Source: Ostrea edulis (taxonomy: Eukaryota). Taken from it: a DNA stretch of 64,000 bases. The position numbers were made by a program, and so were the translations under genes. Of this stretch, positions 1-64,000 are shown in pieces; position 1 is the stretch's first letter, and every line of letters begins with the position of its first letter. The notes below the pieces were generated by a model that was not told the DNA's origin, ran no database searches, and saw nothing but the letters and a program-made list of their open reading frames with translations. Location: contig NC_079168.1 in NCBI RefSeq assembly GCF_947568905.1, forward strand, positions 46,190,001-46,254,000. Direction: 5' to 3'.

Positions 1-2003
1 ATAAATATAAACTTATAACGATGTTCTAAAATGTTATGAAGACCCACCATTATCAAAACTGCATAGAATCTCATGATGTTTTCTGCCGTTGCTTTCAGAT
101 TTGCTGCTATTTTTCTCTCTGATTGTTAATTTCTGCTTCTTGCTGCTTCTCTTGTCTGTTTCTCAGTTTTGTGTTGTGTTTTCTGAATTGCATCTTCCCC
201 TTTATATATTGTTGATTGAGTCATCTGTCGTCATCTATAAGAATTTCCTGTCTTCCAAGTCGCAAGCATGGCGGAAGGAAACCCCGCATTTAGCATCTTA
301 CCAAAACGGGAGCACGCCACGCCAACATAAAAACACATTAAAGAGTAGATAAGTGATTAGGAATAGTTTTTATGAATTACGTAATGAACAAGAGCATATT
401 TTCCTGGCGTAGTAAACATTTTTCATGAATGGAGTAACATTCTTTTTTCGGAAACGGGCACCGGATATTTCAAAATTAAAACAGTTGGAATTCTTATGGT
501 ATCAAGATGGAATCCCCGTAAACAAGTAGTATATTATGATGAATCAGAAAACTGCGTGTCGGCTTCTTGAAATGATCAGAATGTGCTACAACGATCATAG
601 AGTATATGTAATATACTACTCCTGGCGTCGATTAAAGGCGCACTCTCTAGGCATGCATTTTTTTTGTTTGATTTTTTTTTTTTTTTTTTTTTTGCTTCTA
701 GACAGTTTGTCGTTTGAATTATCAAAACAAGTGATGAAACGATAAGTCTGCGAGGGTGTACATTTTAAAATTCTTCGACAGTGACGACTGTTTTTACGAT
801 TTTGTATGTATTTTTAGAAGTTTGATTAACGTATCTAAAGTACTTTTGAATGAAAAGTAATAATAACAGCCGAAACAAAATATGCGCTTATACCACGATT
901 ATTTTCGAATATCTTTACTTTTGTAAAATTTAAGTTTTCTAAGCGTGGAATTCTCGCTGTGTGTACATGTACATTGTTCAACAGAGGGACATGTTGTGTA
1001 CTCACGAGTTCCGTCATGCTTACCATTAAGTTGTTTTGGGGTTTTTTTTGTTAAAAAGAGGTAGAATTTACACACGTAATGAATACAATAATGAAAACAT
1101 GACTAACACATCAGAATTTCATTGAGTTAAAATGCATAAGTAATTTAGTCAAAGCAGTTTCTTAAAGTACAGTCTTTCTTAAAGATTTAAAACAGGTTCT
1201 ATTGTAAATATGAATGATAGTTTTAATACTGTGACGTGTATTCCAGTGTATTGACTAGGAGACACGTAAGAGTAGAGTGCAGGGATACCTCACCTAAATA
1301 TACACCCTATCCTCCCAATTTTTTGAAACCATTCCTTCGAGCCTGACTGTTAACATTCTTTAAAATGAAGTCTTTAACGTTTTCCAATTACCCCCGGATC
1401 CTGATTATAATGTTCTCTACTTCTACAAATGTGTCTCCTGTTTTATTGTTTGATAATAACGTATTGCTCTCCATTATAACACTTGATCAGGGTTTCATTT
1501 CACCGCCACCCACCCCCTTTTTAGACTCCTTTAGAGTCTTAATTATTTGATAACTATGTATTTTTCTATTATGCATGCTGATGGGCTGTACTGCTCAAAG
1601 TTGTATTTATTGAATAAACTATATCATATGCGCGTGTACTTTACTATGTCTTTCACTATTTCATTATAAAATCCCGGTTTTCCAAGTGATATCAAAACAG
1701 CTTCTTCCAATAATCATCTGATATATAAATGCAAAATGAAATGCATAATACAGGAGAAAATGTTGGAGCAAGATCTCCTAAACTGGCTTAAAAATGTATT
1801 TTTCATGCAGAATATGATAGTTGTCAATATGGCAAGAATAGAAATTATTTTTATCTTTTATAAGAAAATAGGAAACTGTTGGTATTCAGTAAATATATTA
1901 TGATGTATGAAACGATTTTTTCTGATGCATGAAATGAATTTTTCTGATGTATATGATATGATATACATTTTGATAAAATATTTTAAGAAAAAAATTGAGT
2001 TTT

Positions 2004-2124
2004 TGATACACCTTGAGCTTCTTCACGGTGGGATATTGAATGGAGTGCTACGCTAAGTCGCTCCCTTCAAAATACTAACTCTCTCCATTCAATATGCTGG
2101 GATGAGGAAGCTTGGAGTATATCA
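2004..2124. repeat. Degenerate ~120-bp foldback (MITE-like) with imperfect ~40-bp arms
   Basis: tgatacaccttgagcttcttc...atattgaatggag is the imperfect reverse complement of ctccattcaatat...gaagcttggagtatatca. Confidence 0.55.
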
Positions 2125-2754
2125 TCTCCTGTACCTTTCAAAAGTTTAAAGACCATTGTTATGTTTTCATTGTAATCATTCTAATTGCAATTTGATAATA
2201 AACCCGTGTCGTACTCTTTAGGTATTGTATTCATACAGTTCATAGGTTTAACGTTTTTAACGTTTTTACATAGAATAAATATACATAGTTATACTTACAA
2301 TGCAGGTTATGTAAATGGACACAATTCATTTAATGTATAGATAATTGATGTCTGTGAGATAGTGTTATAGTTTTTAGCATAAGGAATATGAAATATGATA
2401 AGGTAAAATGAGGATAACCTCAGCATTATGAATGCATTTCTGTTCTTATACTTGAACATTTATATAAATATTTCCTAATTTACATAATTCTGTAACATTT
2501 TCTGTTGATAACAACTGAACTCGTTTGTAAGTAAAAGTTTTTATGTAACGACTAACAATAAGTGAAATTCGTCTTCTATTTCTGCATTTGAACACATTTG
2601 ACAAATTCTTTCATTTCTTGAAACATTTATAGTGTCTACCTTGTTCAACCTCCAGTCTATGCGATGACATTCGTTAGCTTTTTTCAGAAGTTGAAAATTT
2701 ATGTGAATTTAACCTTCAGTTTCAGTCAGCAAGATAAAGGAGTGAACGTAAATA

Positions 2755-3548
2755 TCATACCATACTATATACATGTACTATACTATAGTATATCATACTC
2801 TATACATGTACTATATTATAGTATATCATACTATATACATGTACTATACTATATTATATCATACTATATACATGTACTATACTATGTTATATCATACTAT
2901 ATACATGTACTATACTATATTATACCGTACTCTATACATGTACTATATTATAGAATATCATACTATATACATGTACTATACTATATTATATCATACTCTA
3001 TACATGTACTATATTATAGAATATCATACTATATACATGTACTATACTATATTATATCATACTATATACATGTACTATACTATATTATATCATACTCTAT
3101 ACATGTACTATACTATATTATATCATACTATATACATGTACTATACTATATTATACCGTACTCTATACATGTACTATATTATAGAATATCATACTATATA
3201 CATGTACTATACTATGTTATATCATACTATATACATGTACTATACTATATTATACCATATTATATACATGTACTATACTATAGTATATCATACTATATGC
3301 ATGTACTATACTATATTATATCATACTATATACATGTACTATACCATAGTATAGCATACTATATACATGTACTATACTATATTATATCATACTGTATATA
3401 TGTACTATACTATACTGTATACATGTACTAATCTATAATATACCGTACTATATATGTACTATGCTATATTATATCATACTATATTCATGTACTATACTAC
3501 ATTGTACCGTACTATATATGTATACTATATTATACTATACTATACTAT
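2755..3548. repeat. 33-bp minisatellite (catactatatacatgtactatactatattatat)n, ~20 clean copies degenerating rightwards
   Basis: Direct tandem periodicity; accounts for the YYIHVLYYIIS and MYYTILYHTIY repeat ORFs in the track. Confidence 0.97.
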
Positions 3549-3729
3549 TCCTGTGTTATAATTGGATAAGTTTGGCAATTTGTGTTAATATACATTATTA
3601 TTCTTTATTGCTGAAGACATACGTCTTATGGCATACATGTTTACAAAAATAATAAACAAGTTAATAATCGTATTGTATGGCATGGCATGACATTATATGG
3701 TATGTTACACAATACTGATGTGAATTTAT

Positions 3730-3930
3730 AGACAGAGAATGCTATATAAGTAAATCATTACGTAAATTAAAGGCACAGTAAAGATATTTCCCCAAATTAC
3801 ACAACTCTTTGAAATTTTTTACACTTAATAATTGTATAAGTTTAAAAACAGATGGGTTTTTCCAATAATACTTCTTGATATATTTCCTGCGCAATTCAAT
3901 AAAGTTGTTTCGATAAACGTCGATCATCGT
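3730..3930 (-). mobile_element. 3' end of a non-LTR retrotransposon (LINE) ORF2, remnant
   Basis: Minus ORF ...FIELRRKYIKKYYWKNPSVFKLIQLLS...LCNLGKYL resembles the C-terminus of invertebrate LINE ORF2 proteins. Confidence 0.6.
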
Positions 3931-5886
3931 CGGAAATTTACCTCGAATTGCAGGCGTTATAGATAAAACTGAATTTATCTATCAACTGCCATTCCAATGA
4001 TTCGAAGCTCTCGTCTATCTCACTCGTATACACGATAGTAATTTTTATCAAAAACTTTTTAGAATTTATTTTGACGTTAAACAGGCTGATTTTTTTTAAC
4101 TAGCAGCTATTTTTTTATTGGTGTAGAATAGTATGTTTTGTTATAGTCGTGTTCTGGGGAACTTTAATCAATATTTCACAGACTGTAACAATATAAGGTC
4201 CAATTTATGAAATGGGCAAGATTTGGCATATCTGTAAAACATCAATGTTGGGAGAAAATTAGATCACGAAAATAAAAGAACACAATCAATAATTAGATAT
4301 TGTCTGAACACCAGTCGCAAAAGACTCCCATTCATTATCCCTCTAATCAATGTTTCATTTGAGGGAAATATTCTTCGATACATTTTTTTTGTAAATCACA
4401 TTATACATCACACATTAAGAATTCTTTGTTGTGTTTTTGAAAATGATGCAGTGTGTAGCTTTTTAAAATTTCAAGCTATGCATAACAAGGCGCGTGTCTC
4501 CAGTGCACACACTCCAGTGGAATAGATTAAATTTCCAAGCTCAAGTTGAACATGATCTAAAGAGTTTATGTTTTCAGGTTTAGATACAACAAAAACCTAA
4601 TAAAAATAATATGGTGTCTCATGAATAATTTTCAAAAAATAAAGTAGTTTAAATTGGCATCAGAATTTCTATCTTCAATGTACACAATCTATTTATACAC
4701 AAGTTACTTCCCTTTGATAATGATGAAGACCAAGTGTAAGTGCGGGCGAGTCGATTATGCAAAGCAGGCGAGTTGATTGTCTATGAAAATAATGCAGTGT
4801 GCTGCTTTGAATTACACTATAAAGTTGGGTCAGGAATGGAATATGTATTTATTTCCAAAGGACCCGAAGTTTAGGAAAAGTTGGACGCTCAAGTCGAAGA
4901 GACGGCTTTGAACACTCCAATAAATTGCATTTCCATAAAGACCATTTCGCTATCAATATTAATTCAGAAATTGCCTATTGATATAGAATAGAAATACTTT
5001 ATTCGATATAATTGAAGAGAAATATGTATGGAGCAGACACGTAGCAACAGGTGCTTTTGGGTGTTTTTTTTAGGAAGGAGGTAGTGTTTGCAGCGCCGCA
5101 CTTTAACTCTCTATTCCACAGGGCCAGTAACTCTGCGAAGTTGCCGGTCCTTTACCAAGCTTGTCTGTCCTTACTGTGACTCGAAGTAAAACCTAACGTA
5201 CATGTATTTCTTAACTTTACTATTGTAAAAAGATATCAAAATGCAAACTTTTATTATTTGATTTTGATTTATTCAGAAATGTAGACGTTAATAATCAGAG
5301 AAATCCGAGTCATCATCCTCACTATTGTTGTCTTTAAATTATCTACAAGATCAGTAACATCAGACTCTTCATCTAAAACATCATCAGGTACAGGGTGGAC
5401 ATCTTGTAATGTAGGCCTCTTAACTCGTTCATAAAACAGTTTTCTTATAAAATTGAAAGTCATTTAGAACTATTTATTCATTATTTTAATATCAGTATTT
5501 TAACCTGACCTTGTCTATTATGGGTGAAGTTCTCTTTTTTTCATTTATCAATCTTTATTTATTCTATCATCCTTCCGATTATTTGTCGGTCTCGAGAAGA
5601 CGAACAAACGTTAAGGTCAAATAAACACTGGGGCTCGGGCCAGCTGGAGAAGAAGTTGACGTCACATTCTTGACACGCGATAGGTAAAAAGGATTTGGGA
5701 TACTTCTGCACGAAAAGGTTTATCTATTTATTTCACCACATTTCAGCTACCTTTCACTATTATTATAATAACGTTTATAATATTTCTTTCAATTCCAAAA
5801 TATTTTCACTCTTGATTATGGCCAATCGGGCAACACCTACACATTTATACCTCTGGTCAATCTTGGGTAAACCCAATCTGATTAGT

Positions 5887-6147
5887 CCCGTGGGGATCCG
5901 GGTTAGACTAGGTCCTCAGTACCCATTGCTTGTCGTAAGAGGCGACTAAATGGGGTGGTCCTTCGGATGATACCGCAAAAACATAGGCCCCGTGCTACAG
6001 CAGGTGTGGCACGATAAAGATCCCTTCCTGCTCATAGGCGCCGAGCATAGGCCTAAATTTAGCAGCCCTTCACCGGCCATGATGACTTCTCCATTATGAG
6101 TGAAGATTCTCGAGAGGGACGTTAAACAAGATATAATCAACCAATCT
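5887..6147 (+). mobile_element. SINE with V-domain-like core (3' part)
   Basis: cccgtggggatccgggttag...cttgtcgtaagaggcgactaa...cggatga..ccg.aaaa..aggccccgtg...cacgataaagatccc, with a caat-like tail; near-identical copies at 24375-24640 (+) and 21364-21535 (-). Confidence 0.8.
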
Positions 6148-7764
6148 GATTAAATACAGATCATCTGCAATTGATCAGATTGGGGTAAATCGCGTACGGT
6201 TCACATATCCGGGGGTTTGGTACTCTCATTCAACTGTTGATTCTCGATTTGGCGATTTTTAAACAGGTAAACAAGGAAAACAAGAGGATTTTTTAAAAAT
6301 TACACAAACACGATGGTGTAGTTTACAACATACATCATTTAGAATTTGGTGCTTTTAACTGACAGAAGATGGTTTTTTCATTCATCATGAAAGCATCTTA
6401 TCGAATTCAAAATATTTGTGATACGAGTAGTTTGATGTCTAGGAGGAACACATAGATTGTCACTTGGATAAAAATTCAAAATGACCAATTTCATCCTCCT
6501 CCAGTTGATTTTTGATTCAACAAACTGGATCACGATCGTGTATCAGTATTGATTGGGCGTTATGACAAAGCATAGATATTAGATCTTTCTCTTTATCATT
6601 ATGAATTCGCTGATTACAAGCCATAAACTTTTGAAATTATAATTGAGAGTTCTCTAAAGTTTGACTTTTATTCTCAAGGCTTTACCGATAAATGATGAAA
6701 TATCCAAGTCTGGAATAAGACGCATATTGAAAATTTTCAACTACAGAGCAGATACATAATGTACATGCATAGGAACGTCTATCTGTACACTCCCTCTGTC
6801 TGCACACTCCCTCTGTAACAATCGGGGAAACCTTCAAATCATTCCGTGTTCTCCACAAATCATCTAACTGAAAAGAAACCAAAAACCTGATAACGACAAA
6901 GAGAAACAAAAAATGCCAAAGGTTTCCAACGAAAAAAAGAGAGGAAATTCCAAGCGTTTGTCTTATGTATAATTACGTGGATAAGCGGTTAGGAATGTGT
7001 ATAATTAGTTCTTAAAGGTCTCGACATTAGGCAGTCTGTCAATAAAATGTTTGTTTACAAATGCACTGTCCGGGGAAGAAGGATACAAACTAAACTTAAG
7101 ATTTCTGTTATTCCAATGCCAAATCAGTGAAGGTTTTGTTGTGAAGATTTTGCAATGTTTGTCAGAAAAAGACACAAAGATCGACGGATAATTATTTACT
7201 AAGTCGTGCGTAGAATAATGAAGTAATGCACCGTAACATTAAATAACTTATCATGATACAGATTATAGTACACATTATGGGTTATTTCAGCAATGATAGG
7301 GAGTGATCAGTGCACAGCATATGCTCGTTTGCAAAAGGTTTGAAGGTTAATGAGAGCTTCTTTGAACCCAGATTGGAATCTTATTTAGGAATTAAACATT
7401 TCGTATCTTGTGTTGCTGCATTTACCGGGTTGAAGTAAATACAAAGTATGGAGTGAAAATGCACGTGTTTAGCTAAAATGATTTACTAGTATATCAACGC
7501 GTACTAATATGTACAAAGGATGTCTTTGTTATTTCAAAACACTGCAATACAAAAAAAAAAAAATTCTCCTTTCAAGAATCACACAGAAGATATCAATAAA
7601 TGTTCAGTTGACCTTTGTGGACCTGAAAATGATACCGGAAGTGACGAGTACTATCTGGGGTTTTCTAGTAGCAGTGTATCATCACTTTTACAGACGATAT
7701 CCAAGATAAGAGATCAATCTCATGAATCCTATCAACAATACCAAATCACACACGAAGCCTTGGA

Positions 7765-7850
7765 CATACTATAGAGGTGAGTTCAGGTGCCCAAAGAGGA
7801 GTAAGCATCCCCTGTTGACCAGCAACACCTGCCGTGAGCCCTATATTAAG
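7765..7850 (-). mobile_element. Penelope-like element 3' fragment
   Basis: agaggtg..tcaggtgcc..agaggagtaagcatcccctgttgacc...gccgtgagccctatat matches 23445-23515 and 28050-28120. Confidence 0.7.
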
Positions 7851-9114
7851 TAAATGGAATGTCGTGTTTGTACCAACTGAAATTTATAGATTTTATGTAA
7901 GTACGAACTGAAGTTTATAGATTTTATGTATCTACCAATTAAAGTCTATAGATTTTGTGTAATTTACCTACTGAAATTTACATGTAACTGCCTTCTGAAG
8001 TTTATATATATCCTGTACCTACCTGTGGAGGTTTATAGATTTCATGTACCTACCAATAATTGTAGCTGACTGATGTCATGTACCTACCAATAATTGTAGC
8101 TGATTGATGTCATGTACCTAGTTATTGAAATGTATAGATGTCATTGTGTCTACCTCCTGAAGTTCTGAGTGAAAGAAATTGACCGGGCGTTACAAAGCAG
8201 TATTTTCCTGTTGTATTGAATTTTTTGAATAGATAATGTTAATCATGAAAGAAAGTATTTTTGGATTCTTTTCCCTTCAAACATGTGGGCGATCTATTCA
8301 AGTTAAACGCTGAATTTTAAAACAAGTTTTGTCGATAGTTATTTTATAAGATGTATGTGAAGTATAGAGAAGATCACTGAGAAGATCGATTACTCTTACA
8401 GATAGATACAACTGTCTTTAGGATGCAACAAAAGTTAATATAGAAGAAATGTTTCAGTATACCACTTTTATTTCATTATGCTTGAAATGATTGGAATTCC
8501 ATCTCTCCATTTTGTTTCAAGTTATATTATTTATTTGTATACTATTTTGCGCCCCATTAGAAAAATATTTATTTATGTAAATACATCATCAGTTTTAGGT
8601 ACATGCTTTTTGACCTATGCATAGCATTCGTAGTCATAGCTGTGAGAATTATCTTATGCCTACAGCGACACGGGGTCTCCAATTTCAAGGACATGCATCC
8701 AAAAGACCCGCATCTTTTCCTTCTAATGGCGAGCGCTGTATAGGAAAGAAACAGTCGCTACTGACTCAAGAAACTAATTATTATCTTTATGGGGGAGTTA
8801 ATTAGTTTTAATTTTGCGTGTGTTTGATATTATTATCATCGCCGGCGACCGACGACATTGTTGCAGTTCATTTAACTAGCTGTGTGTGTTGCGGTTATAA
8901 AAGTTAGCAGAATTATGTTGGAGTCACTAAGATTGGTATTCAGATATGTTATTGTGTACTATACATATTTGCTTTAGTGTGGTTTCTTACAACAATTGAT
9001 GGTATAAGTAGTTTTTTGATATAAGAAAATAGTTTCTTAGCTCATTCAGAAAATTATGAGTGGTTGTAGATGTTTCAAATTTACAGTGTATCTAAATTTG
9101 CTTTTCACTGAGTT

Positions 9115-9910
9115 TGTATTTGTGAATATTCTACCAATATTCTCCCAGTATGTATTTGTTAATATTCTCCTAGTATATATTTGTAAGTATTCCTCCAGTA
9201 TGTATTTGTGAATATTCCTCCAGTATGTATTTATTAATGTTCTCCCAGTATGTATTTGTTAATATTCTCCCAGTATGCATTTGTTAATATTCTCCCAGTA
9301 TATATTTGTTAATATTCTCCTAGTATGTATTTGTTAATATTCCCCCAGTATGTATTTGTTAATATTCTCCCAGTATGCATTTGTTAATATTCCCCCAGTA
9401 TGTATTTGTTAATATTCCCCCGGTATGTATTTATGAATATTCCCCCAGTATGTATTTGTTAATATTCCCCCAGTATGTATTTGTTAATATTCCCCCGGTA
9501 TGTATTTATGAATATTCCCCCAGTATGTATTTGTTAATATTCTCCCAGTATGCATTTGTTAATATTCTCCCAGTATATATTTGTTAATATTCCCCCGGTA
9601 TGTATTTATGAATATTCCCTCAGTATGTATTTGTTAATATTCTCCTAGTATATATTTGTTAATATTCCCCCAGTATGCATTTGTTAATATTCTCCTAGTA
9701 TATATTTGTTAATATTCCCTCAGTATGTATTTGTTAATATTCTCCCAGTATGCATTTGTTAATATTCTCCTAGTATATATTTGTTAATATTCCCTCAGTA
9801 TGTATTTGTTAATATTCTCCCAGTATGCATTTATTGATATTCTCTTAGTATATATTTGTAAGTATTCCCCCGGTATGTATTTGTGAATATTCCTCCAGTA
9901 TGTATTTGTA
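9115..9910. repeat. 25-bp minisatellite (tatgtatttgttaatattctcccag)n, ~30 copies
   Basis: Direct tandem periodicity; an outlying degenerate unit at ~10345-10395. Confidence 0.96.
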
Positions 9911-11458
9911 ATATTACACGATTATTGACATTTTTAGGTCGATATGATACTTTAGCTTCTTCAGAAGTATTTTACACGTGCCGAGCTGTATTTCGAGGGT
10001 TCCTAAAGTATTGCATTAACCGGAAGAAAATGTCAATTGTTTTATCAAATGATTGAATAATTCAAAACAGCGAAACCGGATACTAGAACCAACAAAAAGA
10101 TACCTGGTTGGTCATCTTTGTTTACAACAAGAGTACAGACCTAGTCGATAGAGATAGCCATTTCTTCATGAATGCGGTGCAGTTGTAAATAATGTGCGTA
10201 TGAAACTTGATGAATATAGTTCGTCTATTTTAACGGATGGATATTCCGACAGAAATGAATTTCATTTTTGAAAATAACGTGCCTCGTGAAGTAATCTTAT
10301 GTATTTTCAAAAATGAAATTCATTTCTTAAATATTCTCCCATTATTATTTGTGAATATTCCCTCAGTATGTATTTATCAATATTTCCCCAGTATGTTTTG
10401 ATGTGCTCTAGGATGGTTTGCAATGTCTTTTCAAACATATTATTGATTGTAGACTTACAAAAAACAACATATTAAAAGAGAACAAAAAGTCCAAATCTGA
10501 GAAAACTGTCTTAATTTGTCCCCATCTGCGCAGTCACAACACAATTGAAATATATCATTAGTTTCTTGGTGCATTTTTCTGTACCTCCCTTTTTATCATT
10601 AGTTCTGATTGACTCTATGCAATTTGTATAGATTATTGCACCAGGAGAAATTGTTTCCTTCAACCGTTATGGCATAACAATGGTTCGTTGCTTGAATTAA
10701 CTTATCTTGCAATCCATATCTGCGAGAAATTCAGTGAAATAAAGTGGTAATAAAAGGTTTGGACAAGGTTTTAAATATGATAGAGGAGAAGGACAAATCC
10801 TGCTTTGTAAACGTTCAACAAAGCATGTTTACATAATTCTAAACGGAAATGGGAGTTTATACTTGAGGCCCATTAATAAGGACTTTAAAAGCATTTACGC
10901 TGAATCTAATGTCAGTTAAACCTGAATTCGATATATAAAAAAGAATTAATAAATGATAGCGAAAAGAGAAAGTTCTTACGTAATCCCGAGTACCCGAGTC
11001 AACACAATAAATGATACAGGATTTTTTTTTATTGAACGGTAGCTCAGCGAAATTCCTCAAACTAAAGAGGGAATATATATAACATCGACAGAGTCGGATA
11101 ACAGATAACGCAGACCGATGCGGAAATTATTCTTCCATGAAATTCGATCAAACGCTGACGAAAGTAGACATTAAATCCATTTTATTAACGATCTTTCAGA
11201 TCTCAAACATTTTGATTTAAAATTCATCCTTTACATTTGAAATCATGTAGAATTTAGTCCCAAAAAAAAGTATGTTCAGAAAGTTTTAGAATATTTTTGT
11301 GCAGTACAAGCACTCTTGTTTGAATAATAACCGTACTGTCATGTTCTGGGCACTTTCATTTAACATCACTATAGCAGGGGGGGGGGGTGTCTATCAATTC
11401 ACAGCATATAGTGTATTGTTATGTAAAACTTATCTTGTTATCTATGCCAAAATATTAT

Positions 11459-12960
11459 AACAAGAGATGTTTGTAAAACACATATGCCCCCCATGGTGCA
11501 AAATTGAAAAGGGTTACACACACACACATCATTTAATTGAGAGTAGTATCATCAATTCAAAATATTGAGCAGACAATATATTCCTATGTCAAGAGTGGAT
11601 TGACCATGTGACCTAAAAATCAATAGGGGTCATCAACTTCTGAAGATGTACCAGTGTACCAAGTTTGATGTCTGTCAAGCAAAGGGTTCTCAAGATATTG
11701 AACGGACAGTATATTCCTATGTCCAATTTGACCCTTGGCTTTTGACCATGTGACCTTAAAATAATTAGTAGTCATCTTCTCCTGAAGATGTACCAGTGTA
11801 CCAAGTTTGATGTCTGTCAAGCAAAGGATTCTCAAGATATTGAGCGGACAGTATATTCCTATGTACAGTTTAATCCTTGACCTTTGACCACGCGACCTCA
11901 AAATCAATAGGTGTCATCTTCTCCTGAAGATGTACCAGTGTACCAAGTTTATTGTCTGTCAAGCAAAGGGTTCTGAAGATATGGAGCAGACAGTATATTC
12001 CAATGTCCAGTTTGACCCTTGACCTTTGACCATGTGATCTGAAAATCAATAGGGGTCGTCTTCTCCTCAAGACGTACCAGTGTACCACGTTTGATGTCTG
12101 TCATGCAAAGGGTTCTCAAGATATTGAACTGACAGTATATTCCTATGTCCAGTTTGACCCTTGACCTTTAAACATGTGACCTCAAAATAAATAGGGGTAA
12201 TTTTCTCCTGAAGATGTACCAGTGTACCAAGTTTGATGTCTGTCAAGCGAAGGGTTCTCAAAATATTGAACAGGAAGTATATTCCTGTCTAGTGTGACCC
12301 TTGACCTTTGACCATGTGACCTCAAAATCAACAGTGGTCGTCTTCTCCTGAAGTCGTATCAGTGTACCAAGTTTGATGTCTGTCAAGAAAAGGGTTCTCG
12401 AGATATTTAACGGACAGTATATTCCTATGTCCAGTTTGACCTTTGACCATGTGACCTCAAAATCAATGGGGGTCATCTTCTGAAGATGTACTGGCGTACC
12501 AAGTTTGATGTCTGTCAAGCAAAGGGTTCTCTAGACATTGAATGGTCAGTATATTCCTATGCCCAGTTTGACCCTTGACCTTTAACCAAATGACCTCAAA
12601 ATCAATAAGGGTCATCTACTCCTTAGGATGTACCAGTGTGCCAAGTTTGATGTCTTTTAAGCAAAGGGTTCTCAAGATATTGAGCGGACATTATATTCCT
12701 ATGTCCAGAGTAGATTGACCCTTGACCTTTGACCTTTTGACCTGAAAAACAATAGGGATCCTCTTCTTCTCATAACTAACCCAGATATGAAATATCATTA
12801 TCATCAAGTGAATGGTTCTCAAGATATTGAGCGGACAACACATGGTCTACAGAACGACCGACCGACCGACCGACCGACAGACAGACCAACAGACCGATCG
12901 ACCGACAGGTGCAAAACAATATGCCCCCTCTTTTTCAAAGGGGGGCATAAAAATTGTGAT
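11459..12960. mobile_element. Non-autonomous Helentron/HINE-type element with an internal ~142-bp tandem array
   Basis: Starts aacaagagatg...atatgccccc; unit marker gatgtaccagtgtaccaag at 11645, 11787, 11929 etc. (142-bp period, ~8-9 units); (accg/acag)n microsatellite at 12855-12905; terminal hairpin atatgccccctc..tttcaaagggggg.cataaaaa. Confidence 0.8.
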
Positions 12961-15129
12961 TTGTATTGACATCAAATTTTTCAATGTAAGTTATCATTTG
13001 AACAGTCTTTAAAAATGTATTACGTCCAAAAGATATAAAGTATTTTGTATGCCTTTTCCTAATGGCCAGGGTGAACAAAATTAATAGTTTGATATTGACA
13101 TTATTTGTTTATTGAACTCTTTGAACTATCACACGTGGGTTTTGTTGTTGTTTTTTTGGGGGGTGGGTGGGGGTTGTTGTTGTTGTTTTTGTTCGGGGTG
13201 GGGTGGCGGTGGGGTCAGTGCAGTGTCACTCGGCACTGTAAAACGAGTGAAGATAGTTGACCAACTCTTTCAATTCTTTGGTCACCGGTATCAAGCAACT
13301 GTCATGTTAATATTTGATCTCTTCTATATGTAATATAATCTATTCACTTTCTTTTACCAATTGTCCATAATTTAGCACCTCAAAATGGAACAAAAAGTTG
13401 TCAATTTCAAGGTCCTGCGTTATGCTTGGAGTCAAAACCTATACAAACAAAGCAGTGGCTTGAAGAAAATGCAAGAACTGTGCTGATACATATACTGTCC
13501 TTGCATTTTAAAATCCATGTATCTCAAATGATACACATAAATAGCGGTCTAAAACACAAGGCCCATGGACCTGATTATTTGCAATATTTAATGTAAAACA
13601 TAAAATCCCAATTATGATTGCATAATTCAATAATATAACCTACGAGATAAACAATAAGATTGTCTCTTCCTCTGACCAAACGAACATGTTTTTCATAAGA
13701 TGGCTAAAGATAGTTTGTACAAAAAAAGCTAGCACTAAACCTACAGTACACTAAAGTTACAAACGTATTTACGCTACAAATTTACATTTGTATTGTTTTT
13801 GTCTTGCTATTCAATATGTTAGATATATATAATGTCTTTGCCTTTGATATCTATACAAACTGTAATAATAGCCATTTCCTCATGAATGCACTGCAGTGGT
13901 GTGAACAATGCGCGTATGAATCTTGATAAAATGTAGTACATTTATTCTAACGGCTGAGAATTTCGACAGAAATGATAGTAGAATATAAATATAAAAAAAA
14001 TGAATTCCAGTTTTGAAAATACACGAGGGTGAGAACTACAACGTTTCACACCGGCATGCTTTTCATGAAACGCTCACATTTTCAAAATGAAATTTATTTC
14101 TTTTAATATTCCCATCCTGGCTCTGGTGTTCATAGGGTGAAGAAGGTTGAATGTTCATTACATTAGAAAGCTTTCATACATTTCAGTTTTCCAATTTAGT
14201 GGTTTTTGTGAAACAGATTTAAACATCACGCCCTTTAACAAATTCCCTTTCCTCGAAGATATGTTGTGGCTTTGGTTAAAATCTGAAAAGATTACAGACA
14301 GCCGACGGAAAAAGCTTGCTCGAGTTTCAAGCTCAGGCAAGTTAAAAATGCAACATAGACATTGTCCTGAATAAAATGAAAAACAAATTTCCTGTGTTAG
14401 CTCCATGCACGATTCACCGCTATAATGGATAATCAGGTACCGCTTGACCCATTAGAACAAAACCTAGTTAAATTCAATGATACCAATTAAACGATATAGA
14501 TATAAGAGTTTATGATGAAAATTTATCTAGCTAACAAAATGAGAATGGGCCACCAGCCTTCGATCAAAGTTGAAAGGGTTTGTCACACGAAGTATGCATG
14601 TATGTACAGCTAATTAAAGCCCAATTAGTACTATCTATATTGTCCGAGAGAAAGATATCTGAATCTTGGGTAATAGAAACTAAATTAGAATTCATCTTTG
14701 AATAACATAGAAATTTTGATCGGTTAGTTATAAGAAAGGGACAAACACTCTCTTATCGATAGGTATTGATTGGTGTCATTTTCCCAGGAAGCGCGTGAGG
14801 GGAAAACTTTAGAGATAAAACACGAATTTGCATTCCTTGTCAAATAAATGCATGTAATCTCATAACTACGGTTGTGTCACTGGTAGTTATATGCAAGTTG
14901 TTAAAGGTGCAAAATCCCTATAGTAATAATGAGCTGGTATAGCACGTTACCTTGACTTGCAACACTTCCAAACCGGAACACCCAGAGTGTTTAAATAAAG
15001 ATGCTATCTGACGATTTATCTGTAAACCGTTAACAATCCAATATCTAAAATAATCCTAACAACGACATTAGAGCATTTTAATGATTTAACAAAGTGAGGT
15101 AATAGGAAGTTGACATAAACCAACAAACA

Positions 15130-16362
15130 TTAAAATCGATGATGTCTGTCCGGTACATCACGGAGAAAAATCAACTTCTTAAATCGTTTTTGTGCTTTTA
15201 ATTTCATTTTCAAATGTTGATCAGTGTCATCCTGTTCTTTCACACTGTTTCTTTCAGAATGAGAAAATGGTTCCAGTCGAACTAATGGCGTCGCATTTTG
15301 TCCATTCTCCCGACGTAATTTTCGAAACCTTTTCTTGTCGAAGGTTAATAGTTCATCACTAGAAGATTCGTGCTCAGGAATAGCCACGAGCTGAGATTGC
15401 ATATTGATAATGTTTCTTGGGGATTGTTTCGGGGGCGGGGAAGGTAGTGTTCGCTCACTCTTTGCCAATTTCTTTTGTGATGCCACGTCATTTTCTGGAA
15501 TATCATCGAGACCGGGCTTGTTTATCTGCATCCGTTTGGCTCGGCTTGGTCTTTTCTTGAAAGCTTCTACATTTGCTTTGTTAAAGTCCAGACTATCATT
15601 ATTAGTATCAGAATTTTCGGATTCCTGTTCTTTTTCTTGTTCAGAACTCTCTATTGGTGGTAAAGTTACTAAACCACTAAACTCTGTCTGGCCTTTAGGG
15701 GAAGGCGATTCATTAGTGCTTGTAGCTCTGTTGTTTCTAGACGTCTTTCTGTTCCCTGCACCAGCTGAAGGACGGTCTGAAGGTGAAGGACTCTGATTCT
15801 GAACATTTTCCATTTCTAAGTATCTCAACGTGTCCTCTTTATTGCCCTTATTTCTAATACTGAAATCCACTATATCATACAAATCCGACGCGCTCACAAA
15901 ACTAATTTTCACATGATGAGGGTTTTTATTATACCGATCGGGTAGGGACGGGAGAGAAAGTCTGGAAGCTGATTTTGGCTTGTCTCTTCGAGGTTTAGTT
16001 GACTTCGAATTAGCATTCTTGCCTACGAGTTCATCAAACGACGCTGGTCTCCTTCTATTTTTTGTTGAAGGAAACTTTGGAATGTGTTTAGCTCTAACGT
16101 ATAACGGTACTGACTCATGTGACAAAATCCCATCCACTCCAGTTTTTGCGTTTGCAATTTTGCGCATGCGTTCTGTATAAGCCAGCATAGACTCCTTTAG
16201 TCCCCTTTCACGGTTCACCATCCTAGATACAGAAACGTCAAACTCCCTTTCGTAATGCAAAAGCCGCCGGTCGTATTCCTGTTTCAAGCGCGAGATTTGA
16301 GTTGCAGCACGGTTTTCTGTTTGAAAAATTCCAGAACTACTTGAACTAGATGAAGAGGACAT
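15130..16362 (-). CDS. Uncharacterised ~411-aa protein: N-terminal poly-Ser and predicted coiled coil, then a long disordered Ser/Lys/Arg-rich region
   Basis: 1.25-kb open frame in AT-rich DNA; first in-frame ATG at 16362 (MSSSSSSSSSGIFQTENRAATQISRLKQEY...); candidate upstream acceptor ttcttttcag at ~16490-16481 implies a non-coding first exon. Confidence 0.8.
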   Translation of the reverse strand: MSSSSSSSSSGIFQTENRAATQISRLKQEYDRRLLHYEREFDVSVSRMVNRERGLKESMLAYTERMRKIANAKTGVDGILSHESVPLYVRAKHIPKFPSTKNRRRPASFDELVGKNANSKSTKPRRDKPKSASRLSLPSLPDRYNKNPHHVKISFVSASDLYDIVDFSIRNKGNKEDTLRYLEMENVQNQSPSPSDRPSAGAGNRKTSRNNRATSTNESPSPKGQTEFSGLVTLPPIESSEQEKEQESENSDTNNDSLDFNKANVEAFKKRPSRAKRMQINKPGLDDIPENDVASQKKLAKSERTLPSPPPKQSPRNIINMQSQLVAIPEHESSSDELLTFDKKRFRKLRRENGQNATPLVRLEPFSHSERNSVKEQDDTDQHLKMKLKAQKRFKKLIFLRDVPDRHHRF

Positions 16363-19300
16363 GGCCAGAAAAATGACCAATGTTCAAGTGGTGTCTAAAT
16401 CCTTCATTTTACTCTTTTCGCTACTCTGAGTCCAGTATTTTGTATGTTAACAAATCGCTCATCAAATAATCAGATCTGATCTGAAAAGAAATAATGTATG
16501 TTTATGCATAAGCTCATAGATAACAGAAGACATACTTAATTATCTAAGAGAAATAAAGATCGGCAAATATTTCTATTCAGAGATTACAAAACCAGGTATC
16601 CTTTTTCTAAAACTTTAAATGCTTTTTTATTACATTCAAGGTTATGTCTAGCCCTGTATTTGATACAAGTCCGGGTGATGAAGTATATTTCAATGCATGT
16701 TTAATATAATACATGACTGGGGGCCTTATTTATTGGGTGGTGACTGTCTACTTCCCCGTGCTGTTTCACCAACTAATTAGACCACGGAATGCAATTAATT
16801 AATCGTGAGAAAAGTTTGTTCGATATTTCTGAGAAAACCTCTGTAGTTTCTTAATCTTTGCATCTTTCCCATTCATTTGATTAAGAATTCTTTTTTGTGA
16901 TAGGGTCTGGATTCAGTCAACTACTAGTAGATGTGTACAAACTTCCGCAGAGGTATCACAATATTCATTATTCATGACAATACAGTTACACAACTTCGTC
17001 TCTTTGACTAAGTACATCAATGCTCTCTAAGTACTTGCTGATACGATACCTCATCCGGTGGTTTTACTTCATAGAAAAACCTGCAGTTCGAGCTGTATAA
17101 CTTTTCTGAGTAAAATATTTCCCGTTTTTTCTTTGGTTTGGAACTGGGTAAAATGTATTCCAGTAAATTACTAATCAAAATGGATGTTTTGAATTAAGAT
17201 TATTTGTCAAATGACAATTGTTAAAAAATATTATGAGCTTTCTTACAATGAATTAAAAATAATTGTATTCAAGGATGTGAAATGCAGATGCGTTCGTGAT
17301 GTGAAATGTTTGACATGAAGTCAATTCTTGGACATTTTAATTTTTTTTTTTTTACATGATCGAGACCAAAGCAACAAAAAGCAATAGATGAATGTATATA
17401 CCCAGGTAGTAATTTACAGGGACTGACACATTCAAAACATTTACTCAAAGTTAAAGCTCAGTGAGGTCCAAAACACAGTGACATCCAGTCCAATTTTTGT
17501 ATAAACAATGTGTTTTATTTTCCTAAAAGCATTAAATCCGCCTTAACATTAAAATTCAATCGAATAAAAGCCGCTAGATGTGTCAAGTAGACTCTCAAAT
17601 TTCTAGTGTTTAAACTCTCGAGATTTCAAGACAAGTCGGAGAAAGATTTCAAATCATGAAAATATACTCATACGATGCCTTACAATAAAGGACAACGGGG
17701 GGAATTTTAAAACTTGATTATCTCTATAGAACTGTGGGGAAAGACAGTGTTATGAAATGTTGGAATATTAACCCTACTTGTACGTAATGTATTCCAGTGC
17801 CTGTCATAATTACGACTATGTCATAATGACCATTAATTGGCACCAGACTTCCAGAAGCTTTTGTTACACATACAGTATATATCTCTATTCAAGTGCTTCT
17901 TCGTCTAAATCTACAATTGGCCATGTAATGATCCTTCATGCATTTTTAAAAGGTAAATGTCCACCTCGTATTTTAACGATGAAATTATTCTAGGTATACT
18001 CATTTGAAGCCCATAAAATTTAAAATTCTTCCCTCGCCTGATTTGCGCAATTGTTTGAGTTTCCCCAATTTCAGAATGGGAAAATGATATTTAATCCCAT
18101 AGAACTTCGCCTATAAAACAGAAATTTGCTACTTGTATCCACTATTTTATGGGTATTGATTTTTTTCGATCTGTACTTTAATTGAATGCCTATATATTTA
18201 CTTTAAATTCTCTAAATGTAATTTATAGTGAAATGCGCCAAACACCTTTTGGTAAAAATCGTGTTTGTATCCACATGAGCCCGAACAATGTAAATAAAAC
18301 TATTGTTAAATGTGGGGGAAACTAACAGTAAACGAGAATAAGTCATATACAAATAAGACAGGTTACAGTGACGGAATGACTGGTGTTTATCTATGATACG
18401 TGTAGATTCTTTGCACTGTAAGAAAGGTACCCGGAATCAAAATTTAAAAAAAATATTTAGACAGTTTAGTTTGAAGGCTTATCGTGTACTTACCGACGTG
18501 TTTTAACAGTTATTTTAGTGTAATATTTATAGTACTAACACTCGAATTTTTATCTGGATTTCGTTCTATTCTAGATTTTAGAGCATGGGATGAGCATTGG
18601 TGATATTTGAATTAAGACTGCGGTAGATATTATCATTCAGCTTCTTTAAAAAAAAAAATTTCATTTTCATTCTAGTTTTTTGAAGGAGGGGGGTGTCATC
18701 ATGTTTTTTCCCTTCTTGAAAAGATAAATGTATAAATAAAACGAAAACCAGAATTCTCTTTTTATAATGTGTGATAATTGATTGCTTCGCATAGTCTGAA
18801 TTAAAAATTCTGTATAGAGAATATCAAAGTGGCGAAACGATCCTTTATTCATTTTAAATATGTCTGATATTAAACTTGGTTAAATGAAGCGCGACAAAGT
18901 CTATCACCGTCTCTTTAAGAACAACAAAGATATTTTCATGTGTCTGTAGCTAAGTCTTCAACACGGAATGGTGACGATTTTTTGAAATTTGAACTACAAT
19001 TTTACAGGAGATACTCTGAATCACTTACCTTATTCCGAAATCTTCCGACACATGTTACATAGCGATAGAAGAAAAACATTTAAACTCTTCTGAATATGTA
19101 GAAATATACATATCGATACAAACTCTTAATTATTCGCAACTATTGTGTGTTCACTGTCAAGAACCTGGTGTCTTTAAAATACATTTAAAGAACTGGTGAT
19201 TGTATACACAACAGATTTGAGAGAGATAAATACCTCTAGATAAGAAATGCGCCCACTGTCATCAAATCTCCTGTAGCTTGAATATTCAAATCGAGTCCAC

Positions 19301-19974
19301 CGCGATCCGATATCGTGTAGGGTATCGACCAAGCACAAGCATACACGCTGATCTAAAGATAGACCCATTTGATACGTACATGTAGGCCTCTGAAATATTG
19401 ACCTGTACTTCCTTAGAAAAGAGCAATCAAGTTGAAGTTAAGTCTTCCATGTTGTTATGATGCTGGTTAAAGGCTTCACTGGCTTCAGAGGTCTTGACAC
19501 ATTCTGTGGAACCAAGGAAGTAGAAAATTCGCATGATGGAAGTAATAAAAACTCATTAATCGATAAGATGCTTAATTTTTTAAAAGCTTCTATTGAATCT
19601 TAAGTGATTTAAGAAATCTTTAAAAAGTTTGCTGCATGCCTGTAACTGAGTATTTGTTGAAAAGTGCAATTAATTAGTTTTACAAAATTGAAATTGCATG
19701 TAAGTTGGTATTAAGTTAAAGGAGCTAAATGATGAGCGGTGACGGATAGGAAAAGAGAGTTTTTTCATTGCTGTATGTTTCCAATGTGTCAAGAGAAGCT
19801 ACGTGACGTAGGTCGTGGGCCTTGGACGCGTCAAACGTTAATAAAATAAGTAGAGACAACTCCCTCGCTTAACGCTCAGTATTAACACATGGAACTCATG
19901 GGTCTCTGGGACGAGACCCTAAACATGGCAGGCGTTGGCGCGATAAAGAACACTTGACAAAGCACATTGTTCTC

Positions 19975-20145
19975 GTGCAGACTGACAAAGCACAGAGAGT
20001 TCTAGTGCAGACTGACAAAGCACAGAGAGTTCTAGTGCAGACTGATAAAGCACAGAGAGTTCTAGTGCAGACTGACAAAGCACAGAGAGTTCTAGAGCAG
20101 TATGACAAAGCACAAAGAGGTCTAGTGCAGTATAACAAAGCACTG
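19975..20145. repeat. 30-bp tandem repeat (gttctagtgcagactgacaaagcacagaga)n, ~5 copies
   Basis: Direct periodicity; explains ORFs 19896-20172. Confidence 0.93.
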
Positions 20146-20932
20146 ATTCAGGATTTCAAGCTAGACCACTGATTCAGGTTGAAATCATAGTCTTATACCT
20201 GATCTCTCTACACCGTGACAAGTGCGTCATGGAATATGCAGCAGATCAGAACGCCATGTGTACTGAAAAACGTTATAAATTTCTTATATATACATGTACA
20301 TAGATGCAATGATATTTACTATATTCTTTGATTTTATGATTTCTCAATTGACATAAAAGATAAAATTAACGGAAAATGGACAAATGATATGATAAAATAT
20401 GCGCATAACAGATTTTCTTTCAAATATCATCGATAAAAATTAAGTACATATATTATATCATCAATTTATAAACTGACATGTCCGATATTAATTTATTTTT
20501 TTTTACAATTTTTTTTTTTTTTTTTTTAAATTTTTATTATTATTATTATTATATATTTTTTTAATGAATTTTAATTAGACCTACTGTAAGTTAGTAATTT
20601 TTCATTGATATATTTTTCTGTACATAAATTGTTAAATCTTTGAATTGTTTGTGATTGATTTCTACTGACTTCGGGTTATTTACAATGCTTGCAAATCCCA
20701 AAGGGTTTTCAACCCAAAATGAAAGTTTTGTATGATAAAGATGCCAAGAACAGAGATTTAAACCTTTTTAAAGTTAATACAATCCTCGACTTTCATGTAA
20801 AACCACACTACATGTAAGTAATAGAGTCCCACTAAGGGACAGTACTTGTAGTTTGGTTTTCCTCAACAGAGGTCGTGGACTCCTTAGATAAGATCTTGGT
20901 GACTTGTACAGTCGTGTTCTTATCGTGCCAAT

Positions 20933-23900
20933 ATGAAGCTTCACTTGCAAACTTTTGTGTTGTTTTTATGCTGTATTGCAATAACACACGGGATAAGACG
21001 GTAACATTTGATAATTATGCATTTATTCATTATAACTGCTCCAATCTTTTTTAAAAATATTATTATTATTTTATTCATTTATAAAGCGCAAAATTACATA
21101 TAGTTTCTATGCGCTGTACAATGTTTGTGCTGATAATCAATGATGATATACTAATAAAAGACCTGCAAGAACTATAAAGGAAATGATAAAACAATAGAAA
21201 GAATTTAAATAGAACATGGTTGTAAAATGACGAAGTGGTTGACTTTGACTTGACAAGATACAATTGGCATACAGGTATTCGTATGCTGTATCAAAATTCA
21301 GTTTGCAAGAGCACATATTGATGTGCTGACGAATTTTGTATAAATGGATGGATGTATATTGTTAGGCCTATGTTCGGTGCTAACGAACTTTGAGCAGGGA
21401 GGGATCTTTATCGTGCCACACTTGCTGTGACACAGGGCCTCGGGTTTATGGTCTCATCCGAAGGACCACACCATTTAGTCGCCTCTTACGACAAGCAGGG
21501 GGTACTGAGGACCTATTCTAACCCGGATCCCCACGGAAAGCCTTTTGCATGAAAAGTGAAAATAACGAACTGTGATCAATCTCATAACTCTTATAAACAA
21601 TACAAAATAGAGACCCTGTCGAGCGGTCAGGGACGAAAGGGCATCTAGGATCAAATATAAGACTCAGGCTCGTCATGGGATGCAGATTATTCAAATAAAT
21701 TTGTGATAAAAGGTCAAAGGTCAAGCGAATTGGACTTTGATATAGAAAAATAGTTTCAGGACCATGTTTCACCTGAAGTTACCATGCTTTTACATGCAGA
21801 CTTGCCATATGATACCTATTGATTTTACATCTTTCAGATGTACCTAGTTTTATCTGTGTTCTGCGAGGGACTAGCCCCGTTATAACAACTTTAGTTTATA
21901 AGAACATGAATATTCATTATAAATAGTTATTGATGATAATAAGAAATATAAAAGAATATGAACAGAGCAAATATAGTATCAAAAGTCTTGTGTTTCTACC
22001 AAGAACGCAAAAATCCAATTTCTGTATATACCGGTATCCATAATTGTTTTTTTTTTTTAATTTCCTCATGTTTTTCTGTATTTCCATAATTATACAATGT
22101 AGTATATCATATCTATCATATGTTACAGGTAAAATTAGTATGATGATAATGTTTTTAAGAGATACTTAGAGATAGTGTATGATCTATTAAAATGGATGTT
22201 GGGTTTGCTTCTCAGAAAGAGAGAATGGTGTAGACCGGTGGAGACGGACACGCAGTGTCACAGTGGTATCTTTGGAAACTTGTGTCACATGCAAGATGAC
22301 ATGTGCTGTTGCCCGCCCATTTATCCAGGTATGGACTTCAAATCCCAGAATCTCTTACATGTATTTTCAGGTTTTTACATTTTATTTTGCATGACATTTG
22401 TTTAAAAAAATCCGAAACTATTAAGTCAAGAGCAAGAATGTGAAGCATCTTGGAGATTAAGGGTTTTATTCTTAATATTTTTACGTTGACTGTGAAGTAA
22501 GATCAAGGATTTTATTTTAAATACTTTTACATTGACTGTGAGGTAAGGTCAAGGATTTTATTTTGGATACTTTTACATTGACTGTGAGGTATGGTCAAGG
22601 ATTTTATTTTCAATACTTTTACATAGACTGTGAGTTAAGGTCATTTTACAATCCTCGGTTTAATGTTCTAACATTTCTTGCAATTGACACCCATGTCCAT
22701 GTCTCCAAGAAACAGTTTATTTTGCCTTAACGACCCTAAGAAAATACTTCATTACTGGTAATATATTGGTTAATCAATTCCAATAAGCCCAGGTCACCCA
22801 GAACGACCTTGGCTATGGAATTTTTGCCCTTAAATGAAGGTAGTCTACAAGCACGGATTATCAGCCAGGTTTGAAGTATGTTGGAAGTGCCGTAGCATTT
22901 TTTTTTTTAATCAAATCAACGCCTGGCTGCCGTATTACGGGACCTCCGCTTTAAGATCTCATCCAAGGACCCGAAACTCTCAAATCTAAACACAGAGGGT
23001 TTGGCGACTACCTATTTTTACGTCTAGGGTTTGACATGATTTGTGAAATTCACATGCAAGCATCCTAATGAGATGTAGATTTATTCACGTATGCTCACAC
23101 TATGGCTCCTGGGTCTATTGGCTCTCATTACTGAGTGTTAACATTTTAAATAAGAATAATTTAGGCAATTTTTCAATGATCTATCTATGACGATAATGAA
23201 AGGTGAAGATGACGAACAGTGATCAGTCTCATAACTCCTATATGTAAAACTTATACGGTACCAATTTTGATGCACCAGATGCGCATTTCGACAAATAACG
23301 CCTCTTCAGTGATGCTCAAGCCGAAATTTTGGAAATTCGAAATAACAATAAACTTGTAAGAGCTAAAAGGAAAACCAGAGTGCCAAAAACTATATGCAAT
23401 GCAAAATAGATAGTTGGACAAATACGGACCCCTGGATACACCAGAGGTGGCATCAGGTACCTAGGAGGAGTAAGCATCACCTGTCGACCGGTCACGTCCG
23501 CCGTGAGCCCTATATCTTAATCAGGTAAACGGAGTTATCTGTAGTTAAAATCAGTGTTTCAAGAACGGTATGAAACACGTCAGACAGCATTTGACCCAAT
23601 GATAGGGTGTATTGGCAAACTAGATTGTTATAACGACCATAGAATTTGCGAAATGCTGACTTTAAACGAGACTGTTCAAACCCCTGCACTATCAACTTGT
23701 TTTTCGGTAACCTGCCTCGATTTAAAAACTGACCATAAGCAGAATAAGCTCTTGCTTATCGAATCAGTTGAGAGGTATAAACACCATATGCAGGTGATAA
23801 TGGAATATTGCTACATAAATATGGGAAGTTGACGATGGAGAAGCTGAAATCATCCCGTTTGTCATAAAGTAGAGTTGTTAGTTTAACGTAAATATCTACT

Positions 23901-24568
23901 TTCAATAAAATATCTAAGTATGAAGCAGAAGTGGACGACCCTGTGGTGTCTTTGATTTCGAGTTCACAGGGATATATTGAATCGACATATGAATGAAAGT
24001 TATTATTGTTAATAGAGAAAACGATACACCTAATGTCGAATTGAAGGCCACAGCAAGAGATTTTTTTCTTATCACGTAGAAGGTTTTGAATAAATTGATA
24101 ATATATCAAATTAATATGCAAATATACTCATCTTGTTTATAGTATTTGAAAGAAATATTAAAACATCTTCTTGTAACGTGGGTGTTTAAAGAAATTCACA
24201 CGGGATTGAATGTTTTACATGGGGAGATTGAGTGTAGTGACCTTTGGGTCTCTTGTTCTATATAAGCAATATATGTACCAATTTATTTTCTATCCATTTT
24301 TTTGTGGGCGTATATTTGTGAGAAGACTCGAACTTTACAATATTTCGGAACACTTTTGGTGTAATATCTATCTGCCCGTGGGTATCCGGGTTAGAATAGG
24401 TCCTCAGTACCCCCTTGCTTGTCGTAGAAGGCGACTTAATTGGGCGGTCCTTAGGATGAGACCGTAAAAACCGAGGTCCCATGTCACAGTAGGTGTGGCA
24501 CGATAAAGACCCCTCCCTGCTCAAAGGCCGTAAGCGCCGAGCATAGGCCTAAATTTTGCAGCCCTTCA

Positions 24569-24600
<32 letters not shown>

Positions 24601-24821
24601 TATTCTCGAGGGACGTTAAAAAATATTCAATCAATCAATCTTTCTATCTGTATATCTATCTATCCTCACTGACAGGAAAAAGAGAGACAGGACACTGTGC
24701 CATGGTGTGGGATTGGAATTGCCCCCCTCACTGTAGAATGGTGACGGATTGTCAGACAAGATGCCACATGGCGGGACAGTACTGCTGCTGGTGCACCTCA
24801 TCAACTTCACAGCTTAGTTAA
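20933..24821 (+). CDS. Secreted two-peptide Cys-rich precursor A (108 aa), 3 coding exons
   Basis: Exons 20933-21000, 22216-22328, 24676-24821; all GT-AG, phases 2 and 1, frame continuous. Protein: MKLHLQTFVLFLCCIAITHG-IRRKR-EWCRPVETDTQCHSGIFGNLCHMQDDMCCCPPIYP-GKR-ETGHCAMVWDWNCPPHCRMVTDCQTRCHMAGQYCCWCTSSTSQLS*. aataaa at ~24935. The paralog at 30854 has the same exon phases. Confidence 0.88.
21364..21535 (-). mobile_element. SINE (V-domain-like) copy in intron 1 of precursor A
   Basis: Reverse complement of the 5887-6060 sequence. Confidence 0.8.
22480..22645. repeat. 46-bp tandem repeat, ~3.5 copies
   Basis: tacttttacattgactgtgaggtaaggtcaaggattttattttgga; unit starts at 22522 and 22568. 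Confidence 0.85.
23196..24121 (-). mobile_element. Penelope-like retroelement, 3' portion (RT C-terminal region), degenerate
   Basis: ORF 23756-24121: ...ELEIKDTTGSSTSASYLDILL...LYDKRDDFSFSIVNFPYLCSNIPLSPAYGVY.SQLIR, typical of PLE RT C-termini; 3' end ...ttcgtcatcttcacctttc; further copies at 27050-27312 and 27960-28395. Confidence 0.8.
23272..23315 (-). ncRNA. Minimal type I hammerhead ribozyme (PLE-associated)
   Basis: Minus strand GCAUCA-CUGAAGA-GGC(guuauuu)GUC-GAA-AUGCGCAU-C-UGGUGC: intact core, stem I 6 bp (one G-U), stem II 3 bp, palindromic stem III, AUC cleavage triplet. Confidence 0.75.
24375..24640 (+). mobile_element. SINE (V-domain-like) copy ending ~35 nt before the exon 3 acceptor of precursor A
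   Basis: Near-identical to 5887-6147; (caat)n tail. Confidence 0.85.
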
Positions 24822-25059
24822 AGCACAGTACTGCTGCTGGTGCACCTCATCAACTTCACAGCTTAGTTAAAGCAACTTACCTATATTTACTAAACTACTA
24901 GGGAACATGCATACATTTTGAATATTTTTTTCGAAAATAAATCATTATGTATTCAATTTAGTTCACATCCCTTTTTCAAAATGAACATTTCACAGTAATC
25001 GACGTTATTCAATCTAGTTGAAGCAAGGTGTTTTGTGGAGGGGAGGGGGTGGTATTTAC

Positions 25060-25288
25060 TTTTATATGCCCCCGCAATCGGATATTTCGGGGCATATAGT
25101 TTTTGGTATGTCCGTCTGTTTGTCTGTTCGTCCGTTAAAACTATAACCTTGCCATTACTTTTGAATAGTTGGTGATTTAGGGCTTTCATATTTCACAAAA
25201 GTACTCCTTTTGACAAGTCCTTTCCTTAGGGACCAGAATTGCTTTGCTGCTTTACAGGGGCATCAGTGTTTGACGGACCATCTTGTTT
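25060..25288. mobile_element. Short HINE/Helentron-type element, opposite orientation to 11459-12960
   Basis: ttttatatgcccc..ggggcatata hairpin, then a (gtcc/gtct) microsatellite, ending catcttgttt. Confidence 0.65.
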
Positions 25289-25639
25289 TAAAATTGTACA
25301 TGGAAGTCATAAAGTAGCTACGAGCCACAACTTTTTTATTAGATATACAATACATGGTATGCACCTTTTGTATGACATCATAATTATTTAGATATCTATT
25401 GATCTTCAAAGGTGTTTGAATAAAAACTTTACGCTATAATATACTGGTATATACCGATAAAAAAACCCCAAATAGCATAATTAAATTTCATATTCATTTT
25501 AAGATGAGAAAATACTTAATAAATGATTTATTCATAACACAAAAATGATGTAAACGCTGGTTTAATGATCAAAGTATCACCACCACTAATGAAAATTACA
25601 GTCATTAACAGCTCAAGGTCACCCGATTTCAATAGCTCA

Positions 25640-26010
25640 CTATCATTTATCTATCCCCACCCCCAGCGCCAATGACTGCCTGACAATGTCTTCGAATGGA
25701 CGCAATAATGAGTCTCTAAAATTGTCTAGGGATGTTCTACTTCAACTGCAGAGCTTGGGTCGTTGTTGTAGAGTCTGACGCTGCGGTTGTCTTTGGCGGA
25801 TGCGCTTAACCAGTTTGTCCAATGCACTTTCGATAGGGTTCAAATTTGGTGATTTGGATGGCCAAGGAAGAACCTGGATATTGTGTCTTTGCAGAACATC
25901 ACGTTAGACGAGCAGTATGTGGTCTGATGTTGTCATGTTGGAGTACTAATCCGGGATGCTGCATTATTAGAACCACATGCCGCTATATCACTTCATCAAT
26001 ATTAAAACAT
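25640..26010 (-). pseudogene. Tc1/mariner transposase fragment (C-terminal DDE region), frameshifted
   Basis: Minus strand reads QHDNIRPHTARL...LQRHNIQVLPWPSKSPNLNPIE, the Tc1 QxDNxxxH and WPxxSPDLNPIE motifs. Confidence 0.85.
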
Positions 26011-26232
26011 GTAATTAAAATTCACAAAAGAACTATTCATCTGTGAATAAAATTGCAAAAATTACTCGTACATGTAAGTTTTGCATGGAGTATGGATTTC
26101 AATCATAGAAAATAAAAATGGTTTACCATGTTGGTCACAACTTGAAAGATACAGACCAGAATTTAACTAAAGTCTAAACACATCTTTAATAATTTGATAG
26201 TTTGCCATTACAACCCATCATTGGGTTAAATG

Positions 26233-27045
26233 CAGCTGCAATAATGTAGCCCTATCCGAATTTTTTATTCTAATTTTTTCGCGATAGGGCTACAATTCCA
26301 TAGGATATCCGTAATGGTGCAAAATAATTTAATGAATAACCGATAATAAACTCCGTGTATTAGTCCCAAATGTTGTATATACCCAAAGGAATACCAACTT
26401 TGTGCTTGGGCATGTCTAATAAAGTTTTTCATTAAACATCATGTACAGCATGCAACATTCTTCGTCTGCTCCGCCATGCTTGTTATCTCGAGATTTCGTA
26501 GGTGGATCTACTGAAAAACCTAAACACTGACAATCTGCGCGAAAATGTTGTTACTCGAGCCATTCCGACAAAGAAAGGAAAATCATATGGTTGCAGAAAT
26601 AATTTACTCTCTGCTGTTCGTTTTTTAACTTGGTATTAAATCTAAACCTTTTTAATAGCGACGAAATAGCTTTCGCCCCCGTACTTGTCCATTGATGTAA
26701 ATACTACCTTATATGGCATATGCAAATAACTTGACAATCGGAAGTTGTAACTTCAGTACATCAAACATGGCGCACAAATATGAATCGAGAAGTTGGAATA
26801 TATCGAAATTGTTGAAAACGGTAGAACAGAGCCTCACAAATCGTAACTTGCGAATTGTAAATTTATATATTGACTAAGAAACATAGAATACCATTTTATT
26901 TACGTAAGGAAAGTCAGCAAATGTTTAAAATGATCGAAAATGTTGCGGGAGTGAATCACTCCCGCATTTGCCCCATTACGGAGATCCTAAGGAGTTGTAG
27001 CCCTCTCCCAAAAAAAAATCGGAGAGGGCTATATTATTGCAGCTA
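26233..27045. mobile_element. ~810-bp non-autonomous DNA transposon (MITE) with ~27-bp TIRs
   Basis: agctgcaataatgtagccctatccga ... tcggagagggctatattattgcagct. Confidence 0.7.
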
Positions 27046-27049
27046 GGTC

Positions 27050-27312
27050 AAATGCTGTCTGAATTGTTTCATACCGAGTGTTGGGCCGTTCTTGGCACAC
27101 TGATTTTGACTACGGATAACTCCGTTTACCTGATCAAGATGTAGGGCTCACGGAGGGTGTAACCGGTCGGCAGGGGATGCTTACTCATCCTAGGCACCTG
27201 ATCCCACCTCTGGTATATTCAGGGATTCGTGTTTGCACATGCCCATCTTTCTATTTTCAATTGCTTATAGGAGTTATGAGATTGATTACTGTTCGTTATC
27301 TTCACCTTTCAT
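27050..27312 (+). mobile_element. Penelope-like element 3' end
   Basis: Reverse-complement match to 23196-23590 and 27960-28200; ends ttcgttatcttcacctttcat. Confidence 0.8.
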
Positions 27313-27323
27313 ACATCTTCATA

Positions 27324-27376
27324 CATCTTCGCTAGCCAAGGGTTTTCGGACCGAAAACCCTTGGCTAGCGAAGATG
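27324..27376. repeat. Perfect palindrome: 26-bp arms, 1-nt spacer
   Basis: catcttcgctagccaagggttttcgg-a-ccgaaaacccttggctagcgaagatg. Confidence 0.95.
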
Positions 27377-27959
27377 CCTTTCCTAGAGAATACTGAGATG
27401 TGAAAAATACTTGTAAGCACATGAGACAACAAATAAGTAAAACAGTAATAAAAAAAATATGCAAAATGTAGAAAAATTACCGAACAAACATGACAAAGTA
27501 AACAAAAGTTTCTCAGGAGCTTGAATTCCTCAGCTGATATAACTGGAGAGACAATTATTATGAAGAACTCCAGAGATTTTTAAAATTAAGTAAAAATGGT
27601 GTTTAATCATACTCATATAGATTTATTTATTAGATAGGACACATATTTTTTAATTACACATCTGATACAGGACAGCAACTTTTTTTTGTATTTTTAGAAG
27701 ATAGGATATAGGTTTTTTTAAAAAAAAAAAATGAAAATATAGAATGCACCGGTCCCAACGCCCCAATAAATATTGACCGGTCCCTTACGGATTATTTAAA
27801 AAAAACCCAACTAAATAGTCGCCCCACTTAACCTTGCTTGTATTTGCTACTTCTTCCAGCTTTAGTAAAACATTGTATCAAGCGCGATAACTCTAATAGG
27901 TGAATAACAACAAAATCAGTATCTTTTGAAAGTTAGGTTACTTTACACATGTTTATTAA

Positions 27960-28395
27960 AAGGTGAGGATAACGAACAATGATCAATCTCATAACTCATT
28001 TAAGCTATACAAAATAGAGAGTTGGGCAAAAACGGACCCCTTGACATACCAGAGGTGGGATCAGGTGCCTAGGAGGAGACTCCCCTGTCGACCGGTCACA
28101 CCCGCCGTGAGCCCTATATCTTAATCAGGTAAACGGAGTTATACGTAATCAAAATCAGTGTGCCAATAACGGCCTAACAATCGATATGAAACACGTCATA
28201 CAGCATTTGACCCAACGATAGGTTGTATTAGCAAACTAGATCGTTATAACGACCATAGAATTTGCGAAATACTGACTTTAAACGAGACTGTTGGAACCCA
28301 TGCACTATCAACTTGTTTGTCAGTAGCCTGCTTCGATTTAAAAACTGACCATAAACAGAACAAGCTCTTGCGTATCGAATCAGTTGAGAGATGTT
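27960..28395 (-). mobile_element. Penelope-like element 3' fragment
   Basis: Matches 23200-23775. Confidence 0.8.
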
Positions 28396-28439
28396 TTGAC
28401 TCAAAAACTAACACTTGCACAATAGAATCAAACAATTAA

Positions 28440-29300
28440 CTCAAAGGGTGAGTGGAATATGAGTGGCCACATTGTATCGACCAAAGTGTCCGAGGGAATA
28501 CCCGGCATACTAACCTAACCAGTATAACGGGCAAACCGATGGCCTGGCGTTAAGCACCAGTACCGAAAATTCCAAACTATAGAATGAGGGTTTGCTGCGT
28601 TAAGTAGGCGAAATTGTCGATCATACCGGAACCAGCCCGGAGATCGAGAGGTCGCTATTCGGACATCCCTCAGGTATTTTAAGAATTCCTGTGCTATCGT
28701 TCTATATTTCTCCAGCATAATGCTAATGAATATGATGAAGGCCGAGGTCCATTTGTCTATGGTTAAAAAAGTGTTGGACTTTTGCTTGACCAACCACATA
28801 GTGCCATTACACATTTAGATTTTGCCTTGCGTATCAACTAATTCCCTGGTGGATTTTAATAGGAGAGATAAATCGATGGACTGGCCCTCCCAAATTTTAT
28901 TTTTAAGTGACTGGGGGACGTGTGAGTTAATCGGATCAAAAGCACTTGTGATCGTACGAGGTTGATAATCATGAACATTGAAATCGGGGCCCTCGAAATT
29001 AATTATCGGTGCTTGCTGAATATTCGGCATGATAATGTTGCTGAATATTCGGCATGATAATGTTGGACTCGAAGAATTCGAGGTTAGGGGGTCCGGCTTC
29101 GTCCGCGGTCACGTTGATGATGGCCCTAGTTGCTGTCGATGTGGGCCGCATACTTTGGCCACGTGCTTGGTCCGATTGTGCGTCTGGTTGATGGTCGCGC
29201 CTCCGCCTCATCCTATAGACGGTGTAACCTAACCTCGTTCTCTTCTCTTGCGGAGGTTAGGGGCTCCAGTACGCACGGGTGGCATCTTGTCGTAAGAGAA
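28440..29300 (-). mobile_element. DIRS/Ngaro-like tyrosine-recombinase retrotransposon ORF1 (gag-like) remnant
   Basis: ITSAFDPINSHVPQSLKNKIWEGQSIDLSLLLK and TIDKWTSAFIIFISIMLEKY..AQEFLKYLRDVR...W..YDRQFRL resemble DIRS-type ORF1; broken by stops and a 25-bp duplication at ~29013-29062. Confidence 0.7.
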
Positions 29301-30099
29301 AACTGTTGATGGCCGTTGAAATATAAGGAAAGGTGGGGAAGACTGTAGCTAGCGATGCTGCCACTTTGGCGTAAAACGGAAACGGAAGTCTCGTGATGCC
29401 TTAGCTAAGTTGTACCAAATGAAGAGAAGTAATGTTAACTTGTACCATTGTTTAAGAAATATAACCACACATACCGCAATGTGACATTTCGTCACTTAAA
29501 TAAAATTATTTAATATAATAATAAAATAATCTGTCATATTTCACATTTGATGTTTACTGCCGATTCACGATCGCGTCCGACTTGCGAACACTTATTTTAT
29601 TTTACATATGACATCGTTGTACATATCGGAGTTTATTTTTGAATTTTTACAGTTAATGTTTTATGTAACTTTACTTGTTAACAAAGACTACGTTTTGTTG
29701 AAAATAATAGGGGGGGGGGGAGGTGTCAAACAATACAGTATTTATAATTATTGTGCACGTTTAATGCCGTTGATTTTCAATTTCATAGGCCTAGTTTGAA
29801 GCTCTGTCAATGTAACAGTGCTCCATGGTGCAATGTAAAATCAGAAAAGAAAATATAGTGCAACCGTCTTGGTTGTCCCCACACCAAGTTAAATTTATAC
29901 AATATAAACGAATTTTTTTCAGCATGCTCAGTCAATCAAATTGCGTGTTACAAATAAAATAAAATTATTTAATATTCAATAGAAGGGGGTGGGGAACGGA
30001 AATGCGTTTTCTTTGAAAAAATTTCGACTATTTTTAAAATTCTTGTCTTATTTTCGTGAAAAACTTAAAATCCGAAACGAAAGTAATCTTAATTCAATT

Positions 30100-30685
30100 A
30101 TTGCTCTCTTCAATTGAATTAATGATATCTTTAATTCATTTGAAGAGAGCAATAATTCTTTTAAAGAGAGCAACTATACAATTAAAGATATCTTCAATTC
30201 AACATATCCACAATTGAATTAATGATATCTTTAATTGAATTGTTGCTCTCTTTAAAAGAATTAATGCGCGCATTAATTCCTTATACAAAAGCATTGTAAA
30301 TGATTTAAAGATATCTTCAATTGAATTAAAGAGATCATCAAATTATTTATACCGAGCTCTAAATCAATTATTGCGAGCACTATTTCTACTAAATTGATGC
30401 CCTCATCAAATGAATTGAAGAGAGCAATAATTGAATTAATGCACGCATCAAATCTATTATTGCTCTCATTAATTGAATTAATGCGCGCATCAATTGAATT
30501 GAAGAGAGCAATAATTGAATTAATGCGCGCGAATTGAAGCGTGCATTAATTCATTTGATGAGAGCAATAATTGATTTAATGCGCGCATTAATTCAATTAA
30601 AGGGAGCAATAATTGAATTGATGATATCTTCAAATAATTGAAGATATCTTCAATTATTTGAGTTTATGTTAATTTGGCGCTCCAT
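30100..30685. mobile_element. AT-rich, internally repetitive non-autonomous element built from aattgaattaatgcgcgc / gagagcaataatt modules
   Basis: Repeated palindromic modules; ends gttaatttggcgctccata (terminal-like). Confidence 0.55.
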
Positions 30686-30853
30686 AAATCAGCGGTTGGT
30701 ATTTTGCTAATATCGATAATTTATTTCCTTCCAATTCTTTGTTTATTTCTGTCCTATTACAATACACAAATCAGCACGAATCTTTGGAAGTAAAAATAAA
30801 AAATAGGCCAAGTCCACAAGATAGTCTCAACACGTCGACAGAGCGAAAGAAAT

Positions 30854-32087
30854 ATGAAAGCTGCGCAATTTCTTATTTTACTGAGTGTTGTTGTATGGGT
30901 GAAATCAGCTCGATGGTAAGATTACATTTATTCCTTAATGAACATGGGAGGTTTAATGATTTTAATATAAAGAAGTACATATTTCTCTTGATCGTTGCTT
31001 TTTTTGCATACTTTTTAGATAGCATCGATTTGAAAACAGACTCCAATTGTTTGATAAGGAAACGAAAACAAAAGAAAGAATGATATGATATGAAAATACA
31101 ATAATTCAAAGATTTAGTGTGAAGTAGAGGTCCCGTGTCCTCGTTTCCACATTCGACCTTGCGCACCATGCCTAGGTCAAAATGTGGTGCATTTTACCTA
31201 CAGCTGGTGACGTGACGTCTCTGTATGAGCGAAAAATTATTAAATGAAACGGATTTACAACAAACAATTTTTTTTTTTATTTTAAGACAAATCCTGCATT
31301 TACATGTACATGCAACATTTACTGATCGCGGTAGTTCAGTGGTTAGAGTGCTCGCTTTGTGACGGGGAGGTCGCAAGTTTGAGTCCCGCTCCTACAATAC
31401 ATACATCAACCCTAATACGTAAAACTAGGTAGTGGTTGCTCCTTTACCAGGCATTCAAAAGTGAGAATCCCGGGTCTCTCGGATGCTAATAATTTAGGTC
31501 TAAATTAATTGTCTAAATAATTCACCTACAACTGACGACCTACTGATACGTAATATTTCAAGTTTCAGATAGGGTGATATTTTTTTTAAATATTTTACAT
31601 TGAAGAAATCGTGCATTTACTAACTGAAAACTTCATATTGCAACAACAGAACCTTTTAACCCCTTGGTTTTCCATCAAATAAAGATTAGAATACTTTGTG
31701 GTTTATAGGACTCGAGAAGACTGCCACTACGCCGATTCGGAGGAGGTGTGCAAATCTGTTTACCTTGGATATCGCTGCCACTTTTCTGTAGAGAATAACA
31801 GATGTTGTTGTCCTCGTATTTTCCCAGGTTTGTCATCTCGCTTTACTTGTCTCCATAATTTCACACTATATGACTTGATTTAATTAAACAAATGATACAA
31901 GAACAGACTTTAGGAAAATCCTTTCGAATTTCTACATCACGTAAACACTTACGTAGACATTTAGTATTTATTCAATACTTTCACAGGCAAAAGAGCCTTC
32001 CCCTGCTTTGGGAGTGACGAAAGCAGCTGTCGTCTGCCATGTCATATGACGGAAGATGGGTCGTGCTGTTGGTGTCCCCTGGGTTGA
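30854..32087 (+). CDS. Secreted two-peptide Cys-rich precursor B (93 aa), 3 coding exons
   Basis: Exons 30854-30915, 31709-31827, 31987-32087; GT-AG, phases 2 and 1. Protein: MKAAQFLILLSVVVWVKSA-RWTR-EDCHYADSEEVCKSVYLGYRCHFSVENNRCCCPRIFP-GKR-AFPCFGSDESSCRLPCHMTEDGSCCWCPL-G*. aataaa immediately after the stop. Confidence 0.9.
31325..31485 (+). mobile_element. tRNA-derived SINE (head and body) in intron 1 of precursor B
   Basis: A-box-like ggtagttcagtggttagag, degenerate B-box gtttgagtccc, body taggtagtggttgctcctt.accaggca shared with 63780-63810. Confidence 0.7.
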
Positions 32088-32764
32088 TAATAAAATTTGC
32101 AACATGTTATTTGTTAAGATTATTTTCTAGTAGCTATCAGAGATTCATCAGTGCCTTACCTCCCCTCTCTTTTTGGTTTTACATCAGTCGTTGAATCACA
32201 TCATTCATGTTTGTTGATACTACACGTAGGTTAGTAATGTTGCAGTTAAAGATTTATATATCACTTTATTTTCAATTAAAATTGGACAGAAATCAACTGC
32301 ATTTAAACAAATAAAAAAAATCTTGTAATAACGTAATGATCTCGTTATTTCGAGTTAGCACCTCGTTATAAAGATTTAGTATGTTAAGGCGCTATAACGA
32401 ATCAGGGTCTGGTTATAACGACTTTCTTGTGTCGTTCTATAACGAGATAGTAATTTTGTTACAACGATTTAGCATCTCGTTTAAACTACCTAGTACTGAT
32501 ACAATATATAATGAAATATTTATCGTATAATAGCAAGAACATACTCTTGTTTTAACGAGAACATATGAGACGTTATACCGAGATATACAACCGGCCTTAT
32601 AATTTGTTTGTCTACTCGTGTTGAGACTAAATTTACTCGAGTAGTATTTAAGTGTTTCTTTTTCGCACCCGAATACAATATCGAGGCTTCTCTCCTCTTA
32701 ACCTCAGTATATTTATATTGATATTGATACCAAGCAGATGCTGAAGTTCCTCGTTGACAATATT

Positions 32765-32900
32765 CACGTAGTCTTTGGTGATCAAATCAAATCTTCAAAC
32801 AGTCCGTTGGAATTCCCATGGGCGTGAATTGTGCTTCTTTATTAGCTGACTTTTTTTTATAATCTTATGAGGCAGAATTTATTCAAAAGCTTCTCAATGT
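32765..32900 (+). mobile_element. Penelope-like RT fragment
   Basis: Reads approximately Q.VGIPMG.NCA.LLAD....SYEAEFIQKLL, with frameshifts. Confidence 0.65.
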
Positions 32901-34276
32901 ATGAAAAAACAGATCTTGCACAGTACGCCTATTGGAATATGGTGAGAAGCGTGGCTCTCGAGCAGACTTGGGTTGCCTTGTCTTTACATAATTTTATATA
33001 TATATTACGAAAACGATGTGATTTTCAAAACTTGTTCATATAGTTTTACATTTTGAGTGATGTATATCCTTGCTTATGTAGAACAATATCTTCATTGCTA
33101 TTTATGTTTTCATACTTGAAATAACATTCTCTAATCTGACATTAGAATGTTGTCAATTCTTTCATATATGAAAGGTCATTTTTCCTTATTTTTCCATTCA
33201 TGAAATGCAATAGATATCTAATTTTTGGAATGATGATTATTATGTTGAAAGAACTGTTTGTTAAAGATTCATTTGAATGCCTATATTTCAATAAAAGATT
33301 GTTTAAAAAACCCAGCAAAAATAAGAAATAAATAAACAAACGAAAACATGAACGTGTAAATAGAACTATTGAATTTTATTGTCGAAAGAAAGTACAGAAT
33401 TTCAATTTGAAATTGTTAAGCCAGTGTGCTATTTCTGTGTAAGAATTTAAGTCACTGTGCGTGCTTTAATATTTTACTTCTACATTCCATTGTATGAAAA
33501 ATGTATTATTTTAATTCGTTTAACAGTACTGCACAATCATTCTTTTACTACTCTCATGTTCTACTAGATGTGTATAAAGGATTTCTTTTTTGTATCTCAT
33601 TGAAGATGAAGAAACTCGATTACTTTGAAAATTCGCTAATGCAAATAATTCGTATGTTTCATTTTGCATCTGCTATTGGTGAACTAGATAGTGATGACAA
33701 TGTTCAGATGAATATGTTTCTACAGAAAATAATCATAATATAAGTAGAAGTTGAATCAATTCTTGACAACATTTTCAAAAGAGGTGCTGATCATGAAAAC
33801 AAATTGAGCTTGCTTTTAGATATACCGATAAACTCTACCTTATCTATATGGTTTTTGTCTTTAGCGTTAAATGATATTTGTTGCGTAGGACCACTGAACA
33901 TTTATTTTGTTTAAAAAAATCAACGGGACACAGGATTTTATGCAAGTCGATTACTTGTTGAATAATTACAGTATGCACATCCAGGCAACTGTTTTAATTA
34001 CAAAAGTATTCAGTATAGGCACTGATTAAAACGGGAGTTGACCAAAATTAAGTCACGAGTGTGTCAAACGGAAACATATCTAGAGACAATATACCAGTAA
34101 ATGTAATTTCAGAATTAGGAAAGGGGTAAATGCATATTTCGATGTGCGGCTTCGTAATGAAATCTGTTATCGCCATGTATGTGATGGTATAAATTTGTGA
34201 CAAATTCATATTTGGACATTGATAAAGGCGTTCATACAGGTAACAGTAAGAAGGCAGACGAGATTGATGAGAGATC

Positions 34277-36871
34277 ATGAAAATTCTTATTCTGTTTTTG
34301 GTCTTCGGTTTGTTAGAGGCAGCGGTACATGTACATCAAGGGATTCTTAATTTGTATCACCAAAAATACTCAGGGGATGTAAGTATAAAATATGCTCCTT
34401 GCAAAATTAAAAAAAATGTTGATTTCTTAAGTTTATTATTTAAAATTGATAATAATTGAAAACCTAATTGAAATGACCGCAGTTTGATATGCTGCGAAAC
34501 TATTTGATGTGTAGAACAATCTTGAGGATTTGACATGAACGGCGTGCTACTACCCCATTCGTTACCTACTATGGGTGTCCAGTTGAATCATGTATCGAAT
34601 TGAGTTGCCAAGTTTCAGCGGAGTTCGGGCTATTTTTTTTTTATTGAAATGTATTGCTTATTTCGGAAACAAGAGTAGATTTATTCATAAATTACAACTC
34701 AATAGAACAACTGCAATTGTCAGATGTCAACTGATGACGTGAGAACAGTTTTGACATCCTGTTCTTCTTACCGTCAACTAACATTTGTAACGTATCATGT
34801 CTGTATGAATGGAAAATGGCGCAGTCACATGTTTTGCAAATTGTCGTATGATAAAGCATGATTTTAGGGTACCTACTACGGATCTGGGACGGGCGGAACC
34901 TGTAGCTACTCTCCACCCAGCATGCCCCCAGTGGCCAGTCACATAAACAAGCTCGTGGCCGTCAATGCTCCTCAATTCTACGGCTCGCTATCATGTGGAA
35001 TGTGCTTTAGGGTATGTATCATACACAGTTAAAAGGACGAATAGTTACTCAGTAACTTAAGATTGCTCCACATTTCGTGCTTTATCAGATTTACATTTCG
35101 TAAAGTACATTTACAAATGTACTATACAATTTTCTACAGAGAAAAAACGTCAATAGAAATTACATATGTACTTGATTTAGTTTGATAGCACACACGGTTT
35201 CTTGCTATACTATTTAAAAGCTCCCTCACAAACTTTAGCATGTGTCTATTTTAGGTTCACGGGACTGGACAAGGATCTGGGAATGACCCAATAACTGGAA
35301 CCTTTACAGCCTTTGCCAAAGACCTTTGTCCAGAGTGTCATGCCGGTCAGTTCATATCTCAAAGTACAAAGGTCTCCAGATAATCTATAATTATGTAGCT
35401 TTCATTCAAAAGTACAACATATTTTAATTCATTTAGATTATACCCTTTCGGTAATTTAGTTCAAAACTGGAGATAAATACATGATATTACGCTATTTCAA
35501 CTTAGATATTGCCTCTTTTATGAAAAGGGTCTCTGGACTTGGCCGAGAACGGAGATGGCCGATGGAAGATACAAATTCAAGCTATTCAATGCCCGGTAGG
35601 AAACAGCAAAATAGAGTACAAGTTTCAAGGCAGCAACCAATATTATCTAAAACTGCAAATACGAAATGGAAGGTAGTGTTTTCTTTATCTATCTGTTAGC
35701 AAACTCTTATTGATGACGTCATTTAAATTGTTGGAAAGAACAGGCGAGTTCAGACAGCGACAGACTACTTTGTACTAGACATGTATTCATATTTTCATTA
35801 TTTTACATTACCATCCAAGTTTGTTTCAATATCCACAAATAAAAAGCAATCTTATTTCACTGAAGTAGTGTAAAGATTAATACAAACTTGGACAATGGTA
35901 GAAATGTCAAGCATGATTTAATTTTAATAGCACATGATCATTACTTATTTCAGAGCTCATGGAATAAAAGTACACTGTAGTAAGGTATTTAATGATTATA
36001 GAAACTCTTCTGTCATTTCAGGATCCCCACAACCTCTGTTCAGATGTATCAACCAAAGTCGCATAGATGGTCCTCATTGAAACACACTTCGGATGGATTC
36101 TGGATATTCGGAACTGACCATATTGACAAACCTGTGGTCACTCCCTTCCAAGTGCGCCTGACTGCTGCCAACGGAGAAACGTTGCAGGATCATATACCGC
36201 GATTAGGTAAAAACCAAGTAAACTGTCTTGAACTACAGCTTCACTTATTGACCACAGTCTGTCGTGTCACTTTACAAACCTTTGTAAAGACAGAGATACC
36301 ATGAATGTACAATACAAATCACAAGACTTTTGAATATGCATAATGTCTTACAGAGTACAAATCACAAAGAACATGCATCAAAGCTTTTGAATAAAGATTT
36401 CGAACATACGTAAAATATACATAATCTTTTAAATGATAACACGATTTTGAACTTAAAATTTTACATTGTCTAGCATGTTTTTTGATATAAATCTATTTGA
36501 ATATAAATGATAAATCTGAAGATTTTTTCATAATAACTAAACTTCGAAATATCGCAGGTTTCTATGCACAAATGTATGTGTATATATAACAATATTGTTG
36601 ATCAGATATTGCTACGTCATACACTCCATTCAACTATTTTTACAAATAAAATAACTATATCATACCACATATCCCTTCCCTAGTCTTCAAAGTAATCAAT
36701 TTTAAAAGTAAAATTTTGCTCAAAATAATTTTTGGGAATAAAACGTTTTCTATTCACACATATTTCAAAATGTGTCATGTAATCAAGATTTCATTTTCAT
36801 TTCCAGCCAATGACGCCGTGATACACGGAGATGGTGTTCAGTACAAACTCGACTCTAATTTGCCTCATTAA
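34277..36871 (+). CDS. Expansin-like protein 1 (EXLX-type: DPBB plus CBM63-like domains), secreted, 243 aa, 6 exons
   Basis: Exons 34277-34378, 34868-35011, 35255-35345, 35528-35672, 36022-36206, 36807-36871 (phases 0,0,1,2,1; all GT-AG). Signal MKILILFLVFGLLEAA; motifs GDGTYYG, GGTCS, CGMCF, KDLCPEC, GSLDL, YYLKLQIRN, RLTAANG align with Bacillus EXLX1 ATYTG / TDLYPE / GALDL / WWAAIQVRN / RMTDIRG. Confidence 0.9.
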
Positions 36872-37341
36872 GCCTAAAACATAAAGAATGGTTTTTATAC
36901 TTTGTGTGGAAATATTTTATTATTTCATTAAGCTTTTGTGTATTGCTTGAAGTAAAAATAAAAACTAAAAACACACACACAAATCCGTTTGTGATATTAC
37001 GTCTTCCCTTTAAGTTTGTTAAGACGGATTGATATTACAATGTTTTGTATACATTGCGGAAGAGAAGGAGATTGAGGTGTGGAACGTTGTGGTTAGTAGT
37101 TTACCCGAATTTCCGCAATTAGGACCAGTACATGTACTTGCGGCCATGACATTTTTATTGACCGTTTTACCACCGAATGGACAGGTTTGCGTCCTTTCAG
37201 CTGTAGCTGACAAGTCGTGCTGCGAACTAATTGTAGATCTGTAAAACAACAATAAAACATGCTAAATAGAGTGATTTTCTACGCAAATAGTGAGAAACAT
37301 CCCTTAGAAAACACACGATGTTTATTATTTCTGTTTTCACG

Positions 37342-40300
37342 ATGCATGCAGCCATATTTTTCCTTGTGTTTGGTATAGTGCAGAGTTTTAGACATCGAGA
37401 CGTCCTGGATCTCTACAGATATAAATACCAAGGAAATGTAAGTATAACTTTCAGTAATTCTATTTTGCGGTTCGTTGGTATATAAAAGTCTAATAGAGTT
37501 TACGTTTGCAAGTCTGCAAGATAGTTCGTTATTTGTTATTGTCCCCAAAAGGATATATTGTTTTACAAAAAATAAGAGAAAAGGAATTTTCTATAAAGCT
37601 GATGCAAAATACTTTCACGTTCTTTAAGTATCACGTGATGTTCGATATAACTTGTGTATGTGATGCAATGTGCTTCTACCAACTAACTGTACACGTACTG
37701 AACGCTAGAGAAACTAACAAATGAAGTATGTACGAGTACATGGAACTGAGTACTTTACAAATTTGCCAAACCACCTTCCTCTACACCACTCGACACCCTG
37801 ATCAAGTATGTTTGAGTAATTCAATGTTGTAAAGGCTATCTAACAAACAAAAACATAAGATCATGCCAATTTTGACAGGGCATGTTTTTTGGAGCGTCTT
37901 ACGGAGGGACGTGCAGCTATGACCCTCCAAGTATGCCAGTTGCTGCTCGATATATTGACAGAACTATCGCCATCAATGCCCGTCAGTTTTATAGAGGATT
38001 TGCCTGTGGTGTCTGTTTTAGGGTACGTTTCTTGACCAATTAATGCATCGGTGTGATCACAGGAAAATGAAATGTTGTAATGCCTGCATTGTACTACCAG
38101 TTAGTATATACGATTAATGACGTTTAGGTTAAGATTGATATCATATATGTATATCTTGTGTTTGCAATTATTGCTTTTAACGTTGTAATGGAATAAAACC
38201 ATACCTTCTGATTATCTACTATATAGAAGTTTTGCGCATGTCATCAGTTCAAAAATTTCAGAAAACGACTGATGGTACAGTGTATGCAGTAACAGTAAAT
38301 TGAATTCAGATTTATTTCCCTAGCTTTAAACCAATTTGAATAGGGATAATGTTGTTAGGTGTGACCTTTTCAGGTTACCGAGTCGGGTAAAGGGAATGGT
38401 GGGGCACCTGTCGATAGGACATTCACTGTTCTTGTGAAAGATTTCTGTCCAAATTGTATGCCCGGTAAGACTTGTTTAAAGAGGGTGTTGCACCGAAGCG
38501 GGAACTTTCCCAATCGGAACTCCGTGCCTGCACTCGTGACGTAGAACTGACCTTCATCCATATTTATACTCTTATTGCGTTTTGCCATTTGAATACCTGT
38601 AGGATTCCCCAGTACTAAGGGCAAGCCTAATACATTTCATGTGTCAATACATTATACATATAGTCTAAACATAATTTTTGAAATCGTGAAAATTAGATTG
38701 TCTTCTTTTCTCTCTTGAGTATCAGATACAATGTATACGGTTACATGTTACGAGTGTATCAAATATTTAATATTCTATACTACTACAGTCTAAAAGCTCT
38801 TATACTCGTATGTATTATTTTCTACAACCAACAGTTGGCAACTGTACATGACTCTGGCCACAAAACAAAATATGATAAGTTTAATACGCATTAATCAAGT
38901 TCAACATAATTCGAAGTACATGCATCTGAAAGCATGGATTCACCATCATAGAAATTTGCTACTGGAATACATATCATTTTATCCACTTAAACTGTTTAAC
39001 GGTTATTTACCTTGTTTGGCCTTAAAGTTTTTTTTCCAAAGCTTTGCAAAGTTCACAGCGGTTTATCGTAAAAGACACCATGCCTTTGTCAACAACTTTC
39101 ACTCATAAAAACATGCAAGTTCTCGTTAGCAGCCTTGACTATTAAAACACAGGTATTGCATGCTGTATTCGGCGTGTTTGTGCGAGTCCTATTCACAAAC
39201 TAAACATTGTCCAGGTTGAAAGCTTATTTCAAACTCGGCACATTGTAATAAACAGAGATTCGACATGAAACATTTATAAAAACTAGAAGTGTGTTTCAAT
39301 TAAAAAAATCTAGATGGAAAACGTAATATGAAAAAAAATTGTGTTCGTGAGGGATTCGAACTTTCGTACGAACCCGATCGTTTTAATGTAAAAGTCAATG
39401 ACCTTACCCACTGAACCACGCATAAGACCATACATTACAAAGGAAAATTAACGTACAGGTGAAGTTGAAAATAATATCAGTGAAGTCATTTCGATTTTTT
39501 GAAATTTACAGCAAAAAAAAAAAAAAAAAAAAAAAGTCATCGTGAAACAAAATTTCAAAGCAACAGTTTTTTTTAGTGGAAAACTGGAAATACATGTTCA
39601 TGCTAAATCTATTTTGTTTCACGGAGGCAGTTTTTCTGAATTTCGGGGATACCCCTCCATTTTAACGCTAAAATTTATATAAATCGCTTATTATTCGATT
39701 TAAACTCGAATTATTTTGACAAATTTTTGCCAAGTTCAAGTTTTATATTTCTCATTCGCTGTTAACACAACATAGAGAACATATTAAACAAGTATTCAAA
39801 AACAATATTCACGCATGCACAAGCAATTCATATAAATATATATCACAGTCCTGATAATGAATAAATACAATAATAGACTATATATACATTTAACCTAAAG
39901 GGTTTACTCTCTCGGTAATTAATTCTATGTATTTACTTAATTTTAAAAGTAACGTTAGGTCTAGTATGAAATATTTCTGGTATAGAATGTCGCCTAATAT
40001 CATTTAAAGCAGGACACATAAGAATATAATGCATCTCACCTCCAATATCAGAACTGCAAATATGACATTTTCTTGGATTTCGATCTATATCTAGCCACCT
40101 TCCCGTTTCTATGTATTTGTAGTTCTAAACCTGGTTACTTTACGTTATTTATGTATTGAAATATTTGGCAATATATATTCTTGACATTTAAAAGCAAGAT
40201 TTGTAAAAAGTCTGTGAGTTATGCCTTTAGAAGATTTGTTACATTTATATACCCAGTCTTGAATAAACTGATCTTTCAATCTTTGTTTAACATGACAGAT

Positions 40301-43300
40301 TATCCAGTTAGTATTCATTTTGTCAACATTATACAATACATTAGACATTCCACAGTCATCTAATATTTTCTTTAAATCAAAAACCCATTTTGGTTGACAT
40401 CCCTTGTGAAATTTATGTACAAGAAATTTATACAACAAATAACAATATTTTTCGTTTTCCCCATGCATCATCCGACACCAAAAACTAACAGTTCTTGATT
40501 TTATATGTAAATGTAATGGTGGTCGACCTAACTCATCATAAATCATATAATTTGGAGTGGATGATTTGACATGTAATAATAATTTACAAAACTTTATGTG
40601 TATCTTTTCAATAATTTCATTGTTTCCAAAACCCCAAATTTCACATCCATATAGAAGGATAGGAACAACAATTTTATCAATACACGTCTTTTAAATTTAT
40701 TTTCAAAAATGTTTGAATCAAGACACAAGTTCCAAATGGTTTTATAATATATTTGAATAACTTGATTTTATCGATACCTTTAGGGAAATTGACATGAGAC
40801 GTGCAACACCTTCTTTAGTAAATGAATACAAACATGAACAAAGAAAATAAGTATTAAAAATGACGCCAGTAATAGTTGCTATAGAAAAATCTTGGAAAAT
40901 TTTAGATATTAATGCAAGAACTATCTTGCTTTCCTTCGATATTAAGGCGTACCAGCAATAAAAGATGACGTAGATGGCAGGCTTGGGATGGAAATGCAAG
41001 CAATACAGTGCCCTGTTGGGAACTCGTCACTGGAGTATAAATTCCAGGGGAGTAGCCCGTACTACATCAAGCTTCAGGTTAGAAATGCAAGGTAAGACTT
41101 TCTTAATCAGTGAACAAGGAATACGTTGACGGCGCGGTGTTACCGTTAGGGTGATCTCAGCTACATACAATGTATAGATGAGCGAACTTCAATTTCAAAT
41201 GCACTTTTGCAGTCTTGCTTTGTTTCGGTATAATAAACAATTTATTGCATGAATGTTCGGGAGATATGAAGATTTATTCACCCAAGAAATATCACATTCC
41301 CCTCAGGTAATATGATATTTTTTTGGGTGAATAAATCTTCCTATCTCCCACACTATCATGCAATAAATGTATATAAGCATTTACATTGTACAAATTTTGT
41401 TGCTTTGATAATTACGAGATATTCTAAACCAATTCATTATCTCTATATAATTTAACATATGACTTTTCTTATCGGACTCGGCGGGTGTGATCGGTCAATA
41501 GGGTATGATTACTCCTCCTGGGCACCTGATCCCACCTCTACCGTGTCCAGGTGTCCGTGTTTGCCCTTCTCTTTTCATTTGTATTTTTATGGGATTTACG
41601 AGAATGATTACTGTTCGTTACTTTCACTCCTACACGTAAAACTTTTTCCTGTGTCCCGGGGAAGGGACAGGTCGTCCCTAGGATTTATCTAATTGTTCTT
41701 GTCTTTTGGTCATTTTAGTGCGTAATATAATTTTTGCATTTTACTTTGTATCCACTTTATGGATGAAAAAATGTGGGAATTTCCTTGATTGCTTATTCCT
41801 ACACGGGGGTTTCATCATTTTGATTGAGAATGAGAAAATGCTCAGCGGATAATATCACATACTGTTTAGTTTGAATGGATCGACATACATGCATACAATA
41901 ATGAAAATTATCCTTTATTTCCATGAGTGTTGCATTGCAAAGGCCAAGTGAAATTTTAAAAAATTATTGAAAATGCTGTTTTGTTATAGTTTTTTGACAA
42001 TTTAAATATAATTATACTTAACCAAGAATGAAACTTTAAAATCATATTATACATTTATTGCATGATAGTGAGGGAGATATGAAGATTCCCCGAGGGCAAC
42101 ACCCGAAGGGATTATAATTTGGAGGGGTGTGTTGTGTGTGTGTGAATTATCATCATTCAATGAATTGTTTATTATATCGAAACAAAGCAAGACAACAAAA
42201 AATGCAATTGAAATTGCTGGTGGGGGTGGGGGTGGGGGGTGGGGGATCCTGTATCCGCTCATTTACTAGTATATGTAAATGATCTAGCCCTAACAAAAGA
42301 ACAGTACCATCAACATATTAGAATGCACAAGCAACGAAATAAAGTGAGATGATAATCTTAGACTTATTGCATTATTATACCTCAGTATGAGAATTATATG
42401 CAACGCGTAATCTGATTGGTCTAGACAGTCACGTGCCCAGGATGACAAAACTTCATATCTCCCTCTCAAACCAAACTCCCCGTCGAGGCCTCATTACGTC
42501 ACCTACGAATAGTTTGGTTTGTGAGCAAACGAACTCTGGTGGAAGTTTGCCTCTCAAACATCATATCTCCCTATCATATTTCATCCCTTGGGCAGCCTCG
42601 TACATTTTCCATCAATTCAACGTCAAAGACGACGAAGTGTATTGTGACGTCACATTAAGTCCGAGTCATTCTACTTCCATAGTTCGAAAGGCACAAAATA
42701 TGCGGGTCTCTAATACACAGTTAAACTCATGGTTTAGGTTGATACAAAAACAAGCAAGTAAATCAGCATTCAAGGAGAATGGAAATACAAAAACTGGTTA
42801 TCCTATCAATGTATTTTGCTGTTTGTACCTTCTAATACGTTGACGGCGCGATGTTACTGCTAGGGCGATCTCAGCTACATACATCTACAATGTATAGATG
42901 AGCAGACTCCAATTTCATATGCAATTTTGTGATCTTGCTTTGTTTCGGTATAATAAACAATTTATTGCATAAATGTTCGGGCGTTGCCCTCGGGTAATAT
43001 GATTTTTCTTGGGTGAATAAATCTTCATATCTCCCTCACTATAATGCAATAAATGTATAACCTTTATTATGTTTCCTATCTCCCTGAATGCTGATTATTT
43101 ACACGGTCGGTGATGAAACTTATTAGAAATTCATTCAATGGTGTAGAGTTTATGGAAAGTAGACGAGGTCCCCCGGGTGATGCCGTACACGACGTCCCGA
43201 GATACATCGAGGGAAGGGATATATGATATTTGTTTGAAAATCGTTGTGTCATTCCCTTATGTATAGAATTATCATATTGAAATATAATGATACTTTTTAG

Positions 43301-43813
43301 ACTTCATTATTTGAATATTTCAAATATTTTGGGTAAAATCGCTACTTTATTGCCTCCTCCTTTTTTCTAGAATTCCTGCCACAAGAGTAGACTTGTATCA
43401 ACCAAAGTGGCGGCAGTGGACCCCCCTTGCTCATACCTCTGATGGTTTTTGGACATTTGGAACGGATCCTGTCGAGAGACCTGTCGTGGCCCCTTTTCGC
43501 ATTCGTTTGACTGCAGCTAACGGGCAAAGAATTGTTGATACTGTTCCTGAATTAGGTAAATCTTACCATCGCTCAAGAATTATCGATGAATTTCAAGATA
43601 GTTTTCCTTATTCTATCATAAACGAATTAATGTGCTTTCTGTTCAAAACTTACCAAAATCATATGATATAAAAGTGTGGATTAAATCACATATACTCAGT
43701 TTGAGCTCAACTTCCATTATACAAAATAATATTAATCTTTCATTTCAGTGAATGGCGTTGTATTGCAAGGCAATGGAAAACAATTTGAATTCGATCCCAA
43801 TTTACCCCGGTAG
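37342..43813 (+). CDS. Expansin-like protein 2, secreted, 241 aa (249 aa if the in-frame ATG at 37318 is used), 6 exons
   Basis: Exons 37342-37437, 37879-38022, 38374-38464, 40947-41091, 43371-43555, 43749-43813. Exons 2-6 are identical in length and phase to paralog 1. MHAAIFFLVFGIVQS...YQGNGMFFG...GGTCS...CGVCF...KDFCPNC...QAIQCPVGNS...YYIKLQVRN...TSDGFW. Confidence 0.9.
39345..39425 (-). mobile_element. tRNA-like SINE head
   Basis: Minus strand gtggttcagtgggtaagg...agttcgaatccc (A- and B-box-like) without a coherent cloverleaf. Confidence 0.55.
40140..40780 (-). mobile_element. LINE ORF2 (post-RT region) fragment in intron 3 of expansin-like 2
   Basis: DKIVVPILLYGCEIWGFGNNEIIEKIHIKFCKLLLHVKSSTPNYMIYDELGRP...W...LKKIL, a typical non-LTR C-terminal region. 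Confidence 0.85.
41120..43060. repeat. Two direct ~230-260-bp copies of a foldback element (41120-41376, 42834-43059) plus an inverted piece (~42045-42085) in intron 4 of expansin-like 2; a PLE 3' fragment at 41462-41635
   Basis: aatacgttgacggcgcg...cactat.atgcaataaatgtata repeated; internal inverted repeat gaagatttattcacccaag / gggtgaataaatcttc. Confidence 0.7.
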
Positions 43814-45179
43814 ATGAAACGAGAATCACGGTGTTATTAACATATTCTATAAATCAGACTGTGTACATAATTTCTGAATCTATATTATGTAACACATTAA
43901 AATGTCAGTGAAATATGACTAATTTCTAGATGCATGCGATGAAAATTCGACATATTCATAACCTAGTACGTTTAACTCAAGGTTATGAATGCACTTTCGT
44001 GAACATACTAATAGCACATTAGTTCTTAGTTTATACCGTAACGAATTACCAATCTTACATTCTTACCTAGATATGTCATACTTTTAAAAAATTAACAAAA
44101 TATGATTGCAAGAATACGACAGTTGAATATCGACATCGAGAGGAACAATTAATATATGTAAAAATTCCATTGTCTTTAATTGTTCTTCAGTACTTCAATT
44201 CATTATATTATTTTTAATACTGAATGTAGTTCATTAAATTATTCTCCAGTACTTTAGTTCATTCATTTTGTTCACCAACTTGCGTTGCACCTGTTGTAGT
44301 GACGCTTTCTTTGATCATATCATGGATATATTTTTCCATGGACTAATCAGAAGAAGTTATTTTTGACAGAGGTTATACGTACAGTTATAGGACCATTCTC
44401 CTTTAATGAACAAATAGCTGTACTAAGCGCAGTAGATTGATTCAGTATTCCCAACCCACTGGGACAGGGAACATTGCTTATAACAAGCTTTCATATCACT
44501 GAATTCATAATATATCGATCAATTCCGTCTAATATTGTGGATCACCATCAAAGCATGGCAGGTGCATAGGGATATATCATCCAATATGTCTCTGTCTCTC
44601 TACCCGTCTGTTTCCAGTGCTTCGGTTCAGTTCTTTAGGTAACCTCCTGCAGGTAACACGTGTTCTACTTAGAGAATTTTAGTTTTATATTTCAAAGTTG
44701 TCTGTAGAAGAATCAAGCGTAAATTTCCGCCCACAATCTAAAAATATATATTGCATTACTTGAAATAAGTTATGTACGTAGATGCAATAGAATCTATGCA
44801 GCGGGAAAGACTGATTCTTCTTAACTCATGTAGTTTGTCTTTCTTTATCAATAGTTCTTGAAACCATCGATTCATTTCCAATACTCTGTTTCTTCTTTTT
44901 GCTAAGCATTTGTGCACAATAAAGTGTGACGACGACAAATAAGAACTCAAAACACCTCCCCATTAGCCGAAAGTCCCACCCACCTCTGGTATAACCAGGG
45001 GTCCATATTTACCCAACTCTTAATCTTGTATTTGAGATGGATTCTTGTCCATTTCATTCAATGGCAGAAATTATAAAATTTTGTCAGTAATAAATCTAAA
45101 CTGTTTAAAGGTATCTTCTCAATGAAAATACTTATATTCACATACACAACTACCCGTTGTAACCTTACATACATTTAGT

Positions 45180-48100
45180 GCACACACGCACACACATACA
45201 CACGCACGAGCACGCACAAACACACACACACACACACACGTGTGTGTTTGCACACACCTTGTATGTCATACACAAAATGGTGATTTTTTTTTTTGCTCCT
45301 TTTATATTCATTAAATACTTGGAAAGTTTTGTTTTTTGCACGCCTCGAATACACCATTTGTTAACTAAATTTAGATGAATGTGCTGACGTCATAATGCTT
45401 CCCAGTATGAGGACAATCAAGGGGTATAATAGTTGGAAAACAAATTTAATCCATTTAAGAACACCATGAACATACATAATACTTTGCCAAAAAATCCTTT
45501 AAAATCAATTTTCCATCTTCATAATTTTCAGAATGTCTATCTTTTAAATCCCAAAAAGCTGAGAATGCGATCCCTCCATCTTCTCCGCGGTCTCACCACA
45601 CGGGGTTCTTCCGCAGGAGAAAGTCCCGTGGTGTAGAGGAAACTATACCGTAAAGGCCTTGGTTTCATGGGCTTGGTCTTCGATTCTTCGTTTTTGGTGG
45701 AATCCTGGGTATCGGGTGCAAGTTTAAAGCTTTCTATACTGGATAGAAACAGCTTTCGGGGAATAAACTTTGGTATTTTCCCTGTTTCTAATGCCTCAAG
45801 CTCCCCAGGTTTGACCAGTTCACTTTTGACCGGCTGGGTTTTCTGTTTTAATTCTTGTAATTCAACAGGTTTCTGTAGACACTCATTTTTCATTTCCTGA
45901 CTCGCATCTGAAGTGTTCACATGTTTTGTTTCTATCATTACACTGCCGTCATCCTGATCTAGTTTCTGGGCTGTTATATCTTGAAGAACTATTGCACATG
46001 CCTTTTCGACAATGCTCAGGATATATGCTGCAACATCCTCTGTTTTTATACCAAGTTCTTCGCCACTGATTTCAGGAACAGAATGTTTGATTTGTCCGTT
46101 TTCTGCGTTCAGAGAGCTCTCAACAGTTGTCTTGTCTTGTGACTCTTTCTCCAGCACTGCCTCTCCAGTTTGCATGCTTGTCTCAAACACATTTCTCTTC
46201 TTTATTTTCTTTGGTTTGTGTAACTGCATGAAGTATTCGTCGTCAGCCCATGACGGCAGGAATAAAGAAACATTTGCATTTGCAGCTTTTAAAACTTCAA
46301 TTTTCGAGATGGTGTCCTTAACCTGCTCATAGGGTACAAAATCATTTTTCGAATCCTTGTCGTCTGCCATAGAACGGAAAACTTGTCCAGAAATCATCTT
46401 CTTTTGATTTTCCATTCGCTTTACTCTTATCTAATGTATCGCCTCCAAGCAAGCGCACAGTATGTTTACGTTTAGTCGCAAGGGAGAGTGTGTTACGTCG
46501 TACACTTTATGACGTGCTGTACATTGTGACGTAATAATTCGGTGACGTTTAAGAAATCAGATATTCTCTGAAAGAAGAGCATACACTTTCACCCCTTTCT
46601 TGCCCTGATTTTCACTCACAAAGCGCATTCTTAGTGTTATTTGTAATGACAGTAAATGCTTTAATATCAACCATTCTAATGTTTCATTTTATGAAAATAA
46701 ATTCTTGAATTAAATTAAAGACCATTGGAATAAAAAAAAAGCACTAAATACTAAAGCAGCACCCATATCACACGACCTTTCACCTCAGATAAGCTTTTTA
46801 AAAAACTAGGGTGAAGGGTTTGTTCACGAACGCCCCATAGTTATTGATAAATTTTCGTAAGACAAAGTATTCATATGAATATTTAATTTGTTATAGGACT
46901 TGAAAGTTTGTTGTGAAGGGGAAATTGGGCATATAGTTAAGGGTTCTATCTAAAATCGCATTTAATTTACTGTTGGGTGAAAATAACCAAAACAAATGTT
47001 CAATAAAATTATTATCTTTTTCTATGTATTGAGAATACGAAAACCAATACAAAGTCTGCAAATGGTCTCAGTAAAGCATTTAAGATATCTTTAGTTTGTT
47101 ATCTGTGTTCGTATCTATGCCAAATATTCAACAGAACGATTAGAAATTATTCAAAATGTCCATAAAATTTCTGGCTTCTAGACGATTATTTTATGATGAC
47201 TATTAAGACTAATAGTTGTCGTAAAGAAGACGAGAAAATGTTCATTTAATGCGTCAAAGAAATGAATAAGCAATGATATCTTTTCTTGAATTCAACAACA
47301 ACAACAACGAAAAACCCGAGTTTCCGTTCTCAAAACTTGACGTGATTTTTATTTATCGTTTTATAATACATGTATGTAGCTAGTCTAATTGTAAAACAAC
47401 GGTTTTTCAAACTTTCATAGCTAAATCGGTGTAAAACTTGAGCGAAAAGACCGATCGGGCTAGGTACAAATTCTATCGAGAATAAAGATGTACAAGGGGC
47501 GGGTTCAGGAATTGAAATTAGGGGGCGCCACTTCATAAAGCGCGAGAAAATTCCAATGCGAAGACTGGTAAAATATTTAGAGCAATTTTGATCAATTCCG
47601 GAGATGAACGAACTAAGTGAAAAGAATCGTTAATTATATGTTGCAACTATTTATTGGTAGATCAATAAAGCATCTAGTCTGATATAAGATTTGAACTTAA
47701 TTCGCAATGTACCACAGTCAACAGCAAGCTATAAACAGTTTACGCCTGTCCGATCGATCGATACGAAAATGCGTTTGTCCGATCAGACGATCGATTATGT
47801 ATAATTTCTTTTTCCGTGACGTTGCACGTGAAAATTTCTAATCTTGACAGTTTCCGTAAAGTCACATGGTCTTATATTTGAATAAGAAGACCTCTGAATG
47901 GGATACATTTTCACAATGAAGCTCGAGTTATTTCCCCTTGAATACAGGTTGCTGTCCACAATTCATAGCGTCAATATAAGGATTTATTATATTAGTAAAT
48001 CTGATTGTGATTAAGTGCCAGTTAAGGGTTTTTATGTAATTAATGAAAAATAATATTTATGTGTCCATTGTGTGGTTGTTGGTTGTTTTTTTTTCGCAGG

Positions 48101-49750
48101 CAATAATGTTGAGTCAAATGTAATGTTCAAAATCTGTAAGGTGTTAGTCCCCTACTTATTTTGATCAGGATCAAGATATCTTTAGCATATCATCAATTAA
48201 TTATTAACTTTAATCAATATTTTGGACGACCAAAACGCAACTAGATATGCATAAATTACATGTGCAACCAACGCATATACATTACATTGGCAGATCTAGA
48301 CGGGTACGGAGGTTGCAACACACATGTCCCTTTGATTTTGGTTTTAAAAAGAGTGCGAGAGAAAGAGAGAGTGGTATCAGAGTATAGAATTTATATATTT
48401 CCGGGAACATTATTTCTGCATTAATTGTGGAATAAAAATCTATAAATTCAAGCAGTTAGGGGAGGGATAAAACTCCTGTAAGCTTACTAGTATGTTATCC
48501 GACATCAATTTTAACACACCGATTATTATTTTCAACATTCATCAAATTTAGTTTGAAAGGGGGTGTGTGTGAATTAATCACACCTCTTAGCAATATACGT
48601 TGTAAATTCGTTTGTCATTTAAAATTCTTTTTGAAAGAGTATTTTTATTTGGTAGTTAGCCTATAAAACCCAATGCAGACGATAAAAAATACAAAATACA
48701 TCTCACAATTTCAACACTTTAGATCACTTTTTCACTCCCAACATTTTCTATAGATCCGCGCCTGGACAATGTTAATTACAGAATCCGTATCTTATGTAAT
48801 CTTTCTGTTGAAATCTGGGTTGGTTTTTTCTTTTTTCCCGTGCGATTCAATATTTTGAAAATATTTTTATTATTATCATTATTAAGATTAAATTGTAGTG
48901 TATTAAACAGCTCGACCTGCATTGAGTTACGTAGCACTAGGGGGTGGAGGTGGGGACTAACTCCACACTATTTTTGACATCGTTCTTTTCCCGCTATCAT
49001 TACAGGGAAAGTTGGACATTTTTTAATTTCAATCTATAGGCTGGTTCCTTACCTTTTTTTAAAATAGTAGTAGTGTAGTGGAAATATAATCATCAGATTA
49101 TATTCCAAGATAAGAATTTTCATACAACTGTAAAACCAACTTCTTCTCCGGCTCCCCCCTTACAATACACGATGCAATGCAACGCGTCTGATTGTATTTA
49201 TAACATCACATGATCTTTCCGGCTGTCTGGTTTTTTAAAATTAGATTACTTCTAAAATTCTCGGGATTCAATGTAACACAACTTGGACAGAAATAATCAT
49301 TAAATACGGCTGTAACCCCCCCCCCCCCCTTTCCCCAAACCTACCATATGACGAAAATCTTGGCAAAATTTTTACGATACCCAATGTAATGATCGAGTTT
49401 AACATCAGTTCTCGTGAAATCCATGTACGTACAGATCGATGGCGTGGCACAGCCTTCTAATTATAGAATGTCTCACTGTTCGGAATGTATACTGCAAAAG
49501 TCTCGACATTTAAAATTCTTGTTGGAAGTTTTACATATACCATGTTTTATTTTATCGTGGTCATAATAATTCTTGTCCAAAAAATATAAATTAAATAAAT
49601 GAAAAAGAGAAAAGAAAGAAATATTTAAAAGACGTCATTCTTTATCAGTTAGAAAACACACCTCTCCCGCAGAAACGCATGCGTCTTCTCCAATTTTATA
49701 TCAAAGAATGTTCTTGCCGGCCCATAATCGATTTACAATTTGAATATCAC
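45180..49750. repeat. Segmental duplication unit, copy 1 (4571-bp offset to copy 2)
   Basis: Near-identical to 49751-59075 (after removing insertions) and to 59160-63756 (inverted); bounded by (CA)n tracts. Confidence 0.93.
45537..46415 (-). CDS. Uncharacterised 292-aa intronless orphan protein, copy 1
   Basis: 879-nt ORF kept intact in three copies (at most 2 aa differences between any pair); Lys/Glu-rich; C-terminus RPRRRWRDRILSFLGFKR; candidate 5'-UTR acceptor ctcttctttcag ~155 nt upstream. Confidence 0.8.
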   Translation of the reverse strand: MENQKKMISGQVFRSMADDKDSKNDFVPYEQVKDTISKIEVLKAANANVSLFLPSWADDEYFMQLHKPKKIKKRNVFETSMQTGEAVLEKESQDKTTVESSLNAENGQIKHSVPEISGEELGIKTEDVAAYILSIVEKACAIVLQDITAQKLDQDDGSVMIETKHVNTSDASQEMKNECLQKPVELQELKQKTQPVKSELVKPGELEALETGKIPKFIPRKLFLSSIESFKLAPDTQDSTKNEESKTKPMKPRPLRYSFLYTTGLSPAEEPRVVRPRRRWRDRILSFLGFKR

Positions 49751-49795
49751 ACATACACATGGGCACACACACACACACCCGCGCGCACGCGCGCG

Positions 49796-49830
<35 letters not shown>

Positions 49831-50107
49831 TGTTATATGTCATACAAAAAATGGTGATTTTTTCCCCTCCTTTTATATTCATTAAATACTTGGAAAGTTT
49901 TGTTTTGTGCACGCCTCGAATACACCATTTGTTAACTAAATTTAGATGAATGTGCTGACGTCATAATGCTTCCCAGTATGAAGACAATCAAGAGGTATAA
50001 CAGTTGGAAAACAAATTTAATCCATTTAAGAACACCATGAACATACATAATACTTTGCCAAAAAATCCTTTAAAATCCATTTTCCATCTTCATAATTTTC
50101 AGAATGT

Positions 50108-50986
50108 CTATCTTTTAAATCCCAAAAAGCTGAGAATGCGATCCCTCCATCTTCTCCGTGGTCTCACCACACGGGGTTCTTCCGCAGGAGAAAGTCCCGT
50201 GGTGTAGAGGAAACTATACCGTAAAGGCCTTGGTTTCATGGGCTTGATCTTCGATTCTTCGTTTTTGGTGGAATCCTGGGTATCGGGTGCAAGTTTAAAG
50301 CTTTCTATACTGGATAGAAACAGCTTTCGGGGAATAAACTTTGGTATTTTCCCTGTTTCTAAGGCCTCAAGCTCCCCAGGTTTGACCAGTTCACTTTTGA
50401 CCGGCTGGGTTTTCTGTTTTAATTCTTGTAATTCAACAGGTTTCTGTAGACACTCATTTTTCATTTCCTGACTCGCATCTGAAGTGTTCACATGTTTTGT
50501 TTCTATCATTACACTGCCGTCATCCTGATCTAGTTTCTGGGCTGTTATATCTTGAAGAACTATTGCACATGCCTTTTCGACAATGCTCAGGATATATGCT
50601 GCAACATCCTCTGTTTTTATACCAAGTTCTTCGCCACTGATTTCAGGAACAGAATGTTTGATTTGTCCGTTTTCTGCGTTCAGAGAGCTCTCAACAGTTG
50701 TCTTGTCTTGTGACTCTTTCTCCAGCACTGCCTCTCCAGTTTGCATGCTTGTCTCAAACACATTTCTCTTCTTTATTTTCTTTGGTTTGTGTAACTGCAT
50801 GAAGTATTCGTCGTCAGCCCATGACGGCAGGAATAAAGAAACATTTGCATTTGCAGCTTTTAAAACTTCAATTTTCGAGATGGTGTCCTTAACCTGCTCA
50901 TAGGGTACAAAATCATTTTTCGAATCCTTGTCGTCTGCCATAGAACGGAAAACTTGTCCAGAAATCATCTTCTTTTGATTTTCCAT
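50108..50986 (-). CDS. Uncharacterised 292-aa orphan protein, copy 2
   Basis: Differs from copy 1 by T>I (ESKIKPM). Confidence 0.8.
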   Translation of the reverse strand: MENQKKMISGQVFRSMADDKDSKNDFVPYEQVKDTISKIEVLKAANANVSLFLPSWADDEYFMQLHKPKKIKKRNVFETSMQTGEAVLEKESQDKTTVESSLNAENGQIKHSVPEISGEELGIKTEDVAAYILSIVEKACAIVLQDITAQKLDQDDGSVMIETKHVNTSDASQEMKNECLQKPVELQELKQKTQPVKSELVKPGELEALETGKIPKFIPRKLFLSSIESFKLAPDTQDSTKNEESKIKPMKPRPLRYSFLYTTGLSPAEEPRVVRPRRRWRDRILSFLGFKR

Positions 50987-51658
50987 TCGCTTTACTCTTA
51001 TCTAATGTATCGCCTCCAAGCAAGCGCACAGTATGTTTATGTTTAGTCGCAAGGGAGAGTGCGTTACGTCGTACACTTTATGACGTGCTGTACATTGTGA
51101 CGTAATAATTCGGTGACGTTTAAGAAATCAGATATTCTCTGAAAGAAGAGCATACACTTTCACCCCTTTCTTGCCCTGATTTTCACTCACAAAGCACATT
51201 CTTCGTGTTATTTGTAATGACAGTAAATGCTTTAATATCAACCATTCTAATTTTTCATTTTATGAAAATAAATTCTTGAATTAAATTAAAGACCATTGGA
51301 ATAAAAAAGAAGAAGCACTAAATACTAAAGCAGCACCCATATCACACGACCTTTCACCTCAGATAAGCTTTTTTTAAACTAGGGTGAAGGGTTTGTTCAC
51401 GAACACCCCATAGGTATTGATAAATTTTCGTAAGACATAAAGCATTCATATGAATATTTGATTTGTTATAGGACTTGAAAGTTTGTTGTGAAGGGGAAAT
51501 TGGGCATATAGTTAAGGGTTCTATCTAAAATCGCATTTAATTTACTGTTGGGTGAAAATAACCAAAACAAATGTTCAATAAAATTATTATCTTTTTCTAT
51601 GTATTGAGAATACGAAAACCAATACAAAGTCTGCAAATGGTCTCAGTAAAGCATTTAA

Positions 51659-54600
51659 GAGCTTGTCTACGAGAAAACCATGCAAATATATAAAAATGAA
51701 GGAAATGGTGGTCATCAATATCATTTTTAATCATTTATATCATTGGAGTATATGGTTGGAATAATTATAATTTGAGGTCAATTTATTGATAGGTCGTTTC
51801 TATTTTTAGTAACAGCGCATTCTGTATTTACACGTGGATTAGTCTTTGAACACAAGAAAAATCCTTAAATATTAGGGTTTTATTTTTTCAAAAATGCAAA
51901 TCAATTCTGAAGGCTTATGAAAAGAATGGATTTTTTATGATATTTCCATGTAAACCACTTATGGAGAAATCATGTTTGACATCATAAGTGTCCATATAGA
52001 GATTACATGGAGCCTATAATTTGGCATTGTGCCAAACTTTTTTCATTTTGTGTTATATGGTCAATTTTGAAATAGGTGTTGCTGCAAAAGTAACGCTTAG
52101 ATTTCTTTAAAAGTGTATAATACTTTGATATCAAATCCTTGTCTGTAAAATATAAAAAAATTGTACTTTGGACTTTTGGCCGTTCATTTGCAATTAAAAT
52201 TTAAAAACTGACAAAAATGATTATTTTTAAGCATTTAAAATTATCTTTTAAAAGATTAAAGATTTAAAATTTGTGATATTAGATGCATAATATGTTTGGA
52301 AATTTAATTTTATTTATAGATTTAACATTTTCTAATAAATAAATCCCAGTAATCTACTATTTTATATGAAAAAGGGGGTCTTTTAATGAAATAGACCTGT
52401 TGCTGGAATTACCTCCCCTTTGATGCACTCTTCATACGTAGAAGGTACAAAATGATAGCAATATTATGGAATGTTATGATTCCAACTTGAAATGGGATTT
52501 GAGAATTTGTACATCATGTTTATGTGATATCAGTGAAAGACATAACAGTATCTGTGAATGTAATCCAGAAATTTCTAAATATTGGCAGGGTTTAAAAAGT
52601 ATCCGGTACTTCGTCCTGTTATACTGCAAACTAGTACCAGTGGTCAGGCATTTTGTCATTGAAGAATTGAAAGCGTTCTTTCCTTGATAATTCATGCATT
52701 TACCGAGAATGCTTAGATGTTATATGGAGGAAATCAAAGAAAATATGCATCTATAGTCAGTCCAGATGTGAGGATCTAGTGCAGCCCCCCCCCCCCTCCC
52801 CGAATTAGCAAAATGTATTTACCATCATGATTGATGACAAAAATTTGTTATTAGTTTACATATATGCACTAAGTAATGAGGACGGGACAAAATAAGAAAA
52901 GGGTGAAATAAAAATGCATAAAGTGAACTCAAAGAATGTATACTGTAACAGTTTGCTCGGTATCTTTCTTCTTCAGTGCTCAATGTAACAATATGACATA
53001 CTTGATGCTTAATCATAGGTTACGATTCAACATGCGAAAATTTACACCTTTCTCTATTTTACCAACAACAAATATATAGATATTGTAAACTGATGGTATT
53101 ACGTATATGTATACATGTATGCTAATGTAGTTTCTTAAAGTCATTGATGTAGGTAGAGCTTGGATCATCACTATACTTTGTTCATCATGAGAAATTGATC
53201 GGGAAAAAATTTGGAAAAATCATTTATCTGACAGGGAAACCGAAGATTATTTAGATCAGGTCTCTTTAGCTAAATCAGCCTCCCCCTCTACTTTTTTATG
53301 GCAATCAATAAACAATATAAATGGAAGCTTGAACTGATGAATTAAATCCTTGTCCCCCCCCCCCATTATTATCATTATTAAGGATTTTGAGCTTCGGGTT
53401 GTGTTAAAAGTAATTTTAGGGAGGTTGGGGGGTTCTACAAAAAATTTGCCACCCGACCACACCCTCCGCCCTGGTGATGAGTGCCAACTACGGGGCCTCT
53501 CCACCTAGCTACACTGTATGTGTTTAGACAGGACAGACTATACCAGTCGGGTCAGGTATAAACAGTACATTTCATTACAAATTATATTTCCAATTATTAC
53601 AAGCGAACTTCTTTACTTTTGTGCGAATTCGGACGTTTTTATTATCTGACTTTCATCTTCGGTGCAATTTATGTGATTACTGTCAGTTGGTATTTAAGCT
53701 ATATTTCATTTGTACGTGTAATGGTGTTGGGAGTGGAGTGCGAATGCAAAGAATATTTCTGTATTTAGATATATTCAACATTATTGATTATTTTATGATT
53801 TTAACAAGATCATTCACTATCTAAGAGCATTTTACCATTACCACCCCTCTTCTCTCAATATACTGTTTATAATCATTAATTTCCGATATTGAATATTGCT
53901 GCTTCGAACCCTTTCGCATGGATTTAGAATGTAGAATAATACGCTACATGTAAGAATAAAAAACAAAAGAAAGACAAGAAAAGAACATGCACATTCCTTT
54001 TAGCTCACCAGGACGACTATCCGGAGAGCTACATGTATTGTAATGACCCCAGTGTTGGCGTCGGCCCCACTTTAAGGAAACATTTTAACCTGGGTTATAT
54101 CTTCTAAACCAAGGGGGTAGGGTTTTGATATATCCCTTATTGATTCCCCATGAAGAGACCTTTGATGTGGTACCAAGACTTTCGACCTTGTGACCTTGAC
54201 CTATTTTTTTTTTTAAACTTCAACCTGGGCTATGTCTTTTGAACCAATAGGGATAAGGCTTTGATATTTTACATATATAGATGCGTCATGAAGAGACCTT
54301 TGTTTTGGTTTGACCTAACGACCTTTGCCTTGAACTTTGACGTACTGTTCAAAAACTTTTATCTTTATCTTTTGAACCAAGAGTGATAGATCTTTGATGT
54401 TTCAAACATATATTCCATTTCTTTTGTTACCAGAACTGTCAACGTCGACCTTGGACATTGACCTATTTTTCAAAAACTTTTAACCTTTTGAACAAACGGT
54501 TAGGTACAGTCATCTGACAACTCTTGTTTATATGTACATATTAAGCATGTTATTTAATTGTTTAAGAGTTGCTGCTCAATTTTTTTCTGGGTACTTCATT

Positions 54601-55962
54601 TGTTAAAGTTTGATGACATCTAAAAATTCCTAACCACAAAGTACTTTTTATCTAATATATTGTACCTGACAACTTCATATGACGTGTTAACTGTCCCGAG
54701 GAAAAGATAAAGATTTGGGGTATTATACTGTGGATATTTATTAAGTTCTGTCTTCACACAAGTTTTACCTTTGAACTTAAAGCACGTCAGTCTTTAAATT
54801 GGTCTAAATGTTACTATGGCAACAATTTTATTTGTTTTAGAATATCAATATTGTGACTCTCATACAACTTTTCAAAAGTTACATTGCTGTCTGGCTTAGT
54901 TTTGCGATTGAGTTTGATTATTTCAGAATGTTTTCAATAACCAGTCAGATTTTTAAAAAATAGATTTATCCTTATTGTATCCATGGGAAAAGCAAATCTA
55001 TGAAGAAATATGATCCAATTGCTTGTGGTATATTTAAGTCTCTGTAGGACCACAATGTAAACTAGTCATTTGTACTAATCGTGCTATCCTGTCTAAATAA
55101 AGAATTTATTATATATAGCATAATATAAATTGGCATGAAATTTGTTTTTAAAAATTGCATTTTAAAGGTACACAAATATCAATTTTGTTAAATTACAACT
55201 ATTCATACGATGCATATTATTTTTTAAAAACGTTATTTTTTCAAATTTTGCAATTTGTCACCATGGCAACCAGGACCCATAGCAACAAAAAATGATTGAT
55301 ACATACTTCTGGTCATCTTATGTGAAATCATAAAATTATATAAGACTTAATAAGATAACAAGGACCATGCATGGCAAACAGGTTTAGGTGGCTACCAGAA
55401 TAAAAGCTCTACAAGCAGGAAAAAATGCGAAGTATTAATATATTTACTATAATAGAGAGTCCAAAGACAGATTTTTGGTATATCGTAAATATAATTCTTC
55501 TCTATAAGATGAAAGTAATTTTTAATAAATCAAAGCGTTACTTTTTGACTACTGGTTGATTCAAAAGTTATCATTTTCTGCAATTTATCAAAATCTGGAA
55601 TCGTGCCAAATTTGTGACCTTTGTGCACTTAAACGGAAGTAAAATTTTAGATTCCCACTAAACAATATGAATATGCATATCCAGTTGTTTTATAAACTGT
55701 GTCAATTTTTAAAAATCCATTTTCAATAACCTGTTAGAATTTTTAAATAGAAAGGGTAAAATATACATAATTTTACCCTTTTGTCAGAACAAAAGTGCTA
55801 TTTTTAGTAACATGGCTGCAAATCCCTATCCAATGACTACACCCCCGAAAAAAATATGCCAAAGTATTTGATATTGATGTACTTTATTACACTCAAAATA
55901 TGTTGTTGATCCGACAACCTTGCTTCCATCACATTTTGCATGGTTTTCTCGTAGACAAGCTC
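51659..55962. mobile_element. Non-autonomous PIF/Harbinger-like DNA transposon, 4304 bp
   Basis: 28-bp perfect TIR gagcttgtctacgagaaaaccatgcaaa; TAA on both sides; empty site (single TAA) in copies 1 and 3; no transposase ORF seen. Confidence 0.8.
53998..54529. mobile_element. HINE/Helentron-type element nested in the Harbinger-like element
   Basis: ttttagctcacc start, tgaccttgacc-type core repeats, ends caactcttgttt. Confidence 0.65.
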
Positions 55963-56860
55963 TAAAGAGATGTTTTTGTTTGTTGTCTGTGTTCGTATCT
56001 ATGCCAAATATTCAACAGAACGATTAGAAATTATTCAAAGTGTCCATAAAATTCTGGCTTCTAGACGATTATTTTATGATGACTATTAAGACTAATAGTT
56101 GTCGTAAAGAAGACGAGAAAATGTTCATTTCATGCGTCAAAGAAATGAATAAGCAATGATATCTTTTCTTGAATTCAACAACAACAACAACGAAAAACCC
56201 GAGTTTCCGTTCTCAAAACTTGACGTGATTTTTATTTATCGTTTTATAATACATGTATGTAGCTAGTCTAATTGTAAAACAACGGTTTTTCAAACTTTCA
56301 TAGCTAAATCGGTGTAAAACTTGAGCGAAAAGACCGATCGGGCTAGGTACAAATTCTATCGAGAATAAAGATGTACAAGGGGCGGGTTCAGGAATTGAAA
56401 TTAGGGGGCGCCACTTCATAAAGCGCGAGAAAATTCCAATGCGAAGACTGGTAAAATATTTAGAGCAATTTTGATCAATTCCGGAGATGAACGAACTAAG
56501 TGAAAAGAATCGTTAATTATATGTTGCAACTATTTATTGGTAGATCAATAAAGCATCTAGTCTGATATAAGATTTGAACTTAATTCGCAATGTACCACAG
56601 TCAACAGCAAGCTATAAACAGTTTACGCCTGTCCGATCGATCGATACGAAAATGCGTTTGTCCGATCAGACGATCGATTATGTATAATTTCTTTTTCCGT
56701 GACGTTGCACGCGAAAATTTCTGATCTTGGCAGTTTCCGTAAAGTCACATGGTCTTATATTTGAATAAGAAGACCTCTGAATGGGATACATTTTCACAAT
56801 GAAGCTCGAGTTATTTCCCCTTGAATACAGATTGCTGTCCACAATTCATAGCGTCAATAT

Positions 56861-57230
56861 TTATAGGTTATAGACTTTGTATGGGAAAATATGACGACCG
56901 AGTTTTTTGGCGCGTAGACGGACCGAGCTTGCGAGGTCCGTTCGCGACAAAAAACGAGGTCGTCATATTTCCCATACAAAGTCTATAACTTTTTTATTAT
57001 ATACTTTCAATTTCATTTAGAAACTAACAATAATTTTATTTTTAACAATAACTTTATCGGTTTAACTGAGTAAAAGATGAAAAACACGAAAAATTTGAAA
57101 ATTAACGGCGTAGAAATTTGATTGTGACGTAATGTTTGCGGGCCGGAATGTTTCCGGGCATATATCGTGTGATATATGCCCGCAAACTTTTAAAGAAAAA
57201 AGAAGAGATGAAATTGAAAGTATATAATAA
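56861..57230. mobile_element. 370-bp foldback insertion with no evident target-site duplication (Crypton-like?)
   Basis: Absent from copies 1 and 3 (gcgtcaatat|aaggattt); two internal inverted-repeat pairs, 56867-56899/56958-56989 and 56992-57016/57208-57232. Confidence 0.75.
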
Positions 57231-59077
57231 AAGGATTTATTATATTAGTAAATCTGATTGTGATTAAGTGCCAGTTAAGGGTTTTTATGTAATTAATGAA
57301 AAATAATGTGACTGCAAAATAAGTTTAGTCATTGATTTTATTTATGTGTCCATTGTGTGGTTGTTGTTTTTTTTTTTCGCAGGCAATAATGTTGAGTCAA
57401 ATGTAATGTTCAAAATCTGTAAGGTGTTAGTCCCCTACTTATTTTGATCAGGATCAAGATATCTTTAGCATATCATCAATTAATTATTAACTTTAATCAA
57501 TATTTTGGACGACCAAAACGCAATTAGATATGCATAAATTACATGTGCAACCAACGCATATACATTACATTGGCAGATCTAGACGGGTACGGAGGTTGCA
57601 ACACACATGTCCCTTTGATTTTGGTTTTAAAAAGAGAGAAAGAGAGAGTGGTATCAGAGTATAGAATTTATATATTTCCGGGAACATTATTTCTGCATTA
57701 ATTGTGGAATAAAAATCTATAAATTCAAGCAGTTAGGGGAGGGATAAAACTCCTGTAAGCTTACTAGTATGTTATCCGACATCGATTTTAACACACCGAT
57801 TATTATTTTCAACATTCATCAAATTTAGTTTGAAAGGGGGTGTGTGAGAATTAATCACACCTCTTAGCAATATACGTTGTAAATTCGTTTGTCATTTAAA
57901 ATTCTTTTTGAAAGAGTATTTTTATTTGGTAGTTAGCCTATAAAACCCAATGCAGACGATAAAAAATACAAAATACATCTCACAATTTCAACACTTTAGA
58001 TCACTTTTTCACTCCCAACATTTTCTATAGATCCGCGCCTGGACAATGTTAATTACATTTACATGTATATGGAATCCGTATCTTATGTAATCTTTCTGTT
58101 GAAATCTGGGTGGGTTCTTTCTTTTTCCACGTGCGATTCAATATTTGGAAAATATTTTTATTATTATCATTATTAAAATCAAATTGTAATGTATTAAACA
58201 GCTCGACCTGCATTGAGTTACGTAGCACTAGGGGGTGGAGGTGGGGACTAACTCCACACTATTTTTGACATCGTTCTTTTCCCGCTATCATTACAGGGAA
58301 AGTTGGACATTTTTTAATTTCAATCTATAGGCTGGTTCCTTAACTTTTTTTTAAAATAGTAGTAGTGTAGTGGAAATATAATCATCAGATTATATTCCAA
58401 GATAAGAATTTTCATACAACTGTAAAACCAACTTCTTCTCCGGCTCCCCCCTTACAATACACGATGCAATGCAACGCGCCTAATTATATTTATAACATCA
58501 CATGATCTTTCCGGCTGTCTGGTTTTTTAAAATTAGATTACTTCTAAAATTCTCGGGATTCAATGTAACACAACTTGGACGGCTGTAACCCCCCCCCCCC
58601 CCCCTTTCCCCAAACCTACCATATGACGAAAATCTTGGCAACATTTTTACGATACTCAATGTAATGATCGAGTTTAACATCAGTTCTCGTGAAATCCATG
58701 TACGTACAGATCGATGGCGTGGCACACCCCGCATTTTCTGTCTTCTAATTATAGAATGTCTCACTGTGCGGAGTGTATACTGCAAAAGTCTCGATATTTA
58801 AAATTCTTGTCGGAAGTTTACATATACCGTGTTTTATTTTATCGTCTTGTCCAAAAAAAAAAAAAAAAAAAAAAAAAAATAAAAAAGAAAGAAATATTTA
58901 AAAGACGTCATTCTTTATCAGTTAGAAAACACACCTCTCCCGCAGAAACGCATGCGTCTTCTCCAATTTTATATCAAAGAATGTTTTGCCGGCCTATAAT
59001 CGATTTACAATTTGAATATCACCCACACACATGGGCACACACACACCCGCACACACACACACACACACACACACGCA

Positions 59078-59159
59078 CAACTGGCTGTTGTAGCCTGCTG
59101 CTTAGGACGCTCGCTTTGGAACCAGGAAGTCCGGCGCCGTATTCAATTTTCGCCACAGG
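59078..59159 (+). mobile_element. tRNA-derived SINE head (5' half of a split SINE)
   Basis: tgtagcctgctgcttaggacgctcgctttggaaccaggaagtc resembles the head at 31325-31375 (gtagttcagtggttagagtgctcgctttgtgacggggaggtc). Confidence 0.55.
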
Positions 59160-60994
59160 CAACAAACAAAAACATCTCTTAAATGCTTTACTGAGACCAT
59201 TTGCAGACTTTATATTGGTTTTCGTATTCTCAATACATAGAAAAAGATAATAATTTTATTGAACATTTGTTTTGGTTATTTTCACCCAACAGTAAATTAA
59301 ATGCGATTTTAGATAGAACCCTTAACTATATGCCCAATTTCCCTTCACAACAAACTTTCAAGTCCTATAATAAATTAAATATTCATATGAATACTTTATG
59401 TCTTACGAACCCCTCACCCTAGTTTTTTAAAAAGCTTATCTGAGGTGAAAGCTCGTGTGATATGGGTGCTGCTTTAGTATTTATTGTTTCTTCTTTTTTT
59501 ATTCCAATAGTCTTTAATTTAATTCAAGAATTTATTTTCATAAATTGAAAAATTAGAATGGTTGATATTAAAGCATTTACTGTCATTACAAATAACACGA
59601 AGAATGTGCTTTGTGATTGAAAATCAGGGCAAAAAAGGGGTGAAAGTGTATGCTCTTCTTTCAGAGAATATCTGATTTCTTAAACGTCACCGAATTATTA
59701 CGTCACAATGTACAGCACGTCATAAAGTGTACGACGTAACACACTCTCCCTTGCGACTAAACATAAACATACTGTGCGCTTGCTTGGAGGCGATACATTA
59801 GATAAGAGTAAAGCGAATGGAAAATCAAAAGAAGATGATTTCTGGACAAGTTTTCCGTTCTATGGCAGACGACAAGGATTCGAAAAATGATTTTGTACCC
59901 TATGAGCAGGTTAAGGACACCATCTCGAAAATTGAAGTTTTAAAAGCTGCAAATGCAAATGTTTCTTTATTCCTGCCGTCATGGGCTGACGACGAATACT
60001 TCATGCAGTTACACAAACCAAAGAAAATAAAGAAGAGAAATGTGTTTGAGACAAGCATGCAAACTGGAGAGGCAGTGCTGGAGAAAGAGTCACAAGACAA
60101 GACAACTGTTGAGAGCTCTCTGAACGCAGAAAACGGACAAATCAAACATTCTGTTCCTGAAATCAGTGGCGAAGAACTTGGTATAAAAACAGAGGATGTT
60201 GCAGCATATATCCTGAGCATTGTCGAAAAGGCATGTGCAATAGTTCTTCAAGATATAACAGCCCAGAAACTAGATCAGGATGACGGCAGTGTAATGATAG
60301 AAACAAAACATGTGAACACTTCAGATGCGAGTCAGGAAATGAAAAATGAGTGTCTACAGAAACCTGTTGAATTACAAGAATTAAAACAGAAAACCCAGCC
60401 GGTCAAAAGTGAACTGGTCAAACCTGGGGAGCTTGCGGCCTTAGAAACAGGGAAAATACCAAAGTTTATTCCCCGAAAGCTGTTTCTATCCAGTATAGAA
60501 AGCTTTAAACTTGCACCCGATACCCAGGATTCCACCAAAAACGAAGAATCGAAGACCAAGCCCATGAAACCAAGGCCTTTACGGTATAGTTTCCTCTACA
60601 CCACGGGACTTTCCCCTGCGGAAGAACCCCGTGTGGTGAGACCGCGGAGAAGATGGAGGGATCGCATTCTCAGCTTTTTGGGATTTAAAAGATAGGCATT
60701 CTGAAAATTATGAAGATGGAAAATTGATTTTAAAGGATTTTTTGGCAAAGTATTATGTATGTTCATGGTGTTCTTAAATGGATTAAATTTGTTTTCCAAC
60801 TGTTATACCTCTTGATTGTCCTCATACTGCGAAGCATTATGACGTCAGCACATTCATCTAAATTTAGTTAACAAATGGTGTAATCGAGGCGTGCACAAAA
60901 CAAAACTTTCCAAGTATTTAATGAATATAAAAGGAGGGGGAAAAATCACCATTTTTTGTATGACATATAACAAGGTGTGTGTGTGTGTATGCGC

Positions 60995-61025
<31 letters not shown>

Positions 61026-63756
61026 TGTGTGCCCATGTGTATGTGTGATATTCAAATTGTAAATCGATTATGGGCCGGCAAGAACATTCTTTGATATAAA
61101 ATTGGAGAAGACGCATGCGTTTCTGCGGGAGAGGTGTGTTTTCTAACTGATAAAGAATGACGTCTTTTAAATATTTCTTTCTTTTTTCTTTTTCATTTAT
61201 TTTATTATTTTTTTTTGGACAAGAATTATTATGACCACGATAAAATAAAACATGGTATATGTAAAACTTCCAACAAGAATTTTAAATGTCGAGACTTTTG
61301 CGGTATACATTCCGAACAGTGAGACATTCTATAATTAGAAGGCTGTGCCACGCCATCGATCTGTACGTACATGGATTTCACGAGAACTGATGTTAAACTC
61401 GATCATTACATTGAGTATCGTAAAAATGTTGCCAAGATTTTCGTCATATGGTAGGTTTGGGGGGGGGGGGAGGGGGTTACATCCGTATTTAATGATTATT
61501 TCTGTCCAAGCTGTGTTACATTGAATCCCGAGAATTTTAGAAGTAATCTAATTTTAAAAAACCAGACAGCCGGAAAGATCATGTGATGTTATAAATACAA
61601 TCAGACGCGTTGCATTGCATCGTGTATTATAAGGGGGGAGCCGGAGAAGAAGTTGGTTTTACAGTTGTATGAAAATTCTTATCTTGGAATATAATCTGAT
61701 GATTATATTTCCACTACACTACTACTATTTTTTTAAAAAAAGGTAAGGAAGCAGCCTATAGATTGAAATTAAAAAATGTCCAACTTTCCCTGTAATGATA
61801 GCGGGAAAAGAACGATGTCAAAAATAGTGTGGAGTTAGTCCCCACCTCCACCCCCTAGTGCTACGTAACTCAATGCAGGTCGAGCTGTTTAATACATTGC
61901 AATTTGATTTTAATAATGATAATAATAAAAATATTTTCCAAATATTGAATCGCACGGGAAAAAAGAAAAAACCCACCCAGATTTCAACAGAAAGATTACA
62001 TAAGATACGGATTCCATATGCATGTAAATGTAATTAACATTGTCCAGGCGCGGATCTCTAGAAAATGTTGGGAGTGAAAAAGTGATCTAAAGTGTTGAAA
62101 TTGTGAGATGTATTTTGTATTTTTTATCGTCTGCATTGGGTTTTATAGGCTAACTACCAAATAAAAATACTCTTTCAAAAAGAATTTTAAATGACAAACG
62201 AATTTACAACGTATATTGCTAAGAGGTGTGATTAATTCACACACACCCCCTTTCAAACTAAATTTGATGAATGTTGAAAATAATAATCGGTGTGTTAAAA
62301 TCGATGTCGGATAACATACTAGTAAGCTTACAGGAGTTTTATCCCTCCCCTAACTGCTTGAATTTATAGATTTTTATTCCACAATTAATGCAGAAATAAT
62401 GTTCCCGGAAATATATAAATTCTATACTCTGATACCACTCTCTCTTTCTCTCTTTTTAAAACCAAAATCAAAGGGACATGTGTGTTGCAACCTCCGTACC
62501 CGTCTAGATCTGCCAATGTAATGTATATGCGTTGGTTGCACATGTAATTTATGCATATCTAATTGCGTTTTGGTCGTCCAAAATATTGATTAAAGTTAAT
62601 AATTAATTGATGATATGCTAAAGATATCTTGATCCTGATCAAAATAAGTAGGGGACTAACACCTTACAGATTTTGAACATTACATTTGACTCAACATTAT
62701 TGCCTGCGAAAAAAAAAAACAACAACCACACAATGGACACATAAATAAAATCAATGACTAAACTTATTTTGCAGTCACATTATTTTTCATTAATTACATA
62801 AAAACCCTTAACTGGCACTTAATCACAATCAGATTTACTAATATAATAAATCCTTATATTGACGCTATGAATTGTGGACAGCAACCTGTATTCAAGGGGA
62901 AATAACTCGAGCTTCATTGTGAAAATGTATCCCATTTAGAGGTCTTCTTATTCAAATATAAGACCATGTGACTTTACGGAAACTGCCAAGATCAGAAATT
63001 TTCGCGTGCAACGTCACGGAAAAAGAAATTATACATAATCGATCGTCTGATCGGACAAACGCATTTTCGTATCGATCGATCGGACAGGCGTAAACTGTTT
63101 ATAGCTTGCTGTTGACTGTGGTACATTGCGAATTAAGTTCAAATCTTATATCAGACTAGATGCTTTATTGATCTACCAATAAATAGTTGCAACATATAAT
63201 TAACGATTCTTTTCACTTAGTTTGTTCATCTCCGGAATTGATCAAAATTGCTCTAAATATTTTACCAGTCTTCGCATTGGAATTTTCTCGCGCTTTATGA
63301 AGTGGCGCCCCCTAATTTCAATTCCTGAACCCGCCCCTTGTACATCTTTATTCTCGATAGAATTTGTACCTAGCCCGATCGGTCTTTTCGCTCAAGTTTT
63401 ACACCGATTTAGCTATGAAAGTTTGAAAAACCGTTGTTTTACAATTAGACTAGCTACATACATGTATTATAAAACGATAAATAAAAATCACGTCAAGTTT
63501 TGAGAACGGAAACTCGGGTTTTGTGTTGTTGTTGTTGTTGTTGAATTCAAGAATAGATATCATTGCTTATTCATTTCTTTGACGCATGAAATGAACATTT
63601 TCTCGTCTTCTTTACGACAACTATTAGTCTTAATAGTCATCATAAAATAATCGTCTAGAAGCCAGAAATTTTATGGACACTTTGAATAATTTCTAATGGT
63701 TCTGTTGAATATTTGGCATGAAGAGATCCTTTAACGTTTTCATAGATACGAACACA
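59160..63756. repeat. Segmental duplication unit, copy 3: inverted and circularly permuted
   Basis: Reverse complement starts at the position equivalent to 55988 and ends at the position equivalent to 55985, passing once through the (CA)n/(GC)n junction. Confidence 0.9.
59817..60695 (+). CDS. Uncharacterised 292-aa orphan protein, copy 3 (inverted)
   Basis: Differs from copy 1 by E>A (GELAALETG). Confidence 0.8.
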   Translation: MENQKKMISGQVFRSMADDKDSKNDFVPYEQVKDTISKIEVLKAANANVSLFLPSWADDEYFMQLHKPKKIKKRNVFETSMQTGEAVLEKESQDKTTVESSLNAENGQIKHSVPEISGEELGIKTEDVAAYILSIVEKACAIVLQDITAQKLDQDDGSVMIETKHVNTSDASQEMKNECLQKPVELQELKQKTQPVKSELVKPGELAALETGKIPKFIPRKLFLSSIESFKLAPDTQDSTKNEESKTKPMKPRPLRYSFLYTTGLSPAEEPRVVRPRRRWRDRILSFLGFKR

Positions 63757-63950
63757 TCGATTCTGGCGTAGCGTTAAACATAGGTAGTGGTTGCTCCTTC
63801 GCCAGGCACCCGGCTTTAGAAGGGAACGTCACAGGTGTTTTGTTATTACCTTGACACATGCAGATGTAGGCGTAGACACGACACAGAACCTTCTCTGATT
63901 CAGTCTCGTCATGCACAGGTCAAATTATGGCTCTTCACCTACAGCTGCTG
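63757..63950 (+). mobile_element. tRNA-derived SINE body and tail (3' half of the split SINE)
   Basis: cgttaaacataggtagtggttgctccttcgccaggca matches the body at 31425-31455; gcacaggtcaaa...cacctacagctg matches 31165-31206. Confidence 0.65.
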
Positions 63951-64000
63951 TCGATTTCTATTCTTTTAATTAAGGAAAGGAGCTTGATTTAAACCTATAA

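Follow-up and report, generated by a model that had tools for sequence, protein, structure and literature searches.

Introduction

Oyster precursors carrying two cysteine-rich peptides have already been reported. The Cragi-GSWN precursor of Crassostrea gigas is described as giving a cysteine-rich peptide at the N-terminal side together with a second, potentially amidated, cysteine-rich peptide (PMC8398477), and the one-precursor, two-peptide design thus has a precedent in oysters. In another bivalve, Mytilus galloprovincialis, the MgCRP-I precursors are described as short secreted pre-pro-peptides in which the pre-pro region is conserved and the six-cysteine mature peptide hypervariable; there is one mature peptide per precursor, the genes form a multigene family with presence/absence variation, and the peptides have been likened to conotoxins (PMC4558851). 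Bivalent tandem-repeat disulfide-rich peptides are likewise a known class, represented by the SCREPs (secreted cysteine-rich repeat peptides), which are described as having two homologous, independently folded domains that remain joined (PMC9885460).

The locus considered here lies in the flat oyster of Europe, Ostrea edulis, within a 64-kb stretch of DNA that was analysed as a whole (the window), and holds two tandem genes, A and B. In both, the encoded precursor runs from a putative signal peptide through a basic site to a Cys-rich peptide 1, the tripeptide G-K-R and a Cys-rich peptide 2. The initial annotation had regarded the release of two different disulfide-rich peptides from one precursor as unusual; given the oyster precedent, A and B are not a new kind of system. 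They resemble Cragi-GSWN, Cragi-CCCGS and Cragi-FYFY in being small precursors, apparently secreted, with basic cleavage sites, and, like some of the C. gigas cysteine-rich families, which are mollusc- or oyster-restricted, they have a narrow distribution. They are set apart from these families by motifs only, neither GSWN nor CCCGS being found in A or B; Cragi-GSWN, moreover, has gastropod homologues, whereas the A/B family was found in oysters only (PMC8398477). With MgCRP-I they share a bivalve host, short and apparently secreted precursors, the pre-pro layout and six-cysteine peptides. They differ from it in that each precursor holds two peptides, each paralog is present once and under strong purifying selection, and the sequences do not match.

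Gene structure and precursor design

Each exon, cysteine pattern, basic site (RRKR in A, RWTR in B) and G-K-R junction proposed in the initial annotation was read directly in the DNA and lies where it had been placed. The features, in window coordinates, are these:

20933–24821, forward strand: gene A as a whole, three exons, 108 aa precursor, intron phases (2,1)
20933–21000, forward strand: gene A exon 1, with ATG at 20933, a putative 20-residue signal peptide and the onset of I-R-R-K-R
22216–22328, forward strand: gene A exon 2, with the end of RRKR, peptide 1 and the first base of a Gly codon
24676–24821, forward strand: coding part of gene A exon 3, with G-K-R, peptide 2 and the stop at 24819–24821
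24776–24874, forward strand: perfect 49-bp tandem duplication, called by Tandem Repeats Finder as 2.0 copies matching at 100%
24936–24941, forward strand: first polyadenylation-signal hexamer (AATAAA or ATTAAA) 3' of the gene A stop, a consensus pattern match only
30854–32087, forward strand: gene B as a whole, three exons, 93 aa, phases (2,1) as in gene A
30854–30915, forward strand: gene B exon 1, with the start codon, putative signal peptide and an Arg, ending two bases into an invariant Trp codon (phase 2)
31709–31827, forward strand: gene B exon 2, with the W-T-R basic site, peptide 1 and the first base of a Gly codon
31987–32087, forward strand: coding part of gene B exon 3, with G-K-R, peptide 2 and the stop at 32085–32087
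32089–32094, forward strand: AATAAA directly 3' of the gene B stop, a consensus match only

Gene A corresponds to an existing RefSeq model of O. edulis, LOC130054546, labelled "uncharacterized protein": the protein assembled by hand is identical to RefSeq protein P0006 at every residue, and the 3889 nt of the annotated gene are exactly 20933–24821. Exon 1, which encodes the N-terminus of P0006 and can be aligned at the DNA level with C. gigas and S. echinata, ends in phase 2 at a GT donor (21001), the intron splitting the third codon of I-R-R-K-R. Exon 2 lies between an AG acceptor (22214–15) and a phase 1 GT donor (22329) and encodes a peptide 1 of 35 aa with 6 Cys and a C-terminal CCC-P-P-I-Y-P, while exon 3, with its AG acceptor at 24674–75, encodes a peptide 2 of 45 aa with 8 Cys, in which CC-W-C is followed by a variable tail. 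The 49-bp duplication spans the last codons and the stop of gene A and includes a second match to CCWC in another frame; the protein is unaltered by it, because the first copy retains the stop. In gene B, peptide 1 has 37 aa and 6 Cys and ends in CCC-P-R-I-F-P, and peptide 2, encoded with a terminal CC-W-C-P-L-G, has 29 aa and 6 Cys once its terminal Gly is removed.

This set of elements far exceeds what chance would produce. Peptide 1 follows the framework C-x8-C-x8-C-H-x5/7-CCC-P-x-I-[YF]-P in both, and the O. edulis peptide 2 sequences share a C-terminal C-x3-C-H-M-x4/5-CC-W-C. Hydrophobic N-termini of 19–21 residues, read by eye as putative signal peptides, open both proteins in 6/6 species. 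The basic site RRKR is invariant among the A orthologs and takes the form [RK]-W-[TR]-R in B. Cysteines number 6 + 8 in the two halves of A and 6 + 6 in those of B, an even count in every half, and all four predicted peptides, in all species, have a net charge (K+R-D-E) of 0 to -4 and a pI of 4.3–6.8.

It is textbook knowledge that pre-pro-peptides carry convertase sites and undergo amidation, and P-G-K-R is the canonical cleavage-plus-amidation signal for convertase, carboxypeptidase and amidating enzyme, although not every dibasic motif is cleaved. At the junction of the two halves, P-G-K-R is unchanged in A (6 species) and in B (5 species), while its codons vary: for Gly all four occur, for Lys both and for Pro three. 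Such invariance of the residues despite synonymous change argues for selection on the residues themselves, in a stretch where the AlphaFold2 model has pLDDT <50. A Gly that could serve as amidation donor follows peptide 1 in both genes and stands at the terminus of B, where G or GK precedes the stop in 6/6 species despite variation in the residues ahead of it; peptide 2 of A has none. The B copy of C. virginica departs from this pattern in that CCWC is encoded in a different frame from G-K-R, which means either that cleavage at G-K-R is not universal or that this copy has been altered.

Conservation among oysters

The tandem pair, its exon plan and phases unchanged, is found again in five other oyster genomes, which gives six in all across Ostrea, Crassostrea and Saccostrea, and is also present on a seventh, partial contig. 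The proposal of two real paralogous genes is borne out, as is that of fixed (2,1) intron phases, the AG/GT splice sites of the other five genomes falling at identical codon positions. Exon 1 of gene B has a homologue in 5/5 other oysters, with a GT donor and a Trp codon split as TG and G. Synteny is conserved, with one A and one B at each of the six loci; no expansion was seen across them, nor any further copy in the 64-kb window.

When positions 20000–33000 of the window are compared by blastn with the corresponding loci of C. gigas and S. echinata, what matches is the six exons, the 49-bp duplication's second copy at the A stop, and interspersed repeats. Conserved blocks fit the bounds of gene A exon 2 (22212–22333), mark gene A exon 3 (24673–24799) and gene B exon 2 (31707–31829; 30/39 columns invariant in six species) and cover gene B exon 3 (31985–32096), with gene B exon 1 matching in S. 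echinata only. Mature-peptide identity among orthologs in the three genera is 73–90%, the signal peptides being less conserved. In all four peptide regions dN/dS is 0.02–0.25 with dS saturated (NG86); within gene A the values are 0.06–0.10 for exon 2 and 0.04–0.25 for exon 3.

These comparisons modify two sequence claims of the initial annotation. Inter-cysteine residues, said to be highly divergent, are so between the paralogs, but among orthologs 58–73% of the non-Cys columns are invariant. The C-H-M motif of peptide 2 holds in both O. edulis genes, but in A the 'H-M' is confined to Ostrea and absent from Crassostrea and Saccostrea.

Searches for relatives, structure and prior description

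A profile search of 1.84 billion protein representatives found no relatives outside oysters: it returned the oyster A orthologs and one spurious bacterial repeat protein of 1107 aa. Pfam gave no match above noise for the four peptide pieces or the full A protein, nor for neighbouring ORFs, and sequence and profile searches of the PDB found no match for peptide 1. Consistent with the earlier impression that the frameworks do not fit the defensin, big defensin, myticin, mytilin, macin or CRP-I patterns of bivalves, homology to defensin, big defensin, mytilin, myticin, macin or mytimycin was not found by profile search, Pfam or PDB. WD40 repeat proteins, the only PDB matches for peptide 2, were rejected: no single stretch passed, and the score adds up, repeat by repeat, a chance resemblance at V-W-D-W. 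The AlphaFold2 model of A, built from a 7-row alignment, is poor (mean pLDDT 58, with residues 59–73 below 50), and its best Foldseek match in the PDB (E 5.6) is meaningless. A 416-aa intronless ORF upstream, considered as a possible receptor, is of low complexity, with no hydrophobic segments and no Pfam match, and was set aside.

The family is less hidden than it first seemed. RefSeq already contains models of gene A for six oyster species, either without a name or with a wrong one; in C. gigas and C. angulata its orthologs carry the automatic label Tie-1 receptor tyrosine kinase. The "Tie-1-like" name is wrong because these proteins have 106–108 aa and lack a kinase, EGF, Ig or FN3 domain or any Pfam family, cysteine richness being the sole likeness. 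Gene B, on the other hand, gave no protein match in word-index and profile searches whose queries were other than the whole spliced B protein. The collection searched lists no spliced transcript contig that carries the A proteins in exact form. A literature search by accession, locus name and motif found no paper describing A or B, and CCWC, CCCPP, CCCPR and WCRPV are absent from the available text and supplements of the C. gigas visceral-ganglia neuropeptide survey (PMC8398477). As so far seen, the family would appear to be undescribed and restricted to oysters (Ostreidae).

Proposed processing model and alternatives

The reading that we favour, with moderate confidence, is that A and B are ancient tandem paralogs, each a small prohormone-like precursor, the products of which are likely to be conserved extracellular signalling peptides. 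The signal peptide would route the precursor to the secretory pathway, where the Cys-rich halves would fold with three or four disulfides apiece. A convertase of the furin/PC type would then cleave after R-R-K-R in A or [RK]-W-[TR]-R in B, and again after the central G-K-R; a carboxypeptidase would remove the basic residues, and an amidating enzyme, acting on the exposed Gly, would leave peptide 1 with a Pro-amide end. Peptide 2 of gene B may also be amidated, with a Leu, Val or Ile amide end. The four acidic products, predicted at about 3.2–5.2 kDa, would act as hormone, neuropeptide or cytokine-like ligands, and are most likely neither toxins nor membrane-active antimicrobials.

A more specific form of this model, which we regard as improbable, makes A and B the ligands of a hormone system that was born within the oyster lineage and is specific to it. 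The two amidated, disulfide-rich chains cut at G-K-R would then act together, either as one two-chain hormone, held by disulfides or non-covalently, or as a pair of ligands released at the same time. By analogy this would follow an insulin-like logic with unrelated sequence and fold: insulin/relaxin-type hormones, laid out as B-chain, C-peptide and A-chain, differ from A and B, which have no Pfam match, nothing but G-K-R between the halves in place of a connecting peptide, and cysteine counts without the insulin pattern.

Of the readings that compete with the prohormone-like model, the one that survives best, albeit rather unlikely, is that the halves stay together, either as an uncut two-domain protein of 12–14 Cys or as cut chains joined by inter-chain disulfides in the manner of two-chain hormones. 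The uncut form would be a disulfide-rich peptide of the tandem-repeat type, or else a protein of a matrix or with a binding role. There is one exon per Cys-rich half, and the C. virginica B frame with CCWC does lack G-K-R. The SCREPs (PMC9885460) are described with the same arrangement of two disulfide-rich modules in tandem within one secreted product. The SCREP domains are homologous, whereas the halves of A and B share only a weak motif, C-H-M-x4/5-CC (BLASTP E 0.002; 11 columns by hhalign at a probability of 6%), the 'H-M' of which is absent from A peptide 2 outside Ostrea; MAFFT nonetheless aligns B peptide 2 onto peptide 1. Where the SCREP domains remain joined, moreover, the linker of A and B is a conserved cleavage-plus-amidation signal, held invariant in both paralogs within a stretch modelled as disordered, and the even cysteine number in each half also speaks against this reading.

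A role as host-defence or toxin-like peptides, that is, as disulfide-rich effectors against microbes, parasites, competitors or predators, has in our estimate a low probability. The small, Cys-rich, apparently secreted precursors, with their pre-pro layout and amidation signals, would suit it, and many bivalve effector families are similarly lineage-restricted. The C-C-C-CC-C arrangement of B peptide 2 is, in addition, the bare cysteine pattern of conotoxin framework XXIII, as found in im23a of the K-superfamily, and im23a is described as having an acidic surface cluster, where B peptide 2 is itself acidic (PMC4278219). The pattern is all that the two have in common, however: there is no sequence or profile match in the PDB to this or any other solved toxin or defensin structure, the oyster is not venomous, the precursor holds two peptides and the mode of evolution is different. 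The conotoxin-like or defence-peptide pattern of evolution proposed in the initial annotation is not borne out, since dN/dS is low, most inter-Cys positions are invariant among genera rather than hypervariable, single copies are kept in strict synteny and the peptides are anionic, where classical antimicrobial peptides are cationic. On these sequence-based grounds we find no support for toxins or defence effectors, and A and B appear to evolve like conserved signalling peptides, unlike toxins or antimicrobial peptides.

That there are no functional genes here, but chance ORF fragments, pseudogenes or annotation artefacts, has next to no probability and is contradicted by the comparative data, for although B is in no protein set searched and a Pfam domain is lacking, each gene has six intact three-exon copies with conserved splice sites and phases, DNA conservation is confined to exons apart from interspersed repeats, low dN accompanies saturated dS, and RefSeq modelled A independently.

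Significance

Gene B merits addition to oyster annotations, and the "Tie-1-like" name attached to the A orthologs should not stand. If the processing model is right, a conserved, lineage-restricted precursor pair in commercially and ecologically important oysters has been missed or left unnamed by annotation pipelines, ganglia peptidome surveys and AMP/toxin screens. The pair would supply four candidate bioactive peptides with unusual cysteine frameworks (C-C-C-CCC, C-C-C-CC-C and an 8-Cys variant), and would offer a clean case in which purifying selection has come to freeze a family of secreted peptides that is young or diverged fast.

Two genes of one design

The initial annotation had described two neighboring genes of a common architecture, gene A and gene B, and its account of their exons, intron phases, processing sites and Cys patterns is accurate, as judged by six-frame reading and inspection of the exon boundaries. 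The presence of two such genes in the window is thus confirmed.

Coding exons of genes A and B (six-frame reading, boundary inspection)
20933–21000, forward strand, gene A exon 1
22216–22328, forward strand, gene A exon 2
24676–24821, forward strand, gene A exon 3, coding part
30854–30915, forward strand, gene B exon 1
31709–31827, forward strand, gene B exon 2
31987–32087, forward strand, gene B exon 3, coding part

The predicted proteins are 108 aa (gene A) and 93 aa (gene B) in length. All four introns have GT...AG ends and, in both genes, intron 1 is in phase 2 and intron 2 in phase 1. Each protein opens with a hydrophobic, signal-like N-terminus. A basic site comes immediately after it and reads I-R-R-K-R in gene A and R-W-T-R in gene B. 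Peptide 1, with 35–37 residues, six Cys and a C-terminal CCC-P-x-I-[YF]-P, is then joined by G-K-R, the Gly codon of which is split by intron 2 in both genes, to a peptide 2 that carries a C-terminal CC-W-C and contains eight Cys in A and six in B.

Except for a 49-bp duplicate of the 3' end of gene A, the 64-kb window holds no further copy of either gene's motif. This duplicate belongs to a perfect tandem duplication (24776–24874; 2.0 copies, 100% identical) spanning the last 15 codons of gene A, its stop and 4 bases of 3' UTR. Because the stop is kept in the first copy, the encoded protein is unchanged. The duplication either arose very recently or is an artefact of the assembly.

Conservation and annotation in oysters

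A search with exon 3 of gene A returns annotated oyster proteins of 97–106 aa with the same architecture as A, and the clusters of these matches include an O. edulis RefSeq protein of 108 aa, LOC130054546, named "uncharacterized protein". The hand-spliced A protein is identical to this record. In assembly GCA_947568905.1 the gene has a span of 3889 nt, and the sequence of that region is the same as window positions 19933–25821, so that the splice model of A has independent annotation behind it. Gene A also has annotated orthologs in C. gigas, C. angulata, C. virginica, Saccostrea cucullata and S. echinata, and a seventh oyster taxon comes from a Logan genomic contig. Some of these records carry faults. 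RefSeq names C. gigas XP_011442045.1 and C. angulata XP_052701449.1 "tyrosine-protein kinase receptor Tie-1(-like)", an identity that we reject for A orthologs of 106 aa with no recognizable domain, the name being an automatic mislabel; in UniProt K1Q485 the N-terminus is wrong and the signal peptide is missing.

In the protein databases searched, queries other than the full-length spliced B protein bring up no counterpart of gene B. Around the A orthologs of all five other genomes, a B ortholog nonetheless follows A at a distance of 1–8 kb downstream, on the strand that carries A. Its three exons are all present, its GT donors and AG acceptors fall at matching codon positions, and its Trp and Gly codons are split in the same way. 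None of these five loci has a gene call over B. With matching splicing at five loci where it is uncalled, gene B appears to be a conserved, unannotated gene.

The flanking genes are conserved as well, with an intronless gene of 406–416 aa upstream on the reverse strand and genes of 241–245 aa downstream. In O. edulis the upstream gene is an intronless ORF of 416 aa (15130–16380, reverse strand), of low complexity and rich in Ser, Lys, Arg and Glu, in which neither a hydrophobic segment nor a Pfam match is found; it is syntenic with the 406–410-aa gene that lies upstream of A in each of the five further oyster loci.

The introns of gene A measure 1215 nt (21001–22215) and 2347 nt (22329–24675) here, while in C. 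gigas the whole gene takes up 1.17 kb. Interspersed repeats, some of them also present in Saccostrea echinata, make up the additional DNA in these introns and between A and B (24822–30853).

Repeats in or near gene A
22454–22643, 46-bp array
23419–23774, 27046–27235 and 28081–28390, copies
21362–21447 and 24467–24552, inverted copies

An AT-rich 21/42-bp minisatellite with internal inverted symmetry (30056–30661) ends ~200 bp upstream of the start codon of gene B. Farther downstream, 45287–63540 holds clustered segments of 0.4–1.5 kb that are 95–100% identical and lie in both direct and inverted orientation. A 292-aa ORF without a Pfam match occurs in three of them (45537–46415 and 50108–50986, reverse strand; 59817–60695, forward strand). 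Either a segmental duplication of recent date or a young mobile element accounts for the cluster.

Relation to known families

Pfam gives no match for the peptide pieces or for full-length A, and sequence and profile searches of the PDB yield nothing credible. Among 1.84 billion representative proteins, a HMMER profile finds, beyond the oyster A proteins, only one bacterial repeat protein (E 7e-4), which we regard as spurious. None of the searches returned a match named as a trissin-type or a prokineticin/AVIT-type peptide, two kinds of Cys-rich signaling peptide. The AlphaFold2 model of A has a mean pLDDT of 58 and a pTM of 0.36, peptide 1 being the best part at ~70–74, and the best Foldseek match of this model in the PDB has an E value of 5.6. 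What peptides 1 and 2 have in common is limited to a short C-H-M-x4/5-CC motif, and in A peptide 2 the H-M is peculiar to Ostrea; an internal duplication of the two halves is possible.

In open-access full text, we found neither papers with these accessions or locus names nor relevant papers pairing the CCWC motif with "oyster". Other oyster-restricted Cys-rich precursors are described in a survey of C. gigas visceral ganglia, among them Cragi-GSWN, with an N-terminal Cys-rich peptide and a potentially amidated Cys-rich peptide; none of the A/B family motifs occurs in its text or available supplements (PMC8398477). Given the layout of Cragi-GSWN, a precursor yielding two Cys-rich peptides is uncommon, yet precedented in oysters. 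Within the open-access full-text literature, the A/B family appears to be undescribed. The interpretation given in the initial annotation holds in part: the family is real and apparently new to published work, but a RefSeq model of gene A already exists.

Processing signals

The RRKR site is invariant in A, while the basic site of B reads R/K-W-T/R-R with an invariant Trp. Between the halves, P-G-K-R is invariant in A (six species) and in B (five species), and yet its codons vary, with all four Gly, both Lys and three Pro codons in use. In the AlphaFold2 model this segment (residues 59–73) has pLDDT below 50. Gene B ends before its stop in ...C-P-L-G, ...C-P-L-V-G, ...C-P-L-V-G-K or ...C-P-I-G-K, a terminal G or GK always being there. 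Such motifs are signals for cleavage and amidation, read by convertase, carboxypeptidase and amidating enzyme. Three of the four putative peptides would, judging from these motifs, be amidated. For O. edulis, the calculated average masses of the unmodified, reduced peptides are ~4031 Da (A peptide 1), ~5156 Da (A peptide 2), ~4374 Da (B peptide 1) and ~3183 Da (B peptide 2), which disulfides and amidation would change a little.

In B exon 3 of C. virginica (locus L004, ~13360–13440), the codons for G-K-R are out of frame with the CCWC...GK-stop, and the two stand closer together than in any of the other five species. The cause could be a change in this lineage, use of a different acceptor or a fault in the assembly.

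On balance we favor, with some reserve, a pair of prohormone-like genes restricted to oysters, with disulfide-rich signaling peptides that are released by cleavage and amidated as their products. The main rival reading has the two halves remaining together, uncut or disulfide-linked; it seems to us rather unlikely.

Selection and evolutionary mode

In a blastn comparison of window positions 20000–33000, five exons align with the locus of C. gigas and six with that of S. echinata. The block ends lie no more than a few bases from the splice sites predicted, and apart from the exons only the second 49-bp copy and interspersed repeats align. Pairwise Nei-Gojobori estimates for each of the four peptide regions give, between genera, dS above 1 or saturated and dN of 0.05–0.26, with dN/dS of 0.02–0.25 wherever defined, in all four regions. 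The exons of A and B are functional coding sequence under strong purifying selection. Peptide 1 is 37% identical between A and B, and these paralogs are old, their duplication preceding the Ostrea/Crassostrea/Saccostrea split.

A defence or toxin role might be read from B peptide 2, which has the same bare Cys pattern as conotoxin framework XXIII, although the likeness is one of pattern only (PMC4278219). The evolutionary argument for such a role, a conotoxin-like or defence-peptide pattern of divergence, fails, as the opposite is observed. Besides the low dN/dS, the mature peptides are 73–90% identical between genera, with 58–73% of non-Cys columns invariant across five or six species, and each locus holds a single copy each of A and B. 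The four predicted peptides are all acidic (net charge 0 to −4, pI 4.3–6.8), unlike the antimicrobial peptides classically known from bivalves, which are cationic. We consider this role improbable, and that the genes are not functional scarcely credible.

The mode of evolution observed is as expected of ligands matched with conserved partners.

What the first reader, a model, noticed from the sequence alone, without database searches (positions are those of the whole stretch)
34277..43813. Tandem pair of intron-rich, microbial-type expansin-like genes in an animal genome
Both proteins have the full two-domain expansin layout (DPBB plus CBM63-like, with YY at the EXLX1 W125/W126 position). Expansins are plant and microbial cell-wall-loosening proteins and are rare in animals. 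Five shared introns with identical phases show long residence in the genome rather than contamination. An ancient horizontal acquisition, used to loosen algal or plant-detritus polysaccharides during filter feeding, is plausible. Similar proteins may already be auto-annotated in bivalves, but I know of no established function.
Basis: partly seen in the sequence, partly recalled or inferred. Interest (0 to 1): 0.72.

Follow-up and report, generated by a model that had tools for sequence, protein, structure and literature searches.

The report
Oyster expansin gene pair, alga-like introns
The flat oyster carries two real, neighbouring genes for expansins, the wall-loosening proteins of plants and microbes. 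The family runs through molluscs and a brachiopod, and three of its five introns sit exactly where green-algal relatives have theirs, which points to a eukaryotic rather than bacterial source.

Summary
Two six-exon genes lie on the + strand: G1 at 34277-36871 (243 aa) and G2 at 37318-43813 (249 aa). Exons 2-6 have identical lengths, and the five introns share positions and phases (0,0,1,2,1).

- **Gene models:** G2 equals the RefSeq Ostrea edulis protein LOC125650994 exactly. G1 is transcribed and spliced as modelled.
- **Identity:** Family profile and AlphaFold model match two-domain microbial expansins (EXLX1 type) over both domains. They match plant expansins less well, and GH45 cellulases only weakly.
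- **Already annotated:** NCBI names many mollusc relatives 'expansin-YoaJ-like'. A 2019 preprint noted bivalve expansin annotations but left open whether they were contamination. They are not.

New here:
- All five introns are conserved in a gastropod, a chiton and the brachiopod Lingula.
- Three introns coincide in position and phase with introns of a green-algal homolog.
- The animal clade's nearest relatives are algal, giant-virus and unidentified eukaryote-like genes. Sampled bacterial EXLX1 lies across a 100/100 branch.
- G2 is an oyster-specific paralog that lost the Thr12/Asp82 equivalents, yet it is under purifying selection.

Function is untested. The scan had already noted the G2 Asp-to-Ala change on this same stretch.

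The parts
34277..34378 (+). G1 exon 1: start codon, hydrophobic signal-peptide-like N-terminus, ends just before the GTYYG motif (phase 0)
   Evidence: RNA contig spans 34211-34378 and joins to 34868
34868..35011 (+). G1 exon 2 (144 nt): N-terminal half of domain 1, with the Thr12-equivalent in GTYYG
35255..35345 (+). G1 exon 3 (91 nt): domain 1, KDLCPEC motif (Asp71-equivalent and two conserved Cys)
35528..35672 (+). G1 exon 4 (145 nt): SLDL with the Asp82-equivalent codon at 35536-35538, the domain 1/2 junction, and YY (35641-35646) at EXLX1 W125/W126
36022..36206 (+). G1 exon 5 (185 nt): core of domain 2 (CBM63-like); weak Pfam Expansin_C hit on its own
36807..36871 (+). G1 exon 6 (65 nt) with stop codon
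37318..37437 (+). G2 exon 1 (a second in-frame ATG at 37342 would give the same N-terminal length as G1)
   Evidence: equals the RefSeq model
37879..38022 (+). G2 exon 2 (144 nt): GMFFG, Thr12-equivalent replaced by Met
   Evidence: exon 2-3 joint seen in one RNA-like contig
38374..38464 (+). G2 exon 3 (91 nt)
40947..41091 (+). G2 exon 4 (145 nt): VPAIK replaces SLDLA, with an Ala codon at 40955-40957 where G1 has the Asp82-equivalent; YY is retained
43371..43555 (+). G2 exon 5 (185 nt): domain 2 core
43749..43813 (+). G2 exon 6 (65 nt) with stop codon
38465..40946 (.). G2 intron 3, enlarged to 2482 nt (182 nt in G1); holds a very high-copy repeat at about 38478-38580 and a 133-aa repeat-like ORF on the minus strand at 40145-40546

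Best explanation
G1 and G2 are bona fide, tandemly duplicated oyster genes. Each encodes a small, probably secreted, two-domain expansin of the microbial (EXLX1) type. Domain 1 is a double-psi beta-barrel stabilised by six conserved cysteines. Domain 2 is a CBM63-like beta-sandwich.

They belong to one lophotrochozoan family (Mollusca plus Brachiopoda) with a fixed six-exon structure. That family sits in a eukaryote/giant-virus branch of EXLX-type expansins, apart from the sampled bacterial clade. It shares three exact intron positions with a green-algal homolog. The most likely history is that an intron-bearing gene of a green alga or similar protist entered an early lophotrochozoan genome as DNA, before molluscs and brachiopods split.

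G1 keeps the Thr/Asp pair of the domain 1 groove and two of the three aromatic residues of the domain 2 binding face. I infer that it binds and non-hydrolytically loosens beta-glucan (or chitin-like) fibres, most plausibly helping endogenous cellulases open algal cell walls in the gut.

G2 arose in the oyster lineage and lost both groove residues. It keeps an intact, conserved domain 2 and is under purifying selection. I infer that it is a loosening-inactive binding protein or has a shifted substrate.

Shown here: gene structure, transcription of G1, fold and family, taxonomic spread, intron sharing, selection. Inferred: secretion, substrate, physiological role, direction of transfer.
For: - **Gene models and splicing:**
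- **Copy number and place:** only two copies in the genome, deep in a chromosome-scale contig.
- **Tandem pair:** kept in Saccostrea echinata with the same exon lengths.
- **Family and fold:**
- **Distribution:**
- **Introns in animals:** all five are identical in Lottia, the chiton Liolophura and Lingula.
- **Introns in algae:** introns 1, 3 and 4 coincide in column and phase with Elliptochloris. Introns 1 and 4 also coincide in Trebouxia and Myrmecia. Chance estimate for three of five is 2e-6, or 2e-3 if only a tenth of sites were usable.
- **Careful ML tree:** bacteria-like clade is separated by a 100/100 branch, animals form one clade (88/54), Mollusca 99/96, oyster G1+G2 98/93.
- **Key residues:** the Thr12-equivalent is T in 45 of 50 family members and the Asp82-equivalent is D in 47 of 50. 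For Asp82 the only exceptions are the three G2-clade sequences (A, A, L). For Thr12 the G2 clade (M, M, I) departs, plus two Ser. The W125/W126 equivalents are Y or W, then Y.
- **Asp82 in the literature:** D82A and D82N inactivate EXLX1, and Thr12 hydrogen-bonds Asp82 (PMC5072189).
- **Selection:** dN/dS between Ostrea and Saccostrea is about 0.045 for G1 and 0.095 for G2.
- **G2 model:** domain 2 is confident (pLDDT 96-98). Confidence is low only at the two altered groove loops.
Against: - No functional or tissue data exist, so the role in digestion is inference from expansin biology and diet.
- The third platform residue (EXLX1 Y157) aligns with a near-invariant Asp, so cellulose binding may differ.
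- Single sequences fall below Pfam gathering scores and just under the NCBIfam cut-off: 90.5 bits against 100.
- Backbone support among the eukaryote-type subclades is weak. Animals plus algae as one clade is neither recovered nor rejected (AU p = 0.30), so the donor lineage is unresolved.
- No plant, fungal, amoebozoan, cnidarian or hemichordate sequences were in the tree.
- Expansin-fold proteins in Exaiptasia and hemichordates leave room for older animal ancestry.
- dS is near saturation, so the dN/dS values are rough.
Confidence: 0.7

Rival explanations
1. Ancient vertical inheritance. An intron-bearing EXLX-type expansin gene was already present in early eukaryotes or early animals. It survives only in scattered lineages (green algae, some protists, lophotrochozoans, perhaps cnidarians and hemichordates) after many losses.
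For: Shared intron positions fit common descent as well as transfer. The animals form a single clade, not nested inside the sampled algae. Expansin-fold proteins are reported in Exaiptasia and a hemichordate cluster.
Against: An exhaustive HMMER search with the exon 5 profile found only mollusc and brachiopod full-length proteins among named animals. Two word-seeded searches gave no annelid, arthropod, vertebrate or other animal hits. This history would need very many independent losses.
Confidence: 0.22
2. Direct bacterial donor, the usual meaning of 'microbial-type'. An intronless bacterial EXLX1 gene entered a lophotrochozoan ancestor and gained all five introns afterwards. The matches with algal introns are parallel gains at favoured sites.
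For: The best solved-structure and NCBIfam matches are bacterial EXLX1 proteins. NCBI names relatives 'expansin-YoaJ-like'.
Against: The sampled bacterial clade is separated from all eukaryote-type sequences by a long 100/100 branch. Three exact intron coincidences are unlikely by chance. The six conserved cysteines and the CPEC motif are shared with algal and viral relatives.
Confidence: 0.06
3. The protein family is the same but the job is different. The proteins act on the animal's own or on microbial glycans rather than on food. Candidates are chitin of the shell framework, periostracum or radula, adhesive secretions, or microbial cell walls in immunity.
For: The family is found in shell-forming molluscs and a brachiopod. 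Fungal loosenin-like relatives act on chitin networks (PMC9888185, listed). An Exaiptasia expansin fused to a chitin-binding domain is up-regulated in the adhesive pedal disc. The Y157-equivalent is not aromatic.
Against: There is no tissue or substrate evidence either way. The W125/W126 equivalents that stack on glucan rings are kept. Molluscs have endogenous cellulases with which an expansin could cooperate (established knowledge; GH45 of Mytilus appears).
Confidence: 0.3
4. G2 is a decaying duplicate (pseudogene in the making) and not a functional protein.
For: G2 lost the Thr12 and Asp82 equivalents. It has a long branch after the duplication, enlarged repeat-filled introns, and much lower contig depth than G1 in the RNA-like runs.
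Against: The reading frame is intact and all splice sites are canonical. Orthologs with the same substitutions occur in two Saccostrea species. dN/dS is about 0.1. A spliced exon 2-3 contig was seen. Domain 2 is modelled with confidence.
Confidence: 0.04
5. Contamination or assembly artefact from ingested algae or microbes.
For: This was raised as an open possibility for bivalve expansin annotations by Chase et al. (bioRxiv 10.1101/637728).
Against: The genes lie at 46.2 Mb inside a chromosome-scale contig. AT-rich animal-type introns carry oyster repeats. Independent DNA runs cover the locus contiguously. The conserved tandem locus in Saccostrea and the orthologous loci in Lottia and Lingula are flanked by ordinary animal genes.
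Confidence: 0.01

Closest known systems
Bacterial and fungal expansins of the EXLX1 type (Bacillus subtilis YoaJ/EXLX1, 3D30; Streptomyces Ss_EXLX1, 9MS5; Clavibacter, 4JS7; Talaromyces, 7WVR)
   Same: Same two-domain architecture and size. Profile E-values run from 8e-27 to 1e-17 and TM-scores from 0.76 to 0.82. G1 keeps the Thr12, Asp71 and Asp82 equivalents and aromatic residues at W125/W126.
   Different: Only about 25% identical. Six conserved cysteines are present, and Tyr73 is replaced by the first Cys of CPEC. The Y157-equivalent is Asp. The genes have five spliceosomal introns. They lie on a separate eukaryote/giant-virus branch and score below the curated NCBIfam and Pfam cut-offs.
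Expansin-like genes of trebouxiophyte green algae (Elliptochloris bilobata, Trebouxia sp. A1-2, [Myrmecia] bisecta) and of giant viruses (NCLDV contigs, GVMAGs)
   Same: About 40% identity to the oyster G1 ortholog. Same cysteine pattern and the same GDGTYYG, CPEC, LD, GDGRW and FQGSNPWY motifs. Two to three identical intron positions.
   Different: Trebouxia and the two long viral-type proteins (P0073, P0135) carry a Ser/Pro/Thr linker and Cys-rich modules at the C-terminus that look like fungal-type cellulose-binding modules (by eye; not scanned). The viral genes are intronless. The algae have two further introns at other sites, and the animals have two of their own.
Plant expansins (EXPA/EXPB, e.g. 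maize EXPB1 2HCZ, Phl p 1 1N10)
   Same: Same fold and domain order. Domain 1 is disulfide-stabilised. Intron positions are conserved within the family (PMC13493406).
   Different: Much weaker profile matches, E 3.5e-9 and 1.5e-7. The HFD motif reads (S/G/A)LD here. Whether any of the five introns equals plant introns A, B, C, F or the Chara intron 'H' near HFD was not tested.
Mollusc GH45 endoglucanases (Mytilus edulis Cel45A, 1WC2), another DPBB protein of molluscs
   Same: Domain 1 shares the double-psi beta-barrel fold. A role in cellulose digestion is possible.
   Different: It matches domain 1 only and weakly (E 2.8e-3, TM 0.32-0.42). GH45 has no CBM63-like second domain and is a hydrolase.

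Membership tests
Expansin, microbial EXLX1 type | Two tightly packed domains: N-terminal double-psi beta-barrel (D1) plus C-terminal CBM63 beta-sandwich (D2) | tested here: met
   AlphaFold model of the G1 ortholog (pLDDT 95.4). The top 12 Foldseek PDB hits are all two-domain expansins. The profile alignment covers both domains. The G2 model has pLDDT 88.8.
Expansin, microbial EXLX1 type | Match to the curated family model NCBIfam NF041144 at its cut-off (100 bits) | tested here: inconclusive
   The G1 ortholog scores 90.5 bits (E 8e-26) over model positions 1-193 of 194. G2 scores 61.8 bits (E 5e-17). Both are highly significant and full length but below the cut-off set for bacterial proteins.
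Expansin, microbial EXLX1 type | Domain 1 groove residues: Thr12-Asp82 pair (Asp82 needed for wall loosening) and Asp71 | tested here: met
   Met for G1 (T, D, D). Not met for G2, which has Met at Thr12 and Ala at Asp82 but keeps Asp71. The role of Asp82 is taken from PMC5072189.
Expansin, microbial EXLX1 type | Domain 2 aromatic platform W125, W126, Y157 | tested here: inconclusive
   Tyr-Tyr sits at positions 125/126 in both genes. Across the family these are Y or W, then Y. The Y157-equivalent is Asp in 49 of 50 sequences, with Phe and Trp two and three residues later. No structural superposition of side chains was possible.
Expansin, microbial EXLX1 type | Non-hydrolytic loosening or weakening of cellulosic material, and polysaccharide binding | not testable with these tools
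   Needs recombinant protein assays.
Pfam Expansin_C (PF01357), DPBB_1 (PF03330), EXPB1_D1 (PF22514) | Score at or above the Pfam gathering threshold | tested here: not met
   Best single-sequence scores are 14-18 bits against cut-offs of 24.6-28.8. Only a few relatives carry precomputed hits.
GH45 endoglucanase | Single catalytic DPBB domain closely matching GH45 structures | tested here: not met
   The Mytilus and Phanerochaete GH45 structures match weakly and over domain 1 only. A second CBM63-like domain is present.
Plant expansin superfamily (EXPA/EXPB/EXLA/EXLB) | Closer to plant than to microbial expansins; HFD motif | tested here: not met
   Plant structures score 14 or more orders of magnitude worse than bacterial ones in the profile search. 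The motif is SLD, not HFD.

The most novel reading that the evidence does not exclude
An early lophotrochozoan took up genomic DNA of a green alga or similar protist, from food or a symbiont, more than 500 million years ago. It kept a complete expansin gene with the donor's introns. Three of those donor introns are still spliced in oysters, snails, chitons and brachiopods today. This would be a rare documented case of eukaryote-to-animal gene transfer in which the introns themselves mark the donor. In oysters the gene later duplicated into a canonical expansin and an Asp-less derivative with a new role.
Probability: 0.4. Interest if true: 0.8.

Novelty: new member of a known kind. Interest (0 to 1): 0.62.

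Why it matters
Expansins are central to plant growth and to microbial attack on plant walls. In animals they have been little more than database labels, and the one survey found in the library said it was unconfirmed whether the bivalve entries were real genes or contamination (10.1101/637728).

This locus settles that for oysters. It also shows a phylum-spanning, intron-conserved family in molluscs and a brachiopod.

The intron positions shared with green-algal homologs give a concrete, testable marker for a eukaryote-to-animal transfer, or for very deep ancestry. Such a marker is usually missing in claims of horizontal transfer into animals.

The oyster pair offers a natural experiment. One copy has the residues needed for wall loosening and one lacks them, and both are under selection. 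That could show what an expansin does in an animal, and whether it aids digestion of algal cell walls alongside endogenous cellulases.

Tried and rejected
- **Pfam on single exons and on whole relatives:** only sub-threshold hits. The profile, NCBIfam and fold searches were needed.
- **G1 protein not in the database:** it was not returned by either protein search. Structure and family work for G1 therefore used its 84%-identical Saccostrea ortholog P0052.
- **Alternative G2 exon 4 acceptor at 40956:** rejected. The acceptor at 40947 gives the conserved 145-nt exon and the exact RefSeq protein.
- **An 'SFDIKAY' peptide in another frame upstream of G2 exon 4:** it looked like an HFD-type motif but is out of frame and intronic, so I took it as chance.
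- **Kelch-repeat hits of the exon 5 profile:** spurious.
- **GH45 cellulase reading:** rejected.
- **Contamination and G2-pseudogene readings:** rejected (see rivals).
- **First viral-contig scan with alignment A3:** failed for lack of a conserved stretch. It was repeated with a closer set.
- **Giant virus as direct vector to animals:** considered, because viral genes sit in both the algal subclade and next to the animals. The viral copies are intronless, which does not fit the shared introns.
- **Supplement of the 2019 preprint listing animal expansins:** not held as text.
- **Paper searches for mollusc expansin function or tissue:** nothing relevant.
- **Tissue of the RNA-like runs:** not given, and the runs are only guessed to be RNA.
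Full report
**1. What is in the sequence**

Between 34277 and 43813 on the + strand lie two genes of six exons each.
- G1 exons: 34277-34378, 34868-35011, 35255-35345, 35528-35672, 36022-36206, 36807-36871 (243 aa).
- G2 exons: 37318-37437, 37879-38022, 38374-38464, 40947-41091, 43371-43555, 43749-43813 (249 aa).

All ten introns are GT-AG. Exons 2-6 are 144, 91, 145, 185 and 65 nt in both genes, and the intron phases are 0,0,1,2,1. The proteins are 51% identical.

The G2 model is identical, residue for residue, to RefSeq 'uncharacterized protein LOC125650994 [Ostrea edulis]' (P0078). This also fixes the organism as the flat oyster, as earlier notes of the scan said.

G1 was not returned by the protein searches. 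It aligns without internal gaps at 84% identity to Saccostrea echinata LOC133183887.

Contigs of two RNA-like runs join the six G1 exons exactly at the modelled junctions. The one-letter offsets at two junctions are synonymous variants. Two DNA runs cover the locus without any joint. One low-depth contig also shows the G2 exon 2-3 joint.

A six-frame search of the whole assembly with the exon 5 profile finds only these two copies, at about 46.2 Mb of contig C5.

**2. What the proteins are**

Single sequences give only sub-threshold Pfam hits to Expansin_C, EXPB1_D1 and DPBB_1.

A 50-sequence family profile matches solved expansins over both domains:
- Streptomyces Ss_EXLX1 (9ms5): E 8e-27.
- Bacillus subtilis EXLX1/YoaJ: E 3.6e-23.
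- Xanthomonas, Talaromyces and Clavibacter expansins: E 1e-17 to 8e-20.
- Maize EXPB1: 3.5e-9. Phl p 1: 1.5e-7.

NCBIfam's EXLX1 model covers positions 1-193 of 194 in the G1 ortholog (90.5 bits, E 8e-26). G2 scores 61.8 bits. Both are under the curated 100-bit cut-off.

The AlphaFold model of the G1 ortholog is very confident (pLDDT 95.4, pTM 0.89). Its twelve best PDB matches are all two-domain expansins, microbial ones first (TM by target 0.76-0.82). Mytilus GH45 cellulase matches weakly and over domain 1 only. Atlas fold neighbours are bacterial EXLX1 clusters.

The HMM alignment to EXLX1 gives these equivalents:

| EXLX1 residue | In this family |
|---|---|
| Asp71 | Asp of KDLCPEC |
| Tyr73 | first Cys of CPEC |
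| Asp82 | Asp of SLDL in G1 (codon 35536-35538) |
| Trp125/Trp126 | Tyr-Tyr (35641-35646) |
| Tyr157 | a near-invariant Asp, followed by Phe and Trp |

The Thr of GTYYG corresponds by motif to Thr12. The third platform residue is not conserved.

**3. Distribution and prior knowledge**

Relatives occur in many lineages:
- Bivalves: Saccostrea, Mytilus, scallops, Mya, Mactra, Dreissena, Mercenaria, Ruditapes, unionids, Pinctada.
- Gastropods: Haliotis, Patella, Lottia, Littorina, Pomacea, Babylonia, Nucella, Aplysia, Lymnaea, Biomphalaria, Physella, and the land snails Bradybaena and Candidula.
- The chiton Liolophura.
- The brachiopod Lingula.

NCBI already names many of them 'expansin-YoaJ-like', and UniProt calls them 'Expansin-like EG45 domain-containing protein'.

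Chase et al. (bioRxiv 10.1101/637728) noted expansin annotations in marine bivalves. They stated that it was unconfirmed whether these were cellular genes or contamination. I found no paper on their function or tissue.

Expansin-fold proteins also exist in Exaiptasia, fused to a chitin-binding domain and up-regulated in the pedal disc (PMC6626399). A cluster that is mostly hemichordate also appears. Their relation to this family was not tested.

**4. Gene structure across phyla**

I rebuilt exact exon chains for annotated proteins on their genomic loci.

All five oyster introns are at the same alignment column and phase in Saccostrea, Lottia, the chiton and Lingula. Exon 3 is 91 nt in every one. 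The six-exon structure therefore predates the split of molluscs and brachiopods. The Lingula and Lottia loci are flanked by ordinary animal genes.

The green alga Elliptochloris bilobata has a homolog about 40% identical, with five introns. Three of them coincide in both column and phase with animal introns:
- Intron 1: phase 0, between GD and GTYYG.
- Intron 3: phase 1, in the Gly codon just before the (S/A)LD motif.
- Intron 4: phase 2, in the Arg codon of N-x-R before (I/V)P.

Trebouxia sp. A1-2 and [Myrmecia] bisecta share introns 1 and 4. Trebouxia also has a phase-1 intron three columns from animal intron 5, in a poorly aligned stretch.

The protein alignment is gap-free across these junctions, and intronless viral homologs read straight through them. 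This supports the algal models.

With 675 possible slots, three or more matches out of five has a probability of about 2e-6. If only a tenth of the slots were usable, it is about 2e-3.

**5. Phylogeny**

I built a careful ML tree (LG+C20+F+G4 PMSF) of 73 sequences.
- All sampled bacteria-like EXLX1 proteins fall on one side of a 100/100 branch of length 1.3. These include myxobacteria and others, plus a Euglena and an 'm51a1' EukProt entry.
- The other side holds an algal/giant-virus group (94/79).
- It also holds a group (77/82) of unidentified transcripts with C-terminal membrane anchors, an AT-rich virus-like contig (P0129), and the animals.
- The animals form one clade (88/54), and Mollusca has support of 99/96.
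- Forcing animals plus algae into one clade is not rejected (AU p = 0.30). The sister group is therefore unresolved.

Evidence that some relatives are giant-virus genes:
- P0135 lies on a 381-kb contig of densely packed intronless genes with an NCLDV major capsid protein.
- P0073 lies on a similar 752-kb contig with a capping enzyme and an SNF2 helicase.
- P0129 sits next to a capping enzyme on a contig of 23% GC.
- Two IMG/VR giant-virus MAGs encode relatives.
- An Atlas cluster of 53 Nucleocytoviricota proteins is the nearest unnamed look-alike.

No plant, fungal, amoebozoan, cnidarian or hemichordate sequences were in the tree.

**6. The oyster duplication**

G1 and G2, with their Saccostrea orthologs, form one clade (98/93).

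In S. echinata the G1 ortholog is followed 2.7 kb downstream, on the same strand, by a G2 ortholog with exon lengths 144/91/145/185/65. The tandem pair is therefore older than the Ostrea-Saccostrea split and younger than the split from scallops and mussels.

In the 50-sequence alignment the Asp82-equivalent departs from the consensus only in the three G2-clade sequences (Ala, Ala, Leu). At the Thr12-equivalent the G2 clade has Met, Met, Ile, and two other sequences have Ser.

In EXLX1, D82A and D82N abolish wall-loosening activity, and Thr12 hydrogen-bonds Asp82 (PMC5072189).

Even so, G2 is intact and conserved. Nei-Gojobori dN/dS between Ostrea and Saccostrea is about 0.095, against 0.045 for G1. 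dS is 1.2-1.8, near saturation, so these values are rough.

The G2 AlphaFold model is confident in domain 2 (pLDDT 96-98). It is uncertain only at the two altered groove loops. The G2 introns are enlarged by repeats.

**7. Reading**

Shown:
- Real, expressed, tandem oyster genes.
- EXLX-type two-domain expansin fold.
- One lophotrochozoan family with a fixed intron pattern.
- Intron positions shared with green-algal homologs.
- Nearest relatives that are eukaryotic or giant-viral, not the sampled bacterial clade.
- Purifying selection on both paralogs.

Inferred:
- Secretion, from the hydrophobic N-terminus and six conserved cysteines.
- Non-hydrolytic binding and loosening of beta-glucan fibres by G1, probably in the digestion of algal walls.
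- A binding-only or retargeted role for G2.
- Acquisition from an alga-like eukaryote as intron-bearing DNA.

Deep vertical ancestry with many losses, and a non-digestive substrate such as chitin, remain live alternatives.

**8. Limits**

- The spliced G1 protein could not be given to the tools by reference. Its 84%-identical ortholog stood in for fold and family tests.
- The RNA-like runs are Logan contigs whose RNA status and tissue are not on record.
- The taxon sampling of the tree is what three capped searches returned.

Noticed in passing
window 45537-46415 (-), 50108-50986 (-), 59817-60695 (+): Three near-identical copies of a 292-aa ORF, differing by one or two residues, with no Pfam match. 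This is a recent segmental duplication or a mobile unit just downstream of the expansin pair.
   Followed up: partly
window 2664-3431: A long ORF made of tandem repeats of a short Tyr/Ile/His-rich unit (YYIHVLYY-like). It is probably a minisatellite rather than a gene.
   Followed up: no
window 38478-38580 (G2 intron 3): A very high-copy repeat. Summed contig depth reaches about 24,000 in a DNA run, against about 30 for the flanks. It is also present in the RNA-like runs.
   Followed up: no
window 15130-16380 (-): A 416-aa Ser/Lys-rich ORF without any Pfam match. It may be a single large exon of a neighbouring gene.
   Followed up: partly
L011 (P0135), L010 (P0073), L012 (P0129), L014, L015: Giant-virus (NCLDV) contigs and GVMAGs encode intronless expansin-like genes of the same eukaryote-type branch. 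The two long ones end in a Ser/Pro/Thr linker plus Cys-rich modules that look like fungal-type cellulose-binding modules, as does the Trebouxia protein. P0129, on a 23%-GC contig, branches next to the animal clade.
   Followed up: partly
P0064, P0065, P0067, P0117, P0126 (JGI contigs of about 1 kb, e.g. L013): Unidentified expansin-like transcripts with a C-terminal transmembrane anchor are among the nearest neighbours of the animal clade. The source organism is unknown.
   Followed up: partly
L007 17033 (Saccostrea echinata G2 ortholog, intron 5): The donor of intron 5 is GC rather than GT, while the exon lengths are unchanged.
   Followed up: no
literature: PMC10913743: In a metatranscriptome of Kellet's whelk egg-capsule fluid, 'Expansin-YoaJ (EXLX1)' was assigned to bacteria by best hit. 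Neogastropods carry this family in their own genomes, so the transcript may be the host's.
   Followed up: no
literature PMC6626399 and Atlas fold search (row 10): A sea anemone (Exaiptasia) has an expansin-YoaJ-like gene fused to a chitin-binding domain and up-regulated in the pedal disc. A 55-member cluster that is mostly hemichordate has the same fold (TM 0.74). Their relation to the mollusc and brachiopod family is unknown.
   Followed up: no
P0033 (Logan contig, 247 aa): A very divergent relative with a conserved domain 2. Its domain 1 lacks the GDGTYYG, CPEC and LD motifs. It has a long branch and its origin is unknown.
   Followed up: no

What the first reader, a model, noticed from the sequence alone, without database searches (positions are those of the whole stretch)
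59078..63950. Inverted copy is one circularly permuted unit inserted into a SINE: signature of a re-integrated DNA circle
Read on the minus strand, copy 3 starts at the position equivalent to 55988, passes the (CA)n junction and the gene, and ends at the position equivalent to 55985: once round the unit with only 2 nt missing. A ~22-24-nt filler lies near one end (63720-63741). Its left flank is a tRNA-SINE head and its right flank continues that SINE's body, so the unit appears to have split a pre-existing SINE. The simplest model is excision of a unit-length extrachromosomal circle (recombination within the tandem array or between the CA tracts), opening at a new point, and integration next to the donor locus. 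That would be gene amplification through eccDNA.
Basis: partly seen in the sequence, partly recalled or inferred. Interest (0 to 1): 0.72.

Follow-up and report, generated by a model that had tools for sequence, protein, structure and literature searches.

The report
One-period inverted repeat copy splitting a SINE
Next to a two-copy tandem repeat in the flat oyster genome lies a third, inverted copy exactly one repeat period long that starts and ends at the same internal point and splits an old SINE, as expected if a unit-length (probably circular) piece of DNA was released and re-inserted; the repeat itself belongs to a mobile family found on many chromosomes.

Summary
Window 59160-63756 (minus strand) is one full period of the neighbouring 4.6-kb repeat. 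It begins and ends at one internal point S, carries the repeat's (CA)n end-to-end junction inside, and lies between the head and body of one tRNA-type SINE, with no target duplication.

Three corrections:
- The 24-nt "filler" is ancestral sequence that copies 1 and 2 have lost.
- The "unit" is not a private local gene. At least 140 matches to its 292-aa ORF lie on many chromosomes, and each sampled dispersed copy is bounded by (CA)n.
- S is a local hot spot and copy 3 lies only about 110 nt from the array, so a freely roaming circle is not required.

Copies 1-3 form a 100%-supported clade (about 1.1% apart, against 2.4-2.7% to other loci), so copy 3 arose locally.

Best reading (0.6): a unit-length DNA molecule from the local array was captured by end joining at a break in the SINE. 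It was either a monomeric circle opened at S or the equivalent S-to-S linear fragment.

Rivals are replicative template switching, element-type mobilisation and misassembly.

An unchecked first-reader note (s1-307082) describes what is probably the same family on another piece of this genome.

The parts
45180..45250 (+). Left (CA)n tract bounding the array
   Evidence: Sequence read. Dispersed copies all start right after such a tract.
45250..49765 (+). Copy 1 of the 4.6-kb unit (part A 45250-47099, part B 47100-49765). It has a cluster of 5 changes at 47085-47101 and a 24-nt deletion just past S.
   Evidence: Self-BLAST; comparison with dispersed copies.
45537..46415 (-). 292-aa ORF of copy 1
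   Evidence: Intact in all 12 copies examined; dN/dS about 0.5 on the more diverged comparisons.
49745..49825 (+). Copy 1 / copy 2 junction: CA-rich motif, (CG)n, (CA)n
   Evidence: Among the junctions examined, only the internal junction of copy 3 shares the (CG)n-CATACAC motif.
49825..51660 (+). Copy 2, part A (ORF 50108-50986, minus strand)
51661..55967 (+). X: a young, non-coding 4.3-kb element with terminal inverted repeats, inserted about 25 nt from S in copy 2
   Evidence: Terminal inverted repeats read. No ORF above 82 aa. At least 134 first-look candidates; the 40 scored are 97-100% identical.
55968..59040 (+). Copy 2, part B, with a private insertion of about 366 nt at 56861-57225
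59020..59077 (+). Right (CA)n tract ending the array
59078..59159 (+). tRNA-like head of a SINE (left flank of the insert)
   Evidence: Aligns with the heads of family copies. ARAGORN does not call it a tRNA.
59160..63756 (-). Copy 3: one period of the unit, circularly permuted (B, then the (CA)n junction, then A), both ends at point S
59817..60695 (+). 292-aa ORF of copy 3, intact; 1-2 amino-acid differences from copies 1 and 2
60973..61042 (-). Internal end-to-end junction of the unit inside copy 3
63720..63743 (-).
   Evidence: Present in all dispersed copies shown.
63757..63955 (+). Body of the same SINE (right flank of the insert)

Best explanation
Copy 3 is a DNA-level, local re-insertion of exactly one period of the neighbouring repeat. 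A unit-length molecule was released from, or copied off, the local (CA)n-bounded units. It carried the unit's end-to-end (CA)n junction, and both of its ends lay at one internal point S, which sits in the loop of a small quasi-palindrome. It was joined in inverted orientation into a double-strand break in a SINE about 110 nt beyond the array, by end joining with 0-5 nt of microhomology and no target duplication.

The molecule was most likely a monomeric circle, formed by recombination between (CA)n tracts or between units and opened by a single break at S. I put the circle at about 0.35 of the total. The equivalent linear S-to-S fragment, from breaks at S in two adjacent units, is about 0.25.

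Shown: the anatomy, the local descent, the SINE split, and the absence of a target duplication. Inferred: circular versus linear form, and the timing.
For: - The insert is collinear with the end of copy 1, the junction and the start of copy 2.
- In the canonical copies examined its two ends are adjacent, 2-3 nt apart in most.
- The SINE head and body are collinear with family copies, 23 nt against 24 nt downstream of the junction, so there is no target duplication or loss.
- Copies 1-3 form a clade with 100% bootstrap: 1.07-1.24% pairwise, against 2.4-2.7% to copies on other chromosomes.
- The ORFs are 99.5-99.7% identical locally and at most 98.5% elsewhere.
- The junction inside copy 3 shares a (CG)n-CATACAC motif only with the local copy 1/2 junction.
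- Copy 3 has private substitutions and indels and keeps 24 ancestral nt that copies 1 and 2 lack. It is a distinct old copy, not a duplicated assembly of them.
- An exact one-period length is what a circle or an S-to-S fragment predicts. A template-switch product could have returned at any of 18 CACA sites in the insert.
- S shows independent signs of fragility: a templated mutation cluster in copy 1, the 24-nt deletion, and two transposon insertions within 30 nt.
Against: - No read-level or population evidence could be obtained.
- No circle was observed.
- A free circle would not be expected to land 110 nt from its donor, which points to a coupled local repair event.
- Copies 1 and 2 share a 24-nt deletion that copy 3 lacks. 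This needs later gene conversion or a parallel deletion.
- The hairpin at S is weak (z = -0.48).
- The left junction shares CACAG with the unit. That also fits microhomology-primed copying.
Confidence: 0.6

Rival explanations
1. Replicative or repair template switching (FoSTeS/MMBIR, or fold-back priming after resection). A broken 3' end in the SINE annealed through CACAG microhomology to point S of the array on the complementary strand, copied one period, and switched back.
For: - There is 5-nt microhomology at the left junction, and the insert ends in CACA.
- The insert is inverted and only about 110 nt from its template.
- S shows a quasi-palindrome templated mutation in copy 1, so template switching has happened at this spot.
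Against: - The copy would have to stop exactly one period later. The insert holds 18 CACA sites, so that is roughly a 1-in-18 chance or worse.
- No templated filler is present at either junction once the 24 nt are recognised as ancestral.
Confidence: 0.2
2. Copy 3 is a product of the family's own mobility. This would be reverse transcription, or rolling-circle copying, of a multimeric or circular template by a partner element supplied in trans (Penelope-like, LINE or Helentron-type), primed off-target in the SINE.
For: - The family is dispersed, always bounded by (CA)n, and often tandem.
- Some arrays begin with a 5'-truncated unit (L029, L032, L034).
- Penelope-like elements show microsatellite bias and tandem/inverted insertions (PMC8557442).
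Against: - The unit carries no reverse transcriptase, endonuclease or recombinase domain, and no ribozyme.
- The inverted copy is full-length, not 5'-truncated. It is not abutting the array, and it is on the wrong side for the Penelope pattern if the unit is read A to B.
- The priming polarity (CACA on UGUG) is opposite to what the canonical (CA)n ends would need.
- The exact unit length needs a circular or precisely cleaved template.
- Copy 3 descends from the local copies, not from a distant master.
Confidence: 0.1
3. Assembly artefact: a haplotig or chimeric read placed in inverted orientation.
For: - The roughly 1.1% divergence between copies is in the range of oyster heterozygosity (my own knowledge).
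- Junctions could not be checked with reads.
Against: - The insert is exactly one period and sits between two collinear halves of one SINE.
- It keeps ancestral sequence absent from both other copies.
- It has its own indels.
- No further family sequence follows in the next 9 kb (L036).
Confidence: 0.05
4. The break at S was made by the transposase of element X, which sits about 25 nt away in copy 2.
For: X lies within about 25 nt of S. A second inverted-repeat element sits at the same T-rich spot in a copy on C2.
Against: X is up to 100% identical to other genomic copies, whereas copy 3 is about 1.1% diverged. X is therefore much younger. Copy 3 also passes through the X site in its empty state.
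Confidence: 0.02

Closest known systems
Translocation through circular intermediates: cattle KIT 'colour sidedness' (Durkin et al. 2012, from my own knowledge) and human segmental duplications with reversed segment order (PMC7450558, abstract seen)
   Same: The duplicated segment is a circular permutation of the donor and carries the donor's end-to-end junction inside. It was inserted by illegitimate joining.
   Different: - The scale is 4.6 kb, not hundreds of kb.
- The donor is a (CA)n-bounded repeat.
- The insert lies about 110 nt from the donor, in inverted orientation.
- No circle has been shown.
eccDNA from tandem repeats, such as yeast CUP1 circles (PMC6890164, abstract seen)
   Same: Unit-length circles are expected from recombination between tandem units or their flanking repeats.
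   Different: Those are somatic or ageing-related circles that were observed physically. Here only a germline footprint is seen.
Penelope-like element insertions (PMC8557442)
   Same: Microsatellite-biased integration, tandem copies, and inverted copies nearby.
   Different: - There is no RT/GIY-YIG ORF and no hammerhead.
- The inverted copy is complete, permuted and separated from the array.
- The ORF is an uncharacterised 292-aa protein.
Quasi-palindrome templated mutation and hairpin-associated breakage (general knowledge, from memory)
   Same: S lies in the loop of an imperfect inverted repeat. Copy 1 carries clustered changes that improve arm complementarity.
   Different: The arms are short and the predicted hairpin is not significantly stable.

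Membership tests
Circle-mediated (eccDNA) re-insertion | The insert is a circular permutation of the donor unit and contains the donor's end-to-end junction | tested here: met
Circle-mediated (eccDNA) re-insertion | Insert length equals one unit, with both ends at the same point | tested here: met
   The two ends are adjacent, 2-3 nt apart in most canonical copies. The parse is ambiguous between -2 and +4 nt.
Circle-mediated (eccDNA) re-insertion | Physical existence of the circle (Circle-seq, outward PCR, junction reads) | not testable with these tools
Circle-mediated (eccDNA) re-insertion | Exclusion of a linear unit-length fragment or a templated copy | tested here: inconclusive
   S is a hot spot and the insert adjoins its donor.
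tRNA-derived SINE (flanks of the insert) | tRNA-like head followed by the family body, collinear with other genomic copies | tested here: met
   Alignment with 10 family copies; at least 141 first-look candidates for the family. ARAGORN does not call the degraded head a tRNA.
Penelope-like element | ORF with reverse transcriptase and GIY-YIG endonuclease | tested here: not met
   No Pfam domain in the 292-aa ORF or in 8 relatives. No other ORF above 93 aa in part B.
Penelope-like element | Hammerhead ribozyme in the repeat | tested here: not met
   Rfam E-value scan of 44500-64000 found no ribozyme.
Penelope-like element | Microsatellite-biased, tandem insertions | tested here: met
Helitron / Helentron | 5' TC and 3' CTRR or palindrome termini at the copy boundaries; insertion at AT or TT | tested here: not met
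   Canonical boundaries lie in (CA)n. S is internal in all other copies.
PIF/Harbinger-type transposon (element X only) | Terminal inverted repeats with a 3-bp TWA target duplication and a DDE transposase | tested here: inconclusive
   Terminal inverted repeats of about 25 nt and flanking TAA are readable. No transposase ORF.

The most novel reading that the evidence does not exclude
The whole family (at least 140 ORF matches, many intact) is a mobile gene cassette that spreads as a double-stranded DNA circle. The circle would recombine through its (CA)n tract with genomic (CA)n microsatellites, a Campbell-type integration that leaves (CA)n on both sides and builds tandem arrays. Copy 3 would then be an off-target integration of that circle, preserving the otherwise invisible circle junction.
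Probability: 0.15. Interest if true: 0.8.

Novelty: new member of a known kind. Interest (0 to 1): 0.5.

Why it matters
Germline footprints of unit-length DNA molecules that were re-inserted are rare and mostly known at large scale in mammals. Here the footprint is clean at near-nucleotide resolution: one period, an internal end-to-end junction, and a split SINE without target duplication. It concerns a repeat carrying a selected, oyster-specific ORF that has spread to many chromosomes, always next to (CA)n. If circles are involved, the locus offers a testable entry point into how microsatellite-bounded gene cassettes multiply in bivalve genomes. If they are not, it is a well-defined example of repair-mediated inverted duplication at a quasi-palindromic hot spot.

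Tried and rejected
- Filler as a sign of end-joining: rejected. The 24 nt are ancestral.
- S as a true element terminus or recurrent unit boundary: rejected. The A-end and B-start hits are adjacent in the scored copies where both were found.
- A self-cleaving ribozyme at S that would give unit-length RNA: none in Rfam.
- A stable hairpin at S: not significant.
- Transposase X as the cause: X is far younger.
- A second permuted copy at C1:61.41 Mb (L032): rejected. The apparent end continues into a nested element that is also present in L033.
- Function of the ORF:
  - no Pfam domain;
  - Atlas search blank;
  - word-search homologues named only from oysters, all 'uncharacterized';
  - 28 relatives in 1.84 billion representatives;
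  - AlphaFold model of low confidence, pLDDT 44, so no fold search was made.
Full report
**Anatomy**

Self-comparison of the window and direct reading give the following order on the + strand:
- a (CA)n tract at 45180-45250;
- copy 1 of a 4.6-kb unit, which I split into part A (45250-47099, with a 292-aa ORF on the minus strand) and part B (47100-49765);
- a CA/CG-rich junction;
- copy 2, part A (49825-51660);
- a 4.3-kb element X with terminal inverted repeats of about 25 nt (51661-55967);
- copy 2, part B (55968-59040, with a private 366-nt insertion);
- a (CA)n tract;
- 82 nt of SINE head (59078-59159);
- an inverted copy 3 (59160-63756);
- the SINE body (63757 to about 63955).

No family sequence follows in the next 9 kb (L036).

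**Check of the observation**

Read on the minus strand, copy 3 runs from the start of B to the end of B, through the (CA)n junction, then from the start of A to the end of A. It aligns in one piece with 47117-51396.

In canonical copies elsewhere in the genome, the sequences matching the two ends of copy 3 are directly adjacent. The A-end hit and the B-start hit are separated by 2-3 nt on C4, C1, C9 and others, and the sequence reads straight through GTTTGTTG-TC-TGTGTTCG.

The SINE claim also holds. The right flank belongs to a family with at least 141 first-look candidates. Ten copies aligned with the joined flanks show a tRNA-like head followed by the body, collinear with our two halves. Downstream of the junction our copy has 23 nt where the family has 24. 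I see no target-site duplication and no loss, although the SINE is old (about 70-80% identical to its relatives) and the parse is uncertain by a few nucleotides.

The left junction reads CGCCACAGG|CAACAAAC, while the unit reads GAACACAGACAACAAAC. The insert ends in GAACACA. A 4-5-nt CACA(G) is therefore shared, and 'two nt missing' could equally be 'nothing missing, one substitution, 4-nt microhomology'.

**Correction 1: the filler**

The 24 nt at about 63720-63743 are present in every dispersed copy examined (L024-L034). Copies 1 and 2 share a deletion of exactly these 24 nt between two ATG repeats. Copy 3 retains the ancestral state, so there is no filler at that junction.

**Correction 2: the unit is a dispersed, mobile family**

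The ORF has 143 matches in this genome. Many are intact, and copies on C1, C2, C4 and C9 are 95-98% identical. Part B is likewise dispersed.

In the 12 loci fetched, unrelated flanks meet a (CA)n tract, then the same first bases of A. At the other end, the same CA-rich motif at the end of B is followed by (CA)n and then unrelated flank. Tandem pairs or triplets of whole units recur on C2 and C1, and some arrays start with a truncated unit (L029, L032, L034).

The unit carries no other ORF above 93 aa, no Pfam domain and no ribozyme. The ORF is intact in all 12 copies examined, with dN/dS about 0.5 on the more diverged comparisons. It has relatives in oysters, including a 33%-identical Crassostrea virginica protein, all named 'uncharacterized'. 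It is predicted to be largely disordered.

The family is thus an unclassified, non-autonomous, (CA)n-associated mobile unit carrying a real gene. I could not decide how it moves.

**Origin of copy 3**

Over 3,642 ungapped columns, copies 1, 2 and 3 differ by 1.07-1.24% from each other and by 2.4-2.7% from copies on other chromosomes. They form a clade with 100% bootstrap and no clear order inside it. Site patterns are mosaic, which suggests gene conversion.

The junction inside copy 3 and the copy 1/2 junction share a (CG)n-CATACAC motif that the other junctions I examined, and the outer (CA)n tracts, lack. Copy 3 therefore descends from the local units, and the tandem duplication and the inverted insertion are of similar age.

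Element X is up to 100% identical to other genomic copies, and the 40 scored are all at least 97%, so it arrived much later. Its nearness to S is not causal.

**Point S is a hot spot**

S lies in the loop of about 30 nt between two imperfectly complementary arms. Copy 1 carries five clustered changes beside S. Three of them make the left arm more complementary to the right arm, which is the pattern of quasi-palindrome templated mutation (my own knowledge). Copies 1 and 2 have lost the right arm (the 24-nt deletion). Two different inverted-repeat elements have inserted within 30 nt of S in different copies. The predicted DNA hairpin is nevertheless weak.

**Mechanism**

The exact one-period length with both ends at S is the strong fact. 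There are three routes to it:
- A monomeric circle opened once at S predicts it directly.
- A linear fragment released by breaks at S in two adjacent units predicts it too.
- A template-switch copy has to return exactly one period later. With 18 CACA sites in the insert, that is roughly a 1-in-18 coincidence or worse.

Against a freely diffusing circle stands the position of the insert, about 110 nt from the array. This argues for a coupled local repair event. The absence of a target duplication, the inverted orientation and the 0-5-nt microhomology fit end joining at a break in the SINE.

I therefore put 0.6 on 'unit-length DNA molecule from the local array captured by end joining' (circle about 0.35, linear S-to-S fragment about 0.25). 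The rest is 0.2 on replicative template switching, 0.1 on element-type mobilisation from a multimeric or circular template, and 0.05 on misassembly.

One loose end remains. The 24-nt deletion shared by copies 1 and 2 but not by copy 3 needs later conversion between the tandem copies, or a parallel deletion.

**Comparison with known cases**

Circular permutation as a footprint of circle-mediated translocation is known from cattle KIT (my own knowledge) and has been proposed for human segmental duplications (PMC7450558). Unit circles from tandem genes are known in yeast (PMC6890164). Penelope-like elements share the microsatellite bias and the tandem/inverted arrangements (PMC8557442), but their defining ORF and ribozyme are absent here and the geometry differs. 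I file the finding as a new, small-scale member of the circle/fragment re-insertion kind. Its most novel open reading is that the whole family travels as a (CA)n-recombining circle.

**Limits**

- An unchecked first-reader note (s1-307082) describes a '5-kb tandem gene duplication with (TG)n at all three junctions' on another piece of this genome. It is probably the same family.

Noticed in passing
window 51661-55967: X is a young, high-copy, non-coding 4.3-kb element with inverted repeats of about 25 nt (GAGCTTGTCTACGAG...) and flanking TAA, which looks PIF/Harbinger-like. At least 134 first-look candidates; the 40 scored are 97-100% identical, so the family was recently active.
   Followed up: partly
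window 47080-47101 (copy 1): A cluster of five changes beside point S. Three of them improve complementarity to an inverted-repeat arm 30 nt away. This looks like a quasi-palindrome templated mutation.
   Followed up: partly
window 47119 and 56003 (copies 1 and 2): A shared 24-nt deletion between ATG direct repeats. It is absent from copy 3 and from all dispersed copies, which implies conversion between the tandem copies or a parallel deletion.
   Followed up: partly
L027:5435-6802 (G000 C2, about 33.30 Mb): A different element of about 1.4 kb with inverted repeats, inserted in the same T-rich stretch next to S in another family copy.
   Followed up: no
window 56861-57225: An insertion of about 366 nt private to copy 2, part B. 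Not identified.
   Followed up: no
G000 C1:107364400-107364748 (+) and C1:107371043-107371391 (-): Two older family fragments with identical scores in opposite orientation, 6.3 kb apart. This may be another inverted pair. It could not be fetched.
   Followed up: no
G000 C2:33298570-33313449 (L027/L028); C1:78.83-78.85 Mb (L029/L030): Other arrays of whole units bounded by (CA)n. Tandem partners are each other's closest relatives (1.5-1.9% apart), so the arrays grow locally.
   Followed up: partly
window 59817-60695 and relatives P0001-P0006: The 292-aa protein family has invariant motifs (NDFVP...DTI..IE, PxWAD, FIPRKLFLS) and a basic C-terminus. Named hits are from oysters only. No known domain, and the protein is predicted to be mostly disordered.
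   Followed up: partly
window 2752-3560, 9136-9915, 11557-12837: Three satellite-like tandem arrays seen in the self-comparison: about 33-nt and 25-nt periods, and a longer unit of about 140 nt.
   Followed up: no
L032:5810-5900 and L035 3' flank: A small palindromic MITE-like element (...TTCGCTAGCCAAGGGGTTACGATCC...) replaces the (CA)n junction in one tandem remnant and recurs next to another copy.
   Followed up: no
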